The notes under the pieces were generated by a model. That model saw nothing but the letters and a program-made list of their open reading frames with translations. It had not been told where the DNA came from and made no database searches. This document shows, one piece after another, positions 1 through 64,000 of a stretch of DNA of 64,000 nt (positions are counted from its first letter, which is position 1; each line of letters opens with the position of its first letter). The position numbers and the translations under genes are program-made. The DNA comes from Protoeuglena noctilucae (Eukaryota), in contig OY253687.1 in NCBI GenBank assembly GCA_958009085.1, positions 434,001 through 498,000 on the forward strand, in the 5' to 3' direction.

Positions 1-126
1 CAGCCTTGCGCTTGAAACTACGCCACGGCAGCAGTCCTGGCCTTTTGGCGGCTCGAGGCGAGTAGTTTTGTCGCATTCGATTCCCCGAGCGCGGGGCAAG
101 CGCTGCGGCGCGTGCACTCATGGACT

Positions 127-1193
127 TCAAACCCCGTACAGGTCGCGCAACGCGGCAACCCGGGCACCCACACCCTCTTTGGCGTCGTCTGGTACTGCAG
201 GGGATGCAGGCGATGAGCTATAGCCACGGCACGTCGGCATCACGCGCAGATGCAACGCACATCGCACACGTCCAGGCCTCACCGCTCTCCATGAGGCCTC
301 GCACGGCGTCCTTCGCGGCACGCGAGATGAGCTTGACGTTGAGGGAGAACCGGCCCCCCTGCGCCAGCGCCTCCATGTAGCCGAGTGCGGCGCTGCCGTG
401 CTCGGGTGAGCTGCGCCCGAACTCCGCGAGCGCCACCAGGATTTCCGACAACAAAGGCCCGTTAATCTCCACCTTGAATATACTGCGTCGAATGCGGGGT
501 TCCAGGCGGCGCGTCGGGCCCTGCGCGGTCCTGGATGCGAGCGCATCGCAAATGTGGAACGGCCGTGCCACGTGCCTGGAAATGTTCTCGACACCGCACA
601 AGTCCAGGTACGCCATCTTGTCCTGCACCGTCTTGCAGTGCCTCCGCCAGTCCCGCTGGAACTCGGCAGCGTTCGCGGGCCGCTGGAGGGTCGTCGACAC
701 CGACGCCTCTATTCCCGTCGCCGCGCGCGCGGCCTCTCCCACCTCAATCCTGCAATCGCGAAGCACAGTATGCGTATTCTCAATCACCATGCAGCTGACA
801 GACGCGCCACGGATTGCACGGACGGCCTGCGGGGGCCTGCGCTTGTCACCGTGACCCATCCGGGCCGAGCACCCAGCCCCGAGAGGGACCCTCGGAGGTC
901 GCCTTCTTCCCGTCATTGATCGGTCGCAAGTGCGCCGCAGCGACCATGTTCTTGAACGTGTCGTAGTCGGCGAACTGGGCCACGGCGCGGAACTGCGGGG
1001 GCGCACAGGAAGGAAAGGCCGTTCCTTGCCTCGTCGGACCATCCTGCAGGGTCCCTTGCAATCTACACGCCGCGCTCAGTGCCACGCGCGTCACCTTCGC
1101 GTCGTTCTGGGCCTGCTTGAGGAAGTCGTCGTGGATGGCGTTCTGCAAAGCCTTGGAGACCTTGGGAGGCCTCTTAACCTCGCCTTCCGCCAT
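127..1193 (-). CDS. CCDC103: CCDC103-like dynein attachment factor (Dynein_attach_N + RPAP3_C-like domain), multi-exon
   Basis: Spliced protein MAEGEVKRPPKV...QNDAK/FRAVAQFADYDTFKNMVAAAHLRPI...PANAAEFQRDWRRH...SIFKVEINGPLLSEIL...RFSLNVKLIS; last exon ends LRDLYGV* at 127. Confidence 0.85.
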
Positions 1194-1515
1194 GTCCGAT
1201 CAGCTTGGATATGAAGAAAGCTGCAGAGGTGATGGATGGGCCAAAGAGAACTTGCAAATGCAAATGGCGATCCTTCTGCGATGACTGGAAGATATCCGGC
1301 AGATTTCCGATGCAGTGGAGGATCGCCTCAGCAACAAAGACACATCAGTGGCACCTCCGGATCCAGGGAGCCCCATTTGGTACGCGAGGGAGGAAGGGCC
1401 GGCAGTGAAACCGCATGTACTGTCACGCTCAAAGGCCGCGAGCGGTGCTCGCGTTGGCAGATGACAGAGACACCGTCGAGAAATGAGTGGCTGGGCGCCT
1501 CGCCGGCTGGCGACG

Positions 1516-2623
1516 ATGAGCATTCGTAAATTCCTGGTGCCCCGAGCGGTCGAGGGCGTACCGGCTTCGAAGAAGCCCCGGCTGGCGGATACCAGGGATA
1601 GAGACGGGGATAGAGACGGGGCAGGAGCGTCGACGCGCAGCGGACAGCAGTGCGTGGACGGCCGCCCGGGGCGCACGCAGCTGGGGGACGGCGCTTGGGT
1701 GGACTTCGCACCAGGCCGGTTGGCAGACCCGCACGGCGAGATCTTTCGGATATTAGAGCAGGAGATTGACTGGAAGCATGTACGTCTTCGCGTGTTTGGA
1801 AGGGAGGTGGACCAGCCTCGGTGAGTTGGTGTGAGCAACAGTCACGGAGCAGGGAGCGTGCTTGCAACGCGCGTCCCCATGCAAGCACCAGCTTCGCTCC
1901 CCAGGCTTGTCTGTTACATGGCCGACCGAGTTCCAGGCAGGGACATGAGCTATTCGTATTCAGGACTCTCGCTGGAGCCGCAAGTAAGGGATCAAGGCAC
2001 TGCAAGGGGTGCATCACTGTGATGCCATGCACCTCGAGCCCCTCTCAGTAACCCCTTCCTCCATCACTGCAGCCCTGGCACCCCGAGGTCCTCCGAGTGA
2101 AGAAGGCAGTTGAGGAAATGGCGGGGGTGACATTCAACAGCGTGCTGGGCAACCTGTACCGAAACGGCAACGACAGCTGCGGGTGGCACGCTGGTGAGTT
2201 TGCGAGCACTCCTGCGGCTGGATGCGCGCAAAGCAGGCAGCACAGCGCACAGCACACCTCTCTCCGCCACACCCACGCGTGCCACCTCGGTTCCCCCACT
2301 GTCCCCCTGCACAACACCTTTACCACACCACATCCTCTCATCCCCGTATCCCCACGTCCCCCGCAGACAACGAGAAGCTGTACGGCCTGAACCCAGTCAT
2401 CGGCAGCGCGTCGTTCGGTGTGCCCCGCGACTTCATCCTCCGGAGGAATGCCGATCGCAGCCAGAAAGTGCCGTTTCATCTGGGCCCAGGGGACCTCCTG
2501 GTGATGGGCGGCACGTGCCAGCACACGTGGCAGCACAGCGTGCCGCCCCGGCGCCGTGTGGAGGGCGCACGCATCAACCTGACCTTCCGCACCATCGTCG
2601 CAAGAGAGGCGTCCGATGCATGA
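1516..2623 (+). CDS. AlkB family 2OG-Fe(II) dioxygenase (ALKBH2/3-like), multi-exon
   Basis: FNSVLGNLYRNGNDSCGWHA/DNE (HxD split by an intron) and WQHSVPPRRRVEGARINLTFR. Confidence 0.9.
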
Positions 2624-2728
2624 TGGATTTTGGGACCACATGTGCCGTTCCGTTCTCGTCTCAGCGATACGCTTCAAGGCCCCTGCACCCAGCTGCCCTG
2701 CACCCCGCTGCTCGCCCCTAGCATGCCA

Positions 2729-5700
2729 TCACGCTTTGGCAAACCCCTTCCCCGATGCGTTCACCAGCTTCTTCTTCCTCCGCACCTTCCCCGGAGTCAC
2801 CGGCCGAGGTCCAGTCCCCGACAACGTCGTCTGCGTGGGCGGGCAGCAAGCCAGTCAGCTAGTTAACTCTTGTCGGCCAGCACGTCGGTTGTGTGGGCGG
2901 CAGCCAGTCGACTCCCTTCCCTGACTACACTTATACATACTCAAGTATAGTTGGCTAGTTTGGCTAGCCAAATAGTTTGCCAGTGTTTGCCTTTGCCAGC
3001 ACCCTCGCCCTCACCTTAATGAGCTCGTCGTCGCCCATCATACCCTGGGGCAGCGCCCCGCCCATGGCCAGCATCTTGGTCACGCTCTGCATCCGGATGC
3101 GCAGCTGCGTGAACACGCCGATGAGGTCCGCCACGTCCTTCTCAGACCGCCCCGACCCCCGCGCCACCCGCCGCCGTCGCGAGGGCGACTTGGCCAGCAA
3201 CTCCGGCTGCTCCCGCTCTTTCGGGGTCATTGAGTTGATCTGAGAGAGCGACACAAGCAAGGGCTTCCTGCCTGGTGGCCATCCCTACCCCCACCCTGCC
3301 CCGCCCCGGCTGAGGCACATACAGCCATGCTTGCTGTGCTCGTCCTGCCCTGCCACGCCTCATGCACGTACTGATATGCTTGGTATCATCATCGCCACCC
3401 CGTCCCGCCTCACCATCGACTCGTACACTTTAAATTGCTTCTCCGCCATCGCCAGCTGCTTTTCCGAAATGGCGCTCATGCCCGGGAGCATCTTCATGAC
3501 CTGGCTCATCCCCCCCATGCTGGTCACGGCCTTGTACTGGGCCAGGAAGTCCGTGAAGTCGAACTTGGCCGTCATCAGGCGCTTCATCTGGTACTGCGGT
3601 AGATGAAGAGAGGGAGATGAAGATTCGGCAGCGACGTCAGCGCAGTATCCTACCGGGTCCCACCGGTGCTCGTCCACCTAACCAACGCCCCAGCATCACC
3701 GGCACCCAGCGATGCACCGCAGCAGCCCATCGCCCTGCAATCACTGCCCGCACCAGCACCACCCATGCACGCTGCCACCAAGTTATGACAGTCATCCCAG
3801 GATAAATACTACCCTTTGACTTCACCAAATGGATAAGGTAGGACGAGATAGGACAGAATCGGATAGGATAGCGCGAAACCCTCACCTCGGCCTCCTCCTC
3901 TGCAATCGCCTCCTCGGCCTTCTCCACCAGAGACAGCACGTCGCCCATTCCCAGGATGCGCTGAGCCATGCGATCGGGGTAAAAGACCTCGAGCGCCTCC
4001 ATCTTCTCGCCCACGCCCGTGAATTTGATGGGCTTGCCTGACGTGGCGCGGACCGACAGCGCGGCGCCGCCGCGGGAGTCGCCGTCCAGCTTGGTCAGGA
4101 TCGCACCCGTCAGCGACACCTGCGAGAGACCGGAGAGGGGGCATGAAGGCGCATGGGATGACCAGCTAGGTGAACGTGAAACAGCCACAGCGCTTCCATA
4201 CGCCCGATCCGCATTCCAGTAAGCACCACAGCCCCCATCGCCCCGTCATCTCACACTCGCCTGTTCGCTGAAGGCCTTGACCAGGTTGGCCGCTTCCTGC
4301 CCCGTCATGGCATCCACCACCAGCAGCGTGTCCGTGGGCTGAACGGCGGCGCTCGTCTCCCGCAACTCCGCCATCATCTGCGAGCGCCAACAATATGTCT
4401 TTGCATTTCGACCGTCACTAAACGCAACAGCCATGCTATGAGCAAGCCGCCGCCCGACCGTGCCCACCCGCAGCCACTGCCGGGCTTACGCACACCGCCG
4501 AGTGCGCAGTTCCCCAAACCAGCATGCCTTCGACCTCGTCATGCAAAACAAGTGTCTTGCCTCCAACGCTCACCTCGGCATCGACCTGCAGCCGCCCCGC
4601 CGTGTCCACGATGACCACATCCACGCCCCGCTTCACGCCCTCCTCCACGCCCCTCCTGGCAATCTCCGGTGGGGCCACGCTCGTGCCCAGCTCAAACACC
4701 TCCGTCTCCGTCTGCTTCCCCAGCTTGACCAGCTGCGTCGGGGCAGGCGGTGGCGGGCGCGTCAACAGTGGGTCGACAGGACAGTCACAGTGGGCAACAA
4801 CTGCCCCTAGCTAAGCGACGGGGCATGCCGCACGCTCGATGCCGCGACTCCTGCGCGTTGCAAGATACTAGATTGCAATCTGGCAAGGCACTAGATCGCG
4901 ATCTGGCAACCAGAACGGACCTGGTCGATGGCGGCGGGGCGATAGACGTCCGTGGCAACCATGAGCACACGCTTGCCCTGCTTGCGGAGGTACATGGCCA
5001 GCTTGCCGCACGCCGTGGTCTTGCCCACGCCTTGCAGCCCCGCCATCAGCACCACGGCGGGCTGCTTGGCCCCTCGGGGCGGGTTGAGGCCTGCAGGCAA
5101 GGGCCGAGCACACCTGGGCATCTGCACCAAGCCAGCCGTTGCTTTTGGCGACCGGGCGAGGTACTGCACTGTGCAGGGAAGAAGGAGCACACACGACGTC
5201 CCTCACCCGCTGCCTCGGAGCCCATGAGAGCGCGCAGCTCATCGTACACGACCTTGATGAGCTGCTGCCCAGGCGTCACGCCCTTGACGACCTCGACGCC
5301 CGCGGCCTTCTCCTCGACGCTCTTCACAAACGCGCGCACGACCGGCAGCGACACGTCAGCTTCCAGCAGGGCCCGGCGGATGTCGCTGCGGAGCCGCGGG
5401 GCGGCGGGAAACGCGGTCGTAAGCTTGGCACGCCCGGTGGACGTGCAGCGCTCGCTGCATGCAACAGCGCGGCGCAGTCTCACCGAAGCGGCTCCTTCAC
5501 GTTCTCTGGAGTGAGCTTAGCGTCCGGTCCCAGCTTCTCAATCGCCTTGGTGAGGTTGCGGCTCAGATTGTCGAACATCGACACCCTCGCCAGCAGCAAA
5601 TCCCCGCGGCGAGCGTTCCCCGCGCGATCCGCGGGACCTCTCCGAACAAAGGAAAACCGAGGCATCGGCCTGTGCGACGTGGGCGCCGCAATCGCTGCGA

Positions 5701-5770
5701 GAACGGGCAGCAAGACCGTGGGCCGGCTTCGCGGAGCCGGTGCGCGCATCGCGTTCGCCGAGATGCGCAT
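2729..5770 (-). CDS. cpSRP54: Chloroplast signal recognition particle 54 kDa protein, multi-exon
   Basis: Transit-peptide-like N-terminus, [30 protein letters not shown]-loop, [22 protein letters not shown]-domain [13 protein letters not shown]; ends GKGFAKA*; start codon approximate. Confidence 0.93.
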
Positions 5771-6410
5771 CGGGGCGCCGCCGACAGGCCCAAGCGGCAT
5801 GTACCTTGAATGGCGACCCTGGGTCCCGCCACCGGTTGGGCGCACCGTTGGCTGCCTGCGGATATATCTCAGGGGTGGCTGCTCGGCCCCGCGAGGCTGT
5901 TGGCGCGGTCTGGGCAGCCAGGTGAGGTCTACCTAGACGACAGCGTCTAAAGCGCCATCGAAGCAGCCGCGCAAGCGTTGATGGGCGCGGCAGACCCACC
6001 CAGGGGGCGAAGCCCAACGATGGGGCTCATCATGACAGCCATCGGGCCGCTTGTACGGCCTGGCAGCAGGCTTCGGAGCTTGCAAGGAGCGCCCTTCGCT
6101 TCTCAGCGACGGATTTCTAGGCAGGCGAAGTCGATACACCCTTGCGCACGTTCAATGCACAATGGCCCCGTGCCCCTCGAGGCCAATTTGGATGCGCTAG
6201 CCGAGCAAAACCTCCGCGTACGAACGAGGAAGACGAGCCAGAAGAGCAGCCTCAGCTGCGCCTCACGATGGCGTAGGAAACTCGACGCAAGAGCGGACAC
6301 TGCGTCCGCTTGGCCAACTGCTGGACCGATGGTGTAAAGACAAGCAAAGGCGATAGATGCCTACACAGGCCCCGCTTACCCACATCCCGATTATCAACAG
6401 GGAGCGTCAA

Positions 6411-8337
6411 TTAGTACGGCACGTTCTTCGGGAGGTCCCTGATGACGTTGCCCCGCGTTGCCTGCATGGAAAAGCACGCTCAAAGCTTGACTGTATTGCT
6501 TCGAATAAACGCAATCTGCAGGAAAGCAAATCACGCGTCCCCCGCGCGCACCTGGTTCTTCATCTGCCGGTGCTGGACCTGGGCGCTCTTACGCTGCGCA
6601 AAGGCCTCCCGCTTTTCCACCGTCGTCTGCTGTGTCGGCAAACTCATATCCCGGTACTTGGCCACCGTCTGCCGGACCACGGCGGACTGGCGCGTGTCGG
6701 GGAGCCGGGGCCGCTGCCGGTAGTACCTGCGGAGGCGGTGGCGGAAAGCACTCGCTCCCTGACCGCAGCTACGGCCGCGGGCGTCGAACAAGCCGAGTTA
6801 CAAGCGCGGCATCTCACCGGAGGAACTCGCGCGTCCCAAGAATTTTAAACGTCCCCGCGAGGCTGTCGCTGATCGTCAGCTCGTACCCCGACGCCGTCAC
6901 GCCCACTTCGATGTTGGAGAGCTGCTTCTCCTCCTCCGCCCGGCTGTAGTCGTAGAACTCCTCGTACTCCTCCTCGTTATCGTCGTAAACTGCAGCGCGA
7001 GGGAGGATGAGGCGTTGCTGCGGCTGCAGCCGCACCATCATCGCGTGCCAGCGGCAGGGCAACCGCAGCAACCAAACGAGCCGGCATCGCGGCCACCCAG
7101 CGAAACCCCGCGACGACGCACCCATGAAGCACTTGTTGGAGTCCAGCATGTGCTGCTGCACGGCGCGCAGCGATCGGAACTGCTTGCCGTCCGGGTCGTC
7201 GCCTCGCACGTACAGCGGGAAGTGCCCGACCGACAGCTTCATCCCCAGGTAGCGCACGAGGCCCTCCGGGTCCTTCAGGAACTCGGCGTCTGGCAAAAAG
7301 AAGCCGTGCGCCTTGTACATGTGGTCCAGGTTGCCCGAAAAGGCGTCGTGCCCTCTGCGCGGAGGGCGGACAAGAGCGGTGCGCGCCGGGTGCCAAAGCC
7401 GCGAGACCTCGGACAGCCTGTCACCTATCCGCGCTCACTTGCTGCAGAAGAGACACCGCTTCTCGTCCCACTCCTCCCACTGCGCGTCGGCGGAGCCCTC
7501 GTCGGACGCCGTCTCCCAGTCCCCCGAGGCATCGTCGTCTTCGTCCGCCTGCGGTGACGAACGACATATCTCACGAGCATGCACCAGGCAAGCCAACGCG
7601 GCGGAGCTGAGCAAGAGCCAGCACGGGCCCAGTGTGGGGGCCAAGAGACGCACCCGAGCCTGCCCGTCTGCCGCGGCCGGGACCTGCGGGCGCTCCGCCG
7701 CAGGTGCCGCGCGCACGATGACCTCGGGCGCGGGACCTCCCGACTTCTTCACCAAATCCCGGTACTTCTTGGACTGGGTCCACGCCCGGTACGTGTTCTC
7801 CGAGCTGAACTTCTTGTTCGTCAGCGGGCAAATCCACACGCGCGCCTGCGCAGACGTGCTAGCCCCCAGCAGCTGCGCCTTCCGGGCCTCGAACCACTCC
7901 TTCGACACGGGCGGAAGGTCGGCGGCACGGCGCTGCGGGCGGGGCCGAGCGCGCGATCGACGGCGGGCCCTCGAGCTCGCAGAACGTCACCGGCCGGAAA
8001 AACAGAGATCGACCGCGTAGTCTACGCAGCGCGCGGCCGCCGGGGCTCAACCGCAGCTCGCCTTCAGGTTGCACCGGTGGAAGTCGCTTCGGTAGTGCTC
8101 CTGCAACGACTCCTTGTCCGGGAAATACGTCCCCGAGGTGCTGCAGTAGAACCCCTGTCCGGTCGCTTCCGCGGAGGGGCCCAAGGGGGACCGAGCGACG
8201 TTGCCCGGGCCACCCGCAGCAGCCACCCCGGCCGCAGCGAAGGCAGCGGACGGGGGGGCAATCTCGTGGGGTGCTGCAGATGTTGAATGGTCAGGCTCCT
8301 CGCCGAAGATGGCCCAGGGGTCCTCCTCCGCGGCCAT
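6411..8337 (-). CDS. REI1: Pre-60S ribosome maturation factor REI1/ZNF622, multi-exon
   Basis: HYRSDFHRCNLK/RRAADLPPVSKEWF, HMYKAHGFFLPDAEFLKDPEGLVRYL, LGTREFLRYYRQRPR, ends NVIRDLPKNVPY*. Confidence 0.92.
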
Positions 8338-9407
8338 GGTCGAGGAAGTAGGTCACAGCGCCTTGACGCGTCAAGAGCGGGGAACGTAGCTAGCAGCGCC
8401 GTGTCACCGGATGTGTCAAAGGATGCGGCGTCAAGAGTCACGCTGCTTAGGCTTCTACTGCCCCCAGGCCAGGCCCCTGACAGCGTGCCACCGGGCGCGT
8501 GTCGCAGAAGGGCATACGATGGGGCACGCCGCCTGGGGTGCGGAGCGCCATTTTGCTGCAGAGCTGCTTCTGTGGATTGTCCAGAGGTCGGCCAGTCGTT
8601 TATCAGGGGCACGGGGAGGGAGTGCAAATTTCTGCATACGGCGTGCCCACACCTGCTGTAGCCCCGGTCCGCGCGTCACGGGAGGTTAGATAGTACGATA
8701 GCGGGTACCCCGCCGAGCTCTCCGCTGCGGGGATGGTGCGCAAGCAGGTGTGTTCATCGACGTTGACCGGTGCCCTTCCCTCCGGGTCAAAGCCGCCCAC
8801 GCCTTCGGGCGGCTCGTAGCCTTGCGCAGCACAGATGAGCGAATCGAGTTGTGGGAGGGCAGCTGCGGCCGCGCTATGGGCTATCTTGGCGCGGCAAGGC
8901 GGTGACATGGGAGGGTTGGGACTTGTGCCGTGTATCGGCCGCAACCCGCGAGGGGTTTGTCTTCCGCCTGCGTTAATTTTTCATACCGGAGCCCGATGGG
9001 ATGCCTGGCGGCCCCTGTTGGGTCCCCCGCCGGCCTGCTCTCCCGGTCGGGCGGGCCCCAGTGCCGCTGAAGGACTTCAGAACCCTTGGCGCCTTGGTCG
9101 AGACAAACACTCTTCGTTTATCTTTGCGCGGCCTAGGCTTTCCGGTTGTTTCGCACCCTCGTTTCCTCGATCGCGGATGGGTTTGACTTGCGCGGGCGGG
9201 GAGGGCTGCATGCGCTCACCCGCTGCAAATGGTCATAGCTGAGGTGCTTTCCGCCGCGGGTGGATGCACGCGTTTTTGGGGTGGAGCTCGTGCGGCCCGC
9301 TGGGACCCAGTTTTCGCTTGCGTGGACCTTGATGCGGCTGCTGAGGGCGGGACCTAGCTTGCTTGGCCGGCGGGCCGGGCGCTTCGGGCCCCGGGGGGCG
9401 GAGAAGC

Positions 9408-12400
9408 ATGCGGGGCGACGTGCGCCAGCCCGAGGCCGTTGACCCTCGACTCGCGCCCGCGTCCCGTCCCTCCGCGCAGGGTGGGGACGAGCGGCCAGCC
9501 AACTTGGCGGGGAGCGCCCGCACCGCCCGACGGCCCTGGCGCTGGCTTTGCTGGTGCAGCAAGCGGGCGCCGAGGCTCCGGCGCAAGTCCTCGAGCGTTC
9601 GGCCCGCGGACGTAGCGGACCTGCTTGGGTCTGAGAAGAAGGACAAGCAACGGGCATCGCAGGCGAGTCCGGGAACCGGAAGCCGGAGCGGGGGGCGGCG
9701 CTACATGGCGCCACCAGGTTCACTCGTTGTCCTGGCCGCCGCCGGCCCCGCTGCGCTTCCCTGACCATGTGCATGTCCGGCTCTTTTCTCTCGCTGAGCG
9801 GGAGCAGCGCACGCAGTCTTCTCCGCAAATGCTCGCGCTGCTGGCTGCCCCGTGATGCCGCGCCTCCCCGCCCTGCCTTCCAGGACCCGGAGATCAACCG
9901 CGGTGGGGAAGCGGAGCGGCTTCGGTCCGTTGACGACGCCGCCGAGTCGAGCGCGAAGGGCGATTTGAAGCCGGTCGCGCTCTCGGAAGACGCCGCGCCG
10001 CTTTCCGACCAGACGAGCGCGTCCGAGCGGTGCGGGGCCCCGCGCGCCTCACTTGGCATGTATTCCTCCTTTCCTGCGGCTCGTGCTAAACACCCACCGC
10101 CCCCGTGCCCGAACGCGCAGGGTCCTGGCCTCCATGTGGGGCAAGGCAGAGACCAGCAACCGCGACAGCGGCCTGCACAAGGATCCTCTGGCCAAGCCAA
10201 ACTGGGACGGGGAGGAGACGGCGAGGAGCGACGACGGGGAGCCCGTGGATCGCGGCCAGCAGGGGAGCTACCGGGCCAGCGTCATTGCGCAGCCCGTCAA
10301 GGTCGGGAGGTCTTCCGAAGGCCCGCAGCTCGGCGCGTCGCGGAGCGGAGCGCCACCAGATCGGGCCCTGAGCGAAGCGCTGCCGATGCCGGCGCCCGTC
10401 AGCAAGCCCCTGATGCACGTGCCTACCCGCAACTCCAATGGCGCCATCCATATTCAGCGCAACCGTTCGATGGACGAGGACGAATTGGACGATGGGGCCG
10501 CGTCCATGGGGCCTGAAGGTGCTGCCGACGCGCGGGCGTTGACATGATGTGCACTTGCCGAACATGTGTGCTCCCCTCGCTGTGCCTCGCGCTCGCTCCG
10601 GAGTTGACGGGACGACCGCAAGCCTGGGGCTTTCCCCGGACTGCGCATCAGGAACGGCCTTCGTTTCCGCGTCTCGCAGGGGACGCGCGGGCGCAGTGGA
10701 GTGACGTGGGCCCTGCCCCCGAGGGTAGCCCCGATGAGCTGTTCCTTTGCCTGAGGGTTGTGGCGTTGCCGAACGGGAAGAGCGGTGGGATAAAGATTGG
10801 TGAGGAACTGGCGTTGCATAACACGCTGCTGTCAACGATTGGCTGGGCCTTGGGCGCGGCGTGGGGGTGGCATGCGCGCACGGGGTGAGCTGTCCCAGGC
10901 TCGGCATGATAGGCGTGCTTGAGGCCCTCCCGCGCCGCAGTGCACCCGGGGGAAGGCGAGATGTGCAAAATCGGCCGTCACTGGCGCTGCGGGCTCGTGG
11001 TGGACGACGGGGAGGTCTCTGGCGAGCACTGCGTGGTGGCGTGGTCTGAGGACTCGCCCACGGGGTGGGTGGTGGCCGACCTGGGGAGCCTGAACGGCAC
11101 GCGGCTGAACGACGAGAGCATCGGCGTCGAGGGGCGCATTCGCGGCGTGGAGCGGCCCCTGGGGCACGGGGACCTGGTGTCTCTGGCGTCGGAAACGGTG
11201 GTGCAGGTGTCGCTGCTGACGGAGGAGGAGGCGGAGGAGGTGGAGCTGGCGGGCGCGCCGGGAAAGATGGGGGGCGCTTTGGGCGGCAAGGGCGCCGCCA
11301 TGCTCCGGTGAGAGGCATGCAGACAAAGAGGCATGGGGTTCGTGTTATGCGTAACCTATCTCTTGCATGTCACGTCGCGCCGCTGCGTAGGCCAGCCACC
11401 CGGCGCATGTCTCAAGCCGCTGCCTTGGGAGCTTGGAAATTTACCCGGCCCTGCTGCATCACAGCCCCGCCAGGCGCTCCTAACTTGCCTGCCCTGCAAT
11501 GCGCGCCCCCCGCCCTCCCGCTCGCAGGAAGGCCAACCAGGGGGCGACGATGCGTAGGCGGGAGGACTCGAGCGAGGACGAGGGCTACGCTTTCCTGGAG
11601 CGTGGCGCGTCCCGTCAGGACCTGCGGGTCACCGAGGTCCGCGACGACGCGGGGGCATGCAGCGTCTCTGCGCCTGGGCTGCAGCTCGTGGGGTCCCTGC
11701 GGGTGCGGCAGGGGCTCAGTCACGCCCGGGACCAGCGGCCCTGCGAGGACCAGGTGGTGGTCTGCCTGCCGGCCTCTAAGGCGGGTCTGCCGGGCGGGAT
11801 CCTGGCGGTGCTGGACGGGCACTTCGGGACGCGCGCGGCCATCATGGCGCGGCACCAGCTGGCGGGCGTGGCGCAGGGCTTCTTCGCGCAGCCCCCGGGA
11901 GAGCGCGGGTACGGCCCCGCTCTCGAGACGGTCTTTGCGGACGTCGACCGGACCATCTGCGAGCAGTGCGAGGAGGGGTGCACGGCCACGGTCGTGCCGG
12001 TGTGGGCGCACGGAGGTCGCGTGCACATGCAGGTCGCCAACGTGGGCGACTCGCTGGCCGTGTTCGCTGGGTTCGGGCCCGAGGGGGACCTCGCGGCGGG
12101 GCCCGAGCCCCGGGAGCTCACGCAGAACCACCGCGTGGACCAGGACGCGGAATACGATCGGATCGCGGCGTACAACTTGCCGCCGGAGAAGCTCGGGGGC
12201 TACGAGCGGGGCCACACGCGGCTGCTGGGCTTCCAGCTTGCGCGGTGCCTGGGCGACCGGATGTTCAAGCAGGAGTGCCCCGCCATCGTCTCCAAGCCCA
12301 GGTGCGATGCCAGCCGTTGCGACGCGTGCCGTCACCGCGCTCCCTACTGAGCTCGTAGCTCTCATGCCCCGCACGTGGCGTGGGCAGGACTCCCAGCCAC

Positions 12401-13326
12401 CCGTTCGTCGCCGCACGTTGCGAACGGCACCTTTCGTGTCCTTGTATGCTCGCAGCGTGTCTGAGGTGGTAGAGGTGCCATCAACGGGCGGGGTGCTGAT
12501 CGTGGCGTCGGACGGCCTCTGGGACGGCATCACCACCACGGAAGCTGCCAACATGGTCCGGCAGATGATTGCGGGGCCTCGGGACATGGTGCCAGAGAAG
12601 GTGGCGGAGGTGAGGCCGTGAGCGAGGACGCCGCTCTGCGTTTGGGCTGTGCGCAAGACGGTGCAAAGCCCTGCAGGGGATGTTAGGACTGGGAACTGTA
12701 CGCGGCTTACACATCGACCGGCTGCTGCTGATGCAACCAACTGGATGAAGTCCTCCTGCATCCCACAGCTAGTATCACTAGTCATGACTTGTTCGAGCTT
12801 ACCCGCAGGCACGCGACAAGCTGGTGGAGAAGGCTTTGGAGAATCGATCCAAGGACGACATCTCCGTGGCTGTCTTCGTGTTACACCCGCACATCGCCAC
12901 CACCAAGGACACCTCGACGAATGGGCGCGTCCGAAGCGTCCCCAGGCGAGTGTCGCTTGCGCTGACTGTAACGTCGCCCTCTGCGCCCATCTTAGCACCA
13001 AACATGGGGTAACATGGCGTGTTGGATGGGGCCCGACGAACCGCGTCACGTTAGGTTCCAGATGGAACAAGCAGTACCAGCGAGCACCAGCAGGAAGACC
13101 AGTTGCGGGACAACTCGCCTGTGCCGTATCTCGCTCGCAGGGACGAGCGTGAGGGCATGTCCGAGTCGGACACTGATTCGGACCGCGAGCGCCCCCGAAC
13201 GCGGTCTGGCACCCTGGGGCTGCAGCCGGCGCCGTCGGGTCTGCAGCCCATGGGATCGCAGGAGACGTCCCTGGGATTGAACGGCATCAAAGCCGACCCC
13301 AAGCTGCTCGAATCGCTGAAGCTGTG
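9408..13326 (+). CDS. FHA domain + PP2C phosphatase (KAPP-like), multi-exon
   Basis: FHA: KIGR...VSGEH...DLGSLNGTRLN (10941-11307); PP2C motifs CED, LDGHFG, NVGDS, ARCLGD, ASDGLWD, SKDDISV; 5' exons inferred from splice phase only. Confidence 0.8.
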
Positions 13327-13562
13327 AGACCCTTTTTGTTGGTTGCTCATCCTCCTCCCTTGCCGTGCACGTGCGGGCCAGCGGATCGTCGTGCACTGCC
13401 TCTAGATGCGTCGCCCGCCGCCTCGGTCTAGGTCGGTCGTGCTGTGGTGTTGAAACGTGAGATCTCTGTCGTGCATCGGGCGCTTGAGTGCCGCCTTGGT
13501 CGCTCGCTGGGCTCCAGAAGCTCGGCCTGGAGAGGCGCCTAGGCTGGCTACGAGAGGGGATC

Positions 13563-16323
<2,761 letters not shown>

Positions 16324-16580
16324 TGTCAGATTGCGGGCCGCCCAGGCGCAGAGCCCGCTGCCCGCTGACACCCTAGGGTGTCACCCAGAGGTGCGGGTTT
16401 TTTCGAGGCTTGGGAAGGCGGAGGCAGACTGTGCGTTGCGCTGAGCCGACTCGATTCAAAAGAACGGCGCGCAGCGCCATGGCGACCTGTCCGGCTGCTG
16501 CTGCTGCGTGGCTGCGGCTTGCTACCAAACTCGTCCTGCGGCCTGCTCGATCCCCCTGGATGCGTGGCAACCTACAGTGC

Positions 16581-17588
16581 TCAAGGGCCCAAGTGGCCAA
16601 AGGGCAGGTACTTGCCCAGCGCGCTGAGGCTCGAGCCAAAGCCCGGGAGGAGCAGGTTGATGGAGAACTTGAAGGCGACCACCAGGCACGTGACCAGGCC
16701 GATCCCGTAGATGCTGCCCTCGTGGCGGCCGTCCGGGCTCCCCTTCGCGTAGCCCTGCAGTCGCACGAGGGCGGCCGCGCATTGTGCAACCTTCCAGCAA
16801 CAACCGGCGACTCCCCGGCGCCTCGGGAATGTTCGCCACCCCTGAAAAGCTGCGGAACAGGACTGCCAAGCCGAATCTTTACGCTGCATGCAACTCGCCC
16901 GCGCATAAAGCGTGCGCCCGATGAAGTAGAACACCGCAGCCACAGCAGCGACCCGCGGGTGCGCGATGGCCGTGAGGAAGAAGAGCGGCGTGAAGACCGC
17001 AAGGCTCTCCACCGTGTTCTGGTGACCCCGCTGGATGCAGTTGAACTCCTTTTCGTGCTTGTGGCCTGGCGCAACGGGCAGGGGCGCTGTTACATCACAA
17101 GCGCGGGGGGCAAAGAACAAGCGCGAGGGGCAAAGGACAAGCAGCCAGGAGCGACGGCTAGACGACCAATGCTCACCCGTCGGAGCGTAGAGGTTAGGGT
17201 AGGGCACGTTGAGGCGCTTGCGGGCCATCGATACCTGCAGGAGAGGGGCGGAGCAGCCGTGAGTTGACAACTTACTAATCTGCGCGATTTTGAGTTCGCG
17301 GCGTGGCCATATGCGCAAAAGCTGCCTGTCGTCGATTGTTTGATGTCGGATTGGAATCAATTGACGGTCGGAAATGGATTATCTGCGCGGGTTGGCCCTC
17401 TCCCGCCCCCTCCGCCTCCGGAAGAGACTCAGCCACTGCTCAGTCTCGGGCATCACCTGGGTCGTCGCGTACATCCAGCACACCGTCAGGCCCAGCACGT
17501 AAGCCAGCACAGCGGCGCCGTGGTCGCGCGTCAGAACGACGGCCATGGCAGCCGGGGCGGCGACGGCAGATGCGACACGGGTGGCCAT
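16581..17588 (-). CDS. MAPEG family protein (microsomal glutathione S-transferase 3-like)
   Basis: VSMARKRLNVPYPNLYA, FNCIQRGHQNTVES, GRTLYAR/GYAKGSPDGR; start could be 17546. Confidence 0.9.
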
Positions 17589-17866
17589 CCTGAGTGTTGA
17601 TGAGGGCTGCTGAGGGTCGTTTTGCCAACTGTTACTCAATTGTCAAACGACGCGCCTTTCAGACTATGACAGCGAACACCGATGAGGAAAACCCGCAAGA
17701 GAACGCAGTGTCAGCTTTCCACCTGGCCACTTGACGCGTGCCGACGATCCGCAACGCCCCACACCGGCCTGGCCGGCCGTGGAATAAATGCTTTGCGGAT
17801 TAGCTTGTCAGGACGGCAGGAGGCCCCTGATGGCCTAGACTCGGGCCCTCTAGGGCGCTGGCCCGC

Positions 17867-20004
17867 ATGACGGTCGCTCTTTGGGGGTCCTTCCTCCTCT
17901 GGTGCCTTCTCGGCTACCAATTCCAGACAAGGGTGCTGCTGGCTGACCTCCCCGGTGACGCGCGAGCACATACATGCTTTGAGTCTCCCGAATGCACACT
18001 GCGCTGTCACCCCCATGCTCGAGCGCGCCCCGCAGGGTGCGATGGATGGACCAGCGCGCTGTTCTCCGCATTTTTCGCCGTATGCTGCATCGTCCTCGAG
18101 CTGCCCGTGCTGCACCTGCTCGGGCACCTGTCCCACGAGGCGAGCGCGCAGTCGTGGGCCGCGGGCCTGCGCGCCATCCTCGTCATCTGCACGGTCGTCC
18201 TTCCCTTCCTCATCTCGTGGAGAATCTCCTCGGGCGTCGTCACCAAGCCCATCGCCGCGGGCCTCGCCGTGGCCGCCGTGCTCTGCGCAAGGTACCTTTT
18301 CTGGACCATCGCAGCGCATCTCCCCGGTGAGGCCCGCAAACTGTGTTGCATAAATGCCTCCCTTTCTCCCGCGGCGCCCGATGTCTGCAGCCCGCTTAGA
18401 ATTTCTCACCCAGGGCCGGCCCCGGTCGCCCCTCCTCAGGCGTCCCTCCGCCCAGCGTCGATGACCCGCCCCTCAGCATTTCCCAAGGCGTCGCGCGCAT
18501 GGCCGTCATCGGCTTGGCCCTCCTCGCGATGCTCGTGGGCCACGGGACCGTCCTGGCGCCCTACACGCTCATCGGGAGGTTCGCGCGTGCCGTCACGGAC
18601 CACCACGTCGCATCCGCGGACGCCCAGCTCCGGCAGTGCCTGGATCTCCTGGCCCTGAAGAAGAAAAAACTCTTGGGTGAGACAGCACACGATGCGTTGA
18701 AAGGAGGCACGGCCCGGTGGTCAGCCAACACGCCTGTGCAATGTCCACGCCCCGCAGTGCTTCGGTCCAGGCAGAAGTCGCTGGGTGGGTCGGGGCGTCG
18801 AGGGGCCCAGGGGTGGCTGTCCTGGGTGACATCGGCGGTGGGGCTGGGCGGGGAAGCCGGTGCGCTCGGGGTGGAGGTGAAAGTGACAGGGGACGAGGTG
18901 GTGGCTCTGGAGAGGCTCAGCAGGGAGCTGGTGACGCAGGGGGTTGTGTTGCGGTGAGCATGACGCGCACGTACGTAGCACGCAAGCCCTCGACCCTCGT
19001 TGTTCCTTTTCATGGTGCGCGGATGCCGGCCTCACCATAGATGCCCTAGCGCCCCGCCCTGTTGGATATGCCACGCCGCCTCATCCTACCCATCGTGTCT
19101 CTGGTGCTGTCTGGTCGCAGAGAGGAGCGGGCGCGTGCCCGGGAGCGCCACACGCTCGTCGGCCTTTGCAAGAGCGTCCTGGGGTACTCCTTCGCCCTCT
19201 ACTGCGTCTTCCGCCTGTGGACGGCGTTCGACAGCGCGGTGCGCAGGAACCCCACGCGTTCGGACCCCGTGGCTGCCCTGGTGGGCCTCGCGATGTGGGC
19301 GCTGTCGGGTGGCCGTGTCCACGTCAGCAAGGCGGCCCTGAGGCAGGTGGTGACCGTTGTGTTCGTCGTCACGGTCCTCGGCAACTCCCTGGTGAGACGT
19401 GTTGCGTTGGTGGAGCTGCGAGGGGGGCATGTGCTTAGCGACAGCTGATGCCAAACACCTGAACACATCCACGACCCTGCCCTCCGCAGCGGGCTTTCGT
19501 GCAGCAGCTTCTCCGCGCCTTTGCGTTCCTCCCCGGCTCTGTCGACTCGAGCATCGTCAGCCTCGTTTTCTCAGACATCCTCTGTTTCTATTCAGCGGCC
19601 TCCACCCTGCTCATCCTCGAGCGATTGCCGGACCAACACCAGGAGGTGAGGGAGGCCTTTTGGGGGACAGGAGAGCGTCGAACGAACAAGAGAAACTTCG
19701 CAGGCGACAGTGTGGCAGTGGCAGGGCTCGCTTTCGGTTGCTACGAGGTTGGCTTGAGAGATGGCGTAGAAGTCGTTGCACAAGGGGAGGGCGACGTATC
19801 GACGCATGCAGTGACACGGCGAGGCTTTCGCGGCTCCCGCAGGTCATCAAGCGCGTCATCGGGGGTGGCATGGAGTTCGAATTCTTCAACCGTTGGTTCA
19901 ATGGCCTCTTCTTTGCCTGTGCTGTGCTCTCCCTGGTCGGCCTGTACGCGTCCCACCGCAGCAGGCGCGCCGCCGCCAAAGAAGCGCAGGCCTTCCTGCT
20001 ATGA
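17867..20004 (+). CDS. GPR89 / GPCR-type G protein (GTG, Golgi pH regulator), multi-exon
   Basis: Multiple hydrophobic segments, GVARMAVIGLALLAMLVGHGTV, LGYSFALYCVFRL, GMEFEFFNRWFNGLFF. Confidence 0.88.
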
Positions 20005-20182
20005 CGGCGCGACAGAGTGCGTGGGAGCGCGGGCGGCTGCGTGCGTGCATGGGCAACGGGGTGCGCGTCGTGCGTGCCTCCGGGGCACGCGTGGGCTTGG
20101 ACATCTGGTGCGGTCAGGGGGTAAATAGACGTGAAACACACGGATGAGCGACCGATGCGGCTTCGTCGCGCGAGCGGCGGCG

Positions 20183-20786
20183 TCACTTCCGCGCTGCCTC
20201 GAGCGCGGACTCGAGCACCGAGTTTATGCTGTCTCCGACGCGCATCTGTGCCAGCGGAGAAGCACGCGGATTGCTTGTGCAGCATAGCGCACGAAGCAAG
20301 ACCCAACGGATCGGCGGACCCATCAGCGAGGCCCAGGTGGCCCAGCGCAGGGTCACATCGGTCAACAAGGCGTGGCGCGCGAGCGGCGGGCAGCGCGAGT
20401 CACCATCGTGTCCAGGGTCTCCTTGACAAATTCACTCTTCAGTTTGGACGAGTCGACCCTGCGCAGGAGGCGCAGCGGCGGGTCTGGAAAACCACCGGCC
20501 ACAGCTCCCAACACGGCGAGCGATGAGCGGGTCACGTCACGAGCCGAGCGCATCCGCAGTCACTGTCTCTTGCAACCCTAGCTCATGACAACACATCCTT
20601 CGATCCATGGGTGCATCGACCGCGCCACAACGGCAATGGTGGTGCTGCTGTCCCTGGCGACGCGAAAACCTCGCGGCGTTGCGGCTGCGGGGCCCGCGGC
20701 ACTCACTTCAGGACCCCTTTCTTCTTGAGGTGCGCTGCTGCCGTCATGAAGAACAGGCTTGTGAGGGCGACGTGACGGAGGGCCAT
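20183..20786 (-). CDS. 65-aa three-exon small protein (DUF1748-like pattern)
   Basis: Exons 20786-20707, 20458-20404 and 20245-20183 join in phase through GT-AG sites to give MALRHVALTSLFFMTAAAHLKKKGVLKVDSSKLKSEFVKETLDTMMRVGDSINSVLESALEAARK*. Confidence 0.72.
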
Positions 20787-21095
20787 GGCACGCGCTGCAC
20801 GCTCCACTTGGGGGGCCTCCCGTGCAACCAAAGATCTTCCCGAGTTCGCCAGGTCGATGTGGCAGATGCGCACTGCGAAAGCGCTCTATCCGCCACGCCA
20901 TTTTGCCAGTATGAGTCACCGCTGGCGGGTAGGGTTCTCTGTCGGGAGCTCGATTGCCAGGCTCCTTCATTGGCAACAACACAACGCTGATACGCTGGTT
21001 CAGTGACGTCAGCTCTATCGCACGGGCCCGATTGTGGATGGCCGCTGCGGGATGGGGGCCTACCCCCCTCACGGCGCGTGGGCAAGGGCAGGGTG

Positions 21096-24000
21096 ATGAT
21101 TGAGGCTACGGTTGACGTGTTGGTGCACTTCCACAGCTTCTTCAATTGCGGCCTGCTGAATCAAGGGTGAGGCGCGGCAATATGGCAGCCCAAGGAGTCT
21201 GCCATCCCACCCTGTGACGCCTTGCACGCTGAAATACCGCCCCTACCCTGTCAGAACGTGGCATGTGAGATGTGTATCGATTGCGACCGCAGATGGTACG
21301 GGCTTCGCTGCTGGCTGCGGGAGGAGGGATCCGTGACCGGATTGGCCATCAGCGATGTGTTGAGCCCTGCGGATCCAGATGACGAAGCACCTGAGCCATG
21401 GCACGTCGATCGTGTCCGTGGATGTGCGCTCTCCCCGCTTTTCCCCATCAAGGTGAGCGCTGCGGCGAACTCGCGATACGTCGAGACCGATGCACAACGA
21501 CCGATTCCCCATCGCGCCGCGCCGTCCGCCGCCCGCAGTACAAAGAGCATGAGGAATTCATAAACCGCGTCGTGGCTTTCCGCGGGGCTGTGCCCGTGTC
21601 GCTGGACGGCGTGCCTTGCGCCCCGGCGCTGGTGCTGTGTGTGCAGTTGCTGCACCAGCCCCTGGCCCAGGGCTCCTCCATCGACCGCCAGAGCGCCCCA
21701 CTTGCCGAGGACGTCCCGGCCGTGGCCATTCAGGCTGTCAGGCTCGGGGGCGTCGAATGGGCGCTGCAGGCTTACGTGCTGCTGTCGCTCGGCTCAGCCT
21801 TTTCGTGCCAAGTCTCCGCCACCGTCCACACCCTGGTCGTGGGAGTGAGGCCGGCAGATGAAGCGACTGCATCGGACGCGCCGGGTGAGCCAGAGGCTCT
21901 GCAGTGCAGCACAAACGCCAGGCCGAGCCCGTGCTACCGCCTCTCACCGCACTCCTCCCGCCCTCCTCGCAGCGCCGGGACGCCTCGTGGCCCTCAGCGC
22001 CCCGTTCTTCACCCGCGTGCGCAAGGTGCGAGGCGTGCCGGGGCCGGGGATGGTGGGTGAGCGACATGCCCGCGCCCGGGAGGGCGTGGAGTGGGCCGCG
22101 CTGGCTCGCTGCGGGGTCCAAGACGCACCCGGTCAGACGACCCGTGTCCCGGACTCGGAATCGAAGGCTTTCTATGACATTGATGGGGACCGGGAAGCCC
22201 AAGACGGCGACAGTGGGGCCCCGGCTGCTGTCCGGGTGGCGGCCCAGATGTGCGGCACAGGCGCTGCCATGCTCAGCACGCTGCTCCGGAGTCTGGGGCG
22301 GTCGGTGTGGGAGCCCGAGACGCTGTCGTCGATGAGGTGAGTTGCCCGACGAGCACTGAGCGACGAAGTGAGCAGGATGTCTGTGGGGCAGGGCAAATGC
22401 GCGTGGTGCTGCAGTTGCTTAGATGACTGACTGAGCCGATGCCAGCAACAATCACATTTATGCTCCCCGTCCTGCCACGCTCACTCTGTGGGCTCACCCT
22501 GTGAGCTTCCTCGCCCTGCCCCGCAGGTCTCTGTTCCACGACCGTGGCCGCACGCAGAGCGCCCCCGCAGACGCGACGACGCCATTCTCCGGGAAAGGGG
22601 CGCTCATCGCCGCAGCCACGGACGCCGTCATCGCCAGTGCCAGAGACTGGCGAGTCCTGACGTGGGCGCTGACGGAGGCCTCGGCAGAGGTCACCGACGT
22701 CCTGCGCAGGCAGTGCCAGGCGCTACACCCCACAGAGATGTCCCTGTGGGCCCAGACAGTGCAGGGCCTGCACAGTCTGCAGACACGCGCGTCACTGACA
22801 CCCACGCCCGCACCGGTACCGCCTGCACCCACCCTCCCCGCACCCGAGGCTGCCCTGGAGGCGCTGGCGGGCCCAACGCAGCCGCACAGCAACTCTTCAG
22901 GAGGGCGCGGGGCGGGTGGGGGTCACGGCCGTGCGAGCAACAAAGACCCCGCGTGGTGCATGGGGGTGTGTGGGGCATCGACTCACACGTCGCTCGACAT
23001 GGGGTGTGCATCTGGACCCAGGCCCGCAACTCGTGGTCATCCCGCCGGTGCCGGCCCCGCAAGGGGCGTTGCTGCGTCTGGGGGTGCGGGAGGTGGGCAC
23101 ACGGCACCTATGGAGGGTGCCGACGTGATCTGCGACTCGGCAAGCACCAACCCTCTGGGCGCAGTGGACGGTGGCGTGCAAGCGCGCGAGTCGTCATCTG
23201 TACCAAGCGGTGCCGGTCCACGTGACATGCGGGCCCGCGCTCTCTGCCTGGCGCAAGGGGTGGTGGCGATGCGCCACACGCTCCCTGCAGCAGTCAGCGA
23301 CGTCCTCCGTCGGTGCGCCCGCGCCCACGCCGCCCGCGCCGCTGCCGTCGGCCACGCATACGTGCCCCGTTCGCTGTCCTCCTGGGGCCCCGCACCCCAC
23401 GAGAGCAACGTGGGAACCAGGCCCAAGCCCCGTGCTGGCCCGATGTCCCTAGGCACGGTGGGGCTTATGGGCGTGTTCCCCGTCGATTGGCTCGTCGGCG
23501 CAGGCAGGCTGCCGGTCGTGCTATACGAAGAGGTGGACCTGACAGGGCCGGGGGGTGTCGTTAGAGGGAGCGATGCAGCTGGGGTGGCGGTGGGGAAGGG
23601 GACTGCGAGAGTTGACCTGGCGGCGGGGGTGGCAGCGCCGGAAGGTGATGGTGGGGCTGGAGCGAGTGGTGGTGTCGCAAGAGGCGGTGGGGAGGGGGCT
23701 GCGGTGCTGACCGTTGCAGCAGGGGTCGGTGCGGGTGGCGCGGGGCGCCACAATGCAGGGCGGGGCGACTCGTCGCATGCGGGTGTGCCGCAACCAAGTC
23801 CGCAAGCGGGCCATGTGGGTCAACCAAGTCAACCGGGCCAACTAAGCAAGGGACGCAGCTCCTCTGCTTTAGCGGACATGAATGTGCCTGGCAGCCCGCA
23901 CCGTCTCAGTGGCCCGAAAGTCAGCGTGAGTAAGAGCTCTTCTCGTGATCTCCGCAAAGCACCGAGCGAGGTGCACGCGCTGCCCTCTTCTCTGCGGACG

Positions 24001-27000
24001 CCCAGCGCTTTGTTTGGGGTTGAGCCGGGTGCCGAGGCGAGTGGGACGAGCCCGGTGGGTGGGGGCGGTGGCGATGGGGCCAGGGGTGCGGAGATTGTGA
24101 GGGAAGGTGGGGATCGGTGGGGCGAGGGCGGATCGGAGCCGGGGGGCGGGGTTCGTGACGTTGCAGACATCGACGTGCACGTGACTGCCTCGGGGCTGGC
24201 GCCAGAAACAAGCTTGGCCGAGCGAGCGGGAGGGGTGGGAGGCGACGCGCAGGGCGGTGCGAAGAGCACTGGGCTTGGCGAGGGGGCAGTGGTTGGGGCA
24301 CCTGGTGTGGTCCCGGGCAGGGAATCCGCTTACGGACATGCCACTGGAGTGTCGGCCGCGTCCGTGTCACTTTCGTTCCGTGACACTGGCGCTGGGGTCG
24401 ATGACAGTGTCGACGAAGCGCAATCTAAGCCCATGGGAGGCGGGCCATCAGCGAGGGGCGACGGGGGAGGGGCGGCGGGGCTGGGTGCGCAGGGGTTGAC
24501 CGGGACAGCTGCCGGCAGCGTGGTGGAGGGCCAGCGCCGGTCGAGTGATCGGCGTTCCAAGAGCGATCGGCGCCCGTCCAGCTATCGAGACTCCTCGAAT
24601 ATCGACGCTCAGGAGGGTGCCGGGGAGTCGCCGGGTGCACTGGGCAGGGCGTGGCGGGCGCGGGCCCCACCCGGCGAGCGCCATAACAGCCGCCACAGCG
24701 ACTCTGGGTTCCCAGGGTCCACGCTGCCCGGCGCCCCGCCCCGCGCCCTCTTACACGCGGCATCTGAGAGCCTGCGTCCGGCCTTGGAGGGCCCGGGGGC
24801 GGTTGTCAGGCCACGAGCACTCACGGGGGGTCCGATCCCAGTCGACCTGCCCGGGGGTTCCGGCGCCCGCCACCGCCCGCCCCTCGCGTCGTCGGTGGCG
24901 ACCACCCCGGCGCGGGTGTCGGGACCGGCGGGGCGGGCCCCGCGCGCACCCCGGAGCGTCGCGGAGGACATGTCAATGGGGTCACGTACGCCGGCGACGG
25001 GCGGCACCCCCGCGCAGGCGTCGCCTCTGCGCGCGCACGGCAGCGTGGCGGCCGCCGCGCCGCGCAGGGAGACGCGGTTGATGCGGTGGAGCCTGGCGAT
25101 GGGCTCTCGCACCAAGACAGAGGTGCGGAGGGCGCATGACGGCGTGCGCAAGCACCGGAGCTTCCATGGGGACGTCCTGCGGGCGCTGCGAGGAGTAGAG
25201 ACGGATGGGGGACGGGGGGACTCGGAGCGGGCGACGGACGCTGCGGAGAGTGGGCCGATTGGGGACGTGTCGCAGCGACCCTCCGTGGGGCGGACGCTCA
25301 GCCAGCGCCTCTTTGCGCGCGGCACCACGCACCCCGCCAGCCCGGAGCACCGCCGGGGGATGGCGCACCTGCCCAAGTCGGCCACGCTGGTGAGTGGAGG
25401 GGCGTGGGCGTGCGTGCTTCACTCAGCTATAGGATGGCTGAGGTGGCGAGTGGCCACCATCGGCTATGGCAACCAGCTCAGCCACGCTTGGTCTGTCACA
25501 GCCGATCCAGCACCCCACACGCGTGCTCGCAGGGCCCAGAGCCAATCGACCGCCCAGAGTTGACGGACCCAATGGTGTCACCCATGGACCCCGTCACCCG
25601 CGCCGGTGATGACGAGGCGGCTGAGGTGGCAGCGCGCGCCGCGACCCCCGCTGAGGCCCACGAGGGGGCGTCGGACGCGGCGGCGTCCGTGGCGGCACTG
25701 ACGGCGACCCCCGCAGCCGCTTCTGTGAGTATGACCCCGGAGGCCACCCCCGCCAGAAACGCCGCGCGGCGCGGGAGCGGGCCCGGTGACCCGGAGGGGC
25801 AGCACCTCGTGGTGTGCGTGCACGGCTTCCAGGTGAGGGTGTTGGTTGAGCGGACGGAGCAAGCCGTACCACGTCACTGGTACGACTCATAAGCATGGCA
25901 GATTCTGGAATCATGCAGTTTAGTTGAACCAAACATGATTCACGGTTCCTCTTCACCTTTCTTACTTCCCAGGGCTCCCAGCTCGACTTGCGCCTGTTCA
26001 AGGACGAACTGTTGATGGCCGACCCGCACGTCATGGTCCTCATGAGCTCCTCCAATTACGGACGCACCATGGAGCCCATCGAGGAGCAGGGGGCACGGTG
26101 AGGACCGGTGCGGGTGGTGGCAGATGCAGCAGGAGTTGATGGCACGGCTATCAACGCAGCATTGCTCACCATCTGTCCCCTCCCCGGCCCTTATCTGCGA
26201 ACCCAGCCTCTCCTATGACGTAGCCAAAAGTCGTCTTATCTACATTTGTCCCATTGTCCACAGACTGGCGCGGGAGGTGTCCAATTTCATCACCGCCCGC
26301 TTCCAACTCATGACGCGCGGCAGCGCTGGGCACCGAAGGTCAAGCTCAGACGCAGAGTACCCCGTCGGCATAAAGTGAGCGAGGGTGGCGCATCTAGCGA
26401 GGTCACGCGTAGATGTATGGCAGCTCTGTCACGACTACGGGCGTCCCACAAGCGTGCAACACAGAGACGGTACCCTCGGTGCCCTTCTCCACCCTCAGAG
26501 TGCGTGTGACGGAGGACGGCACGCCAGAGCTCGTCGCCCCCCCCGCCCCACCGACCGCCCACGCCCACGCCTTCCTGCGCCCGCGCCTCGCTCGCCTGTC
26601 CTTCGTGGGCCACTCCATGGGCAACCTCGTCATCCGAGCCGCGATCGAGGCCGCCCCACTGGCACCCTACCTCCCTCAGTTCTGGGCTTACGTGTCGGCA
26701 GGCGGGCCGCACCTCGGCTTCCTCCACCACCGCAACGCGCCCCTCAACGCCGGCCTGTTCATGCTCCGGCGCATGTACCCGGCTAGCTCCCTCGCGCAGA
26801 TGTGCCACGCGGACCAGCCCGACCCACGAAACGCCCTTCTGGCGCGACTGGCGGACCCCGCCTGCCGCGGCCTGGGGCGTTTCAAGCACGTGGTGGTTCT
26901 GGCGTCCCCGCAAGACCGGTACGTGCCATACTTCTCCTCGCGGCTGGGGTGGGACCCGGCTGCGCAGGGTGGGACGGGTGGTGCGGTGGACAGCGGCCTG

Positions 27001-27477
27001 GCGGGTGGTGCGGGTCGGGAGGCAGAGGGTTGTGGTGACTCAGGTCTCGGGCGAGGGAAGGGTGACGGGAGTAGGGCGCCGTGGCTGGGGTGCTGCGGGG
27101 TCGGGGTCGCAGAGGGCAACGGACGCTCTGGCGGGGCTGCCATGTCTGAAACACCTTCAAGCGGGGCGGCGGCGGGGGCGGCGGGGGCTGCAAGCAAGGG
27201 TGTGGTGGCGAGTGCTGGCAACGGGGCTGGCCTGAGGCCCAACCCAGGGGACGGTGGTGCCAGCAATGCGGGTCTCTACGGGCAGTTGCTGTCTGGGGTG
27301 CGGGAGCAGGTTGCGGCGGGCAGGTCTCGCATGCTGGTCTGTGACGTGCACTTCGCATCGGCGGGGCCCTCGCTGGACGCCGCCCTGGGTCGCGAGGCGC
27401 ACCTGGCGTTTCTGGAGACGCAAGAGTATGTGCACATGCTGCTCTGGGGCGTCCTCCGGCCCAGAGGCATATTCTGA
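21096..27477 (+). CDS. FAM135 family protein with C-terminal DUF676 serine esterase-like domain, multi-exon
   Basis: N-terminal VDVLVHFHSFFNCGLLNQG/WYGLR; C-terminal HLVVCVHGFQ/GSQLDLRLF, LSFVGHSMGNLVIRAA, SPQDRYVPY, LGREAHLAFLE; start approximate. Confidence 0.85.
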
Positions 27478-27638
27478 GACGTGTCTATCCGAGCATACAC
27501 TCATTTGCTGAGGTGTTGTAGTAGCGTAGCGTTGTATTAGCCCACATCCTGCTAGGCGCGTGGCCCAGAGGCCCAGCAGCCCAGTCGAGCAAACAGACCC
27601 ACTTGCACTTTTCAACCGAGCGGACCAGCGCCGACGTT

Positions 27639-30070
27639 TCAAACGGCGGCGGTGCGCGTCACCGGCCCCGTCATGGCCTGCGCCCCCGCGGCGCGCATCG
27701 TGAACCGGACGGCCTCCGGGTTGAACTCCGGCGTCTCGATGAAGGCCAAAAACAGATTGGCCAGCCGCTTGCGCAGCCCGTCGAGCGTCTTGGCGGACCG
27801 CCCACGGTTGAGGAGGTCGGCCTCTCTGTCGATCAGCTGCACGATCTCCCTCGTCAAACTGCAGTCGAACTCCTTGACCGTGTACTTGACGTGCAGCAGC
27901 ACGTCCAGGCGCTCGGGCGTCGTGGGCTTGGGCAGCGTGAGGCCCTGGTACAGGTGCATGAGCTCGCGCGCGCGGATTGTGAAGGGCGTGTGCACCTCCA
28001 CGACGTCCCCGTTCGTCAGATTCCAGGTCTTGGGAGCAGACATGTCGCGCAGCTGCGCGTCCACGCGGCGTTCCCGCTGCACGTCCTGCGCCACCAGCTG
28101 CAGTCGATCGATCGTCTGGAGCAGCTTTGTCTCCTTGTACAGCAACTCCTCCAGCTGCGGAGAAGAAGGGCAGGAGACACGTTCTGCACACGTTCTGTGA
28201 ATCTCCATTCTCTACCTGCCTCCTCGCCCACCCGGCAACCCAGTCAAAGAACACACCTACCGGCTGCGCCCACCCGCCTGCACGCCCTGTCACCTGCCCG
28301 TGCCGCGTCCGGTCGTCCTTGATCGTCTCGGAAAGGTTGATCGTCTGCGCCTGCCGCCACGTCTCGAGCTCGTCCCGCAGCAGCTCGAAGTCCGACGCCG
28401 TCCGCGGCTGCACCCTGCGCTGGATCTCCCGCTGCCGCTGCCGCTCCTCCTCCGCCGCCCGCCGCTCCGCCTCCCTCCGCCGCCGCCGCATCTCCCGGTC
28501 CCGGTTTTCCCGCGCCACGGTCGCCTCTTTCCTCGCCACGTACGCCCGCCAGTGCGTCTGGATTACCAGGGTCTTCTCCGCCTTCAATGCCCACAGCTCC
28601 TCGGCCGTCTGGTACGGGCCACGCTCGTAGGGGATGATGACGCGGTCGCCCTCCTCGTTCAGGTCCAAGTTGGGCCTGCAGCAAGCACGCGGACAGGTGC
28701 TGGGTAAGTGTTTGCAGCCACCCTGTGTCGCTGCTCGCCCCCCATGGGCCCTGCCAAGGTCAGCCATGCGAGGCCCGGTCACATAGATGGGCTCCCCAGC
28801 TACGCTCGCAACAACCGACGCTTGCATGCTACATCCTCCTCTCCCCCTCATCCGCTCGCCTGTCGCACTGTGTGCTGCATTCTCGGTACGTCTGACTGCG
28901 CAGCGTGCGCGTGAAGACCGTCTGGGAGGCACGGGTCAGCTTCCTGTCCTCCTCCGTGAACTTGGGCTCGCGCTTCGTCTGCGCCGTCGCATTGTGGTAC
29001 TCCAGCCCCGACTTCTGCGGCAAGGGAGCGGATGACAGCACGTGACACACCCGCTCACCGTGCCTTCCCTCGTCTTCACCAAGCAGAGTGCTGCACGAGG
29101 AAGGCTTCGCCGAGCTGCACGTGTCTTGTCATGTAATGAAATGCGTTCGTTTACCTTGTTGCGCCAGCCACCCAGGAACTTCTTCCTCTCTTGCATGGAC
29201 CAGTCGACGAGGACCTGGACCACGCGTCCGTGCCCTACGACAGCGCCGGTCGCGGGGTCGACCCCCGGCGGGATCTCCACCTCAAGCATTTGCCTGTACT
29301 CGTCCTCCACCTCGGTCTCCACCTCGGTGCCCGGGGGAAGGCCCCGGGGGTATACCACGAGCTCCAGGGCATCCCCCGGCGACACCCCGTAGAGCTTGAA
29401 GGGCTTGTCGACCTCGACGGCCTCCGCGCGCAGCCGCACCACGACGCCCGAGGGGTCCATGCCCTGGTCCTCCACGAACTGCAGCACGGCGTCCCACACC
29501 ACCGCGTCCGCCGGGACAATGTACATGCCGCTCGCCCGGGACTCCCCGTCCACGCACATGACCGTGATGTTGTCACGCGCGCCGCTCTTCATCGTCGCCA
29601 GCTCGTCGTCCTCGTACGCACCGCCCTCCACACCCTCCGCACCCTCCCCGTCGCCCCCAGCCGCACCATCCACCTCCTCGCCCTCACCGCCAGGCGCAGC
29701 CTCAGCTTCATCACTGACGCCTCGTGGACCCCTCTCGTCCTCTCCGCCACCACCATCTCCCTCAGCCTGCCCCTCATCCGTTGCGTTATGCTCCCCTGCC
29801 CCCTCGTCACCAGCCGCGTCGTCCTCCGCGGCTCTGTCGGGGCCCGGTTCCTCTACAGCTGCGGTGCCCTCCTCACCGTCCGGCCGAGGACCCGCTGGAG
29901 CTGCGGGTGCAAATCCAACGACACTTTCAGTCGAAACAGATGTGCACGTCCAGAGCACACGCATGCCGCTACAGTGCCAGCCCCTCACTCTCTCGCACAC
30001 TCTCGCGCCCGTCAACGTCCGCGTCACCCTCGTGGATAGTTGACAGAGCAGCGTCTAGTTCGCCCGACAT
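27639..30070 (-). CDS. IQUB: IQ and ubiquitin-like domain-containing ciliary protein (IQUB/FAP253)
   Basis: Ubiquitin-like segment, KKFLGGWRNK/KSGLEYHNATAQT, IQTHWRAYVAR IQ motif, ERLDVLLHVKYTVKEFDC, FIETPEFNPEA. Confidence 0.9.
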
Positions 30071-31018
30071 TCCTGGGGGCGGGATAGGTGCGAGAGTGAG
30101 CTGGCTATGCGTGACCTCGCTGCCCCGGCCTCGGGCGCGAGGCAGAGAGGATGTCCGCATTCCATCCACATTACATGCATGTAATGTGCTAAGAAGAAAT
30201 GCGTGCGACCGACACCGTCGCGAAATATGGCGCGCACGAAGCGCAGGCGGGGCAGGCAGGCCGTCCTGGGAGAAAGTCGCGACCCATTCGACACCAGCGC
30301 TCGCGCGAGTCCCCGCGTCGCCCTGCAGCCACATGTCATCACTGCACATGCTTGCAAGCTCCTCACCTTCCCCGTCGCGACTCACGCGCCCGTCACAGGC
30401 TGGTGCATGTCACGTGGGCCAACACGGGCCCCGGGCCTGAAGAAACCCCGGCCTGCACGCAGCGGAACAGAGTAATTGCGTTAAGCATATAGCAAGCGAG
30501 CAGGAGGGAGCGGGAGGCGCCGGAGCGGAGATGTGGGCCATAAAAGCCTTGCGCAGCGGCGTCTGCGACCATGGCCACATTCTGTTGCCCCTGCGGCTCC
30601 CCGCGCCGTTGCTAGGCCTGCCAGACAGCCATTGCACAGTGGGATGTCTCACCCGCGCCGTGCTCGAGAGCAGTCGCGCTCTTTTGGGACAGACGGAGAT
30701 GCTCTGCTCTAATGCGATGATGGCGTGAACACTTTTCTGTAAATAGCAGTACATGAGTGCCGTGCACAGGCGCTGGAAGCCCCGCCTTGGAAATGCCAGT
30801 AAACATCTGGCTGGCGTTTCCGAGGAAAGGGCCAGCAGCGCTGCTTTGCCGTGCAAATTGACGGACTGTTTTCGACGTGCTGCCGGGCGAGCCATTCCAG
30901 GTGTCAGAGCCTCTCAAAGACGAGCTAGAAGCGCGACAAAGTTGGCAAGGCTTGGCCAGGCCCACCGGACGCCCCAAACGGCGCCCAGGAGGATTGGGGG
31001 ATATTTATCGAAGGCATC

Positions 31019-32374
31019 ATGTCAGAGACGCAGGTGTGTGCCGTCGTTCGGCTAAGCAATGGGCGTTGCCGGGCGCCAGGGGGAGACACCTCGGGGGCCC
31101 AGCTAAAGCGCCTGGGCGGTCTCCACGGACTATCCAGGCCGGATTTACGTAGAGTCCGTTTACCGGAAGATGTTTATGTTGCGGTTTCGGACACTGGCCT
31201 TCTCGGCCGGTCGCTCGATGGCTTGCCGCCCAGGACACCCGCGCCGCCCCAGCTTGCGAGCATGTTTCTCTCCTGGGGCCCTCGACCGACAAGCTGGCTC
31301 GCATCCGCTGTTCTTCGTCGCGCCGGTCGCGGATCTGGCCAGATCCTCTGCGAAGGACCCCAGCGTCTCGGCTTTCGCCGCAGTACTCGTTCGGGCTCAC
31401 CACCTTCAGCCCGAGCGGGAAGCTCGGCCAGTTGGAGTATGCCCTCAAGGCCGTGAACAGCGGTGCGACGTCGCTGGGAATTAAGGTGCGATCCTCGAGC
31501 CCCGCGCGAGGAGCGAGGGCGTGCGCGCGCATTCCCCTGCCCAACTCGCCCCTCCGTGTCCCGGCGCAGGCGGTGAATGGCGTGGTGATTGCGACCGAGA
31601 AGAAGATGGCGTCGGCCCTGGTGGACGAGTCCACCGTGGAGAAGATCAGCCGGGTGACGGACCAGGTCGGGGTTGTCTACGCGGGGATGGGTCCGGACGC
31701 GCGCGTGCTGGTTCGGAAGGCGCGGAAGCTTGCGGTGCAGTACCATACGACGTATAGGGAGCAGGTGCCGGTCGCGCAGCTGGTCCGGGACACGGCGGCG
31801 GTCGTGCAGGAGTTCACGCAGAGCGGCGGCGTGCGCCCCTTCGGCGTCTCGCTCCTGGTGGCCGGGTTCGACGATCACGGCCCGCAGCTGTACCAGGTGG
31901 ATCCCTCGGGGACCTATTTCGCTTGGAAGGCCTCCGCGATCGGCAAGAACATGTCGAACGCGAAGGCGTTCCTTGAGAAGCGATACGCCGAGGACATGGA
32001 GCTGGAAGACGCCATCCACACGGCGCTCCTCACGCTCAAGGTGAGCATGGGACGAGGTATGCATTGCACATGGCGTGCTTCTGACCCGCAAGGTGAGGAT
32101 GGGACACCCAACAGGGCGTGAGTTTGCTTGAATGTGAGTTTCCTTGTCTGGCCGTGAATTGGAAGGGTTTGTTTAAAGGCAGGGCGTGTGACACTCTTGA
32201 TGGTACAACTCGTCCGGATCCCAGTCACACTTGCCTGGCGCTCCACCCGTGCAGGACGGTTTCGAGGGCGAGCTGACGGGGCACAACATCGAGGTGGGGG
32301 TGGTGGGCCCCGACCGCCAGTTCCGCGTTCTAACGCCAGAGCAGGTGCAGGACTACTTGCAAGAGGTCGAGTAA
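31019..32374 (+). CDS. PSMA2: 20S proteasome subunit alpha type-2
   Basis: [43 protein letters not shown], ends DYLQEVE*. Confidence 0.97.
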
Positions 32375-32643
32375 GAGACCCGTTGCCCCCGTTCTCCACG
32401 CAACGATTCGACTATGCCCATGCTCATGCGAGGCCCAACTGCGCTTTCGCACTGCTTGGAAGAGTGTGGACACTTTGGCCAGCTTTGAACCGCGCACTCG
32501 CACGTCTCGTCACCGTCATGCGCGTCGCGGCAGATATAACGCCGATACAGAGCAAGTCAACAGTCAACGCAGGGCCCCCTGCCTCAGAAAGCCAATAGCT
32601 ACCCTACGAACGGAACGGCATGTGGTCAAACAGCAGCTATCGC

Positions 32644-35053
32644 CTACCCCAGCCCAATGCGCATCAGGCTCCCGAGCATCGCCTGCTCGAACGGCCCCCA
32701 CAGGCGGCTGCCCCACCGGGACGGCACCACCGCGACCCGCTTCCTCGTTTCCCGATCCGCCTCCCCCACCTCCCCGCGAGGCCCGGCCTCCGCACTCGCT
32801 GCCAGGCGCCCGCGTCCCTTGCCAGAAACCTCCACGGCGCGCTCCCCGTCCCCCGCCTCCCACCCCGCCTCGTCCACCCGCGCCCTCCCGCCCCGCCCCG
32901 TTGCGCCACGCAGAGCCACCTCCTGCGCCCGCCCAGCAGCCCCTGCCATCGCGCCCGCGCGACGTGCGAAAACGCGCCACTGGAGTGGGTTGAAGTACCC
33001 CAAAGTGGTCGACACGGCCTCCCGCACCGATGCCACCGCCACCTCTTTCAGCAGCGCGCGTGCCTCGGGCTGGGAAACCATGTATTGCACTGTGGGTGTC
33101 GAAAGTGGGCAAGATCCGCGGTCAGCCGAGCCCATGGCACTTCCGCACACCACCCACATCCAGCCAAAACGACACCAAAATTGGCGCACAGAAGCGTCGC
33201 TGGGCTCCTCTCCGCCGCCGCGCTCACCAATCTCCCCCGCCCACCCAGCCTGGGAAGCACCGGGGCCCAAGCGGGCCATGCCCTGCTGCGCCAGTAAGTT
33301 GCCAGTGGATCCGAAATTCCCTCGGCTGCCAGCGGCCGCCGCGATGGCCCCGGCGACGCCGCTGTTCTTGCGGACGAGCGCCTGCCCCACATCTGCCGTT
33401 GCGTGCCCCACCCCTGCGCTGTTGCGCGCGCTGGGCTGCGAGGCGTCCGGCCAGTCGATCCCGCTCCCGTGCGCCACAGTCGAGCCCGAGGGGAAGGGCG
33501 GGGAGGGAGAGACGCCCCCCGAGGGCCCGGCCAGAGACCTGCGAGCGTGAGAGTGCACAAAACCGCTCATCAATGTTATCGTGTCACGATGCCATGATGA
33601 TGGGACTCAGCACAGCGCAGTGGATTGAGCAAAGACAAATGTCCTTGGTCCAATGGTAGCCCCGCAACGGTTGGTGATAGCTTCCCAAGGACAGGTCCCG
33701 GCGTGAGCCCAGTGGCACCGCAGCGGCTAGGCTCACCCTCCCGTGGCGCACGCGGGGTCGTCGAAGCCCAGCGTGCGCGCCACATCGGGGCGCGAGGCGG
33801 CGCGGGACCCGCGGGCCCGTCGGTTGGCGGGGGGCGGGCTCGGGGGTGGCACGTGGGAGGCGGATGGCGATGAGAGGATCGTGGTCACGACCTCCCTGCT
33901 CATGTGCCCCATCATCTGCTGTACGGCCGAGCGATGGTCCGGCTGCGCGCAAAGGAACCATCAGTTATAAATGTCTTTTACAGCGTTGTGAGGAGACACG
34001 ACGAGCTGTTGAGAGAACATGTGCAGTAACATGCAGGGCTGCATGCAGGGCTGCAAGGGGCGACTGGAGCAGGGCAACGCAAAGCAGGGAGCCGCTTGCT
34101 ACAGGGTGCCTCAGGCTGGCTCCGGGCCTCACAAAGCACAGGGTAGTTTTGGGAACGCACATCTGCATGCACCCACGCCCGCACCTTCATCATGGAGGTT
34201 ATGAGCGTGTCGGCGACGTTGATGTGCATGCTCGCGGTCTTCTCAATGTACGAGGACACGGCGGCGGACACGAGCGCGCTCAGGGCGTCCAGCAGCAGGC
34301 CCCGGGCATGGGGCGCGTCCAGGGCCGCAAAGACGTCGTGGAGCACGCGGTCCAAGCCCGCGTCGGACGCGAACGAGCTCTGCAAGTTAGCGAACACGGC
34401 ATCCACGAGCGATCCCATCGCCTCGCGCGCCGCTCGGCCCACCACGCACGTCAGCAGCGTCTGCCCCTTCTCGGACCCCAGCGCGCCCAGGGCCGACTCA
34501 AGCAGCGACGTCGGGGCGCCCGCGGGAGACGGTGCGAGACCCAGGGCCCCACGCACGAGGTTCCCAGCCGCAAGCGCCGCCTCCGGCGACTGCAAAATGT
34601 GCAGGAGCTTGCGCAAGCTCGGGGGGAGGGTGCTGGGGGGCTGCTCGGCGGCCCTGCCGGTCTCCGATTCCTCGTCCTTGACCATGAAGGCGTTGAAGTC
34701 CTCGGCGACGCGGTTCACGGTCTCCGCGGAGCACGTGAAGGCGTTCACAAGCAGGCACCCTGCGTGGAACATCGCGGAGGCGCGCTCCCGCAGCGCCCTG
34801 CGGGTGGGACGCCGTCGCGCGTGGGCATGCGCATGCAGATGGACGACATGCTCCAAGCGGTGCCCGTTTCCTGCTTTATAACTGCGCGCTACGCCGGTCC
34901 TCGCTGCATCAACCCCGCATGGCGTTGGCAGGCTCGCCTGAAGCGCGCGGCCACGCGCTCGTTTGACGCCGCCACATACAGCGCCGCAGAGGACGCCACA
35001 ACTCCCGTCGTGAGCGTCCACGACAAACGCCGGCGCCGGGAGCCCGGGAGCAT
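32644..35053 (-). CDS. PHLOEM PROTEIN 2-LIKE A10-like protein, multi-exon
   Basis: N-terminal hydrophobic anchor, AETVNRVAEDFNAFM, VSSYIEKTASMHINVAD and QPEARALLKEVAVASVREAV resemble plant PP2-A10 blocks (from memory). Confidence 0.6.
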
Positions 35054-35443
35054 TTTCCCGGGCTGCTGAGGTGGATCGGGCAGCAAGCCGAGATCACAGC
35101 GCAACGATGTTGATTTGGAAAAAGAGATGGACCGTCTGGAACGGCGATGTCGGCACGCCTAGGGCGCGATTGTCAGCTGCGGAGTCACAGTGGCTTGAAA
35201 GCGGAGAAGCTCGCCGCCGCTAGCACGCGGATGTGCAGCCACGACGCCATCCTGGGAGCTCGTGTGGGCTCTCCCCGGGCTGTCAGGCCTGACCGCTCGC
35301 ATGAATCGCTTGAATGATTGGACCGCACCCGCAGCGCTGAGATTTTGTGAGCGATCCCGTTGCCCCAACGCTATCATCTGTTGTTGGATTCCTTGCTGGA
35401 GAGGGGAAAGAATTCGTGGAGTGGAAGCAGGAGCGGGAGGAAG

Positions 35444-37251
35444 ATGGGGGGGACCAAGGACGTCCCGTGCAAGTTCTTCTTCGAGACGCGCAACTGCAAC
35501 CAAGGCTACGGTGAGCGTGCTGCCGAGCGCGGCTGGCTCTGCGCCGCCGAGCCGAGGATCGTGTGCACCTTGGAGCTGCGTTCCTGCCACAGCGCGACCG
35601 CGATACAACGCCCCGTGCCCGCAGCATGCCGGTTCAGCCATGACCCTGCGTCCCTGGCGCGGGCCTCGGGGCAACCAGCCTACCACCCAGCCTCGGTACT
35701 GGTTGGGGGGCGCCCCGTCGCGCCTCCGCAGCCCAGCGGCAACGTGTCGCAGTTCCCGGAGGCCGTCAATCCATGGGTTCTTCAGGTCCGTGCGGGAGCA
35801 ACGCCCAGGAGGCGCGAGCGCGCCTGGCACTGCTCATTCGTTCGTTCGACCCGTGCCGCGGCGCCCCTCCCCGCGCAGGCCATCCCGAACCTGATGATTG
35901 TGCGCGAGATCAACGCCCGCTTCGGAGTGCAGGACTCCCAGGTGATGGGAGGACCGCAGCAGCAGCAGCCGTGGAAGGGGGGCGGGCCTGCCTGAGCCGG
36001 CAGCCGCGCAGGGGCCGTATTTCACGGCGCTGCGCCGCGCCGTGGTCGCTGCGAGGCCCTTAACGTCGTTGCACTTGAAGCTGACGCGGAAGTCAGGTCC
36101 CTGGGGCGAGAAACCGTCCTGAAGTGCTGGCGAGCCCGAGCGCATCCCGGCCATGCTCTCAGGGGCTCGCGGAGGGCAAATTCTGTCCCACTCACTTCGA
36201 GACGGGCGTGTGCCCGCGCCCGACCTCGTGTCAGTTCTTCCACGGCCAGCGGTGCGACACGTGCGGGCGGTGGTGCCTCGACCCTGCCGACAGCGACGGT
36301 GTAGCCAGGCACCTCCAGGACTGCCAGGTGGGGCAGCGATGGCCCTGCGCACGCCGTCTCGAACTGCGCTTCCCACGCTGCGCGCCTTTCACACAGCCCC
36401 ATGCGACGGTGCCATCCGATGCACCTACTGAGCCGCCGTCGGTCTCACAACCCCATGCCAAGATGCCACCCCGCCTTTCTCTTCACCCCGCAGCGGCGAT
36501 CGATGCAGGCGCTCTCGAAGGCCTCGTCGAGGAACGTGGAGTGCAGCATCTGCATGGAGCGTGTGTTGGAGAAGGACGACCCCTCGCAACGCCAGTTCGG
36601 CCTTCTGGCATGCAACCACCCCTTCTGCCTGTCGTGCATCCGTGACTGGAGGGCCCAGGTCTTCTCAGGTGTCATTCTGTATAATATGCTCGCATCTGCC
36701 GCTCTCACATGTCCGTGCGCCCGTCACTCCACCTGCTCTGCCCGCGTGTCACTCCACACCGCCCTGCCCGTGTCTGTTCAGGTGCCAGCGTGGACGACGC
36801 CGTCCGCACCTGCCCCATCTGCCGCACCCCCACGCACTTCGTGTGCCCGAGCCCCGTCTGGCCAGACACCCCGCAGCTGAAGGAGGAAATCGTGGGGCAG
36901 TACGTCCAGCGCCTCAACAACATCGACTGCAAGGTGTGATGTGAACAGAATCACTTGGTTAGCACTAGTGACCCAATGGATGGTGCCACACGATTTGTGC
37001 ATGTTTGTAACAGTAACACTGCGACATGCAATAACGTCTGCGTTTCCTCTCCGCAGTATTACCGCTTTGGGGAGGGGGAGTGCCCATTCGGGACGTCGTG
37101 CTTCTACCGCCACGCGGACCGGCAGGGTCGATTGCAGGACAGGGTGGTGCGGACCGTGGTGGGCGCGGACGGGGCTGCAGTGGTGCGGCCCATGAAGCTC
37201 TCAGACTACCTGGCGACCCCGCACGCGCGCGCCGTGCTGGGGGCGCCTTAG
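35444..37251 (+). CDS. MKRN: Makorin E3 ubiquitin ligase (C3H zinc fingers + RING)
   Basis: PCKFFFETRNCNQGY/ACRFSH, CSICMERV...FGLLACNHPFCLSCIRDWR...CPICR, CK/YYRFGEGECPFGTSCFYRH. Confidence 0.93.
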
Positions 37252-37498
37252 GGCGACGAGGGGTTCGGCTGGTGGGCTTGCGCTGCTGACAGGTCGGGCG
37301 GACAAACCATGTCGCAAGCGTCAATTCTCAAGTCTGCCAGCGTCGTTGGCGTGGGTCAGGGCTTGAACGTGGGCGAGCATTCGACGTTTCTGAACCGCGT
37401 GTTCAGACAGCTCAAGGGCGTGAGCGCGATTGTCACACGTAACACCCCGCACGCATAGCCGTCACAGTCGATCACGACTCTATGTTCAAAGGAGGTCT

Positions 37499-40400
37499 CT
37501 ATGTTCTGAGAAACCCCAGCGTCTCCTCCATGAACTGGTGCGGGTCGCAGACCTCCGGGACGATTTCTGGCAGCCACTGCGCCCCCGCCAGAGCCTTTGC
37601 CACCGTGGCCTGTTCGTCCTTCTTCATCACCTCCCCGTACTTCCCAATGGCCTCCAGGATACGCGCCCTGCAAGAGGCAAGCGGGGTTACTGATTAAAGG
37701 CCATGCAGCTTTGACGTCATCAATGCAACGACCACTCCACCACTGCTCGCTTCATCATTGACACCTGTCCTCAGTGACGGCCCATGAACCCTCACCTGTA
37801 CAGCGCCCCGGCCTCCACCACATCTCCACACCCCTTCACACCCTTCACCTGTACAGCGCTCCTGCTTCCACCATGTCCTCCGGTAAGTCGTCCATCTTGT
37901 GCAGACGGTCCGGTTGCTCCGTGGACCCTCCCTGGCTCCTCTCCGACTTTTGCCCAAACACGCGCGATGACGACTGCTGGGGAGGCGGGTCCTGGTCCTC
38001 ATCGGAGCCACCCTCCGTCACCCACCGCTGCAGCGCACGGAACGCCTCGACCAGCTCCATCTGCGGGCGTGAGGGGGGCGACAAAGATGTTCCAATGCAA
38101 TGACGAGCTGTGTCTGTGCAATGGAGAGCCGCCTGTATCTCGATGCAGTCGAGCCCACAGTGCGGTCCACAACAGCAGTGGCCACAACAGCACAGTCCAC
38201 ACCCACCACACCAACCACAAGCCCACAGCAGCCACCCTCGCCCACCCACACCAACCGGCTCCCCACCACCCCCAAGCGCACCTGCAGGACGTCTCCCACG
38301 GGCCGGTTGTTGACGTAGATGCGAAGGAGGTCCTCGAAGCTCAGCGACAGCGCCGCCTCCCTCGCCGCCGCGTCCCCTTCCTCGGCAAAGTGCGCCGTGG
38401 TGTGCTCCTTGAATTCGTACATGATCTGGCGCATCTCTAGGTCGCTCGGGAACACGCCCATCGTGCGGAGGAAGTCGGGGACAAGCGACGCTACGGGGGA
38501 GGCGATTGACGGTCACAGGGATGGACGTTGTGGCAGAAACATCGTGTGCTGGTGTGATGCAGCTCGATTACACATGTATAGGACAAGGAGTGCGCGCATA
38601 CTTGCACTCTCTCTGTCATCCAAGACAGGGAGCGCGCCTGCGTGCGCGCTCTTGCTCTCACCCGGGACGGTGTTGGTGGCCGCGTGGGCCGGGGTGAGCG
38701 CGCCCTCCTGCTTGGCGAGGACCTTGCAGAAGTAGAAGGTATCCAAAAGTTCCTCCATGAGCTCCCCTTGCATGCCACCCTCCACCGCCGACGCCCAGTC
38801 CGCCACCGCGTCGCCCCTCTGCGACATGTCGGCGACCGCCCCGGGGTCCACGCGCCACACGTTAATGATAGGGTCCTCCGCGGACGCCGTGTACACCCGC
38901 GAGCCGTCGTGGGACACCGCGATGCCAGAGATGGGGCCCGGGTGGGCGATGAGGCCCAACGTCTTGGAAGGGCAGCCGTCCAAGGGGCCGACCACGACCC
39001 CGCAGACCTTCTCCTCCGCGGCAAACGCCACGCACGGCACGCCGCACCCCGCGGCGACGAACGGGCGCAGGAATCGCACCGGGCCACCGAACGTGGGCCC
39101 CAGCACGGTGGCCGTCGTCTTGCCCCGCCCCACGTCCAGCAGCCGCATCTTCAGCGACTGGTCGGCGCACAGCAGCGCCATGCCCGCGCCCTGCTGCGGG
39201 CACAGCGCCGCACCGCCGTGCGCCCTCCCCCGCACCTCCGCCACCGCGCTCGGCCGGCCGGGGAACTTCCCCGCCTCGTGCTTGCGCTTCAACGCCACCC
39301 CCTCCGACAGCGAGCTCGACGCGAGGTCGTACTCGCACACGGAGCCGTCCCGGCCCATGGACAGCAGCGTGTCGTCGCCCGTCTTGCCCAGCGAGAAGGT
39401 CAGACCCGCCAGCCCAGCATCGCCGTGCCCCCGGAACTTGCCGATCATTTCCCACTGCAGGATCCCCCGGAGCCGCTGCAGCGCGTACAGCAGCAGGTGG
39501 CCGCTCTCGTCGCCCGCCGCGATGTGGTCGCCGCCCAGCGCCGCGTCCAGCATGACGATGGCGGACCGCGTGTTGCGCAGCAGCGCGTTCTCCTTCAGCG
39601 TCGCCGAGTCGAGGACGGCCACGTGGCCGGAGGCGCAGCCGGCGACGAGGAGGCCGCCGGAGCGGGAGAAGGCCAGGGCGGTCAGGGCGAGGCCGGAGGG
39701 CAGGACGGTCTGGGCGGCGGGGCGGTGCTGGTTGGCGTCCCATCGCTCCACGCGGCCCGTCTTGGTGCTGACGGCGAGGGACGGCTGCGACGGGTGGCAC
39801 GCGAGCGCCGTGATCTGCCCCTGCACGCCCTGCACGACCAGCCAGTGCGGCTGGGGCGTCTCGAAGCTGGCGCTGGCGACGGCCACCACGCTCTGCCGCG
39901 ACGTGGACACGGCGAAGTCTGGCAGGCTCAGCCGGGCCGGAAGGCCGTCCTCCCCCTGGATGGTCGGCGACACGGGCCGGTCATTGGACGCGAACGCGAC
40001 GGAGGTGATGGCGCCGTGGCCGATGTCCTCGAACCACGCGGCGATGCGGAGCTTGGTGTCGAACAGTCGCACGAAGCCCTCGCCGCCCCCGGTGACCAGG
40101 TACTGCCCCACCGTGGTCAGGAATGTGACGGGGGCCGAGTGCACCCGGATGACCTTGGTGGCGAGGCGGTCCAAGGCGTCGGCGGACCCCTCCTTAGGCG
40201 CCCACACCACGATATCGCCGTCGACGGTGCCCGTGCACACGAGCGGGGTGTGCGGCACAAAGGCAGACATGGTGAACTCCCCCACGGTCTGCTGGAAGTC
40301 TGCGGGGCGTGGGGTGGGTGGGGGCCAGGTGTTGCGCCAAGCGGGTGCCCCCACAGAGACAGAGCATGGTGGGAGAACCGTCCATTTGAGCAATGCCGAA

Positions 40401-41292
40401 GCGCCATACCGGACGAGCGTCGCTCACCTGCAGCGTTGAGGGTGGGCTCGGCCATGACCAGGCGCTCGTGGGCGGCATGGTGCGGGGACCAAAAGGCGAC
40501 GCTGCGGCGGCCCTGGGTGACGAGCTCGAAGGGCGCGGAGGGGGGCCGGCCGGATGCGAAGCGGATCATCCGGTGCGTGTCGCCGGGGCGCACCACGCCG
40601 GCGGACAGGTGAGACGCCAGGATGCCGCCGCTGCGGGCCGGGCCCAGCTCCCAGACGTGGACCTGCTGCGCGGGCGGCGCCGTGACGGCGGCAATCATGG
40701 TTCCGTCCGATGACACGTCGATGCTGCGGAAGCCGTACGGCGTCGGCGACGGCACGGTGTGCAGCGGCTCCCCCGTGTGTGCGTCCCAAATGATGATCAT
40801 CGAGTCCGGCCCGATGTCCGCCGACACGACCAGCGACCGCGCTGGATTTGTGGCGAGGCCACACAGCGGATTGCAGTGGCCCTGCAGCATCCGCTGCTCC
40901 CTGCGGGCGCGAAGAATTTACGCAGAGAGGTGCGTCGAAAGAAACTCAGGTTGCGTGTGCAGCTGGTCGCGTACCGCACCACGGCTCACCCGGTTTCAAT
41001 GTCCTGTATGATGGCCACATGAGCCGCGATGAAGCACACCGCGGACCGGGTGGCCGTGGAGAGGTTGACGAGCCCTCCGCGCACGTTGCAAGAGGCGCCG
41101 TACGCCCTCTCCAGGACCTGCGCGCGGGCGCGCAGTAAATGCTCATTGCCACAAGCGATGGATGGACCCTGTCCGGAGCGACCGCGCTGCTCCCAAGCTC
41201 GCCGCTTTCGGCGTAGAGACGTCGCGCATGTGGGCGCGCGGGGCATCCAAGACGGCGCCTCTCACCAAGGCGTAGTCATCCTCCAGTCCCAT
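37499..41292 (-). CDS. CFAP251: WD40 ciliary protein CFAP251/WDR66 with EF-hand-like C-terminus
   Basis: LQGHCNP...SADIGPDSMIIIWD, TVLGPTFGGPV, PLDGCPSKTLGLIAHPG, FLRTMGVFPSDLEMRQI, LLRIYVNNRPV. Confidence 0.9.
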
Positions 41293-41830
41293 ATCGGCCC
41301 ACCGTCTTCAACGAGGCCTAGACGGCCGGCGAGACGTACGTCCCCGCCGGGAAATCGACGACTCGCAGCAGTCCCCAAGCAACTATCGCCGAGACGGGCC
41401 AAGAAGATCGCTGGGAGCCCGAAAAGCCTTCTCAGTCTCGAGTCAAAAGCAATGGGAGGGAGGGAGTTTATAAGGCGCGGCGGAGACGACGGGAGGGCAT
41501 GCCAAGGCGGACTATTCGCAGGGATAACTTGTCTGGCCCGCCTCAGCAAGAAAGGGCGGGGTCCCAGGAAGGAGTTGGAAGTCTGCCCCCGTTGCGCCCC
41601 TGGGCAGGTGAGTATGTCTCGGGGAGACCTGCTGCAAGCCCTGACAAGCCCCTCATGCCAGAAAACCATTCGCCCTGGGGCGCCGGGATGGACATCTACG
41701 ATGGCATTCGATGGTCCGTGTGTCAGATATACTGCTGGACACGCCGCACACCACAAGCTTATCTAATCGTCCGCTGGTGCCCATTCATCGCGCGCTTTCG
41801 CGCTCGCCCTCTTGCCCGCTCTCCGCTGAG

Positions 41831-43404
41831 ATGGAGCAGCGCGTGGCTGTCATCGGCGGAGCAGGGTTTCTCGGCAGCAAGCTTTGTCAGGAACTATTGG
41901 CGCGTGGGGAAGTCTGCGGGGGCAGAGGTGAGGGCGGCCATGTCCGGTGCCCCTGTTACGTCGTCCTGACGCTGCTTCGACATACCGCGCAATGCCTGGG
42001 CCGTGCAGTTACACACCTGCGAGTGGTGGACGCCGTTCCGCCCGGCGACTGGTTCCGGACAGCGGCTGACGAGGCTAACAAGGCAGGCGTGCTGGTCGAC
42101 AGTGCTGTCGTCGACATATCCGACGCTGCTGCCATCGATGGGGCTTTGCCGAGCGACCTGACGGTCGTCTTCCACCTCGCAGCAGTGGTATCCGGTGAGA
42201 CCAGAGGTTTGGTTGGTCGCATACAGCCTGCCTTGGACTGTGTCTGTCAAGATGCGCACAGGAGCAGCACACCTGCTGCCACCGCAGGGCATGCGGAGGC
42301 GGACCTGGATGCGGGCATGTCGGTGAACCTCACCGGCACGCTGAACGTGCTGCAGCGGTGCCGCAGCATCGCAACCACAACGGGACGCCCACCCGTGTTG
42401 GTCTTCACCAGCTCCGTCGCCGTCTTCGGTGGCGAGCTGCGGGAGCCTGTCGACGAGATGCACGTTGTGAGCCCACAGGTGATATTGGCATGCCCAGTCG
42501 CGCGGCTGCAGCAATACTTGTGACGAGACTGCGACCTGACGGTACATACCCAACTCGCAGACGTCCTACGGAACCCAGAAGGCCGTGTGCGAGCTCCTGG
42601 TGCAGGACTTCGCACGGCGGGGCATCGTGGATGCGCGCGCCGTGCGTCTGCCCACCGTCGCCGTGCGCCCCGGGCGAGTAGGTTGTGGTGTGCCCTTGCC
42701 GTGACGAGCACCGTGTCTGCACGACCGTAACGTCTACCCTGCCGCTCCTATGATGCGCCCTCAGGGCGCCCAACCGTGCCGCCAGCTCTTTCGTGTCGGG
42801 CCTGGTCCGCGAGCCCCTGGCTGGCAAGGAGGCGGTCATACCCGTGCCGGCCTCCACGAAACTGTGGATCTGCTCGCCGCGAGTCGCCGTGGCCAACCTC
42901 ATCCACGGTGCCTGCGCGCGCTTGCTGCTCCCAGCAATTGCTTGGCGCACCTGCATGTGCGTGCACAACCCGGCGTGCCAGCCGTCGTCGTGCACCGCAG
43001 CGGCCGAAGTGTCGGGTCACGCGTGGCAGGGGAGTCGGGTGCTGTCGCTGCCGGGCATCACCGTGACGGTGCAAGAGCTCGTGGACGCCTTGCGAGAGGC
43101 GGCGCCGGACCCAAACGTGACGGGGCTCCTCCGATGGCAGGTCTGCGCATAGATACGCGCAACGCGGCGGGCGTGATTAGACGCGTCGAGGATGCTGTAC
43201 TAAAACAGCGTACGGGAGCGCTCGGGTGCACTGCCCCCGCCGCAGAGGGACGACGTCGTGGAGCGGATCGTGCTAGGGTGGGCGTGCGCCATTGTCACCA
43301 ACCGGGCGCTCGGCATGGGCTTCCGAGTCGACGCGGCTGCGAGGGACATCGTGGCGGCTTACATCGAAGATGAGCTGGGGGGGCGAGGGCGTGTCGGGGA
43401 ATAA
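41831..43404 (+). CDS. NAD-dependent epimerase/dehydratase, D-erythronate dehydrogenase (DenD)-like, multi-exon
   Basis: VIGGAGFLG, HLAAVVSG/HAEADLDAG, SYGTQKAVCEL (YxxxK), RLPTVAVRPG/APNRAASSFVSGLVREPL. Confidence 0.85.
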
Positions 43405-43440
43405 AGGGGGAGCATGAGTGGGATGCTGGCACTGTATGAC

Positions 43441-46388
43441 GATGAGCGATTCAACAGTCGAGGGGTGCTATGACTCTCAGAGCCACGCCTTGCGGCAGAA
43501 GTGCCGTCCCCCGGGGCAGCTGACACCCCGGGGTTTCCATCGTTGCAGTGCATATGGCACGTGGCCCGCCCCCGCTAGGTCGCCCCACCCTAAGGCAAAG
43601 GGGTCGCCCACCCCGGGTTCTTGCACCCCTAGCCCCCTCGCTGCGCCCGAAGGCAGAATCGCCGTCCCAGAGTGGGACGATGCAGCCGCGGGGGCCCTCC
43701 GTGGAGACCCCCGGGCGTCTATTACAAAAGGTGAGGCCGAGGCTAATGACGATCTGTGAAGCTTATGTGCGGCCAATCATGACATCCCCCGCTCCCTACC
43801 CTCCTCCCCTCCTCCTCAGGCGGCCCGGCTGCTCGCCCACCCGGCCATGCTGCCCCGGACGCGAGGGCGGTGGGGGCGGTCCGAACGCAGACGGCGTTCC
43901 TTGGGGGGCGCAGCGTTGCCCCTGGGCGCCCCGCTCGCCCACGCTGCGCCCCTGAGGGCCGGCTGCCTCTCATGTGGACCGCCCCAGACCGCCCCACTCC
44001 GGGTGCGTGCGCCGGCACAACCCACTCGGCCGTGTGCCCAGAGACCCACGACGCGACCCCGCTCCTCGCTCCCGCACGTCGACCTTGGCCCTTGGCCCGT
44101 CCTCTCCCGCGCCCGTCGGCCTTGGCCCGTCCCTCAACTCCTCGCCCCCACACGCCCAGATGATTTTGGCCTGTCACGCTAACGACCTTGGCCTATCACG
44201 CTGACGACCTTGGCCCATCACGCTAACGACCTTGGCCAAATGCGCTGACGACCTTCAACCGACGCTGTGGCGACCCTGGCCCTTTAACGCTGACGACCTT
44301 GGCCCACCTCCCGCTCCGCGCACCCGCGCGCCCTGATAACCGTGGCCTGCCTCGCGCCCCCGTCGCCCCCCAAAACACCCGGCACCCCTGTGTCGCCCAG
44401 CCCATGCCCACCCACACCATTCGATGCCCCTTGTGTTACTCTCGCCGCCGCCGCTGGCTCTTGCCGCGCTGCCATCGCGCCCGCCCCCAAAAGCCCGCTG
44501 CCCTGCTGTGTGTCGTGCGAGGGGTCGCCCCCGCCAGCGCCACCATGCCGGGCGCCAGCACCCCACGCCGTCCGTTGCTCTCCTGCAGGGCCTCCTCAGC
44601 AGACTCCCAAAGACAGGCCCTCCGGCCCCGCTTGCGCTCCCACTCTCCCCGCCTCGTCGCAGCCACGCCGCTCTCTGATCCTGTGGCGCCTGGTCCGTTC
44701 TGCGCCACTGCCGGGTGTTCCCACGATATCCCCGGCGTTCCGCCCCACGGGCGCCACGTCTCTCGCCACTGTCTGAGTCTCTCGGCCCGTTACTGCCAGC
44801 TCTGCCCCGACGTTTGTCCCTCGTCGCACCCTTTGCCAGCTCCCCCCAGCGGGGCTGGTCTCTCACGTTGGCTGGAGCACAGGCGACGCGCTGACGACCC
44901 CCACGCGGACCCACCCGACCAGCGCCAGAGCCCCTGAAGGACCACGGGCGGGGAGGCCACGCGGCACGCGCAGCACCGTGGGTGTGCTGGGCGCGCCACG
45001 ACGGCGACGGAGCAGACGCCCCCCGGGTGAGCGCTGGCGGCTGTGGGACACCAAGGGCCTGCGATGCATGGCTGCAAAGGGCTAGGGTGAGGCAAGGGTG
45101 CGTGTGCGCGTCCGTCCAGGTCTGCGGTCAGGGAGAGGAGCCGGTGTGCGTGACGGAGGATGAGTGCTGTCGGGAATCCAGACCTGCGGCTGGCAAAGAG
45201 GGTGGTCGTGGCGGGATGTGAGGAGGGCTGTCCGTGATTGGGGGAGGTCGGGAGGTGCGGATGCTGTGCTGGATCAGTATGTGGTGCTTGGTGTGTGGGG
45301 AGTGATGCGCTGAGGGAGGCGTGTGCTCACCTGGGCACTAGCTGTGAGGAGAGGGTGCTGAGCCTTACCTGTGCAGCCAGGGGGGGAGTGCGTGGGGCAG
45401 GAGGGCTTGCGAAAAGGGCGGGTCTGGTTGGGCGTGTGAGGTGAGGTGTGTGGGGGGGCGTGGTCCGTGAGAAGGGTGTGGCGTGGGGCTGGCAGGAGGA
45501 GGGGTGGGAGATGATGCGTGCTGAGCAGGAAGGTGGTTTATGTGGGGGTCCATGTGGAAGAGGAGAGGGGGTTGAGAGGTGAACGTGTGTATGTCAGTGG
45601 TGATGCGCGGTGAGTGGGCAAGAATGGTGCTGAGCGGCGAGATCGTGAGATGAGTGACGAGGGTGCGTGCAGAGAGTTAGACGGCGTGTGTGGTCTGGTT
45701 GGAAGAGGCATCTACCTGTTAGCTGCGGGCATGGACGGGGAGGCGTGGCATGCGGGTGAGTGCTGCTGGGGCAGGGTGCGTGTGCAGTGGGATGTGGGGG
45801 GTGGAAAGTGTGTGTCATAGGAAGGCAGTGGGCTGGCTTAGGGACCTGGTGGGAGCAATGCGGTCGGGTGGATGTGGGAGTAATGCGGATTGGGGTGGGG
45901 TGGCATGGCCGGCTGCGGGGCAGGTGAGGAGAAGGCGTGTGGGTAAAGCTGTCGAGTGTGCGTCCGAGAACCTGCGAGGCATGCGAAAGATGGAGCGTGG
46001 GTGCGCAGAAGCCCTTGGTGTGCCGAGCGCCGGCACCCTCCCCGTGAGGCGCCCGCCCTTGCCGCCACAGCGCGCCCCACGCCCCTGCGGCTGCGCGCGC
46101 ATCGCGTGGACCCCCCGCCCGCGGCCCCTCTCAGGCTCCGGCTCCGGCCAGGCAGCCCAGGGGGTCGCCGGTGGCGCCGCCGTGCGGTACTCCAGCCCAT
46201 GTCATCCTGGGTGCAGGGGAGCTTGTTTTGGCCGGCAGACGGACTCTTCCGTAGATGCTCAGTGTGGCCGTGGGCGCCCCAGTTGGCCGGGGCGCCGACG
46301 CCGGAACGAGCAGCCCGAAGGCCACCCGTCCGGCGCCGGCGCCCCGGCCCGAATGTCGTGGGGTGATGGCGTGCTGCGAATGAAGAGG
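43441..46388. repeat. Copy 1 of a ~2.3-2.9 kb repeat; probable long 3' region of the adjacent LINE
   Basis: Colinear with 55252-57583 from GATGAGCGATTCAACAG to GCGAATGA; homology ends ~6 bp from the LINE stop codon. Confidence 0.9.
44176..44305. repeat. ~22-bp tandem repeat, about 6 copies (consensus ACGCTGACGACCTTGGCCCATC)
   Basis: Units at ~44176, 44198, 44220, 44242, 44262 and 44287. Confidence 0.85.
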
Positions 46389-46393
46389 CCCCC

Positions 46394-49300
46394 TCAGGGG
46401 AGTAGCGGCTCGACGGCTGCCCATGTGGGCGCAGTGTAGGTGAAGGTGGACCTCGCCGGGTCCCTTGGGTGTAAGAGGGCGTCGTCAGGGTGCGTGCAGC
46501 GCGCGAGGGCCCGCCCGCCCCGGTACGCCGCCAGAGCGACGAGCTCCTCGGCCATGATGCGCGTCATCTGCGCGAACAGCTGTGCCGGGGACGCGTCCGC
46601 CCCCGCGTCCTTCGTCAGCTGCTGCCGCCTGCGCCAGATGACCTGCACGGTCGCCCCCGCCACGACCGCCCACGTGAGCGGCCCCAACCGCGCGCCCTCC
46701 GGCACGCGCAGCAGAAAGAGGGCCGACGGGCGGAGGGGCGCCCCCTGCGCCCCCCCCGCCCACGCCACGATGCCCCTCGCCACGCGCCACACCTCCCGCG
46801 CGCGCGAGCACTCCCAGAACGCGTGGGCCGCGCTGTCCTTTCCCATGCACGCCTCCCCCTCCTCCGTCAGCAGCGGGCACTCGTCCCGCTCCGCCCAGTA
46901 AATCCTGTCCTGCGTAGCCCACCCGTCCGCCAGCGTCAGCCACAGCCGCTCGTGCAGGGCGTCCGACAGCGGCAGTCCGTTGAGCGCCACCAGCGTGCGC
47001 CTCAATCCCTCTCCCGTTAAGCCGTGTCCCTCCCCTAGCGCCGCCGCCCAGCCCTCCGCCTTGCGCTCCAGCCGCTGCCGGATCGCCGCCCTGTCACACG
47101 TCGTCCTCGCCGCCTCCCGCACCGTGTAGGAGGCCAGGTCCAGCGCCGCCTTGGAGGCGACGCCGGGGTCCAGTGCCCAGCCCGGCGCGGTGGCCGTCAT
47201 GGGCCGGTAGAAGTCGTTGGCCTCCCCGCCGCCCGGGGAGGCAAGTCGCAGGCGCTCCATGAAGCCCTCCGTGAGCGCCAGCCCGTCCCACGGGTCCCAT
47301 TGCCCCTCCACGTCTGGCCGGGCATACTCGTTGCCCGGCCCAAGGAGGCCCAAGTCCAGCATAAAAGCCCCAACCACCCAGCCGAGGCCCCTCCGATCCA
47401 CCCCCGGCAGCCGATCATAGCCCAGCGCGAACGCCCAGGAGACCCACGTGTCCCATCGCCGCGCCGGGTCCCGCATGCAGAGATAATGCCCCACAGTTCC
47501 GAAACCCCGTAACGCCATCGCCCTCCCCACCGGGTGCAGGAGGAGGGGCCGGCCGCCCCCCGCCGGCCACCCAGCACCCCCCTCGTCGATCCCATCATCC
47601 GTATTGTCGTCGCCCGGCGCGCCGTCGTGCACCCACGCCCCACCAGCCCTCCCATGGACGCCCGTCGCGAAGCTGTGGAGCGATGAGGCCGAATCGTCTT
47701 GGTCCTGTCCCATGTCGTTGTGGAGGGGGCCAGCCGCCCCCTCCATCGCCGGCGCCCCCAGGGCTGCCACCCCCGCGCCCGGGCCGCCCCCGCCGGCGGT
47801 ACAGAGGACCCCCGGGGTGAGAAGCGACGCGCAGAGTAGATCCCCCTTTGTAGTCCCAGTGACGGGGGTGAAGAAGTCCGTAGAAGAGGCGAAACGCGAG
47901 CCGTCCGTGCCCGCCAGGCCCCCGCCGCCCACGCGCGCCCCCCGCCAGCCATGCCCGTCCATGGCCACGTTGGACAGGCGGTCCGCCAGGGCGTTCTGCT
48001 CCCGTGGCACGTGCTCCCAAGTGATGTCGAGGCCCGCCGCGAGCCTCTGCGCCTCGGTCCACAACGGCACCAGCGCCGGGTGCCGCAGCGCCGAGCAGTC
48101 CCGCGGATCCATGGCGCGGATGACGAGGAGGGAATCCCCCCGGACGCGGAGCTTGGTGGCGCCGAGCTCGACTGCCGCGCGTAGCCCTCCCAAAAGCGCG
48201 GCGAACTCGGCCTGGTTGTTGGAGGCCCCGCGCACGGCGGGGCCCGCGAGCTCCAGCGTCTCCACCCCCTCGCCTTCCCCGGCCGCCAGCACCGCCCCCG
48301 CGCCAGCCGTGGACGTGTCGGAACCGTTGCCCCGCGAGCCCCCGTCGAAGTTGAGCGTCAGCCGGCCCTCCGCCGCCAGGTTGGTCCAGCGCTGCTGGGC
48401 GACCTCGTCCGTCGTGGGTGCCAGAGGTGGCGGCGCGTGCACGGGCCCGAGGGTCGCGCGCAGGGACCCGAGGCCCTTGATGGCGTCGCAGAAGCTCTCG
48501 AGCGCCGGTAGCTTGCCCCGCAGGCGGCGGGACTCGATCAACTGCGCCACGTGGCAACCGTCCGTCTCGGGCAGTGAGAAGGGCAGCAGGCCCAGCCGGC
48601 CTGCCCCGAGCCCCTCCAGGCACGCCGTGAGGATGCCAGCGAGACCGCCCAACTGGCCGTGAGCGCCCACGCGCTTCGTGATGAGGGCGCGCGCCAGGTG
48701 CCGGAGCCGCCGCGCCGCCGTGTGCGCGTCCAGCGGGAGGGCGCCCAGCCCCCCCTCCTCCGGCGGGGCGGTCAGCATGATGCGGCCCACACGGAACCAC
48801 ACCTGCCCCGCCGATCGTGCGTTGAGGACATAGCGCTCCTGGACCCTCCGCAGGTCAGCGACGCACGAGTGGTCGGCGGCGGGGGACATCTCCAGGTGGT
48901 ACCCCGCGAGCGAGGTGATGTAGGCGTTGGCGACGCGCGCCCGACCCCGGATCGGCAGCCCCAGCGATGACGCCGCGTCCGCGCGGCGCAGGGCCTCCCC
49001 CAGCCGCCCGGGCCACACCAGCGCCGCCTGCTCTCTCGTCTGCGCCCCCAGCAGCCGCACGCCCCCCGGCTCCACCCCCCACGGGCAGCCCTGCGCGGCG
49101 GCCTTGGCCTCCTGCCGCTTGTTGATGCGTCCCAGTCGGTAGAGCTTCGTCTTGGTCTGGCTCGCCTTCAGCCCGGACACACGGTGGAAGTCCCGCAGCA
49201 CCTCGGCCAGCTCCCGCCACGGGTCGAGTTGGTTCCTGTCGCGCCCCACGAGCCGTTGGAGCAGCACGTTGAAGTCGTCGGCGAAGGCCAGCAGCGTCTC

Positions 49301-51529
49301 GGCCCTGCCGCCCGTCGTCCGGATGCCGAGCACGCGGTCGCACCGCGGGCCGCCCGGCAGCTGCACCGGCTCCTGGCCCCACGCCCGCAGCCTCTCTGCG
49401 AGGGGCTCCACCGCCAGCACGAAGATGAGCGGGCTCAGGGGGCATCCCTGCTTGACGCCCCGGTTGAGCGGGAACGGCTCCCCCGCCGCCCCGTTGAGGA
49501 CCAGGCTCGCCCGGCTGTCGCTCTGCAGCGCCACCGCCGCCTTGACAAAACGCGGCGGGAGCCCTCCCCACGCCATCGCGTCCGCAGCCCACCCCCGGAA
49601 GGCCGTGTCGTACGCCTGTTCGAAGTCCACCAGCACCGCCCACGCCGACTGCCGCCGGATGCGCATGAGCTCGTCGAGCAGATGCAGCGAGTAGATGGCC
49701 GTCCCAATGTCACGCCCGGGGACGAAACCCAACTGGTCCTCGTGCACGAGCTGCGGCAGCACCCGCAGCAGCCGCGCCGTCAGCACCTTGGCCGAAGACT
49801 TGTAGAGGACGGACAGTAGGGAGATGGGGCGGTACCGCCGCCAGTCCGTCCGCGAGCCGCCCTTGTGGATGAGCGTGATGGCGGCGTCCGCGAGGCGGCC
49901 GTCGTGCCCCTCGCCGCGGAGGAGCTTGTTGACGAAGTAGGCGACCACCCGCTCGACACCCGCCTCGGTCCCGGTGCCCTGGCACGCCTTGAGCAGCGCC
50001 GGGGAGATGCCGTCCGCGCCACCGCAGCTGTCGCCCCGTAGACCCTGTATCGCCTCCGCCGCCTCCGCCCGTGTCACGTCTGCCTCGAGAGCGGCCCTCG
50101 CCTCCTCCGACAGCGGCGACCGCGGGTTGCGCAGGAAGTTAGCGCGTGCCCTCTCATGTTGGCCGTCCGCGGAGGCAGGGGGCGCGGCAGGGGCGTAGAG
50201 CTGGGCCATGTTGGTCTGCAGGTCCCGCGCGAGGTCGTCCGTGACGCCCTCGACCCGCCGCCGCCACTTGAAATGGGCCGTGATCCGCCGACTCGGCACG
50301 GCCCCGAAGACCCGCAGAAAGTGCTTCGCCCGCTCGCTCTGCCACTGGACCTCCTGCTGCTCCAGCACCGTCAGCTGGCGCTGCAGGTCCAGCATCCGGT
50401 CCCAGTCCTCCGTCGCGTTCGTCCGCTGCGCCCTCCTCTCTGCCCGTCCCAGTTGCTTCTCCAGACGCCTCCGCTCCCCGTCCCGCCGCCGCCGCACCAC
50501 CAGGTTGATCGCCTCCGCGCGGTGCCGGATGACCTTGGCCACTCGCACCGACGTGCACCCCGGCCCGTCCGCCGGTAAGTCCCTCCACACACCCCGCCGG
50601 AATCGCTCGGCCTCATGGCTCCCCGGCGCCCAGAGCGGCCGGACCTGCCGCAGCGGGTTGCGCCCCGCGGCCCTGTCTGCCCGCCGCCGTAGCGTCAGGA
50701 CGAGCGCCTTGTGGTCCAGCCCGGGCACGAAGCGCGCCGCCAGCGTCGCCGGGTACCGGACCAGCAGGGCCGGGCGCGCCAGGCAGCGGTCAATGCGCGC
50801 CGCCGGCGTCGCTGCCCCCTCCGCTCGCGCCCCGAACCACGTGTAGGTGTCCCGGCGCAGCCCCAGCTGCACGTGCACGTCCGCCAGCCCCTGCGGCCCC
50901 GTCACGTTCTCCGTCCAGTGGATGACCTTGGCCAGGTCGTCGTGGTAGCGCCGGGACGCCCGCTCGAGCGGGTGACCCGACGTGCAGTTGAAGTCCCCAA
51001 CGACGATCGTCTCCCTGTGCGCCTGGCGAGGCGGCATCAGATGCCGCAGCCGCGCAGTGAAGTCCCTGTGCGCTGCCGCCCCCCCGGACGCCGGCGCGTA
51101 GACCCCCACCACCGTGAAGCGCCGGTCGGCCCATGCGAGGTCGACTGCGCACGCCCGCCCCGCCAGCCCTTCCACGTCCGCCCCGCGCCGCGTCGGCGCG
51201 CCCGCCACCGACTCCCGATGTACCAGCACCCCCACGCCCCCCGGGCCGCCGTTCTCGTCCAGCGACCAGTGGCAGAAGTATTGGGGGAAGAATCCCGACG
51301 CCACCGCCTCCTGCCCCGCCCGCATCTTGACCTCCTGTAGAACCACCACGTCCGCCCGCAGCCTCCGCACCAGCCGCCGCACCGTCGCCCGCTTGCCCGC
51401 CATGGCCCCGCTCGACAGCCCCCGCACGTTGACGCTGACGACCCGCAGGTCGTCGGGCGCGAGGTCCCGCGCCGCGCTCCGCCTTCCCCGTCGCCGTGGC
51501 CCGCGCGCCGGCACCGCGGCCGGCGCCAT
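46394..51529 (-). CDS. LINE ORF2 polyprotein: APE endonuclease, reverse transcriptase, RNase HI, CCHC-like zinc motif (~1711 aa from the first ATG)
   Basis: APE: SVNVRGL, LQEVK, GDFN, RIDR, DHKAL; RT: YRPISLL, DFEQAYD, GVKQGCPLSP, FADD; RNase H: FDGGSRGN, NNQAE, GDS, HVPREQNALAD; C-terminal ECP...C...HAFWEC; frame open up to 51820. Confidence 0.96.
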   Translation of the reverse strand: MAPAAVPARGPRRRGRRSAARDLAPDDLRVVSVNVRGLSSGAMAGKRATVRRLVRRLRADVVVLQEVKMRAGQEAVASGFFPQYFCHWSLDENGGPGGVGVLVHRESVAGAPTRRGADVEGLAGRACAVDLAWADRRFTVVGVYAPASGGAAAHRDFTARLRHLMPPRQAHRETIVVGDFNCTSGHPLERASRRYHDDLAKVIHWTENVTGPQGLADVHVQLGLRRDTYTWFGARAEGAATPAARIDRCLARPALLVRYPATLAARFVPGLDHKALVLTLRRRADRAAGRNPLRQVRPLWAPGSHEAERFRRGVWRDLPADGPGCTSVRVAKVIRHRAEAINLVVRRRRDGERRRLEKQLGRAERRAQRTNATEDWDRMLDLQRQLTVLEQQEVQWQSERAKHFLRVFGAVPSRRITAHFKWRRRVEGVTDDLARDLQTNMAQLYAPAAPPASADGQHERARANFLRNPRSPLSEEARAALEADVTRAEAAEAIQGLRGDSCGGADGISPALLKACQGTGTEAGVERVVAYFVNKLLRGEGHDGRLADAAITLIHKGGSRTDWRRYRPISLLSVLYKSSAKVLTARLLRVLPQLVHEDQLGFVPGRDIGTAIYSLHLLDELMRIRRQSAWAVLVDFEQAYDTAFRGWAADAMAWGGLPPRFVKAAVALQSDSRASLVLNGAAGEPFPLNRGVKQGCPLSPLIFVLAVEPLAERLRAWGQEPVQLPGGPRCDRVLGIRTTGGRAETLLAFADDFNVLLQRLVGRDRNQLDPWRELAEVLRDFHRVSGLKASQTKTKLYRLGRINKRQEAKAAAQGCPWGVEPGGVRLLGAQTREQAALVWPGRLGEALRRADAASSLGLPIRGRARVANAYITSLAGYHLEMSPAADHSCVADLRRVQERYVLNARSAGQVWFRVGRIMLTAPPEEGGLGALPLDAHTAARRLRHLARALITKRVGAHGQLGGLAGILTACLEGLGAGRLGLLPFSLPETDGCHVAQLIESRRLRGKLPALESFCDAIKGLGSLRATLGPVHAPPPLAPTTDEVAQQRWTNLAAEGRLTLNFDGGSRGNGSDTSTAGAGAVLAAGEGEGVETLELAGPAVRGASNNQAEFAALLGGLRAAVELGATKLRVRGDSLLVIRAMDPRDCSALRHPALVPLWTEAQRLAAGLDITWEHVPREQNALADRLSNVAMDGHGWRGARVGGGGLAGTDGSRFASSTDFFTPVTGTTKGDLLCASLLTPGVLCTAGGGGPGAGVAALGAPAMEGAAGPLHNDMGQDQDDSASSLHSFATGVHGRAGGAWVHDGAPGDDNTDDGIDEGGAGWPAGGGRPLLLHPVGRAMALRGFGTVGHYLCMRDPARRWDTWVSWAFALGYDRLPGVDRRGLGWVVGAFMLDLGLLGPGNEYARPDVEGQWDPWDGLALTEGFMERLRLASPGGGEANDFYRPMTATAPGWALDPGVASKAALDLASYTVREAARTTCDRAAIRQRLERKAEGWAAALGEGHGLTGEGLRRTLVALNGLPLSDALHERLWLTLADGWATQDRIYWAERDECPLLTEEGEACMGKDSAAHAFWECSRAREVWRVARGIVAWAGGAQGAPLRPSALFLLRVPEGARLGPLTWAVVAGATVQVIWRRRQQLTKDAGADASPAQLFAQMTRIMAEELVALAAYRGGRALARCTHPDDALLHPRDPARSTFTYTAPTWAAVEPLLP

Positions 51530-51893
51530 CCGCGGCGGCGGCGGCGGCGGGGGCAGATTCCCCAACGGCGGCAGCGGGATGGGTGGGAGCGCGCCGATAC
51601 GCGCTCCCGGCGCCTCTCCAACCTCCGACCCTTGCGCTCCCGAGCTTCGAACGCCTCCAGACCGACTCTCCCCGCTCCCCCGGCCTCGCAGACCGCTCCC
51701 GCCCCCCCTTCTCCTCGCGCAGCCATGCTGCCCCAGCGCGCCCCCGCGCCGCGCACCCGCGCCCGCTCCGCCTCCTCCGCCCCCCGTAGACCCCCCGTAG
51801 ACCGCCCCGCTCCCACGCAATGGTCGATGCTGGCGCTTCTTTACCCTCTAAAAAAGTTATTTCCGGAGTCACAGGTTGCAAAACGTCGTCCAG

Positions 51894-51898
51894 AAAAA
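51894..51898 (-). terminator. Pol III terminator (T5) of tRNA-Ala
   Basis: TTTTT starting 2 nt after the discriminator base; further T-runs at 51880-51883 and 51850-51855. Confidence 0.8.
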
Positions 51899-51899
51899 G

Positions 51900-51971
51900 T
51901 GGAGATGCTGGGATTCGAACCCAGGGCCTTCCGCATGCAAAGCGGACGCATTACCATTTTGCTACACCCCC
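51900..51971 (-). tRNA. tRNA-Ala(UGC)
   Basis: GGGGGTG-TA-GCAAAATGGTAATGC-G-TCCGC-TTTGCAT-GCGGA-AGGCC-CTGGG-TTCGAAT-CCCAG-CATCTCC-A; cloverleaf, anticodon TGC, G3:U70 Ala identity pair. Confidence 0.95.
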
Positions 51972-52067
51972 ATCGGACCCGAACCCGCGACGTCTCGGAC
52001 GCCCGCCCCTGCCGCTGGCAGCAGGGGGCGGGCGCCCCGCCGTGCCTCACCCTGCTCAACCGCGGGG

Positions 52068-52075
52068 TATAAGAG
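52068..52075 (+). promoter_or_regulatory. TATA-like box of the YbaK-exonuclease gene
   Basis: TATAAGAG in GC-rich context ~49 bp upstream of the ATG; duplicated at 57883. Confidence 0.45.
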
Positions 52076-52116
52076 AGGCCCGGGGGTCTCTGCCAGCGTC
52101 TGGCGCTTCGTCACCG

Positions 52117-54893
52117 ATGCAGCCGTCCTTTCAAGCGTCTGGACTTCGCCGGCGAGCGCCGCACACTCCCGCCATGCTGCAACCGCGGCCTGGCGCCTCC
52201 CAGGTGCCCCGCGCGGCCCGCGTCCGGGCGCACGGCGCCAACGTGCTGCCGGGGCCGGGCATCGCGCCCTGGCTCGCCTCCAGGGGCGCCGACCACGGCG
52301 CGCACCTCGTCGCCCCCGACGGCACCGGCGTGCCGCCCTCCGCGGTGCCCTGCAACACCCTCGTCGTGCGCGTTGGCCGATCGCGCGTCGTGGCCGTGCT
52401 CCTCGAGGCCGCCGCCCGCCTGGACGCCGGGGCCGTCGCCAGGCACCTGGGTCTCAGCCGCGACAGGGCCGCGCTGGTGCCGGAGGATGCCCTCGTCGCG
52501 CTGACGGAGTGCCAGGTGCGAAGGCGGTCGTGTTGCGACGACAGCAAGAATCTGCTGCAGCTCTGCCAAGGATCGCCGGGTCCGACCAAGCCCCCCGCAT
52601 CCTCGCCTCCTCGCAGCCCGGCGTGGTGCCCCCTCTCGGCCACGCGTCCTCCCTGCCCATCCTGGTCGACACGGCCCTCATCAGCTGCCCCGCCATCCTG
52701 TGCGGGTCTGGCGACCCCTCCCACCACCTCCTCCTCTCGTGCGACGACCTCCTCACCCTCGCTCCGGACACCACCGGTGGGCAGGCTGCGTCACCATGCG
52801 TGCCCTCATCGCCTCATCGTGGAGTACCACTCCACTTCCATCCGTCCCAAGCTTTACGCTCCCAACCCCCCCACCTAAGCCTCACTCGGTGCCCCTCAGC
52901 CCCCCTCCCCGCAGTCGCGCCCCTCACCACCTGGAGCTCGCTTGTCCCCTGCGACCCACCGCCCCCACGCCCCGCCTCTCCGGCCTCAACCCCGGCCGCG
53001 TCCACGAGCACCGCACTGCCGGCAGACACCCCTGTCGAGCTCCTGGCGAGGGTGGCCTCAGCGCGGCGCTTGGCGAAACGCCTCCTTTTTGCCACCGTGA
53101 CGCCGTCCTCGGCGCCTCTCCCAGACACCGGGGACCACGGAGCCACAGCACTGTGGCTGGTCCCGGGTGTGACCGCGCCATGCTCGGTGCAGCTCATCAT
53201 GGGTAAAACCCTCGAAGCGAAGCTGGGCGGGCCGGAAGTGGAGGCGTTCCTGTCTCGGATCCGCCGCGGCGTCGCTCTGCGGGTGCGGGGCGTGGTGAAG
53301 GGGGAGCGTGCGCGGTCAGGCAGGGCGCGGGCGTCGGAGCCGGCGGTGGATGCGGTGGCGGCGGAGGTGGAGGTGCTGGAGGAGTGGGCGGTAGGCGAGG
53401 GCGGTGGGACCGCGACGAAGTCTGCGGTTCTCGGAGGGGGCAGTTTGGCCGGGGGCGGGGCAGGGCAGAGCGAGAGGCGTCTGGTGGAGCTCCTTTGCGA
53501 CGCTGGCGGAGGTGCGTGTGCGTGCGTAGCTATGCCGGGCACCTGCCCCAGCTTCTCTTTTCTGTACCCGCACGCGCACCCGCACCTGCACCCACACCCA
53601 TTCGCAGTGGATTCGGCCGTGATCCCCGAGCCAGACGCCGTGGCGAGGGTCGTTACGCGAGCGGCAGCGAGGAAAGCGGCCTTTCAAGACAAGAAGGGGC
53701 GGAAGGACGTGCGGGGGACCGCGTCCGACACGCCAAGCCCGGCGGCGTTCTGGCAGTGCACTCTGCCAGAGACCAGCATTGTCGTGGTGGACAACGTCCC
53801 TAAGCTGCTGGCTTGCTGGGCGCAAGTCACGGGCGATGCAGGGAGCGAGGAGATCAGGAATGAGCGACAAGCCAGGGCGCGCGAGGCGCAGTCCACGTCG
53901 GCTCCTGCGCACGTGTGCGGGGTGGACGCGGAGTGGGACCCGTACGGTCCCTCCCTGCCCCGCACCCCCGTGAGCCTGCTCCAGCTCAGCACGCGCGACC
54001 GGTGCTTCGTCCTCGACCTCCTCGCCCTCTGCCGGTCGCCCCACGCACGCATCACGGACAAGGCGAGTCGCCCCATGTAGCACTGCCTTGAATGCCGCGC
54101 TGCTAGTACCCGCAACCGCCCAGTCATCTGACCGCTCCCGAGTCAATGGGGCTCCCCGCAGGGCTCGGAACCGGTCGAGCTGCCCGAGGACGTGACGGCC
54201 CTCTCCGACACGCTGACTCAGCTGACTCAGGCCGGGGGAAGCCCCGGGTCCCTGACAGCGCGGGGCCTCACCGTGCCAGAGCACGTCCTCAGCGCGGTCC
54301 TGTCCAACATCTGGGCCCGCCCGGACGTCGCGGTTCTCGGCTTCGGCCTCGCCTACGACCTCACGCGGTTCCACTGCTCCTACCCGCACCTCCCCTGCTG
54401 CGGGGGCGCGGGGCGGGTCGTGGGGTCAAGCGTCCCGGGCGTCCCCGCAGCTACCCTCGGCATGCAGGCGTTTGAGGCTCCCACGCCGCCCCCGCTGCGC
54501 ACCCACGTGGATGTCCTGGCGCTCGCCCGGCTCTGCTCGCGGCCCCTGGCGGCCACGCAGCGCGTGTCGCTGTCGCGCGTGTGTCAGCGGATGCTGGGGC
54601 GCCCGCTGGACAAGTCCCAGCAGTGCTCCCGGTGGTCCTCGCGGCCGCTGTCGCCGGAGCAGCTCCGGTACGCCGCCTGCGACGCGCACGTTCTGACGGC
54701 CGTGTTTGACAAGTGCTTGCAAGTGGGGCTCAAGCCACCCTCGCGCGGCTGGAAATGGCTCGCTGCAAACGTGGGGGTCCATCGGTCGGCTTTTGCGGAT
54801 GAGAGCCAGGCTGCGCCACCGCCGCGGCACGCTTTCACCCGATGGGCGACACAACGGTGGGGTCAGCACCAGCGTCGGTGCGCCAGTCGCTAG
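52117..54893 (+). CDS. YbaK/tRNA-editing-like domain + OB-fold-like domain + Mut-7/EXD3-like DEDDy 3'-5' exonuclease fusion, with probable transit peptide
   Basis: CNTLVV...RLDAGAVARHLG...ECQ/PGVVPPLGH...ILVDTAL...CGSG (YbaK-like); VELLARVASARRLAKRLLFATV...VQLI...LRVRGVV (OB-like); GVDAEW, LLQLST, LGRPLDKSQQCSRWSSRPLSPEQLRYAACDA (exonuclease). Confidence 0.82.
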
Positions 54894-55251
54894 ACAGCAA
54901 GAAGTGAGACAGAGGCCTCTCCCGAACTCTGTGGCATCTGGAGCTGTGAGCTGCTGCGTCCGTCTGCTCTCGCAGGACCCACGGCGGCTGTCGCGCCACA
55001 GCGGTATGTGGTTTGGGAGGAGCCCCGCTGACCGTCTAGTGTCAGTCATAGCGTGTGCGTTGATATCCATAACTTTCTCCGCTGCACAAGCGGCGTTCCC
55101 GTTCCTTATCAGAGGGCTGGACTGCCGTGCCCCCAAGCGGGGAGGCAGAAGAACTTGGGTTGGATTCTGTTGTCAGAGCCACAGTAGCACTACTCACAGC
55201 ACTACTAACCGCCCAGTACATGGGAACTCGAGGCACGTGTGCGTGTGTCAT

Positions 55252-57583
55252 GATGAGCGATTCAACAGACGAGAGGTGCTGTGACTCTCAGAGACACGCC
55301 TTGCGGCAGCTAACACCCCGCAGTTTCCATTGCTGCAGTGTTCATAGCACTCAGACCCGCCCCGCTAGGTTTGCTAGGTCTCCCCACCCTAAGGCAAAGG
55401 GGTTGCTCACCCCTAGCCCCCTCGCTGCGCCCGAAGGCAGAATCGCCGTCCCAGAGTGGGACGATGCAGCCGCGGGGGCCCTCCGTGGAGACCCCCGGGC
55501 GTCTATTACAAAAGGTGAGGCCGAGGCTAATGACGATCTGTGTAGCTTATGTGCGGCCAATCATGACATCCCCCGCTCCCTACCCTCCTCCCCTCCTCCT
55601 CAGGCGGCCCGGCTGCTCGCCCACCCGGCCATGCTGCCCCGGACGCGAGGGCGGTGGGGGCGGTCCGAACGCAGACGGCGTTCCTTGGGGGGCGCAGCGT
55701 TGCCCCTGGGCGCCCCGCTCGCCCACGCTGCGCCCCTGAGGGCCGGCTGCCTCTCATGTGGACCGCCCCAGACCGCCCCACTCCGGGTGCGTGCGCCGGC
55801 ACAACCCACTCGGGCGCCCCCACGCGCCCAGATGACCTTGGCCCACCCCACACTCCGCGCACCCGCGCGGGCCTGCCTCGCGCCCGTTGCCCCCCACACA
55901 CCCGACACCCCTGTGTCGCCCAGCCCATGCCCACCCACACCATTCGATGCCCCTTGTGTTACTCTCGCCGCCACCGCTCGCTCTTGCCGCGCTGCCATCG
56001 CGCCCGCCCCCAAAAGCCCGCTGCCCTGCTGTGTGTCGCGCGAGGGGTCGCCCCCGCCAGCGCCACCATGCCGGGCGCCAGCACCCCACGCCGTCCGTTG
56101 CTCTCCTGCAGGGCCTCCTCAGCAGACTCCCAAAGACAGGCCCTCCGGCCCCGCTTGTGCTCCCACTCTCCCCGCCTCGTCGCAGCCACGCTGCTCTCTT
56201 AGCTTGTTGCGGGGCTGGTCTCTCACGTCGGCCGAAGCCCAGGCGACGCGCTGGCGACCCCCACGCGGACCCACCCGACCAGCGCCAGAGCCCCTGAAGG
56301 ACCACGGGCGGGGAGGCCACGCGGCACGCGCAGCACCGTGGGTGTGCTGGGCACGCCGCAACGGCGACGGAGCAGACGCCCCACGGGTGAGCGCTGGCGG
56401 CTGTGGGACACCAAGGGCCTGCGATGCATGGCTGCAAAGGGCTAGGGTGAGGCAAGGGTGCGTGTGCGCGTCCGTCTGGGCCTGTTGTCAGGGGATTGCG
56501 GTGACAGTGTGCGTGATAGAGGTGGGTGCTGTCGGGAATCCAGACCTGCGGCTGGCAAAGAGGGTGGTCGTGGCGGGATGTGAGGAGGGCTGTGCGTGAT
56601 TGAGGGGAGGTCGGGAGGTGCGGATGCTGTGCTGGGTCAGTGTGTGGGGGCTTGGTGCGCGAGTAGGGTGTGGCGCGTGGGGCTGGTAGTATGGGTGGTG
56701 CGAGATGATGCGTGCCGAGCTGAGAGGTGATGCATGTGGGGAGGCCATATGAGAGGGGAGAGAGGAATGTGGTCGTGTGCACACGTGTGCAATGTGGGTG
56801 GTGCGTGGTTAGTGAGGAAAAGGGATGCTGAGCGGGGAGGTCGTGAGGAGAGCGCCAAGGTGTGTGTATAGTGGAGGGTTGTGTGTGGTTTGATCGGAAA
56901 AGGCACCTACCTGTTAGCTGCGGGCATGGACGGGGCTGCGTGGCATGCGGGTTAGTGTTGCTGGGGCAGGGTGCGTGTGCAGTGTGATGTGGGGGGTGGA
57001 AAGTGTGTGTCATAGGAAGGCAGTGGGCTGGCTTAGGGACCTGGTGGGAGCAATGCGGTCGGGTGGATGTGGGAGTAATGCAGATTGGGGTGGGGTGGCA
57101 TGGCCGGCTGCGGGGCAGGTGAGGAGAAGGCGTGTGGGTAAAGCTGTCGGGTGTGCGTCCGCGAACCTGCGAGGCATGCGAGAGATGGGGTGTGTAGGCG
57201 AAGAAGCCCTTGGTGTCCCGAGCGCCGGCACCCTCCCCGTGAGACGCCCGCCCCTGCCACCACGGCGCGCCCCGCGCCCCTGCGGCTGCGCGTGCATCGC
57301 GTGGACCCCCCGCCCGCGGCCCCTCTCAGGCTCCGGCTCCGGCCAGACGGCCCAGGGGGTCGCTGATGGCGCCGCCGTGCAGTACTCCAGCCCACATCAT
57401 CCTGGGTGCAGGGGAGCTTGTTTTAGCCGGCAGACGGGCTCTCCCGTAGATGCCCAGTGTGGCCGTGGTTGCTCCAGTGGGCAGGGGCGCCGGCGCCGGA
57501 ACGAGCAGCCCGAAGGCCACCCGTTTGGCGCCGGCGCCCCGGCCCGAATGTCGTGGGGTGATGGCGCGCTGCGAATGATGAGG
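55252..57583. repeat. Copy 2 of the 43441-46388 repeat, with deletions and no LINE ORF
   Basis: Colinear alignment by eye; lacks the 22-bp array and the ~170 bp at 44675-44845. Confidence 0.9.
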
Positions 57584-57730
57584 AGGTCAGGAGGTCCAGG
57601 GCCGCCTCGTACACGAAGCAGGGATTCAGAGCTTAGCCCGGTGTGGTGCATGTCATGGGCCGGTCACAAGCTGTGGCGGCGCCAGTGCTGGAGTGCGCCA
57701 TGAGCGACGGTGAAGAGTGAGCGGAGCCGG

Positions 57731-57786
57731 CGAACCCAGGGCCTTCCGCATGCAAAGCGGACGCAATACCATTTTGCTACACCCCC
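57731..57786 (-). pseudogene. 3'-truncated tRNA-Ala(UGC) copy
   Basis: Matches 51916-51971 with one substitution, breaks after GGTTCG in the T-loop; the last 16 nt and half of the B box are missing. Confidence 0.9.
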
Positions 57787-57931
57787 ATCGGACCCGAACC
57801 CGCGACGTCTCGGACGCCCGCCCCTGCCGCTGGCAGCAGGGGGCGGGCGCCCCGCCGTGCCTCGCCCCGCTCAACCGCGGGGTATAAGAGAGGCCCGGGG
57901 GTCTCTGCCAGCGTCTGGCGCTTCGTCACCG

Positions 57932-58360
57932 ATGCAGCCGTCCTTTCAAGCGTCTGGACTTCGCCGGCGAGCGCCGCACACTCCCGCCATGCTGCAACCG
58001 CGGCCTGGCGCCTCCCAGGTGCCCCGCGCGGCCCGCGTCCGGGCGCACGGCGCCAACGTGCTGCCGGGGCCGGGCATCGCGCCCTGGCTCGCCTCCAGGG
58101 GCGCCGACCACGGCGCGCACCTCGTCGCCCCCGACGGCACCGGCGTGCCGCCCTCCGCGGTGCCCTGCAACACCCTCGTCGTGCGCGTTGGCCGATCGCG
58201 CGTCGTGGCCGTGCTCCTCGAGGCCGCCGCCCGCCTGGACGCCGGGGCCGTCGCCAGGCACCTGGGTCTCAGCCGCGACAGGGCCGCGCTGGTGCCGGAG
58301 GATGCCCTCGTCGCGCTGACGGAGTGCCAGGTGCGAAGGCGGTCGTGTTGCGACGACAGC
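57932..58360 (+). pseudogene. Truncated duplicate of exon 1 of the YbaK-exonuclease gene
   Basis: Identical MQPSFQASG...LTECQ exon and donor site; homology stops ~30 bp into intron 1. Confidence 0.85.
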
Positions 58361-58439
58361 TACCACGCTAGTGGTCCGCCGCAGCCACACTGGTCGCGTG
58401 TCATTAAAACCTGCGTCTTCGTGCCCACACTCCCGGGAC

Positions 58440-59469
58440 CTAGGCGTCCCACCCCCGCCGCTTGCAGTGGACCCTGGCCAAGTCTGCGCCGACGGAAACC
58501 AGCAGCACTTGCGCCACCCATGGTCAGCTTAGGGTCAGGGACGAACATCGCCCCGTGAGTCTCACCTGCCATGTAGTCTCCGCTACCCTGCGCGTAGGTC
58601 GTGCCCACCGCCCGCAGCATGGACGTCTGGGCCTCGTCCGCGTTCCCATGACCCTCGTGCCACAGCGCGTGGTACAGCAGCGCGTAGAAGCACTGCCCGC
58701 CGTCACTGTCCTGCCCCGCCGCCGCCAGGATGTCCTCGGGGTCTCCGCGCTCCCCAAACACCCGGTACGCCTCCCGCATGACGGGCCGCGGGTCCCGCCC
58801 CACCCGCAGCATGGCCTCCGTCGCCCGCTCGGGCCCCACAATCTGGGCCTCGGACAGCCACGCCCAGATCGACTCCTCTGCGTGGAGGTGATGCAGATGA
58901 GGTCCAGCTCAGGGTGTGAATCCTCACCCTGAACTACCAACTGCACCACGCAACCTGCTAAGCCTGCTTGTCACCCGTGTCATTGGGGTTGACGGCCACG
59001 TCATCCCGGAACTGCCGCGCGGCCTCCTCGTACCGCCCCAGATAGTACAGGCTCAGGCCCCGCTGCCACATGTAAGGGTGCAGGGACGGGCGCAGCTGCA
59101 CCGCACGATCAAAGAGCTCCACAGACGTCTCGACTCGGTTCTCACGGAACGCCTGCATGCCGTCCCGGACCAGCTTCTGGGGATCCTCAGGACCCGCAGC
59201 GTAGGCAGCGCCTACGGCCGCGACCAGGCCCATGGCCGAAACGCCTCCGACCTGCGGGGCATAGCGGGGAGCGGGTCACAGAAGAGCGAAGAGCTTGTCC
59301 TGAGCTGCTCAGGGCAGAGCGAGAGGATCACCAAGTGTGCCGTCTGAAGAGCCAGGGCTCCGCGCCGCGACGCCTGCCGCAGAAGGCGCGGAGAGGCCCC
59401 CCGCGCGGATTGATAGGGAAGTCGTGGTCGGCTCTCGCAAAGGACGGTTGCCGCGGCCGCGCAGGCCAT
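58440..59469 (-). CDS. Plastid-targeted TPR protein (NlpI-like family of plants and cyanobacteria)
   Basis: PYMWQRGLSLYY, QFRDDVAVNPNDT/EESIW, GRDPRPVMREAY, ends LARVHCKRRGWDA*. Confidence 0.88.
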
Positions 59470-59709
59470 TTTATGCGAGCAGCGCGGGCCGATGCTTCTC
59501 CTTTGCCTGTTCGGCACGCGATCCCATCTCGCTCTGGCAGCAGAGCGCGAGGTGGCGCGGGTCTGGAGGGGCACAACCCCGCCAGTCCGTCGTCAGATCG
59601 CGCCAACAGCCCAGGAAGCGAGCGCGGGAGGACCTCGTCGCCACGTCCTTGTGCGCGAACGTTGTCGCAACGCATCGGAGCTGGGCATCGCGGTTGTCAG
59701 CGCGTGCCC

Positions 59710-61811
59710 ATGTCCGGGGCCCCTCTCAAGCGGTGCATCCGCCTTGTGGCGTGTTGGCTGGCCCGCAACGAGCTCCTAGGAGGCCCCGTCGCCAGCTCGT
59801 CTACTTGTGAAAGCGCATGGCAGGCGGCATCGAGGAGGTTCTTTGGCGCGAAGCACCAGGCGAACGGCAGCTGCGACCCATCGAGCACTTCCCTGTCCCG
59901 TGCCAGGAGCGGCACCCCGCGCGACGCTCCGCCTGCGCTCGCTCCCGCAGTTCCTCAAACGGAAGCCGACGCTCCGGGACCGCGCGCAGCTCTTCCGCGA
60001 TACGGACGCCGGGGCAAGAGCCCTCGAGAGGTGCCTGCCGTGCTGCTTGCCTCTGATACTCGGCACGCCGACCCCGCTGGCCACCGCAAGCTTTCCGCTG
60101 CACGCAGGCAGCTCACCGCGGTCGACCCGCGGGACCGCGCTGCCGTCTCGGAGCTCCTGAACCCTCCCACGGAGCGCGAGCGCAAGCGGGCGGCCCGGGT
60201 CAAATTGGCTTTGGACACGGCGCTGCTGGGCGACCACCGCCTGCGCACGCAGCTCGTCGCGTCCACCGGCTTCAGCGTCCGGGCCGTGCGGATGCGCAGC
60301 GACCTCGCCGCATGCGTGGTCACGTGGGGGTGCTACCCCGGTGCGGATGCCTGGGCCCGGTTGCCAGCCTGACTGCGCTCTCCCCGTGTGTCGCGCGCCG
60401 CGGTCGACAAGAGCGGAGAGTTTGCAATGTATCACCTTGCAAGACCTGTGACCTTGACTGCTCCTGTCGATCTCGCTGCAGGAGCACGGCCCCGTGCGGA
60501 AGCCGCGTTGGGCGCCTTGCGTGGCCGGGTCAAGTGGGCGGCAGCGCGCCTCATGCAGGGGCGTAGCATGCCGGACCTGGCCTTCTGCTTTGACGAGAAC
60601 GACGAGGTGGCGGCGAGGGCGGAAGCCGAGGCAGAGGAGGCGCAGGTGTGACGCGCAGAGTAGGGGACCGTAGGGAGAGCCTGTGACTCATTCTGTGTGC
60701 GGGTTGAGCTGGAGCGATGTTGTGTGTGGTATGTGCTTCACGATGCACGTCAGGTGTATCTGCGGCCTCTCTTCCCATGGTCTCCTCACCCCCATGTCGT
60801 CCCACAGAAGCTCCAAGCACGTTCGGGGGGCGTGGTCGTGCCGGGATGGGGCCGGGCGGTGACGGAGGAGGAGTCGGTGGCCGCGTGCGTCGCAGAGGAC
60901 ATGGGGGCTGCCCTCGTGCCAGAACCATGGGGCTCCACCCACCCGCCTGCGGAGGTGACGGTCGTAGTGGCCCCATCCCAACGGTCGCTTAGGATGTGTG
61001 CAGATATTGCGGAACTGTGGGATGACGGCGGGCGTCTGTCGAGCGAGTGTGTCTGGCGTGCAAGTGCGTGCGTGTGCATGTGTGTGTTGGCACACACTGC
61101 GACCTCTCTCGCGTTCGCAGATGCTGGCGATGGGCCTGCGCATCGAGGACGCGAGGCTGGTGCGGGACTTGGCGCCGTGGCAGCTCAAGACGTTGCACGA
61201 GGCTGTGATTGATGGTAATGAGGGCCAGGGCCAGGAGCAACGAGGGCAGGGCGGTGGCGGGGGTACCACCATGCTGGCTGAGATTGTCGCGGGTCGCAAG
61301 CGGCTGCACGGGGCTCTGGCGTCCATCGCAAAGGCCGAAGGGTGAGCTTGCAGTGGCATCTACTTTTGCAGCGGTGTGAGGCAGTGCCACTCTGTGCCGT
61401 GCGCCGACGGGGGTGTCAGTGCGGGCTGCCTGTCGTTCCATGCGCCGGCTCGGCATGTGTCAGTATGTATTCCCGACGGTTCATCAGTCAAGTATGCGAG
61501 GATGCACAACCACAGCAACGCGTCCGCTCTCACGACCGCCTAACTGCAGGGTACGCGTGCTGGGGGCGTTGATGGCGGCCAGGAGGGCAGTGCGGGAGGC
61601 AGAGTCGTGGGACGGCATTGGAGACGACGTGCTTGGCATCGACACCAATGCGGGCGATGAGGAAGGCCCTGCAGAAGACGCGGGGGTGTTGTCACGTGAA
61701 TCGAAACCGGGGCACCCGACCCCCTTGGACCGGGATGACAGAGACGCGGAGGCAGCCGTGCGGGACGTCTTGCGCGGCGCACTGCACGCAGACGTCTCGG
61801 TGAGGCCGTAG
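59710..61811 (+). CDS. Ribosome-binding factor A (RbfA)-like organellar protein, multi-exon
   Basis: SVRAVRMRSDLAACVVTW...LRGRVKWAAARLMQGRSMPDLAFCFD resembles the RbfA KH fold; long N-terminal extension. Confidence 0.65.
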
Positions 61812-62332
61812 GGCAATGTCGGTCGTGACTATCGTTGCGTCTGCTGCCATGCGCTGGGCTTGCTGGGTATGGAGGCATTGATGTGTGTTGGCACCCTCCC
61901 ACATGCAGGGAGAGCTGCGCAAGCTGCTTGGGGAGGGGTGGGTCAAGGCGCTGGAGAGGATTGCTGCAGATGGGAGTGAGCAGAGGCAAGGGGTCGCATC
62001 GATATCGCCCCTTGCCATAGCGGCAGTGAGGCCCTCGCAACGCCGCGCGTAGTTGGTGCATCCCTGCCCGAGCTCAAGAGTTCTCTTCATTCGACCTTCT
62101 CCACGATTCACTAGGCATGGAGCGGTACCACGAGCAGGGTTGTCCAGATTTTCGGAAGCAGCACATCGAACAGCGACAACCATGTCCAATTCCAATTCAG
62201 GCCACGCTGCTGCCAGCCGTTGCCACGCCCAAAGTCTGGCACAGTGGTCCCGAGCCACTCCCGTGCCGTCACTCCCATGCTACAATCTCGTCCCGGAGAG
62301 AGTCAGCATCTCGATGCCTCCAGTGAGCACCG

Positions 62333-64000
62333 CTATGCCTCCCCGGCCCTCCGATAGGACGCCTCGATGAGCTGACTCAGGTGATCCTGCAAACCGCTCT
62401 CAATGCGCCTCTGGAACCCCTCCAGCTCCGCCTCCCAGTCGCTGTCGCTGCCCTCGCCAGAGCCAGAAACGCCCTCGGACGCGGTGGTCGGCCCCGACGC
62501 GCCGTTCGACTCGGTTAGGCCAAAGAGTGCGTCGAGTTCCTCGGACGACACCTGAGGGAGAGATGAGCACAGACACACTTAAGCAGCGGGCAGAGGCAAC
62601 CACCAACACACCGGCATCACCCACCCACACGCCCCTCCTGCGGCACCCGCCCCAACCCTGATCCACCCCTCCCTCACCTGCCCCTCCCGTAGCATCCGCA
62701 CCAACTCTTCCCGAGGCAGCCCCACCAAGTGCATTGCCGGACCCCGGCCCACCCCGTTGGCCCCCTGCCCACCCTCCCTCGCGCCCCCGCCCTCGTCCCC
62801 CGCGGGCCCAGGCACTCCCACACCCCCCTCGCCCCGCTCCGACTGCCCAGCCCCCTCCCCTTCCCTGTCCCTGCTACCCCCTGAACCCCTAACCGCACTC
62901 GTAACCGCACTCGCACCCTCGCCCTCCGCATCGCTGCCCTCCTCTCCCGCCCCCGCCCCCGACTCCGCCCGAGCCGCGTCCCCATCCGCCTTCTTCCCCT
63001 TACGCTTGTGTCGCTTCTTCTTCTTCCCAGCTGCTGCCGCCTGCCCCTCAGCCTCCCGGCCGTCCCGGTCCGCCACCCTCTCCCCGATAAACTCCAGCAG
63101 CTCTTCGACGCTCCGGTGGTCCGAGGGCCCCACCGCACCCCTCGCCCCGTCGGCGCCGGGCCGGGCCCCGTCTGCCGCCGCCGCCAGCGCCCCCACGGCC
63201 CGCTCCAGCCCCGCCTTGGACTCTTTCAGGTCGCTAAGCTTCTTGGTGTACAGCCGCTGCAGCAGCCTCTGCCGCTGCGAGATGGTGCCGCCCTCCGGCA
63301 CCAATGGGTGCAAGTACGTCTCCATCTTCTCTTCCTCCGTCAAGTCGTCAGGCAGGCCAAACACAGTGCGAATCTCCTCTGCAGAACGTCCCTGGATGAA
63401 GCGTGCGATGCCACGGCTGGAGAGGTCCACCAGGGGCTGCGGGCAGGAGGGCAGGAGAGCATGTGGGCCGGGAGTTGGGTGACAGCTGGTCTCATGGGGG
63501 GGTATGCAGCTGTAGAAGCAATGGGGTTGACGGCGCAAGCTGCGAGGAGCGTCCGCAAGCCCTGCACCACCGGTGTCTATGTAGCCGCAGAGATGGTTCC
63601 AAGCTGCCATGGGCTGCTGTGGGCGTCACTGCAGCGTCACCTGCATGTCGAGCGCATCCGAGGCGGAGGCGAGGCCGCACAGCAGACCCGGGCCGAGCTG
63701 CTTGCGAAGGCGCTCGTCAAACTGCTTACGCTCCCTACGCGTCGGGGCGGCCGGGGCGTGGTCAGGGGCGGCGCTGCAGCGTGCGCATGAATGCGAGACG
63801 ATTGATATTGATATTGATAACGCGCGGGCCTCAGCCACACCGCCCGCACCTGTCCGAGCGACCCGGGGATCGATGGAAGGCTGCCCACTCGACGACTGCG
63901 TCCCATGGCTCGGGCAGGACTTGCTTGGGCAGGCGGATGGGCGCATCCTCGGTCAGGCCCAGCTTGGAGGGGAGGAAGACCTGCCGCCGGATGGCGGGGA
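62333..64000 (-). CDS. SKP1-like protein (ASK20/21 type), 5' end outside the window
   Basis: ERKQFDERL, LCGLASASDALDMQ/PLVDLSSRGIARFIQGRSAEEIRTVFGLPDDLTEEEK, RSVEELLEFI, basic KKKKRHKRK. Confidence 0.9.

What the first reader, a model, noticed from the sequence alone, without database searches (positions are those of the whole stretch)
43441..57786. Putative tRNA-targeted non-LTR retrotransposon family: both copies lie directly 3' of a tRNA-Ala sequence
Seen: the open frame of an intact L1/Tx1-like element begins ~80 bp downstream of tRNA-Ala(UGC), in the same orientation with its 5' end facing the tRNA. The second, ORF-less copy of its 3' region (55252-57583) again lies ~150 bp downstream of a tRNA-Ala copy that is cut exactly at TTCG in the T-loop. 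Known: Dictyostelium TRE3 elements insert shortly downstream of tRNA genes, and several Tx1-clade elements target small-RNA genes as safe havens in compact genomes. Inference: a possibly undescribed algal tRNA-associated LINE. The alternative is one insertion followed by local duplication and deletion.
Basis: partly seen in the sequence, partly recalled or inferred. Interest (0 to 1): 0.75.

Follow-up and report, generated by a model that had tools for sequence, protein, structure and literature searches.

The report
Algal LINEs flanking tRNA genes
In this marine alga's genome, two sister families of LINE-type jumping genes sit almost only beside tRNA and other small-RNA genes, one mostly behind the gene and the other in front, a habit so far published for social amoebae and reached here by differently built elements.

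Summary
Window 43436-51796 (-) is a young L1-like element (family A): one ORF (APE, RT, archaeal-type RNase H, zinc knuckle), 3-kb 3' UTR, (ATC)n tail, starting 102 bp behind tRNA-Ala(TGC). 52 of 58 3'-end motif hits trace back to a Pol III gene. 17 of 18 score-selected nuclear tRNA genes have an element within 1 kb; about 1% of the genome does. All 45 nearest elements point away from the gene. At single genes, A or its non-autonomous partner B lies downstream (20 of 20) and a sister family F (RT 46% identical) upstream (9 of 9), like Dictyostelium TRE3/TRE5 but without ORF1. 5S, U3 and a permuted tRNA gene are hit too; U1, U2 and a third LINE family are not associated. The second window copy is an old decayed A fragment (87-93% to all copies) abutting a young 630-bp duplication whose tRNA lacks its B box. 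No algal case was found in the papers searched; this scan noted a similar downstream habit in a yeast LINE. Tethering to Pol III factors is inferred, not shown.

The parts
43436..51796 (-). Family A non-LTR retrotransposon, young copy, 5'-truncated by about 385 nt relative to the longest copies
   Evidence: 96.8-97.6% identical to 5 other long copies; aligns to positions 386-8822 of the trimmed C6 reference
46394..51847 (-). Single open frame, 1817 codons stop to stop; first Met at codon 107 (nt 51529); element-derived only from 51796 down
50744..51436 (-). APE endonuclease domain (aa 138-368; motifs VNVRG, QEVK, GDFN, RID, DH present)
   Evidence: PF03372 E 2.7e-16; motif positions
49136..49843 (-). 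Reverse transcriptase domain (aa 669-904; QGCPLSP, FADD)
   Evidence: PF00078 E 2.1e-23; best solved relative human LINE-1 ORF2p, E 1.6e-29
47951..48361 (-). Archaeal-type RNase H (aa 1163-1299; D-E-D-D residues present by inspection); absent from sister family F
   Evidence: PF13456 E 1.4e-12; Rv2228c RNase H E 2.6e-18 and archaeal RNase HI E 1.2e-12; no such Pfam hit in F
46808..46879 (-). C-terminal zinc knuckle C-x9-C-x7-H-x3-C (zf-RVT-like)
   Evidence: sequence; ESM Atlas look-alikes of aa 1480-1817 carry PF13966 on 16-39% of members, score 0.96 (a lead only)
43436..46393 (-). 2.96-kb 3' UTR ending in a short (ATC)n tail (43436-43445)
   Evidence: most genome matches end at the same query position 137; tails shown
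43422..43430 (.). Candidate 9-bp target-site duplication, 3' side (5 nt beyond the tail)
   Evidence: the 9-mer occurs 3 times in the 64-kb window: 43422, 51826, 61120; not picked up by the automatic TSD rule
51826..51834 (.). Candidate 9-bp target-site duplication, 5' side; 29 nt of extra sequence lie between it and the element
   Evidence: by inspection
51899..51971 (-). tRNA-Ala(TGC) gene, intact; the anchor of copy 1
   Evidence: ARAGORN; Rfam 70.7 bits; a metagenome contig spans 51764-52404 with no difference (X1)
52100..55000 (+). Host gene (approximate ends) with aminoacyl-tRNA editing and 3'-5' exonuclease domains, divergent from the tRNA; not part of the element
   Evidence: PF04073, PF01612
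55248..57583 (-). Copy 2: old family A 3' UTR with internal deletions, beginning a few nt after the ORF stop
   Evidence: 87-93% to copy 1; no close twin among the copies fetched
57584..57730 (-). 147-bp spacer, in part a decayed ORF fragment (57592-57664)
   Evidence: 77% to 47136-47208 and to the other long copies; no other full match in the genome
57731..58360 (.). Young 630-bp duplicate of 51916-52545: tRNA nt 1-56 (57731-57786, B box cut) plus 574 bp of upstream flank
   Evidence: 3 differences in 630; junction seen in contigs of X2 and X9

Best explanation
Family A is a recently active, single-ORF, L1-like retrotransposon that chooses its insertion site by position next to a Pol III gene, not by target sequence. 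Shown: the anatomy, the genome-wide position and orientation bias, short target duplications of unrelated sequence, 5' truncation, nested arrays. Inferred from known non-LTR biology: the APE domain nicks the flank and the RT copies the RNA from its (ATC)n end; RNase H removes the template; template jumps add extra pieces at 5' junctions. Inferred by analogy with TRE5-A and Ty3 (about 55% of my weight): the protein is tethered to the Pol III complex on the gene. The alternative is that it reads the chromatin edge of the Pol III-occupied zone. A and B favour 34-208 bp downstream of single genes (one case 508 bp, U6); sister family F favours 137-216 bp upstream; all point away from the gene. With no ORF1, the aiming part must lie in the one ORF2-like protein, which also carries the non-autonomous B to the same side. 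Window copy 2 is an old decayed A fragment beside a later 630-bp duplication (about 70%); its history cannot be fixed from one genome.
For: 52 of 58 3'-end motif hits lead back through element DNA to a Pol III gene on their 5' side (reversed-motif control 0). 17 of 18 nuclear tRNA genes picked by Rfam score alone have A, B or F within 1 kb (16 of 17 without the window's gene). About 1.0% of the genome lies that close to an element; binomial P 3e-28 with that share doubled. 45 of 45 nearest elements on outer flanks point away. At 23 single genes: upstream 9 F / 0 A-B, downstream 0 F / 20 A-B, Fisher P 1e-7. Controls: 0 of 17 evenly spread 5-kb stretches hold an element or tRNA; 4 of 4 loci of a third LINE family have no credible tRNA gene in 10-16 kb (one doubtful long-intron call); U1 and U2 flanks are empty, 2 of 2. 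Direct repeats of 7 nt or more flank 15 of 42 A/B copies versus 76 of 1722 mismatched pairs, with unrelated sequences. 3 of 6 long copies keep a complete frame. A and F are sisters, FastTree support 1.0 among 88 RTs.
Against: At head-on gene pairs and clusters, A or B is the nearest element on 10 of 16 occupied outer (upstream) flanks, so 'A = downstream' holds there only if measured from the far gene, 168-450 bp. 6 of 58 motif hits are not anchored: two are continuations across 19-24 kb low-GC inserts, one sits inside such a block, and three (window copy 2, C20:818263, C23:207937) have no intact Pol III gene. C5:249147 (A) and C12:370528 (F) are further orphans. tRNA-Ile(TAT), 2 of 4 intact host-type 5S genes, and all 6 tRNA-Ser/5S units of contig C24 carry no element; with C24 the score-selected count is 17 of 24. 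27 of 42 copies showed no target duplication by the rule used. The tRNA census is incomplete (63 of 452 candidates scored). No new insertion, empty site or protein contact was observed.
Confidence: 0.86

Rival explanations
1. No active aiming: the elements insert broadly or in open chromatin, and selection in a gene-dense genome leaves survivors mainly in tRNA-gene flanks.
For: A handful of orphan copies exist. The genome is compact (26.3 Mb). Only fixed copies in one assembly were seen.
Against: Selection alone does not predict 45 of 45 pointing away, nor a 9/0 versus 0/20 split of sides between two sister families. A third LINE family persists away from tRNA genes. U1 and U2 flanks are empty.
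Confidence: 0.05
2. Self- or sequence-targeting: the elements insert into earlier copies or (ATC)n tails (Zepp-like or Tx1-like habit, recalled), and arrays seeded once near tRNA genes have simply grown.
For: Arrays are nested; long copies are preceded by short 3'-end pieces of A; several 3' junctions continue in ATC-like letters.
Against: The gene-proximal junctions lie in unrelated flanks at 29 single-gene flanks and 16 pair flanks, and the duplicated target words share no sequence. Seeding of so many arrays at Pol III genes still needs an explanation.
Confidence: 0.06
3. For the window only: one insertion behind the tRNA, then a local duplication with deletion, made both element copies.
For: A young local duplication of the tRNA block is real.
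Against: The element copies differ by 7-13% and the tRNA block by 0.5%; copy 1 is closer to copies on other contigs (97%) than to copy 2; their 3' flanks differ. It also says nothing about the other loci.
Confidence: 0.03

Closest known systems
TRE3 (Dictyostelium, L1-type non-LTR)
   Same: [quoted passage not shown]
   Different: TRE3-A has two ORFs, an oligo(A) tail and no RNase H (same paper). Family A has one ORF, an archaeal-type RNase H, a 3-kb 3' UTR, an (ATC)n tail, a window of 34-208 bp, and also sits behind 5S, U3 and a permuted tRNA gene.
TRE5 (Dictyostelium)
   Same: Upstream of tRNA genes in the opposite orientation; sister of the downstream family (PMC5006619, passages); TRE5-A also hits 5S and isolated A/B boxes (PMC5391098, abstract). 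Family F mirrors this.
   Different: TRE5 lands about 40-54 bp upstream and its ORF1 protein binds TFIIIB (PMC5911963). F lands 137-216 bp upstream, shows no separate ORF1, and ends in poly(T) or poly(G).
NLTR-A and NLTR-B (dictyostelids)
   Same: tRNA-targeting non-LTR elements with RNase H after the RT (PMC5006619, passages).
   Different: Both insert upstream (2-6 and 39-64 bp), have two or three ORFs, and RNase H replaces the zinc finger. A inserts downstream and has both.
Plant L1 elements with archaeal-type RNase H
   Same: RNase H downstream of the RT in an L1 ORF2 protein (PMC5203782, passages).
   Different: Plant L1s form their own clade in my tree (support 0.985), apart from A and F; they usually carry an ORF1; I know of no tRNA targeting for them (recalled).
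Tx1-clade target-specific elements (Dewa, Keno, Tx1L; names recalled)
   Same: L1-group, APE-type, inserted near or in multicopy small-RNA genes.
   Different: These recognise a fixed target sequence (recalled). Here the target words are unrelated and more than 30 different single-copy genes are used.

Membership tests
L1 group of non-LTR retrotransposons | N-terminal APE followed by an L1-type RT | tested here: met
   Pfam; best solved relative LINE-1 ORF2p E 1.6e-29 versus R2 1e-9
L1 group of non-LTR retrotransposons | C-terminal CCHC zinc knuckle | tested here: met
   C1657, C1667, H1675, C1680; wider first spacing than the mammalian motif as recalled
L1 group of non-LTR retrotransposons | Common 3' end with simple tail, 5' truncation, variable target duplications | tested here: met
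   15 of 42 versus 76 of 1722
L1 group of non-LTR retrotransposons | RT groups with L1 against other clades in a tree | tested here: inconclusive
   88-row FastTree built only from search hits, no outgroup clades, weak deep support
L1 group of non-LTR retrotransposons | Separate ORF1 (usual, not universal: PMC5203782) | tested here: not met
   the longest copy (C6, 9014 nt) has one long frame from nt 308, with no room upstream
TRE3 / TRE5 | Position- and orientation-specific insertion beside tRNA genes | tested here: met
TRE3 / TRE5 | Two ORFs (ORF1 binds TFIIIB in TRE5-A) | tested here: not met
   single ORF in A; in F the frame begins about 400 nt from the 5' end
TRE3 / TRE5 | No RNase H; oligo(A) tail | tested here: not met
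   A has RNase H and (ATC)n; F lacks RNase H but ends in poly(T) or poly(G)
TRE3 / TRE5 | RT falls in the TRE clade | not testable with these tools
   no protein named as TRE or from a dictyostelid was among the hits, so none could enter the tree
TRE3 / TRE5 | Targeting depends on an intact B box / TFIIIC-TFIIIB | not testable with these tools
   needs an insertion assay; one hint is a B-box-like word 120 nt before the C19 orphan copy
Tx1-clade sequence-specific elements | Conserved target sequence at the insertion site | tested here: not met
   junction flanks and duplicated words are unrelated across loci
Zepp (Chlorella) | RT clade and nested self-insertion (recalled) | tested here: inconclusive
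   nesting is present; no sequence named Zepp was available for the tree

The most novel reading that the evidence does not exclude
An ORF1-less pair of sister LINEs in an alga has independently divided the two flanks of Pol III genes between them. They reach all promoter types (tRNA including permuted genes, 5S, U3/U6), so they dock on a part common to all Pol III genes (TFIIIB or the polymerase rather than TFIIIC), using a determinant inside the single ORF2-like protein. Long copies also carry 5' tags taken from the downstream flanks of other tRNA genes, which would mean they are transcribed from the target neighbourhood and keep a record of earlier sites.
Probability: 0.45. Interest if true: 0.85.

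Novelty: new variant of a known kind. Interest (0 to 1): 0.72.

Why it matters
The reviews read list Pol III-gene targeting for yeast LTR elements and dictyostelid elements, and call downstream targeting a dictyostelid trait (PMC5911963). A third lineage with both a downstream and an upstream family is a clean case of convergence in a compact genome. How TRE3-type elements find the downstream side is, to my knowledge, unresolved. Here the two families are close sisters with one protein each, so domain swaps between A and F could map the side-choosing part directly. A single-protein LINE that lands in tolerated sites is also of interest for gene insertion in algae. These arrays break the assembly (several contigs end at them) and hide tRNA genes from annotation.

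Tried and rejected
A complete tRNA census was not obtained: the Rfam search scored 63 of 452 candidates, 39 of them on the two organelle-like contigs, and the custom model could not be run on this genome. No Cys, Phe or Tyr gene was located. Relatives elsewhere: protein searches returned only this family (99-100%), family F (P0003, 97.6% to F) and hits whose matches over most of the query were 20-37% identical. 78 metagenome loci were all distant; 1 of 78 had tRNA calls, on the 3' side of the match. So conservation of the habit in other species is untested. Laying 4 runs showed no empty site in the rows printed; all were contigs and none spanned the stretch, so absence and RNA coverage prove nothing. 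The first 100 nt of the C6/C19 5' tag has no source elsewhere in the genome. The careful tree did not finish; only FastTree was used. The permuted-tRNA test gave Ser(AGA) as the commonest call for C3 (18 of 126 rearrangements); for C21 my slice missed one half, so that gene is read by eye only. ARAGORN calls with introns over 150 nt were rejected as doubtful. Pol III read-through as the source of full-length A RNA was set aside because a TTTT run lies near nt 540 of the long copies. Papers: searches found no algal tRNA-targeting LINE; passages of two algal genome papers (PMC13213038, PMC12633428) do not describe one. Subscription journals, Repbase and supplements were not seen and could hold a prior description. 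No complex prediction was run.

Full report
Setting. The window is G000:C20:434001-498000 of a 26.3-Mb, 27-contig assembly, about 66% GC. Near-identical sequence occurs in marine metagenomes and in runs of coded organisms. A contig with inverted tRNA and 5S pairs looks like a plastid, and permuted tRNA genes are present; these are reported from a red alga, prasinophytes and Auxenochlorella (PMC12633428, passages). I take the host to be a marine alga, probably green; I did not test its lineage.

The observation. ARAGORN finds one tRNA gene in the window, Ala(TGC) at 51899-51971 (-). Behind it on the same strand is an open frame of 1817 codons with APE, RT and RNase H-like domains. Its best solved relatives are LINE-1 ORF2p and, for aa 1163-1299, Rv2228c and archaeal RNase HI. 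A zinc knuckle lies at aa 1657-1680. Homology with other copies begins at 51796, 102 bp from the tRNA, and ends in an (ATC)n tail at 43436 after a 2.96-kb UTR. A 9-mer at 43422 and 51826 may be the target duplication. The copy lacks 385 nt of the longest copies.

The second window copy. It covers about 55248-57583, is 87-93% identical to copy 1 and equally far from all other copies fetched. The cut tRNA is the edge of a 630-bp duplicate with only 3 differences, which includes 574 bp of upstream flank. The 147 bp between are partly a decayed ORF piece. The junction is crossed by contigs of 2 of 4 runs, so it is not an assembly slip. An old element next to a young duplicate whose B box is cut cannot count as a second targeted insertion. 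Either the duplicate landed there later, or an older tRNA-side locus was rearranged; one genome cannot decide.

The family in the genome. Five other long copies exist, 96.8-97.6% identical; 3 of the 6 long copies keep a complete frame. A 14-letter 3'-end pattern has 58 hits and its reversed control 0. Mapping the surrounding DNA shows three families. A is the window's element. B is a 781-nt non-coding partner with 81% identity to A's 5' region over 110 nt, 84% to its 3' end over 150 nt, and the same tail. F is a sister family with APE and RT but no RNase H, 46% RT identity to A, and poly(T) or poly(G) tails. Neither A nor F shows a separate ORF1.

Targeting, element side. 52 of the 58 hits lead back through element DNA, with no gap over 700 nt, to a Pol III gene on their 5' side (three anchors, C3, C10 and C21, were placed by eye). 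Of the other six, two continue across 19-24 kb low-GC inserts that split a copy in register, one lies inside such a block 120 nt behind a B-box-like word, and three have no intact Pol III gene: window copy 2, C20:818263 and C23:207937. C5:249147 and C12:370528 are further orphans.

Targeting, gene side. One search ranked tRNA genes by score alone: 63 hits, of which 39 are on two organelle-like contigs, 6 in the tandem contig C24 and 18 on C1-C23. 17 of the 18 have A, B or F within 1 kb; Ile(TAT) has none. About 1.0% of the genome is that close to an element (from the regions fetched, so a lower bound); with that share doubled P is 3e-28. Two of the 18 share a cluster with another, and one is the window's own gene. 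C24 has no elements, so including it gives 17 of 24; its 5S differs from those on C13, C16 and C18.

Side and orientation. In a table of 44 Pol III genes, all 45 nearest elements on outer flanks point away from the gene. At the 23 single genes, the upstream neighbour is F in 9 of 9 (137-216 bp) and the downstream neighbour A or B in 20 of 20 (34-208 bp, one 508 bp); Fisher P 1e-7. Most of these genes were found because an element was near, which does not bias side or family. At head-on pairs and clusters, where both outer flanks are upstream, A or B is nearest on 10 of 16 occupied flanks, 44-221 bp from the near gene and 168-450 bp from the far one. The downstream rule is therefore a preference. 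Left out of the table: the C21 permuted gene (array about 620 bp away), a tRNA-like gene at C10:604.8k, the partial 5S on C16, the two element-free 5S genes on C18 found later, C24, and doubtful long-intron calls.

Beyond ordinary tRNA genes. B lies 84 bp behind U3, with a target duplication; A lies 172 bp behind a 5S gene; B lies beyond the 5S/Gly pair; an A fragment lies 508 bp behind U6, a weak case. A lies closely behind a permuted tRNA-Ser gene on C3 that ARAGORN misses. 2 of 4 intact host-type 5S genes have no element. Controls: U1 and U2 flanks are empty; 17 of 17 evenly spread 5-kb stretches are empty; 4 of 4 loci of a third LINE family (about 25% identity) lack a credible tRNA gene.

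How it most likely works. Direct repeats of 7 nt or more flank 15 of 42 A/B copies versus 76 of 1722 mismatched pairs, and they share no sequence. With common 3' ends and ragged 5' ends, this is the signature of target-primed reverse transcription at sites chosen by position. The nick, priming and RNase H steps are inferred from established non-LTR biology. Tethering to Pol III factors is inferred from TRE5-A, whose ORF1 protein binds TFIIIB and whose targeting needs the B box (PMC5911963, passages). Here there is no ORF1, and B follows A to the same side, so the determinant should be in the single protein. The use of 5S and U3 points to a shared component, but reading of the chromatin edge is a real alternative. 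Arrays of fragments may partly be template jumps in one event, so I counted flanks, not fragments. The 5' tags of the C6 and C19 copies include 32 nt identical to the flank 219-250 bp behind tRNA-Lys(CTT) (E 6e-12) and 17 nt matching the flank behind the C21 permuted gene (E 0.006); this suggests transcripts that start in, or jump to, tRNA-side DNA.

Comparison with what is known. It works like TRE3 (A, B) and TRE5 (F): downstream and co-oriented, upstream and opposite, sister families (PMC5911963 and PMC5006619, passages; PMC5391098, abstract). It is not filed as a TRE: two ORFs, oligo(A) tail and absence of RNase H were tested and not met, and the RT clade could not be tested. A and F group together with support 1.0 and have no close relative among 88 RTs (next best 33%); deep branches are weak. 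Five searches found no algal case; subscription journals, Repbase and supplements were not seen. Earlier notes of this scan describe a yeast LINE 22-32 bases behind tRNA genes (unchecked), so downstream targeting may be more widespread than published; they did not change my reading.

Verdict. A real, strong and well-controlled pattern: a new variant of Pol III-gene targeting by L1-like elements, probably convergent with the dictyostelid system. Active targeting 0.86; the molecular tether is unproven. Interest 0.72.

Noticed in passing
G000:C8:151670-170947; C19:118205-146416; C6:46079-70108 (L087, L096, L103): Three blocks of 19-28 kb split an A or F copy in register beside tRNA genes. They are low in GC (0.43-0.57) throughout on C8, apart from a nested A copy on C19, and at both ends on C6. 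L087 encodes a helicase-endonuclease VII protein, a 792-aa and a 1067-aa unknown and a lipase-like protein. Possibly Polinton-like endogenous viruses that favour these arrays; no capsid or ATPase gene was looked for.
   Followed up: partly
G000:C3 about 13430-13515 (+); C21 about 355230-355340 (-): Two permuted tRNA-Ser genes (3' half before 5' half), missed by ARAGORN, each with elements downstream. C21 read by eye only.
   Followed up: partly
G000:C5:1128222 and C20:885717: Nuclear tRNA-Val(GAC) and tRNA-Ile(GAT) with G34, beside A34 genes for Ala, Pro, Thr, Arg and Leu. Nuclear tRNA genes look mostly single-copy and often form head-on pairs.
   Followed up: no
G000:C24:1-15866 (L093, L107): A tandem array of tRNA-Ser(GCT) facing a 5S gene, six units, with simple repeats and no A/B/F; its 5S differs from the dispersed 5S genes. 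It may be a separate array or foreign DNA.
   Followed up: partly
family F 3' ends, e.g. C4:429082, C18:373101, C16:55447: F copies end in poly(T) (one subfamily) or poly(G) (another) on the sense strand, unusual tails for a LINE.
   Followed up: no
G000:C15:694153-694176: The 5' junction of the C15 long copy holds about 23 nt equal to the empty form of the site where the C19 copy sits inside a low-GC block; the same word occurs in the C6 and C8 blocks. Unexplained.
   Followed up: no
G000:C16:885157-892981: An intact 5S gene and a 5'-cut duplicate with its downstream flank face each other, each followed by an A copy: a second case of a partial Pol III gene duplicate beside an element.
   Followed up: partly
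G000:C2, C7, C11 starts; C17, C18, C20, C21 ends: Several tRNA genes and arrays lie within about 1 kb of contig ends; C11 begins with (CCCTAA)n telomere repeats.
   Followed up: no
L141:3986-4134: A marine metagenome contig with a distant RT (28%) ends in two tandem tRNA-Ser(CGA) calls on the element's 3' side.
   Followed up: no
G000:C5:898k (L099:4069-8985 -), C8:121k, C16:625k, C1:779k: A third, single-ORF L1-like family (1638 codons, APE + RT) that is not near tRNA genes; used as a control.
   Followed up: partly
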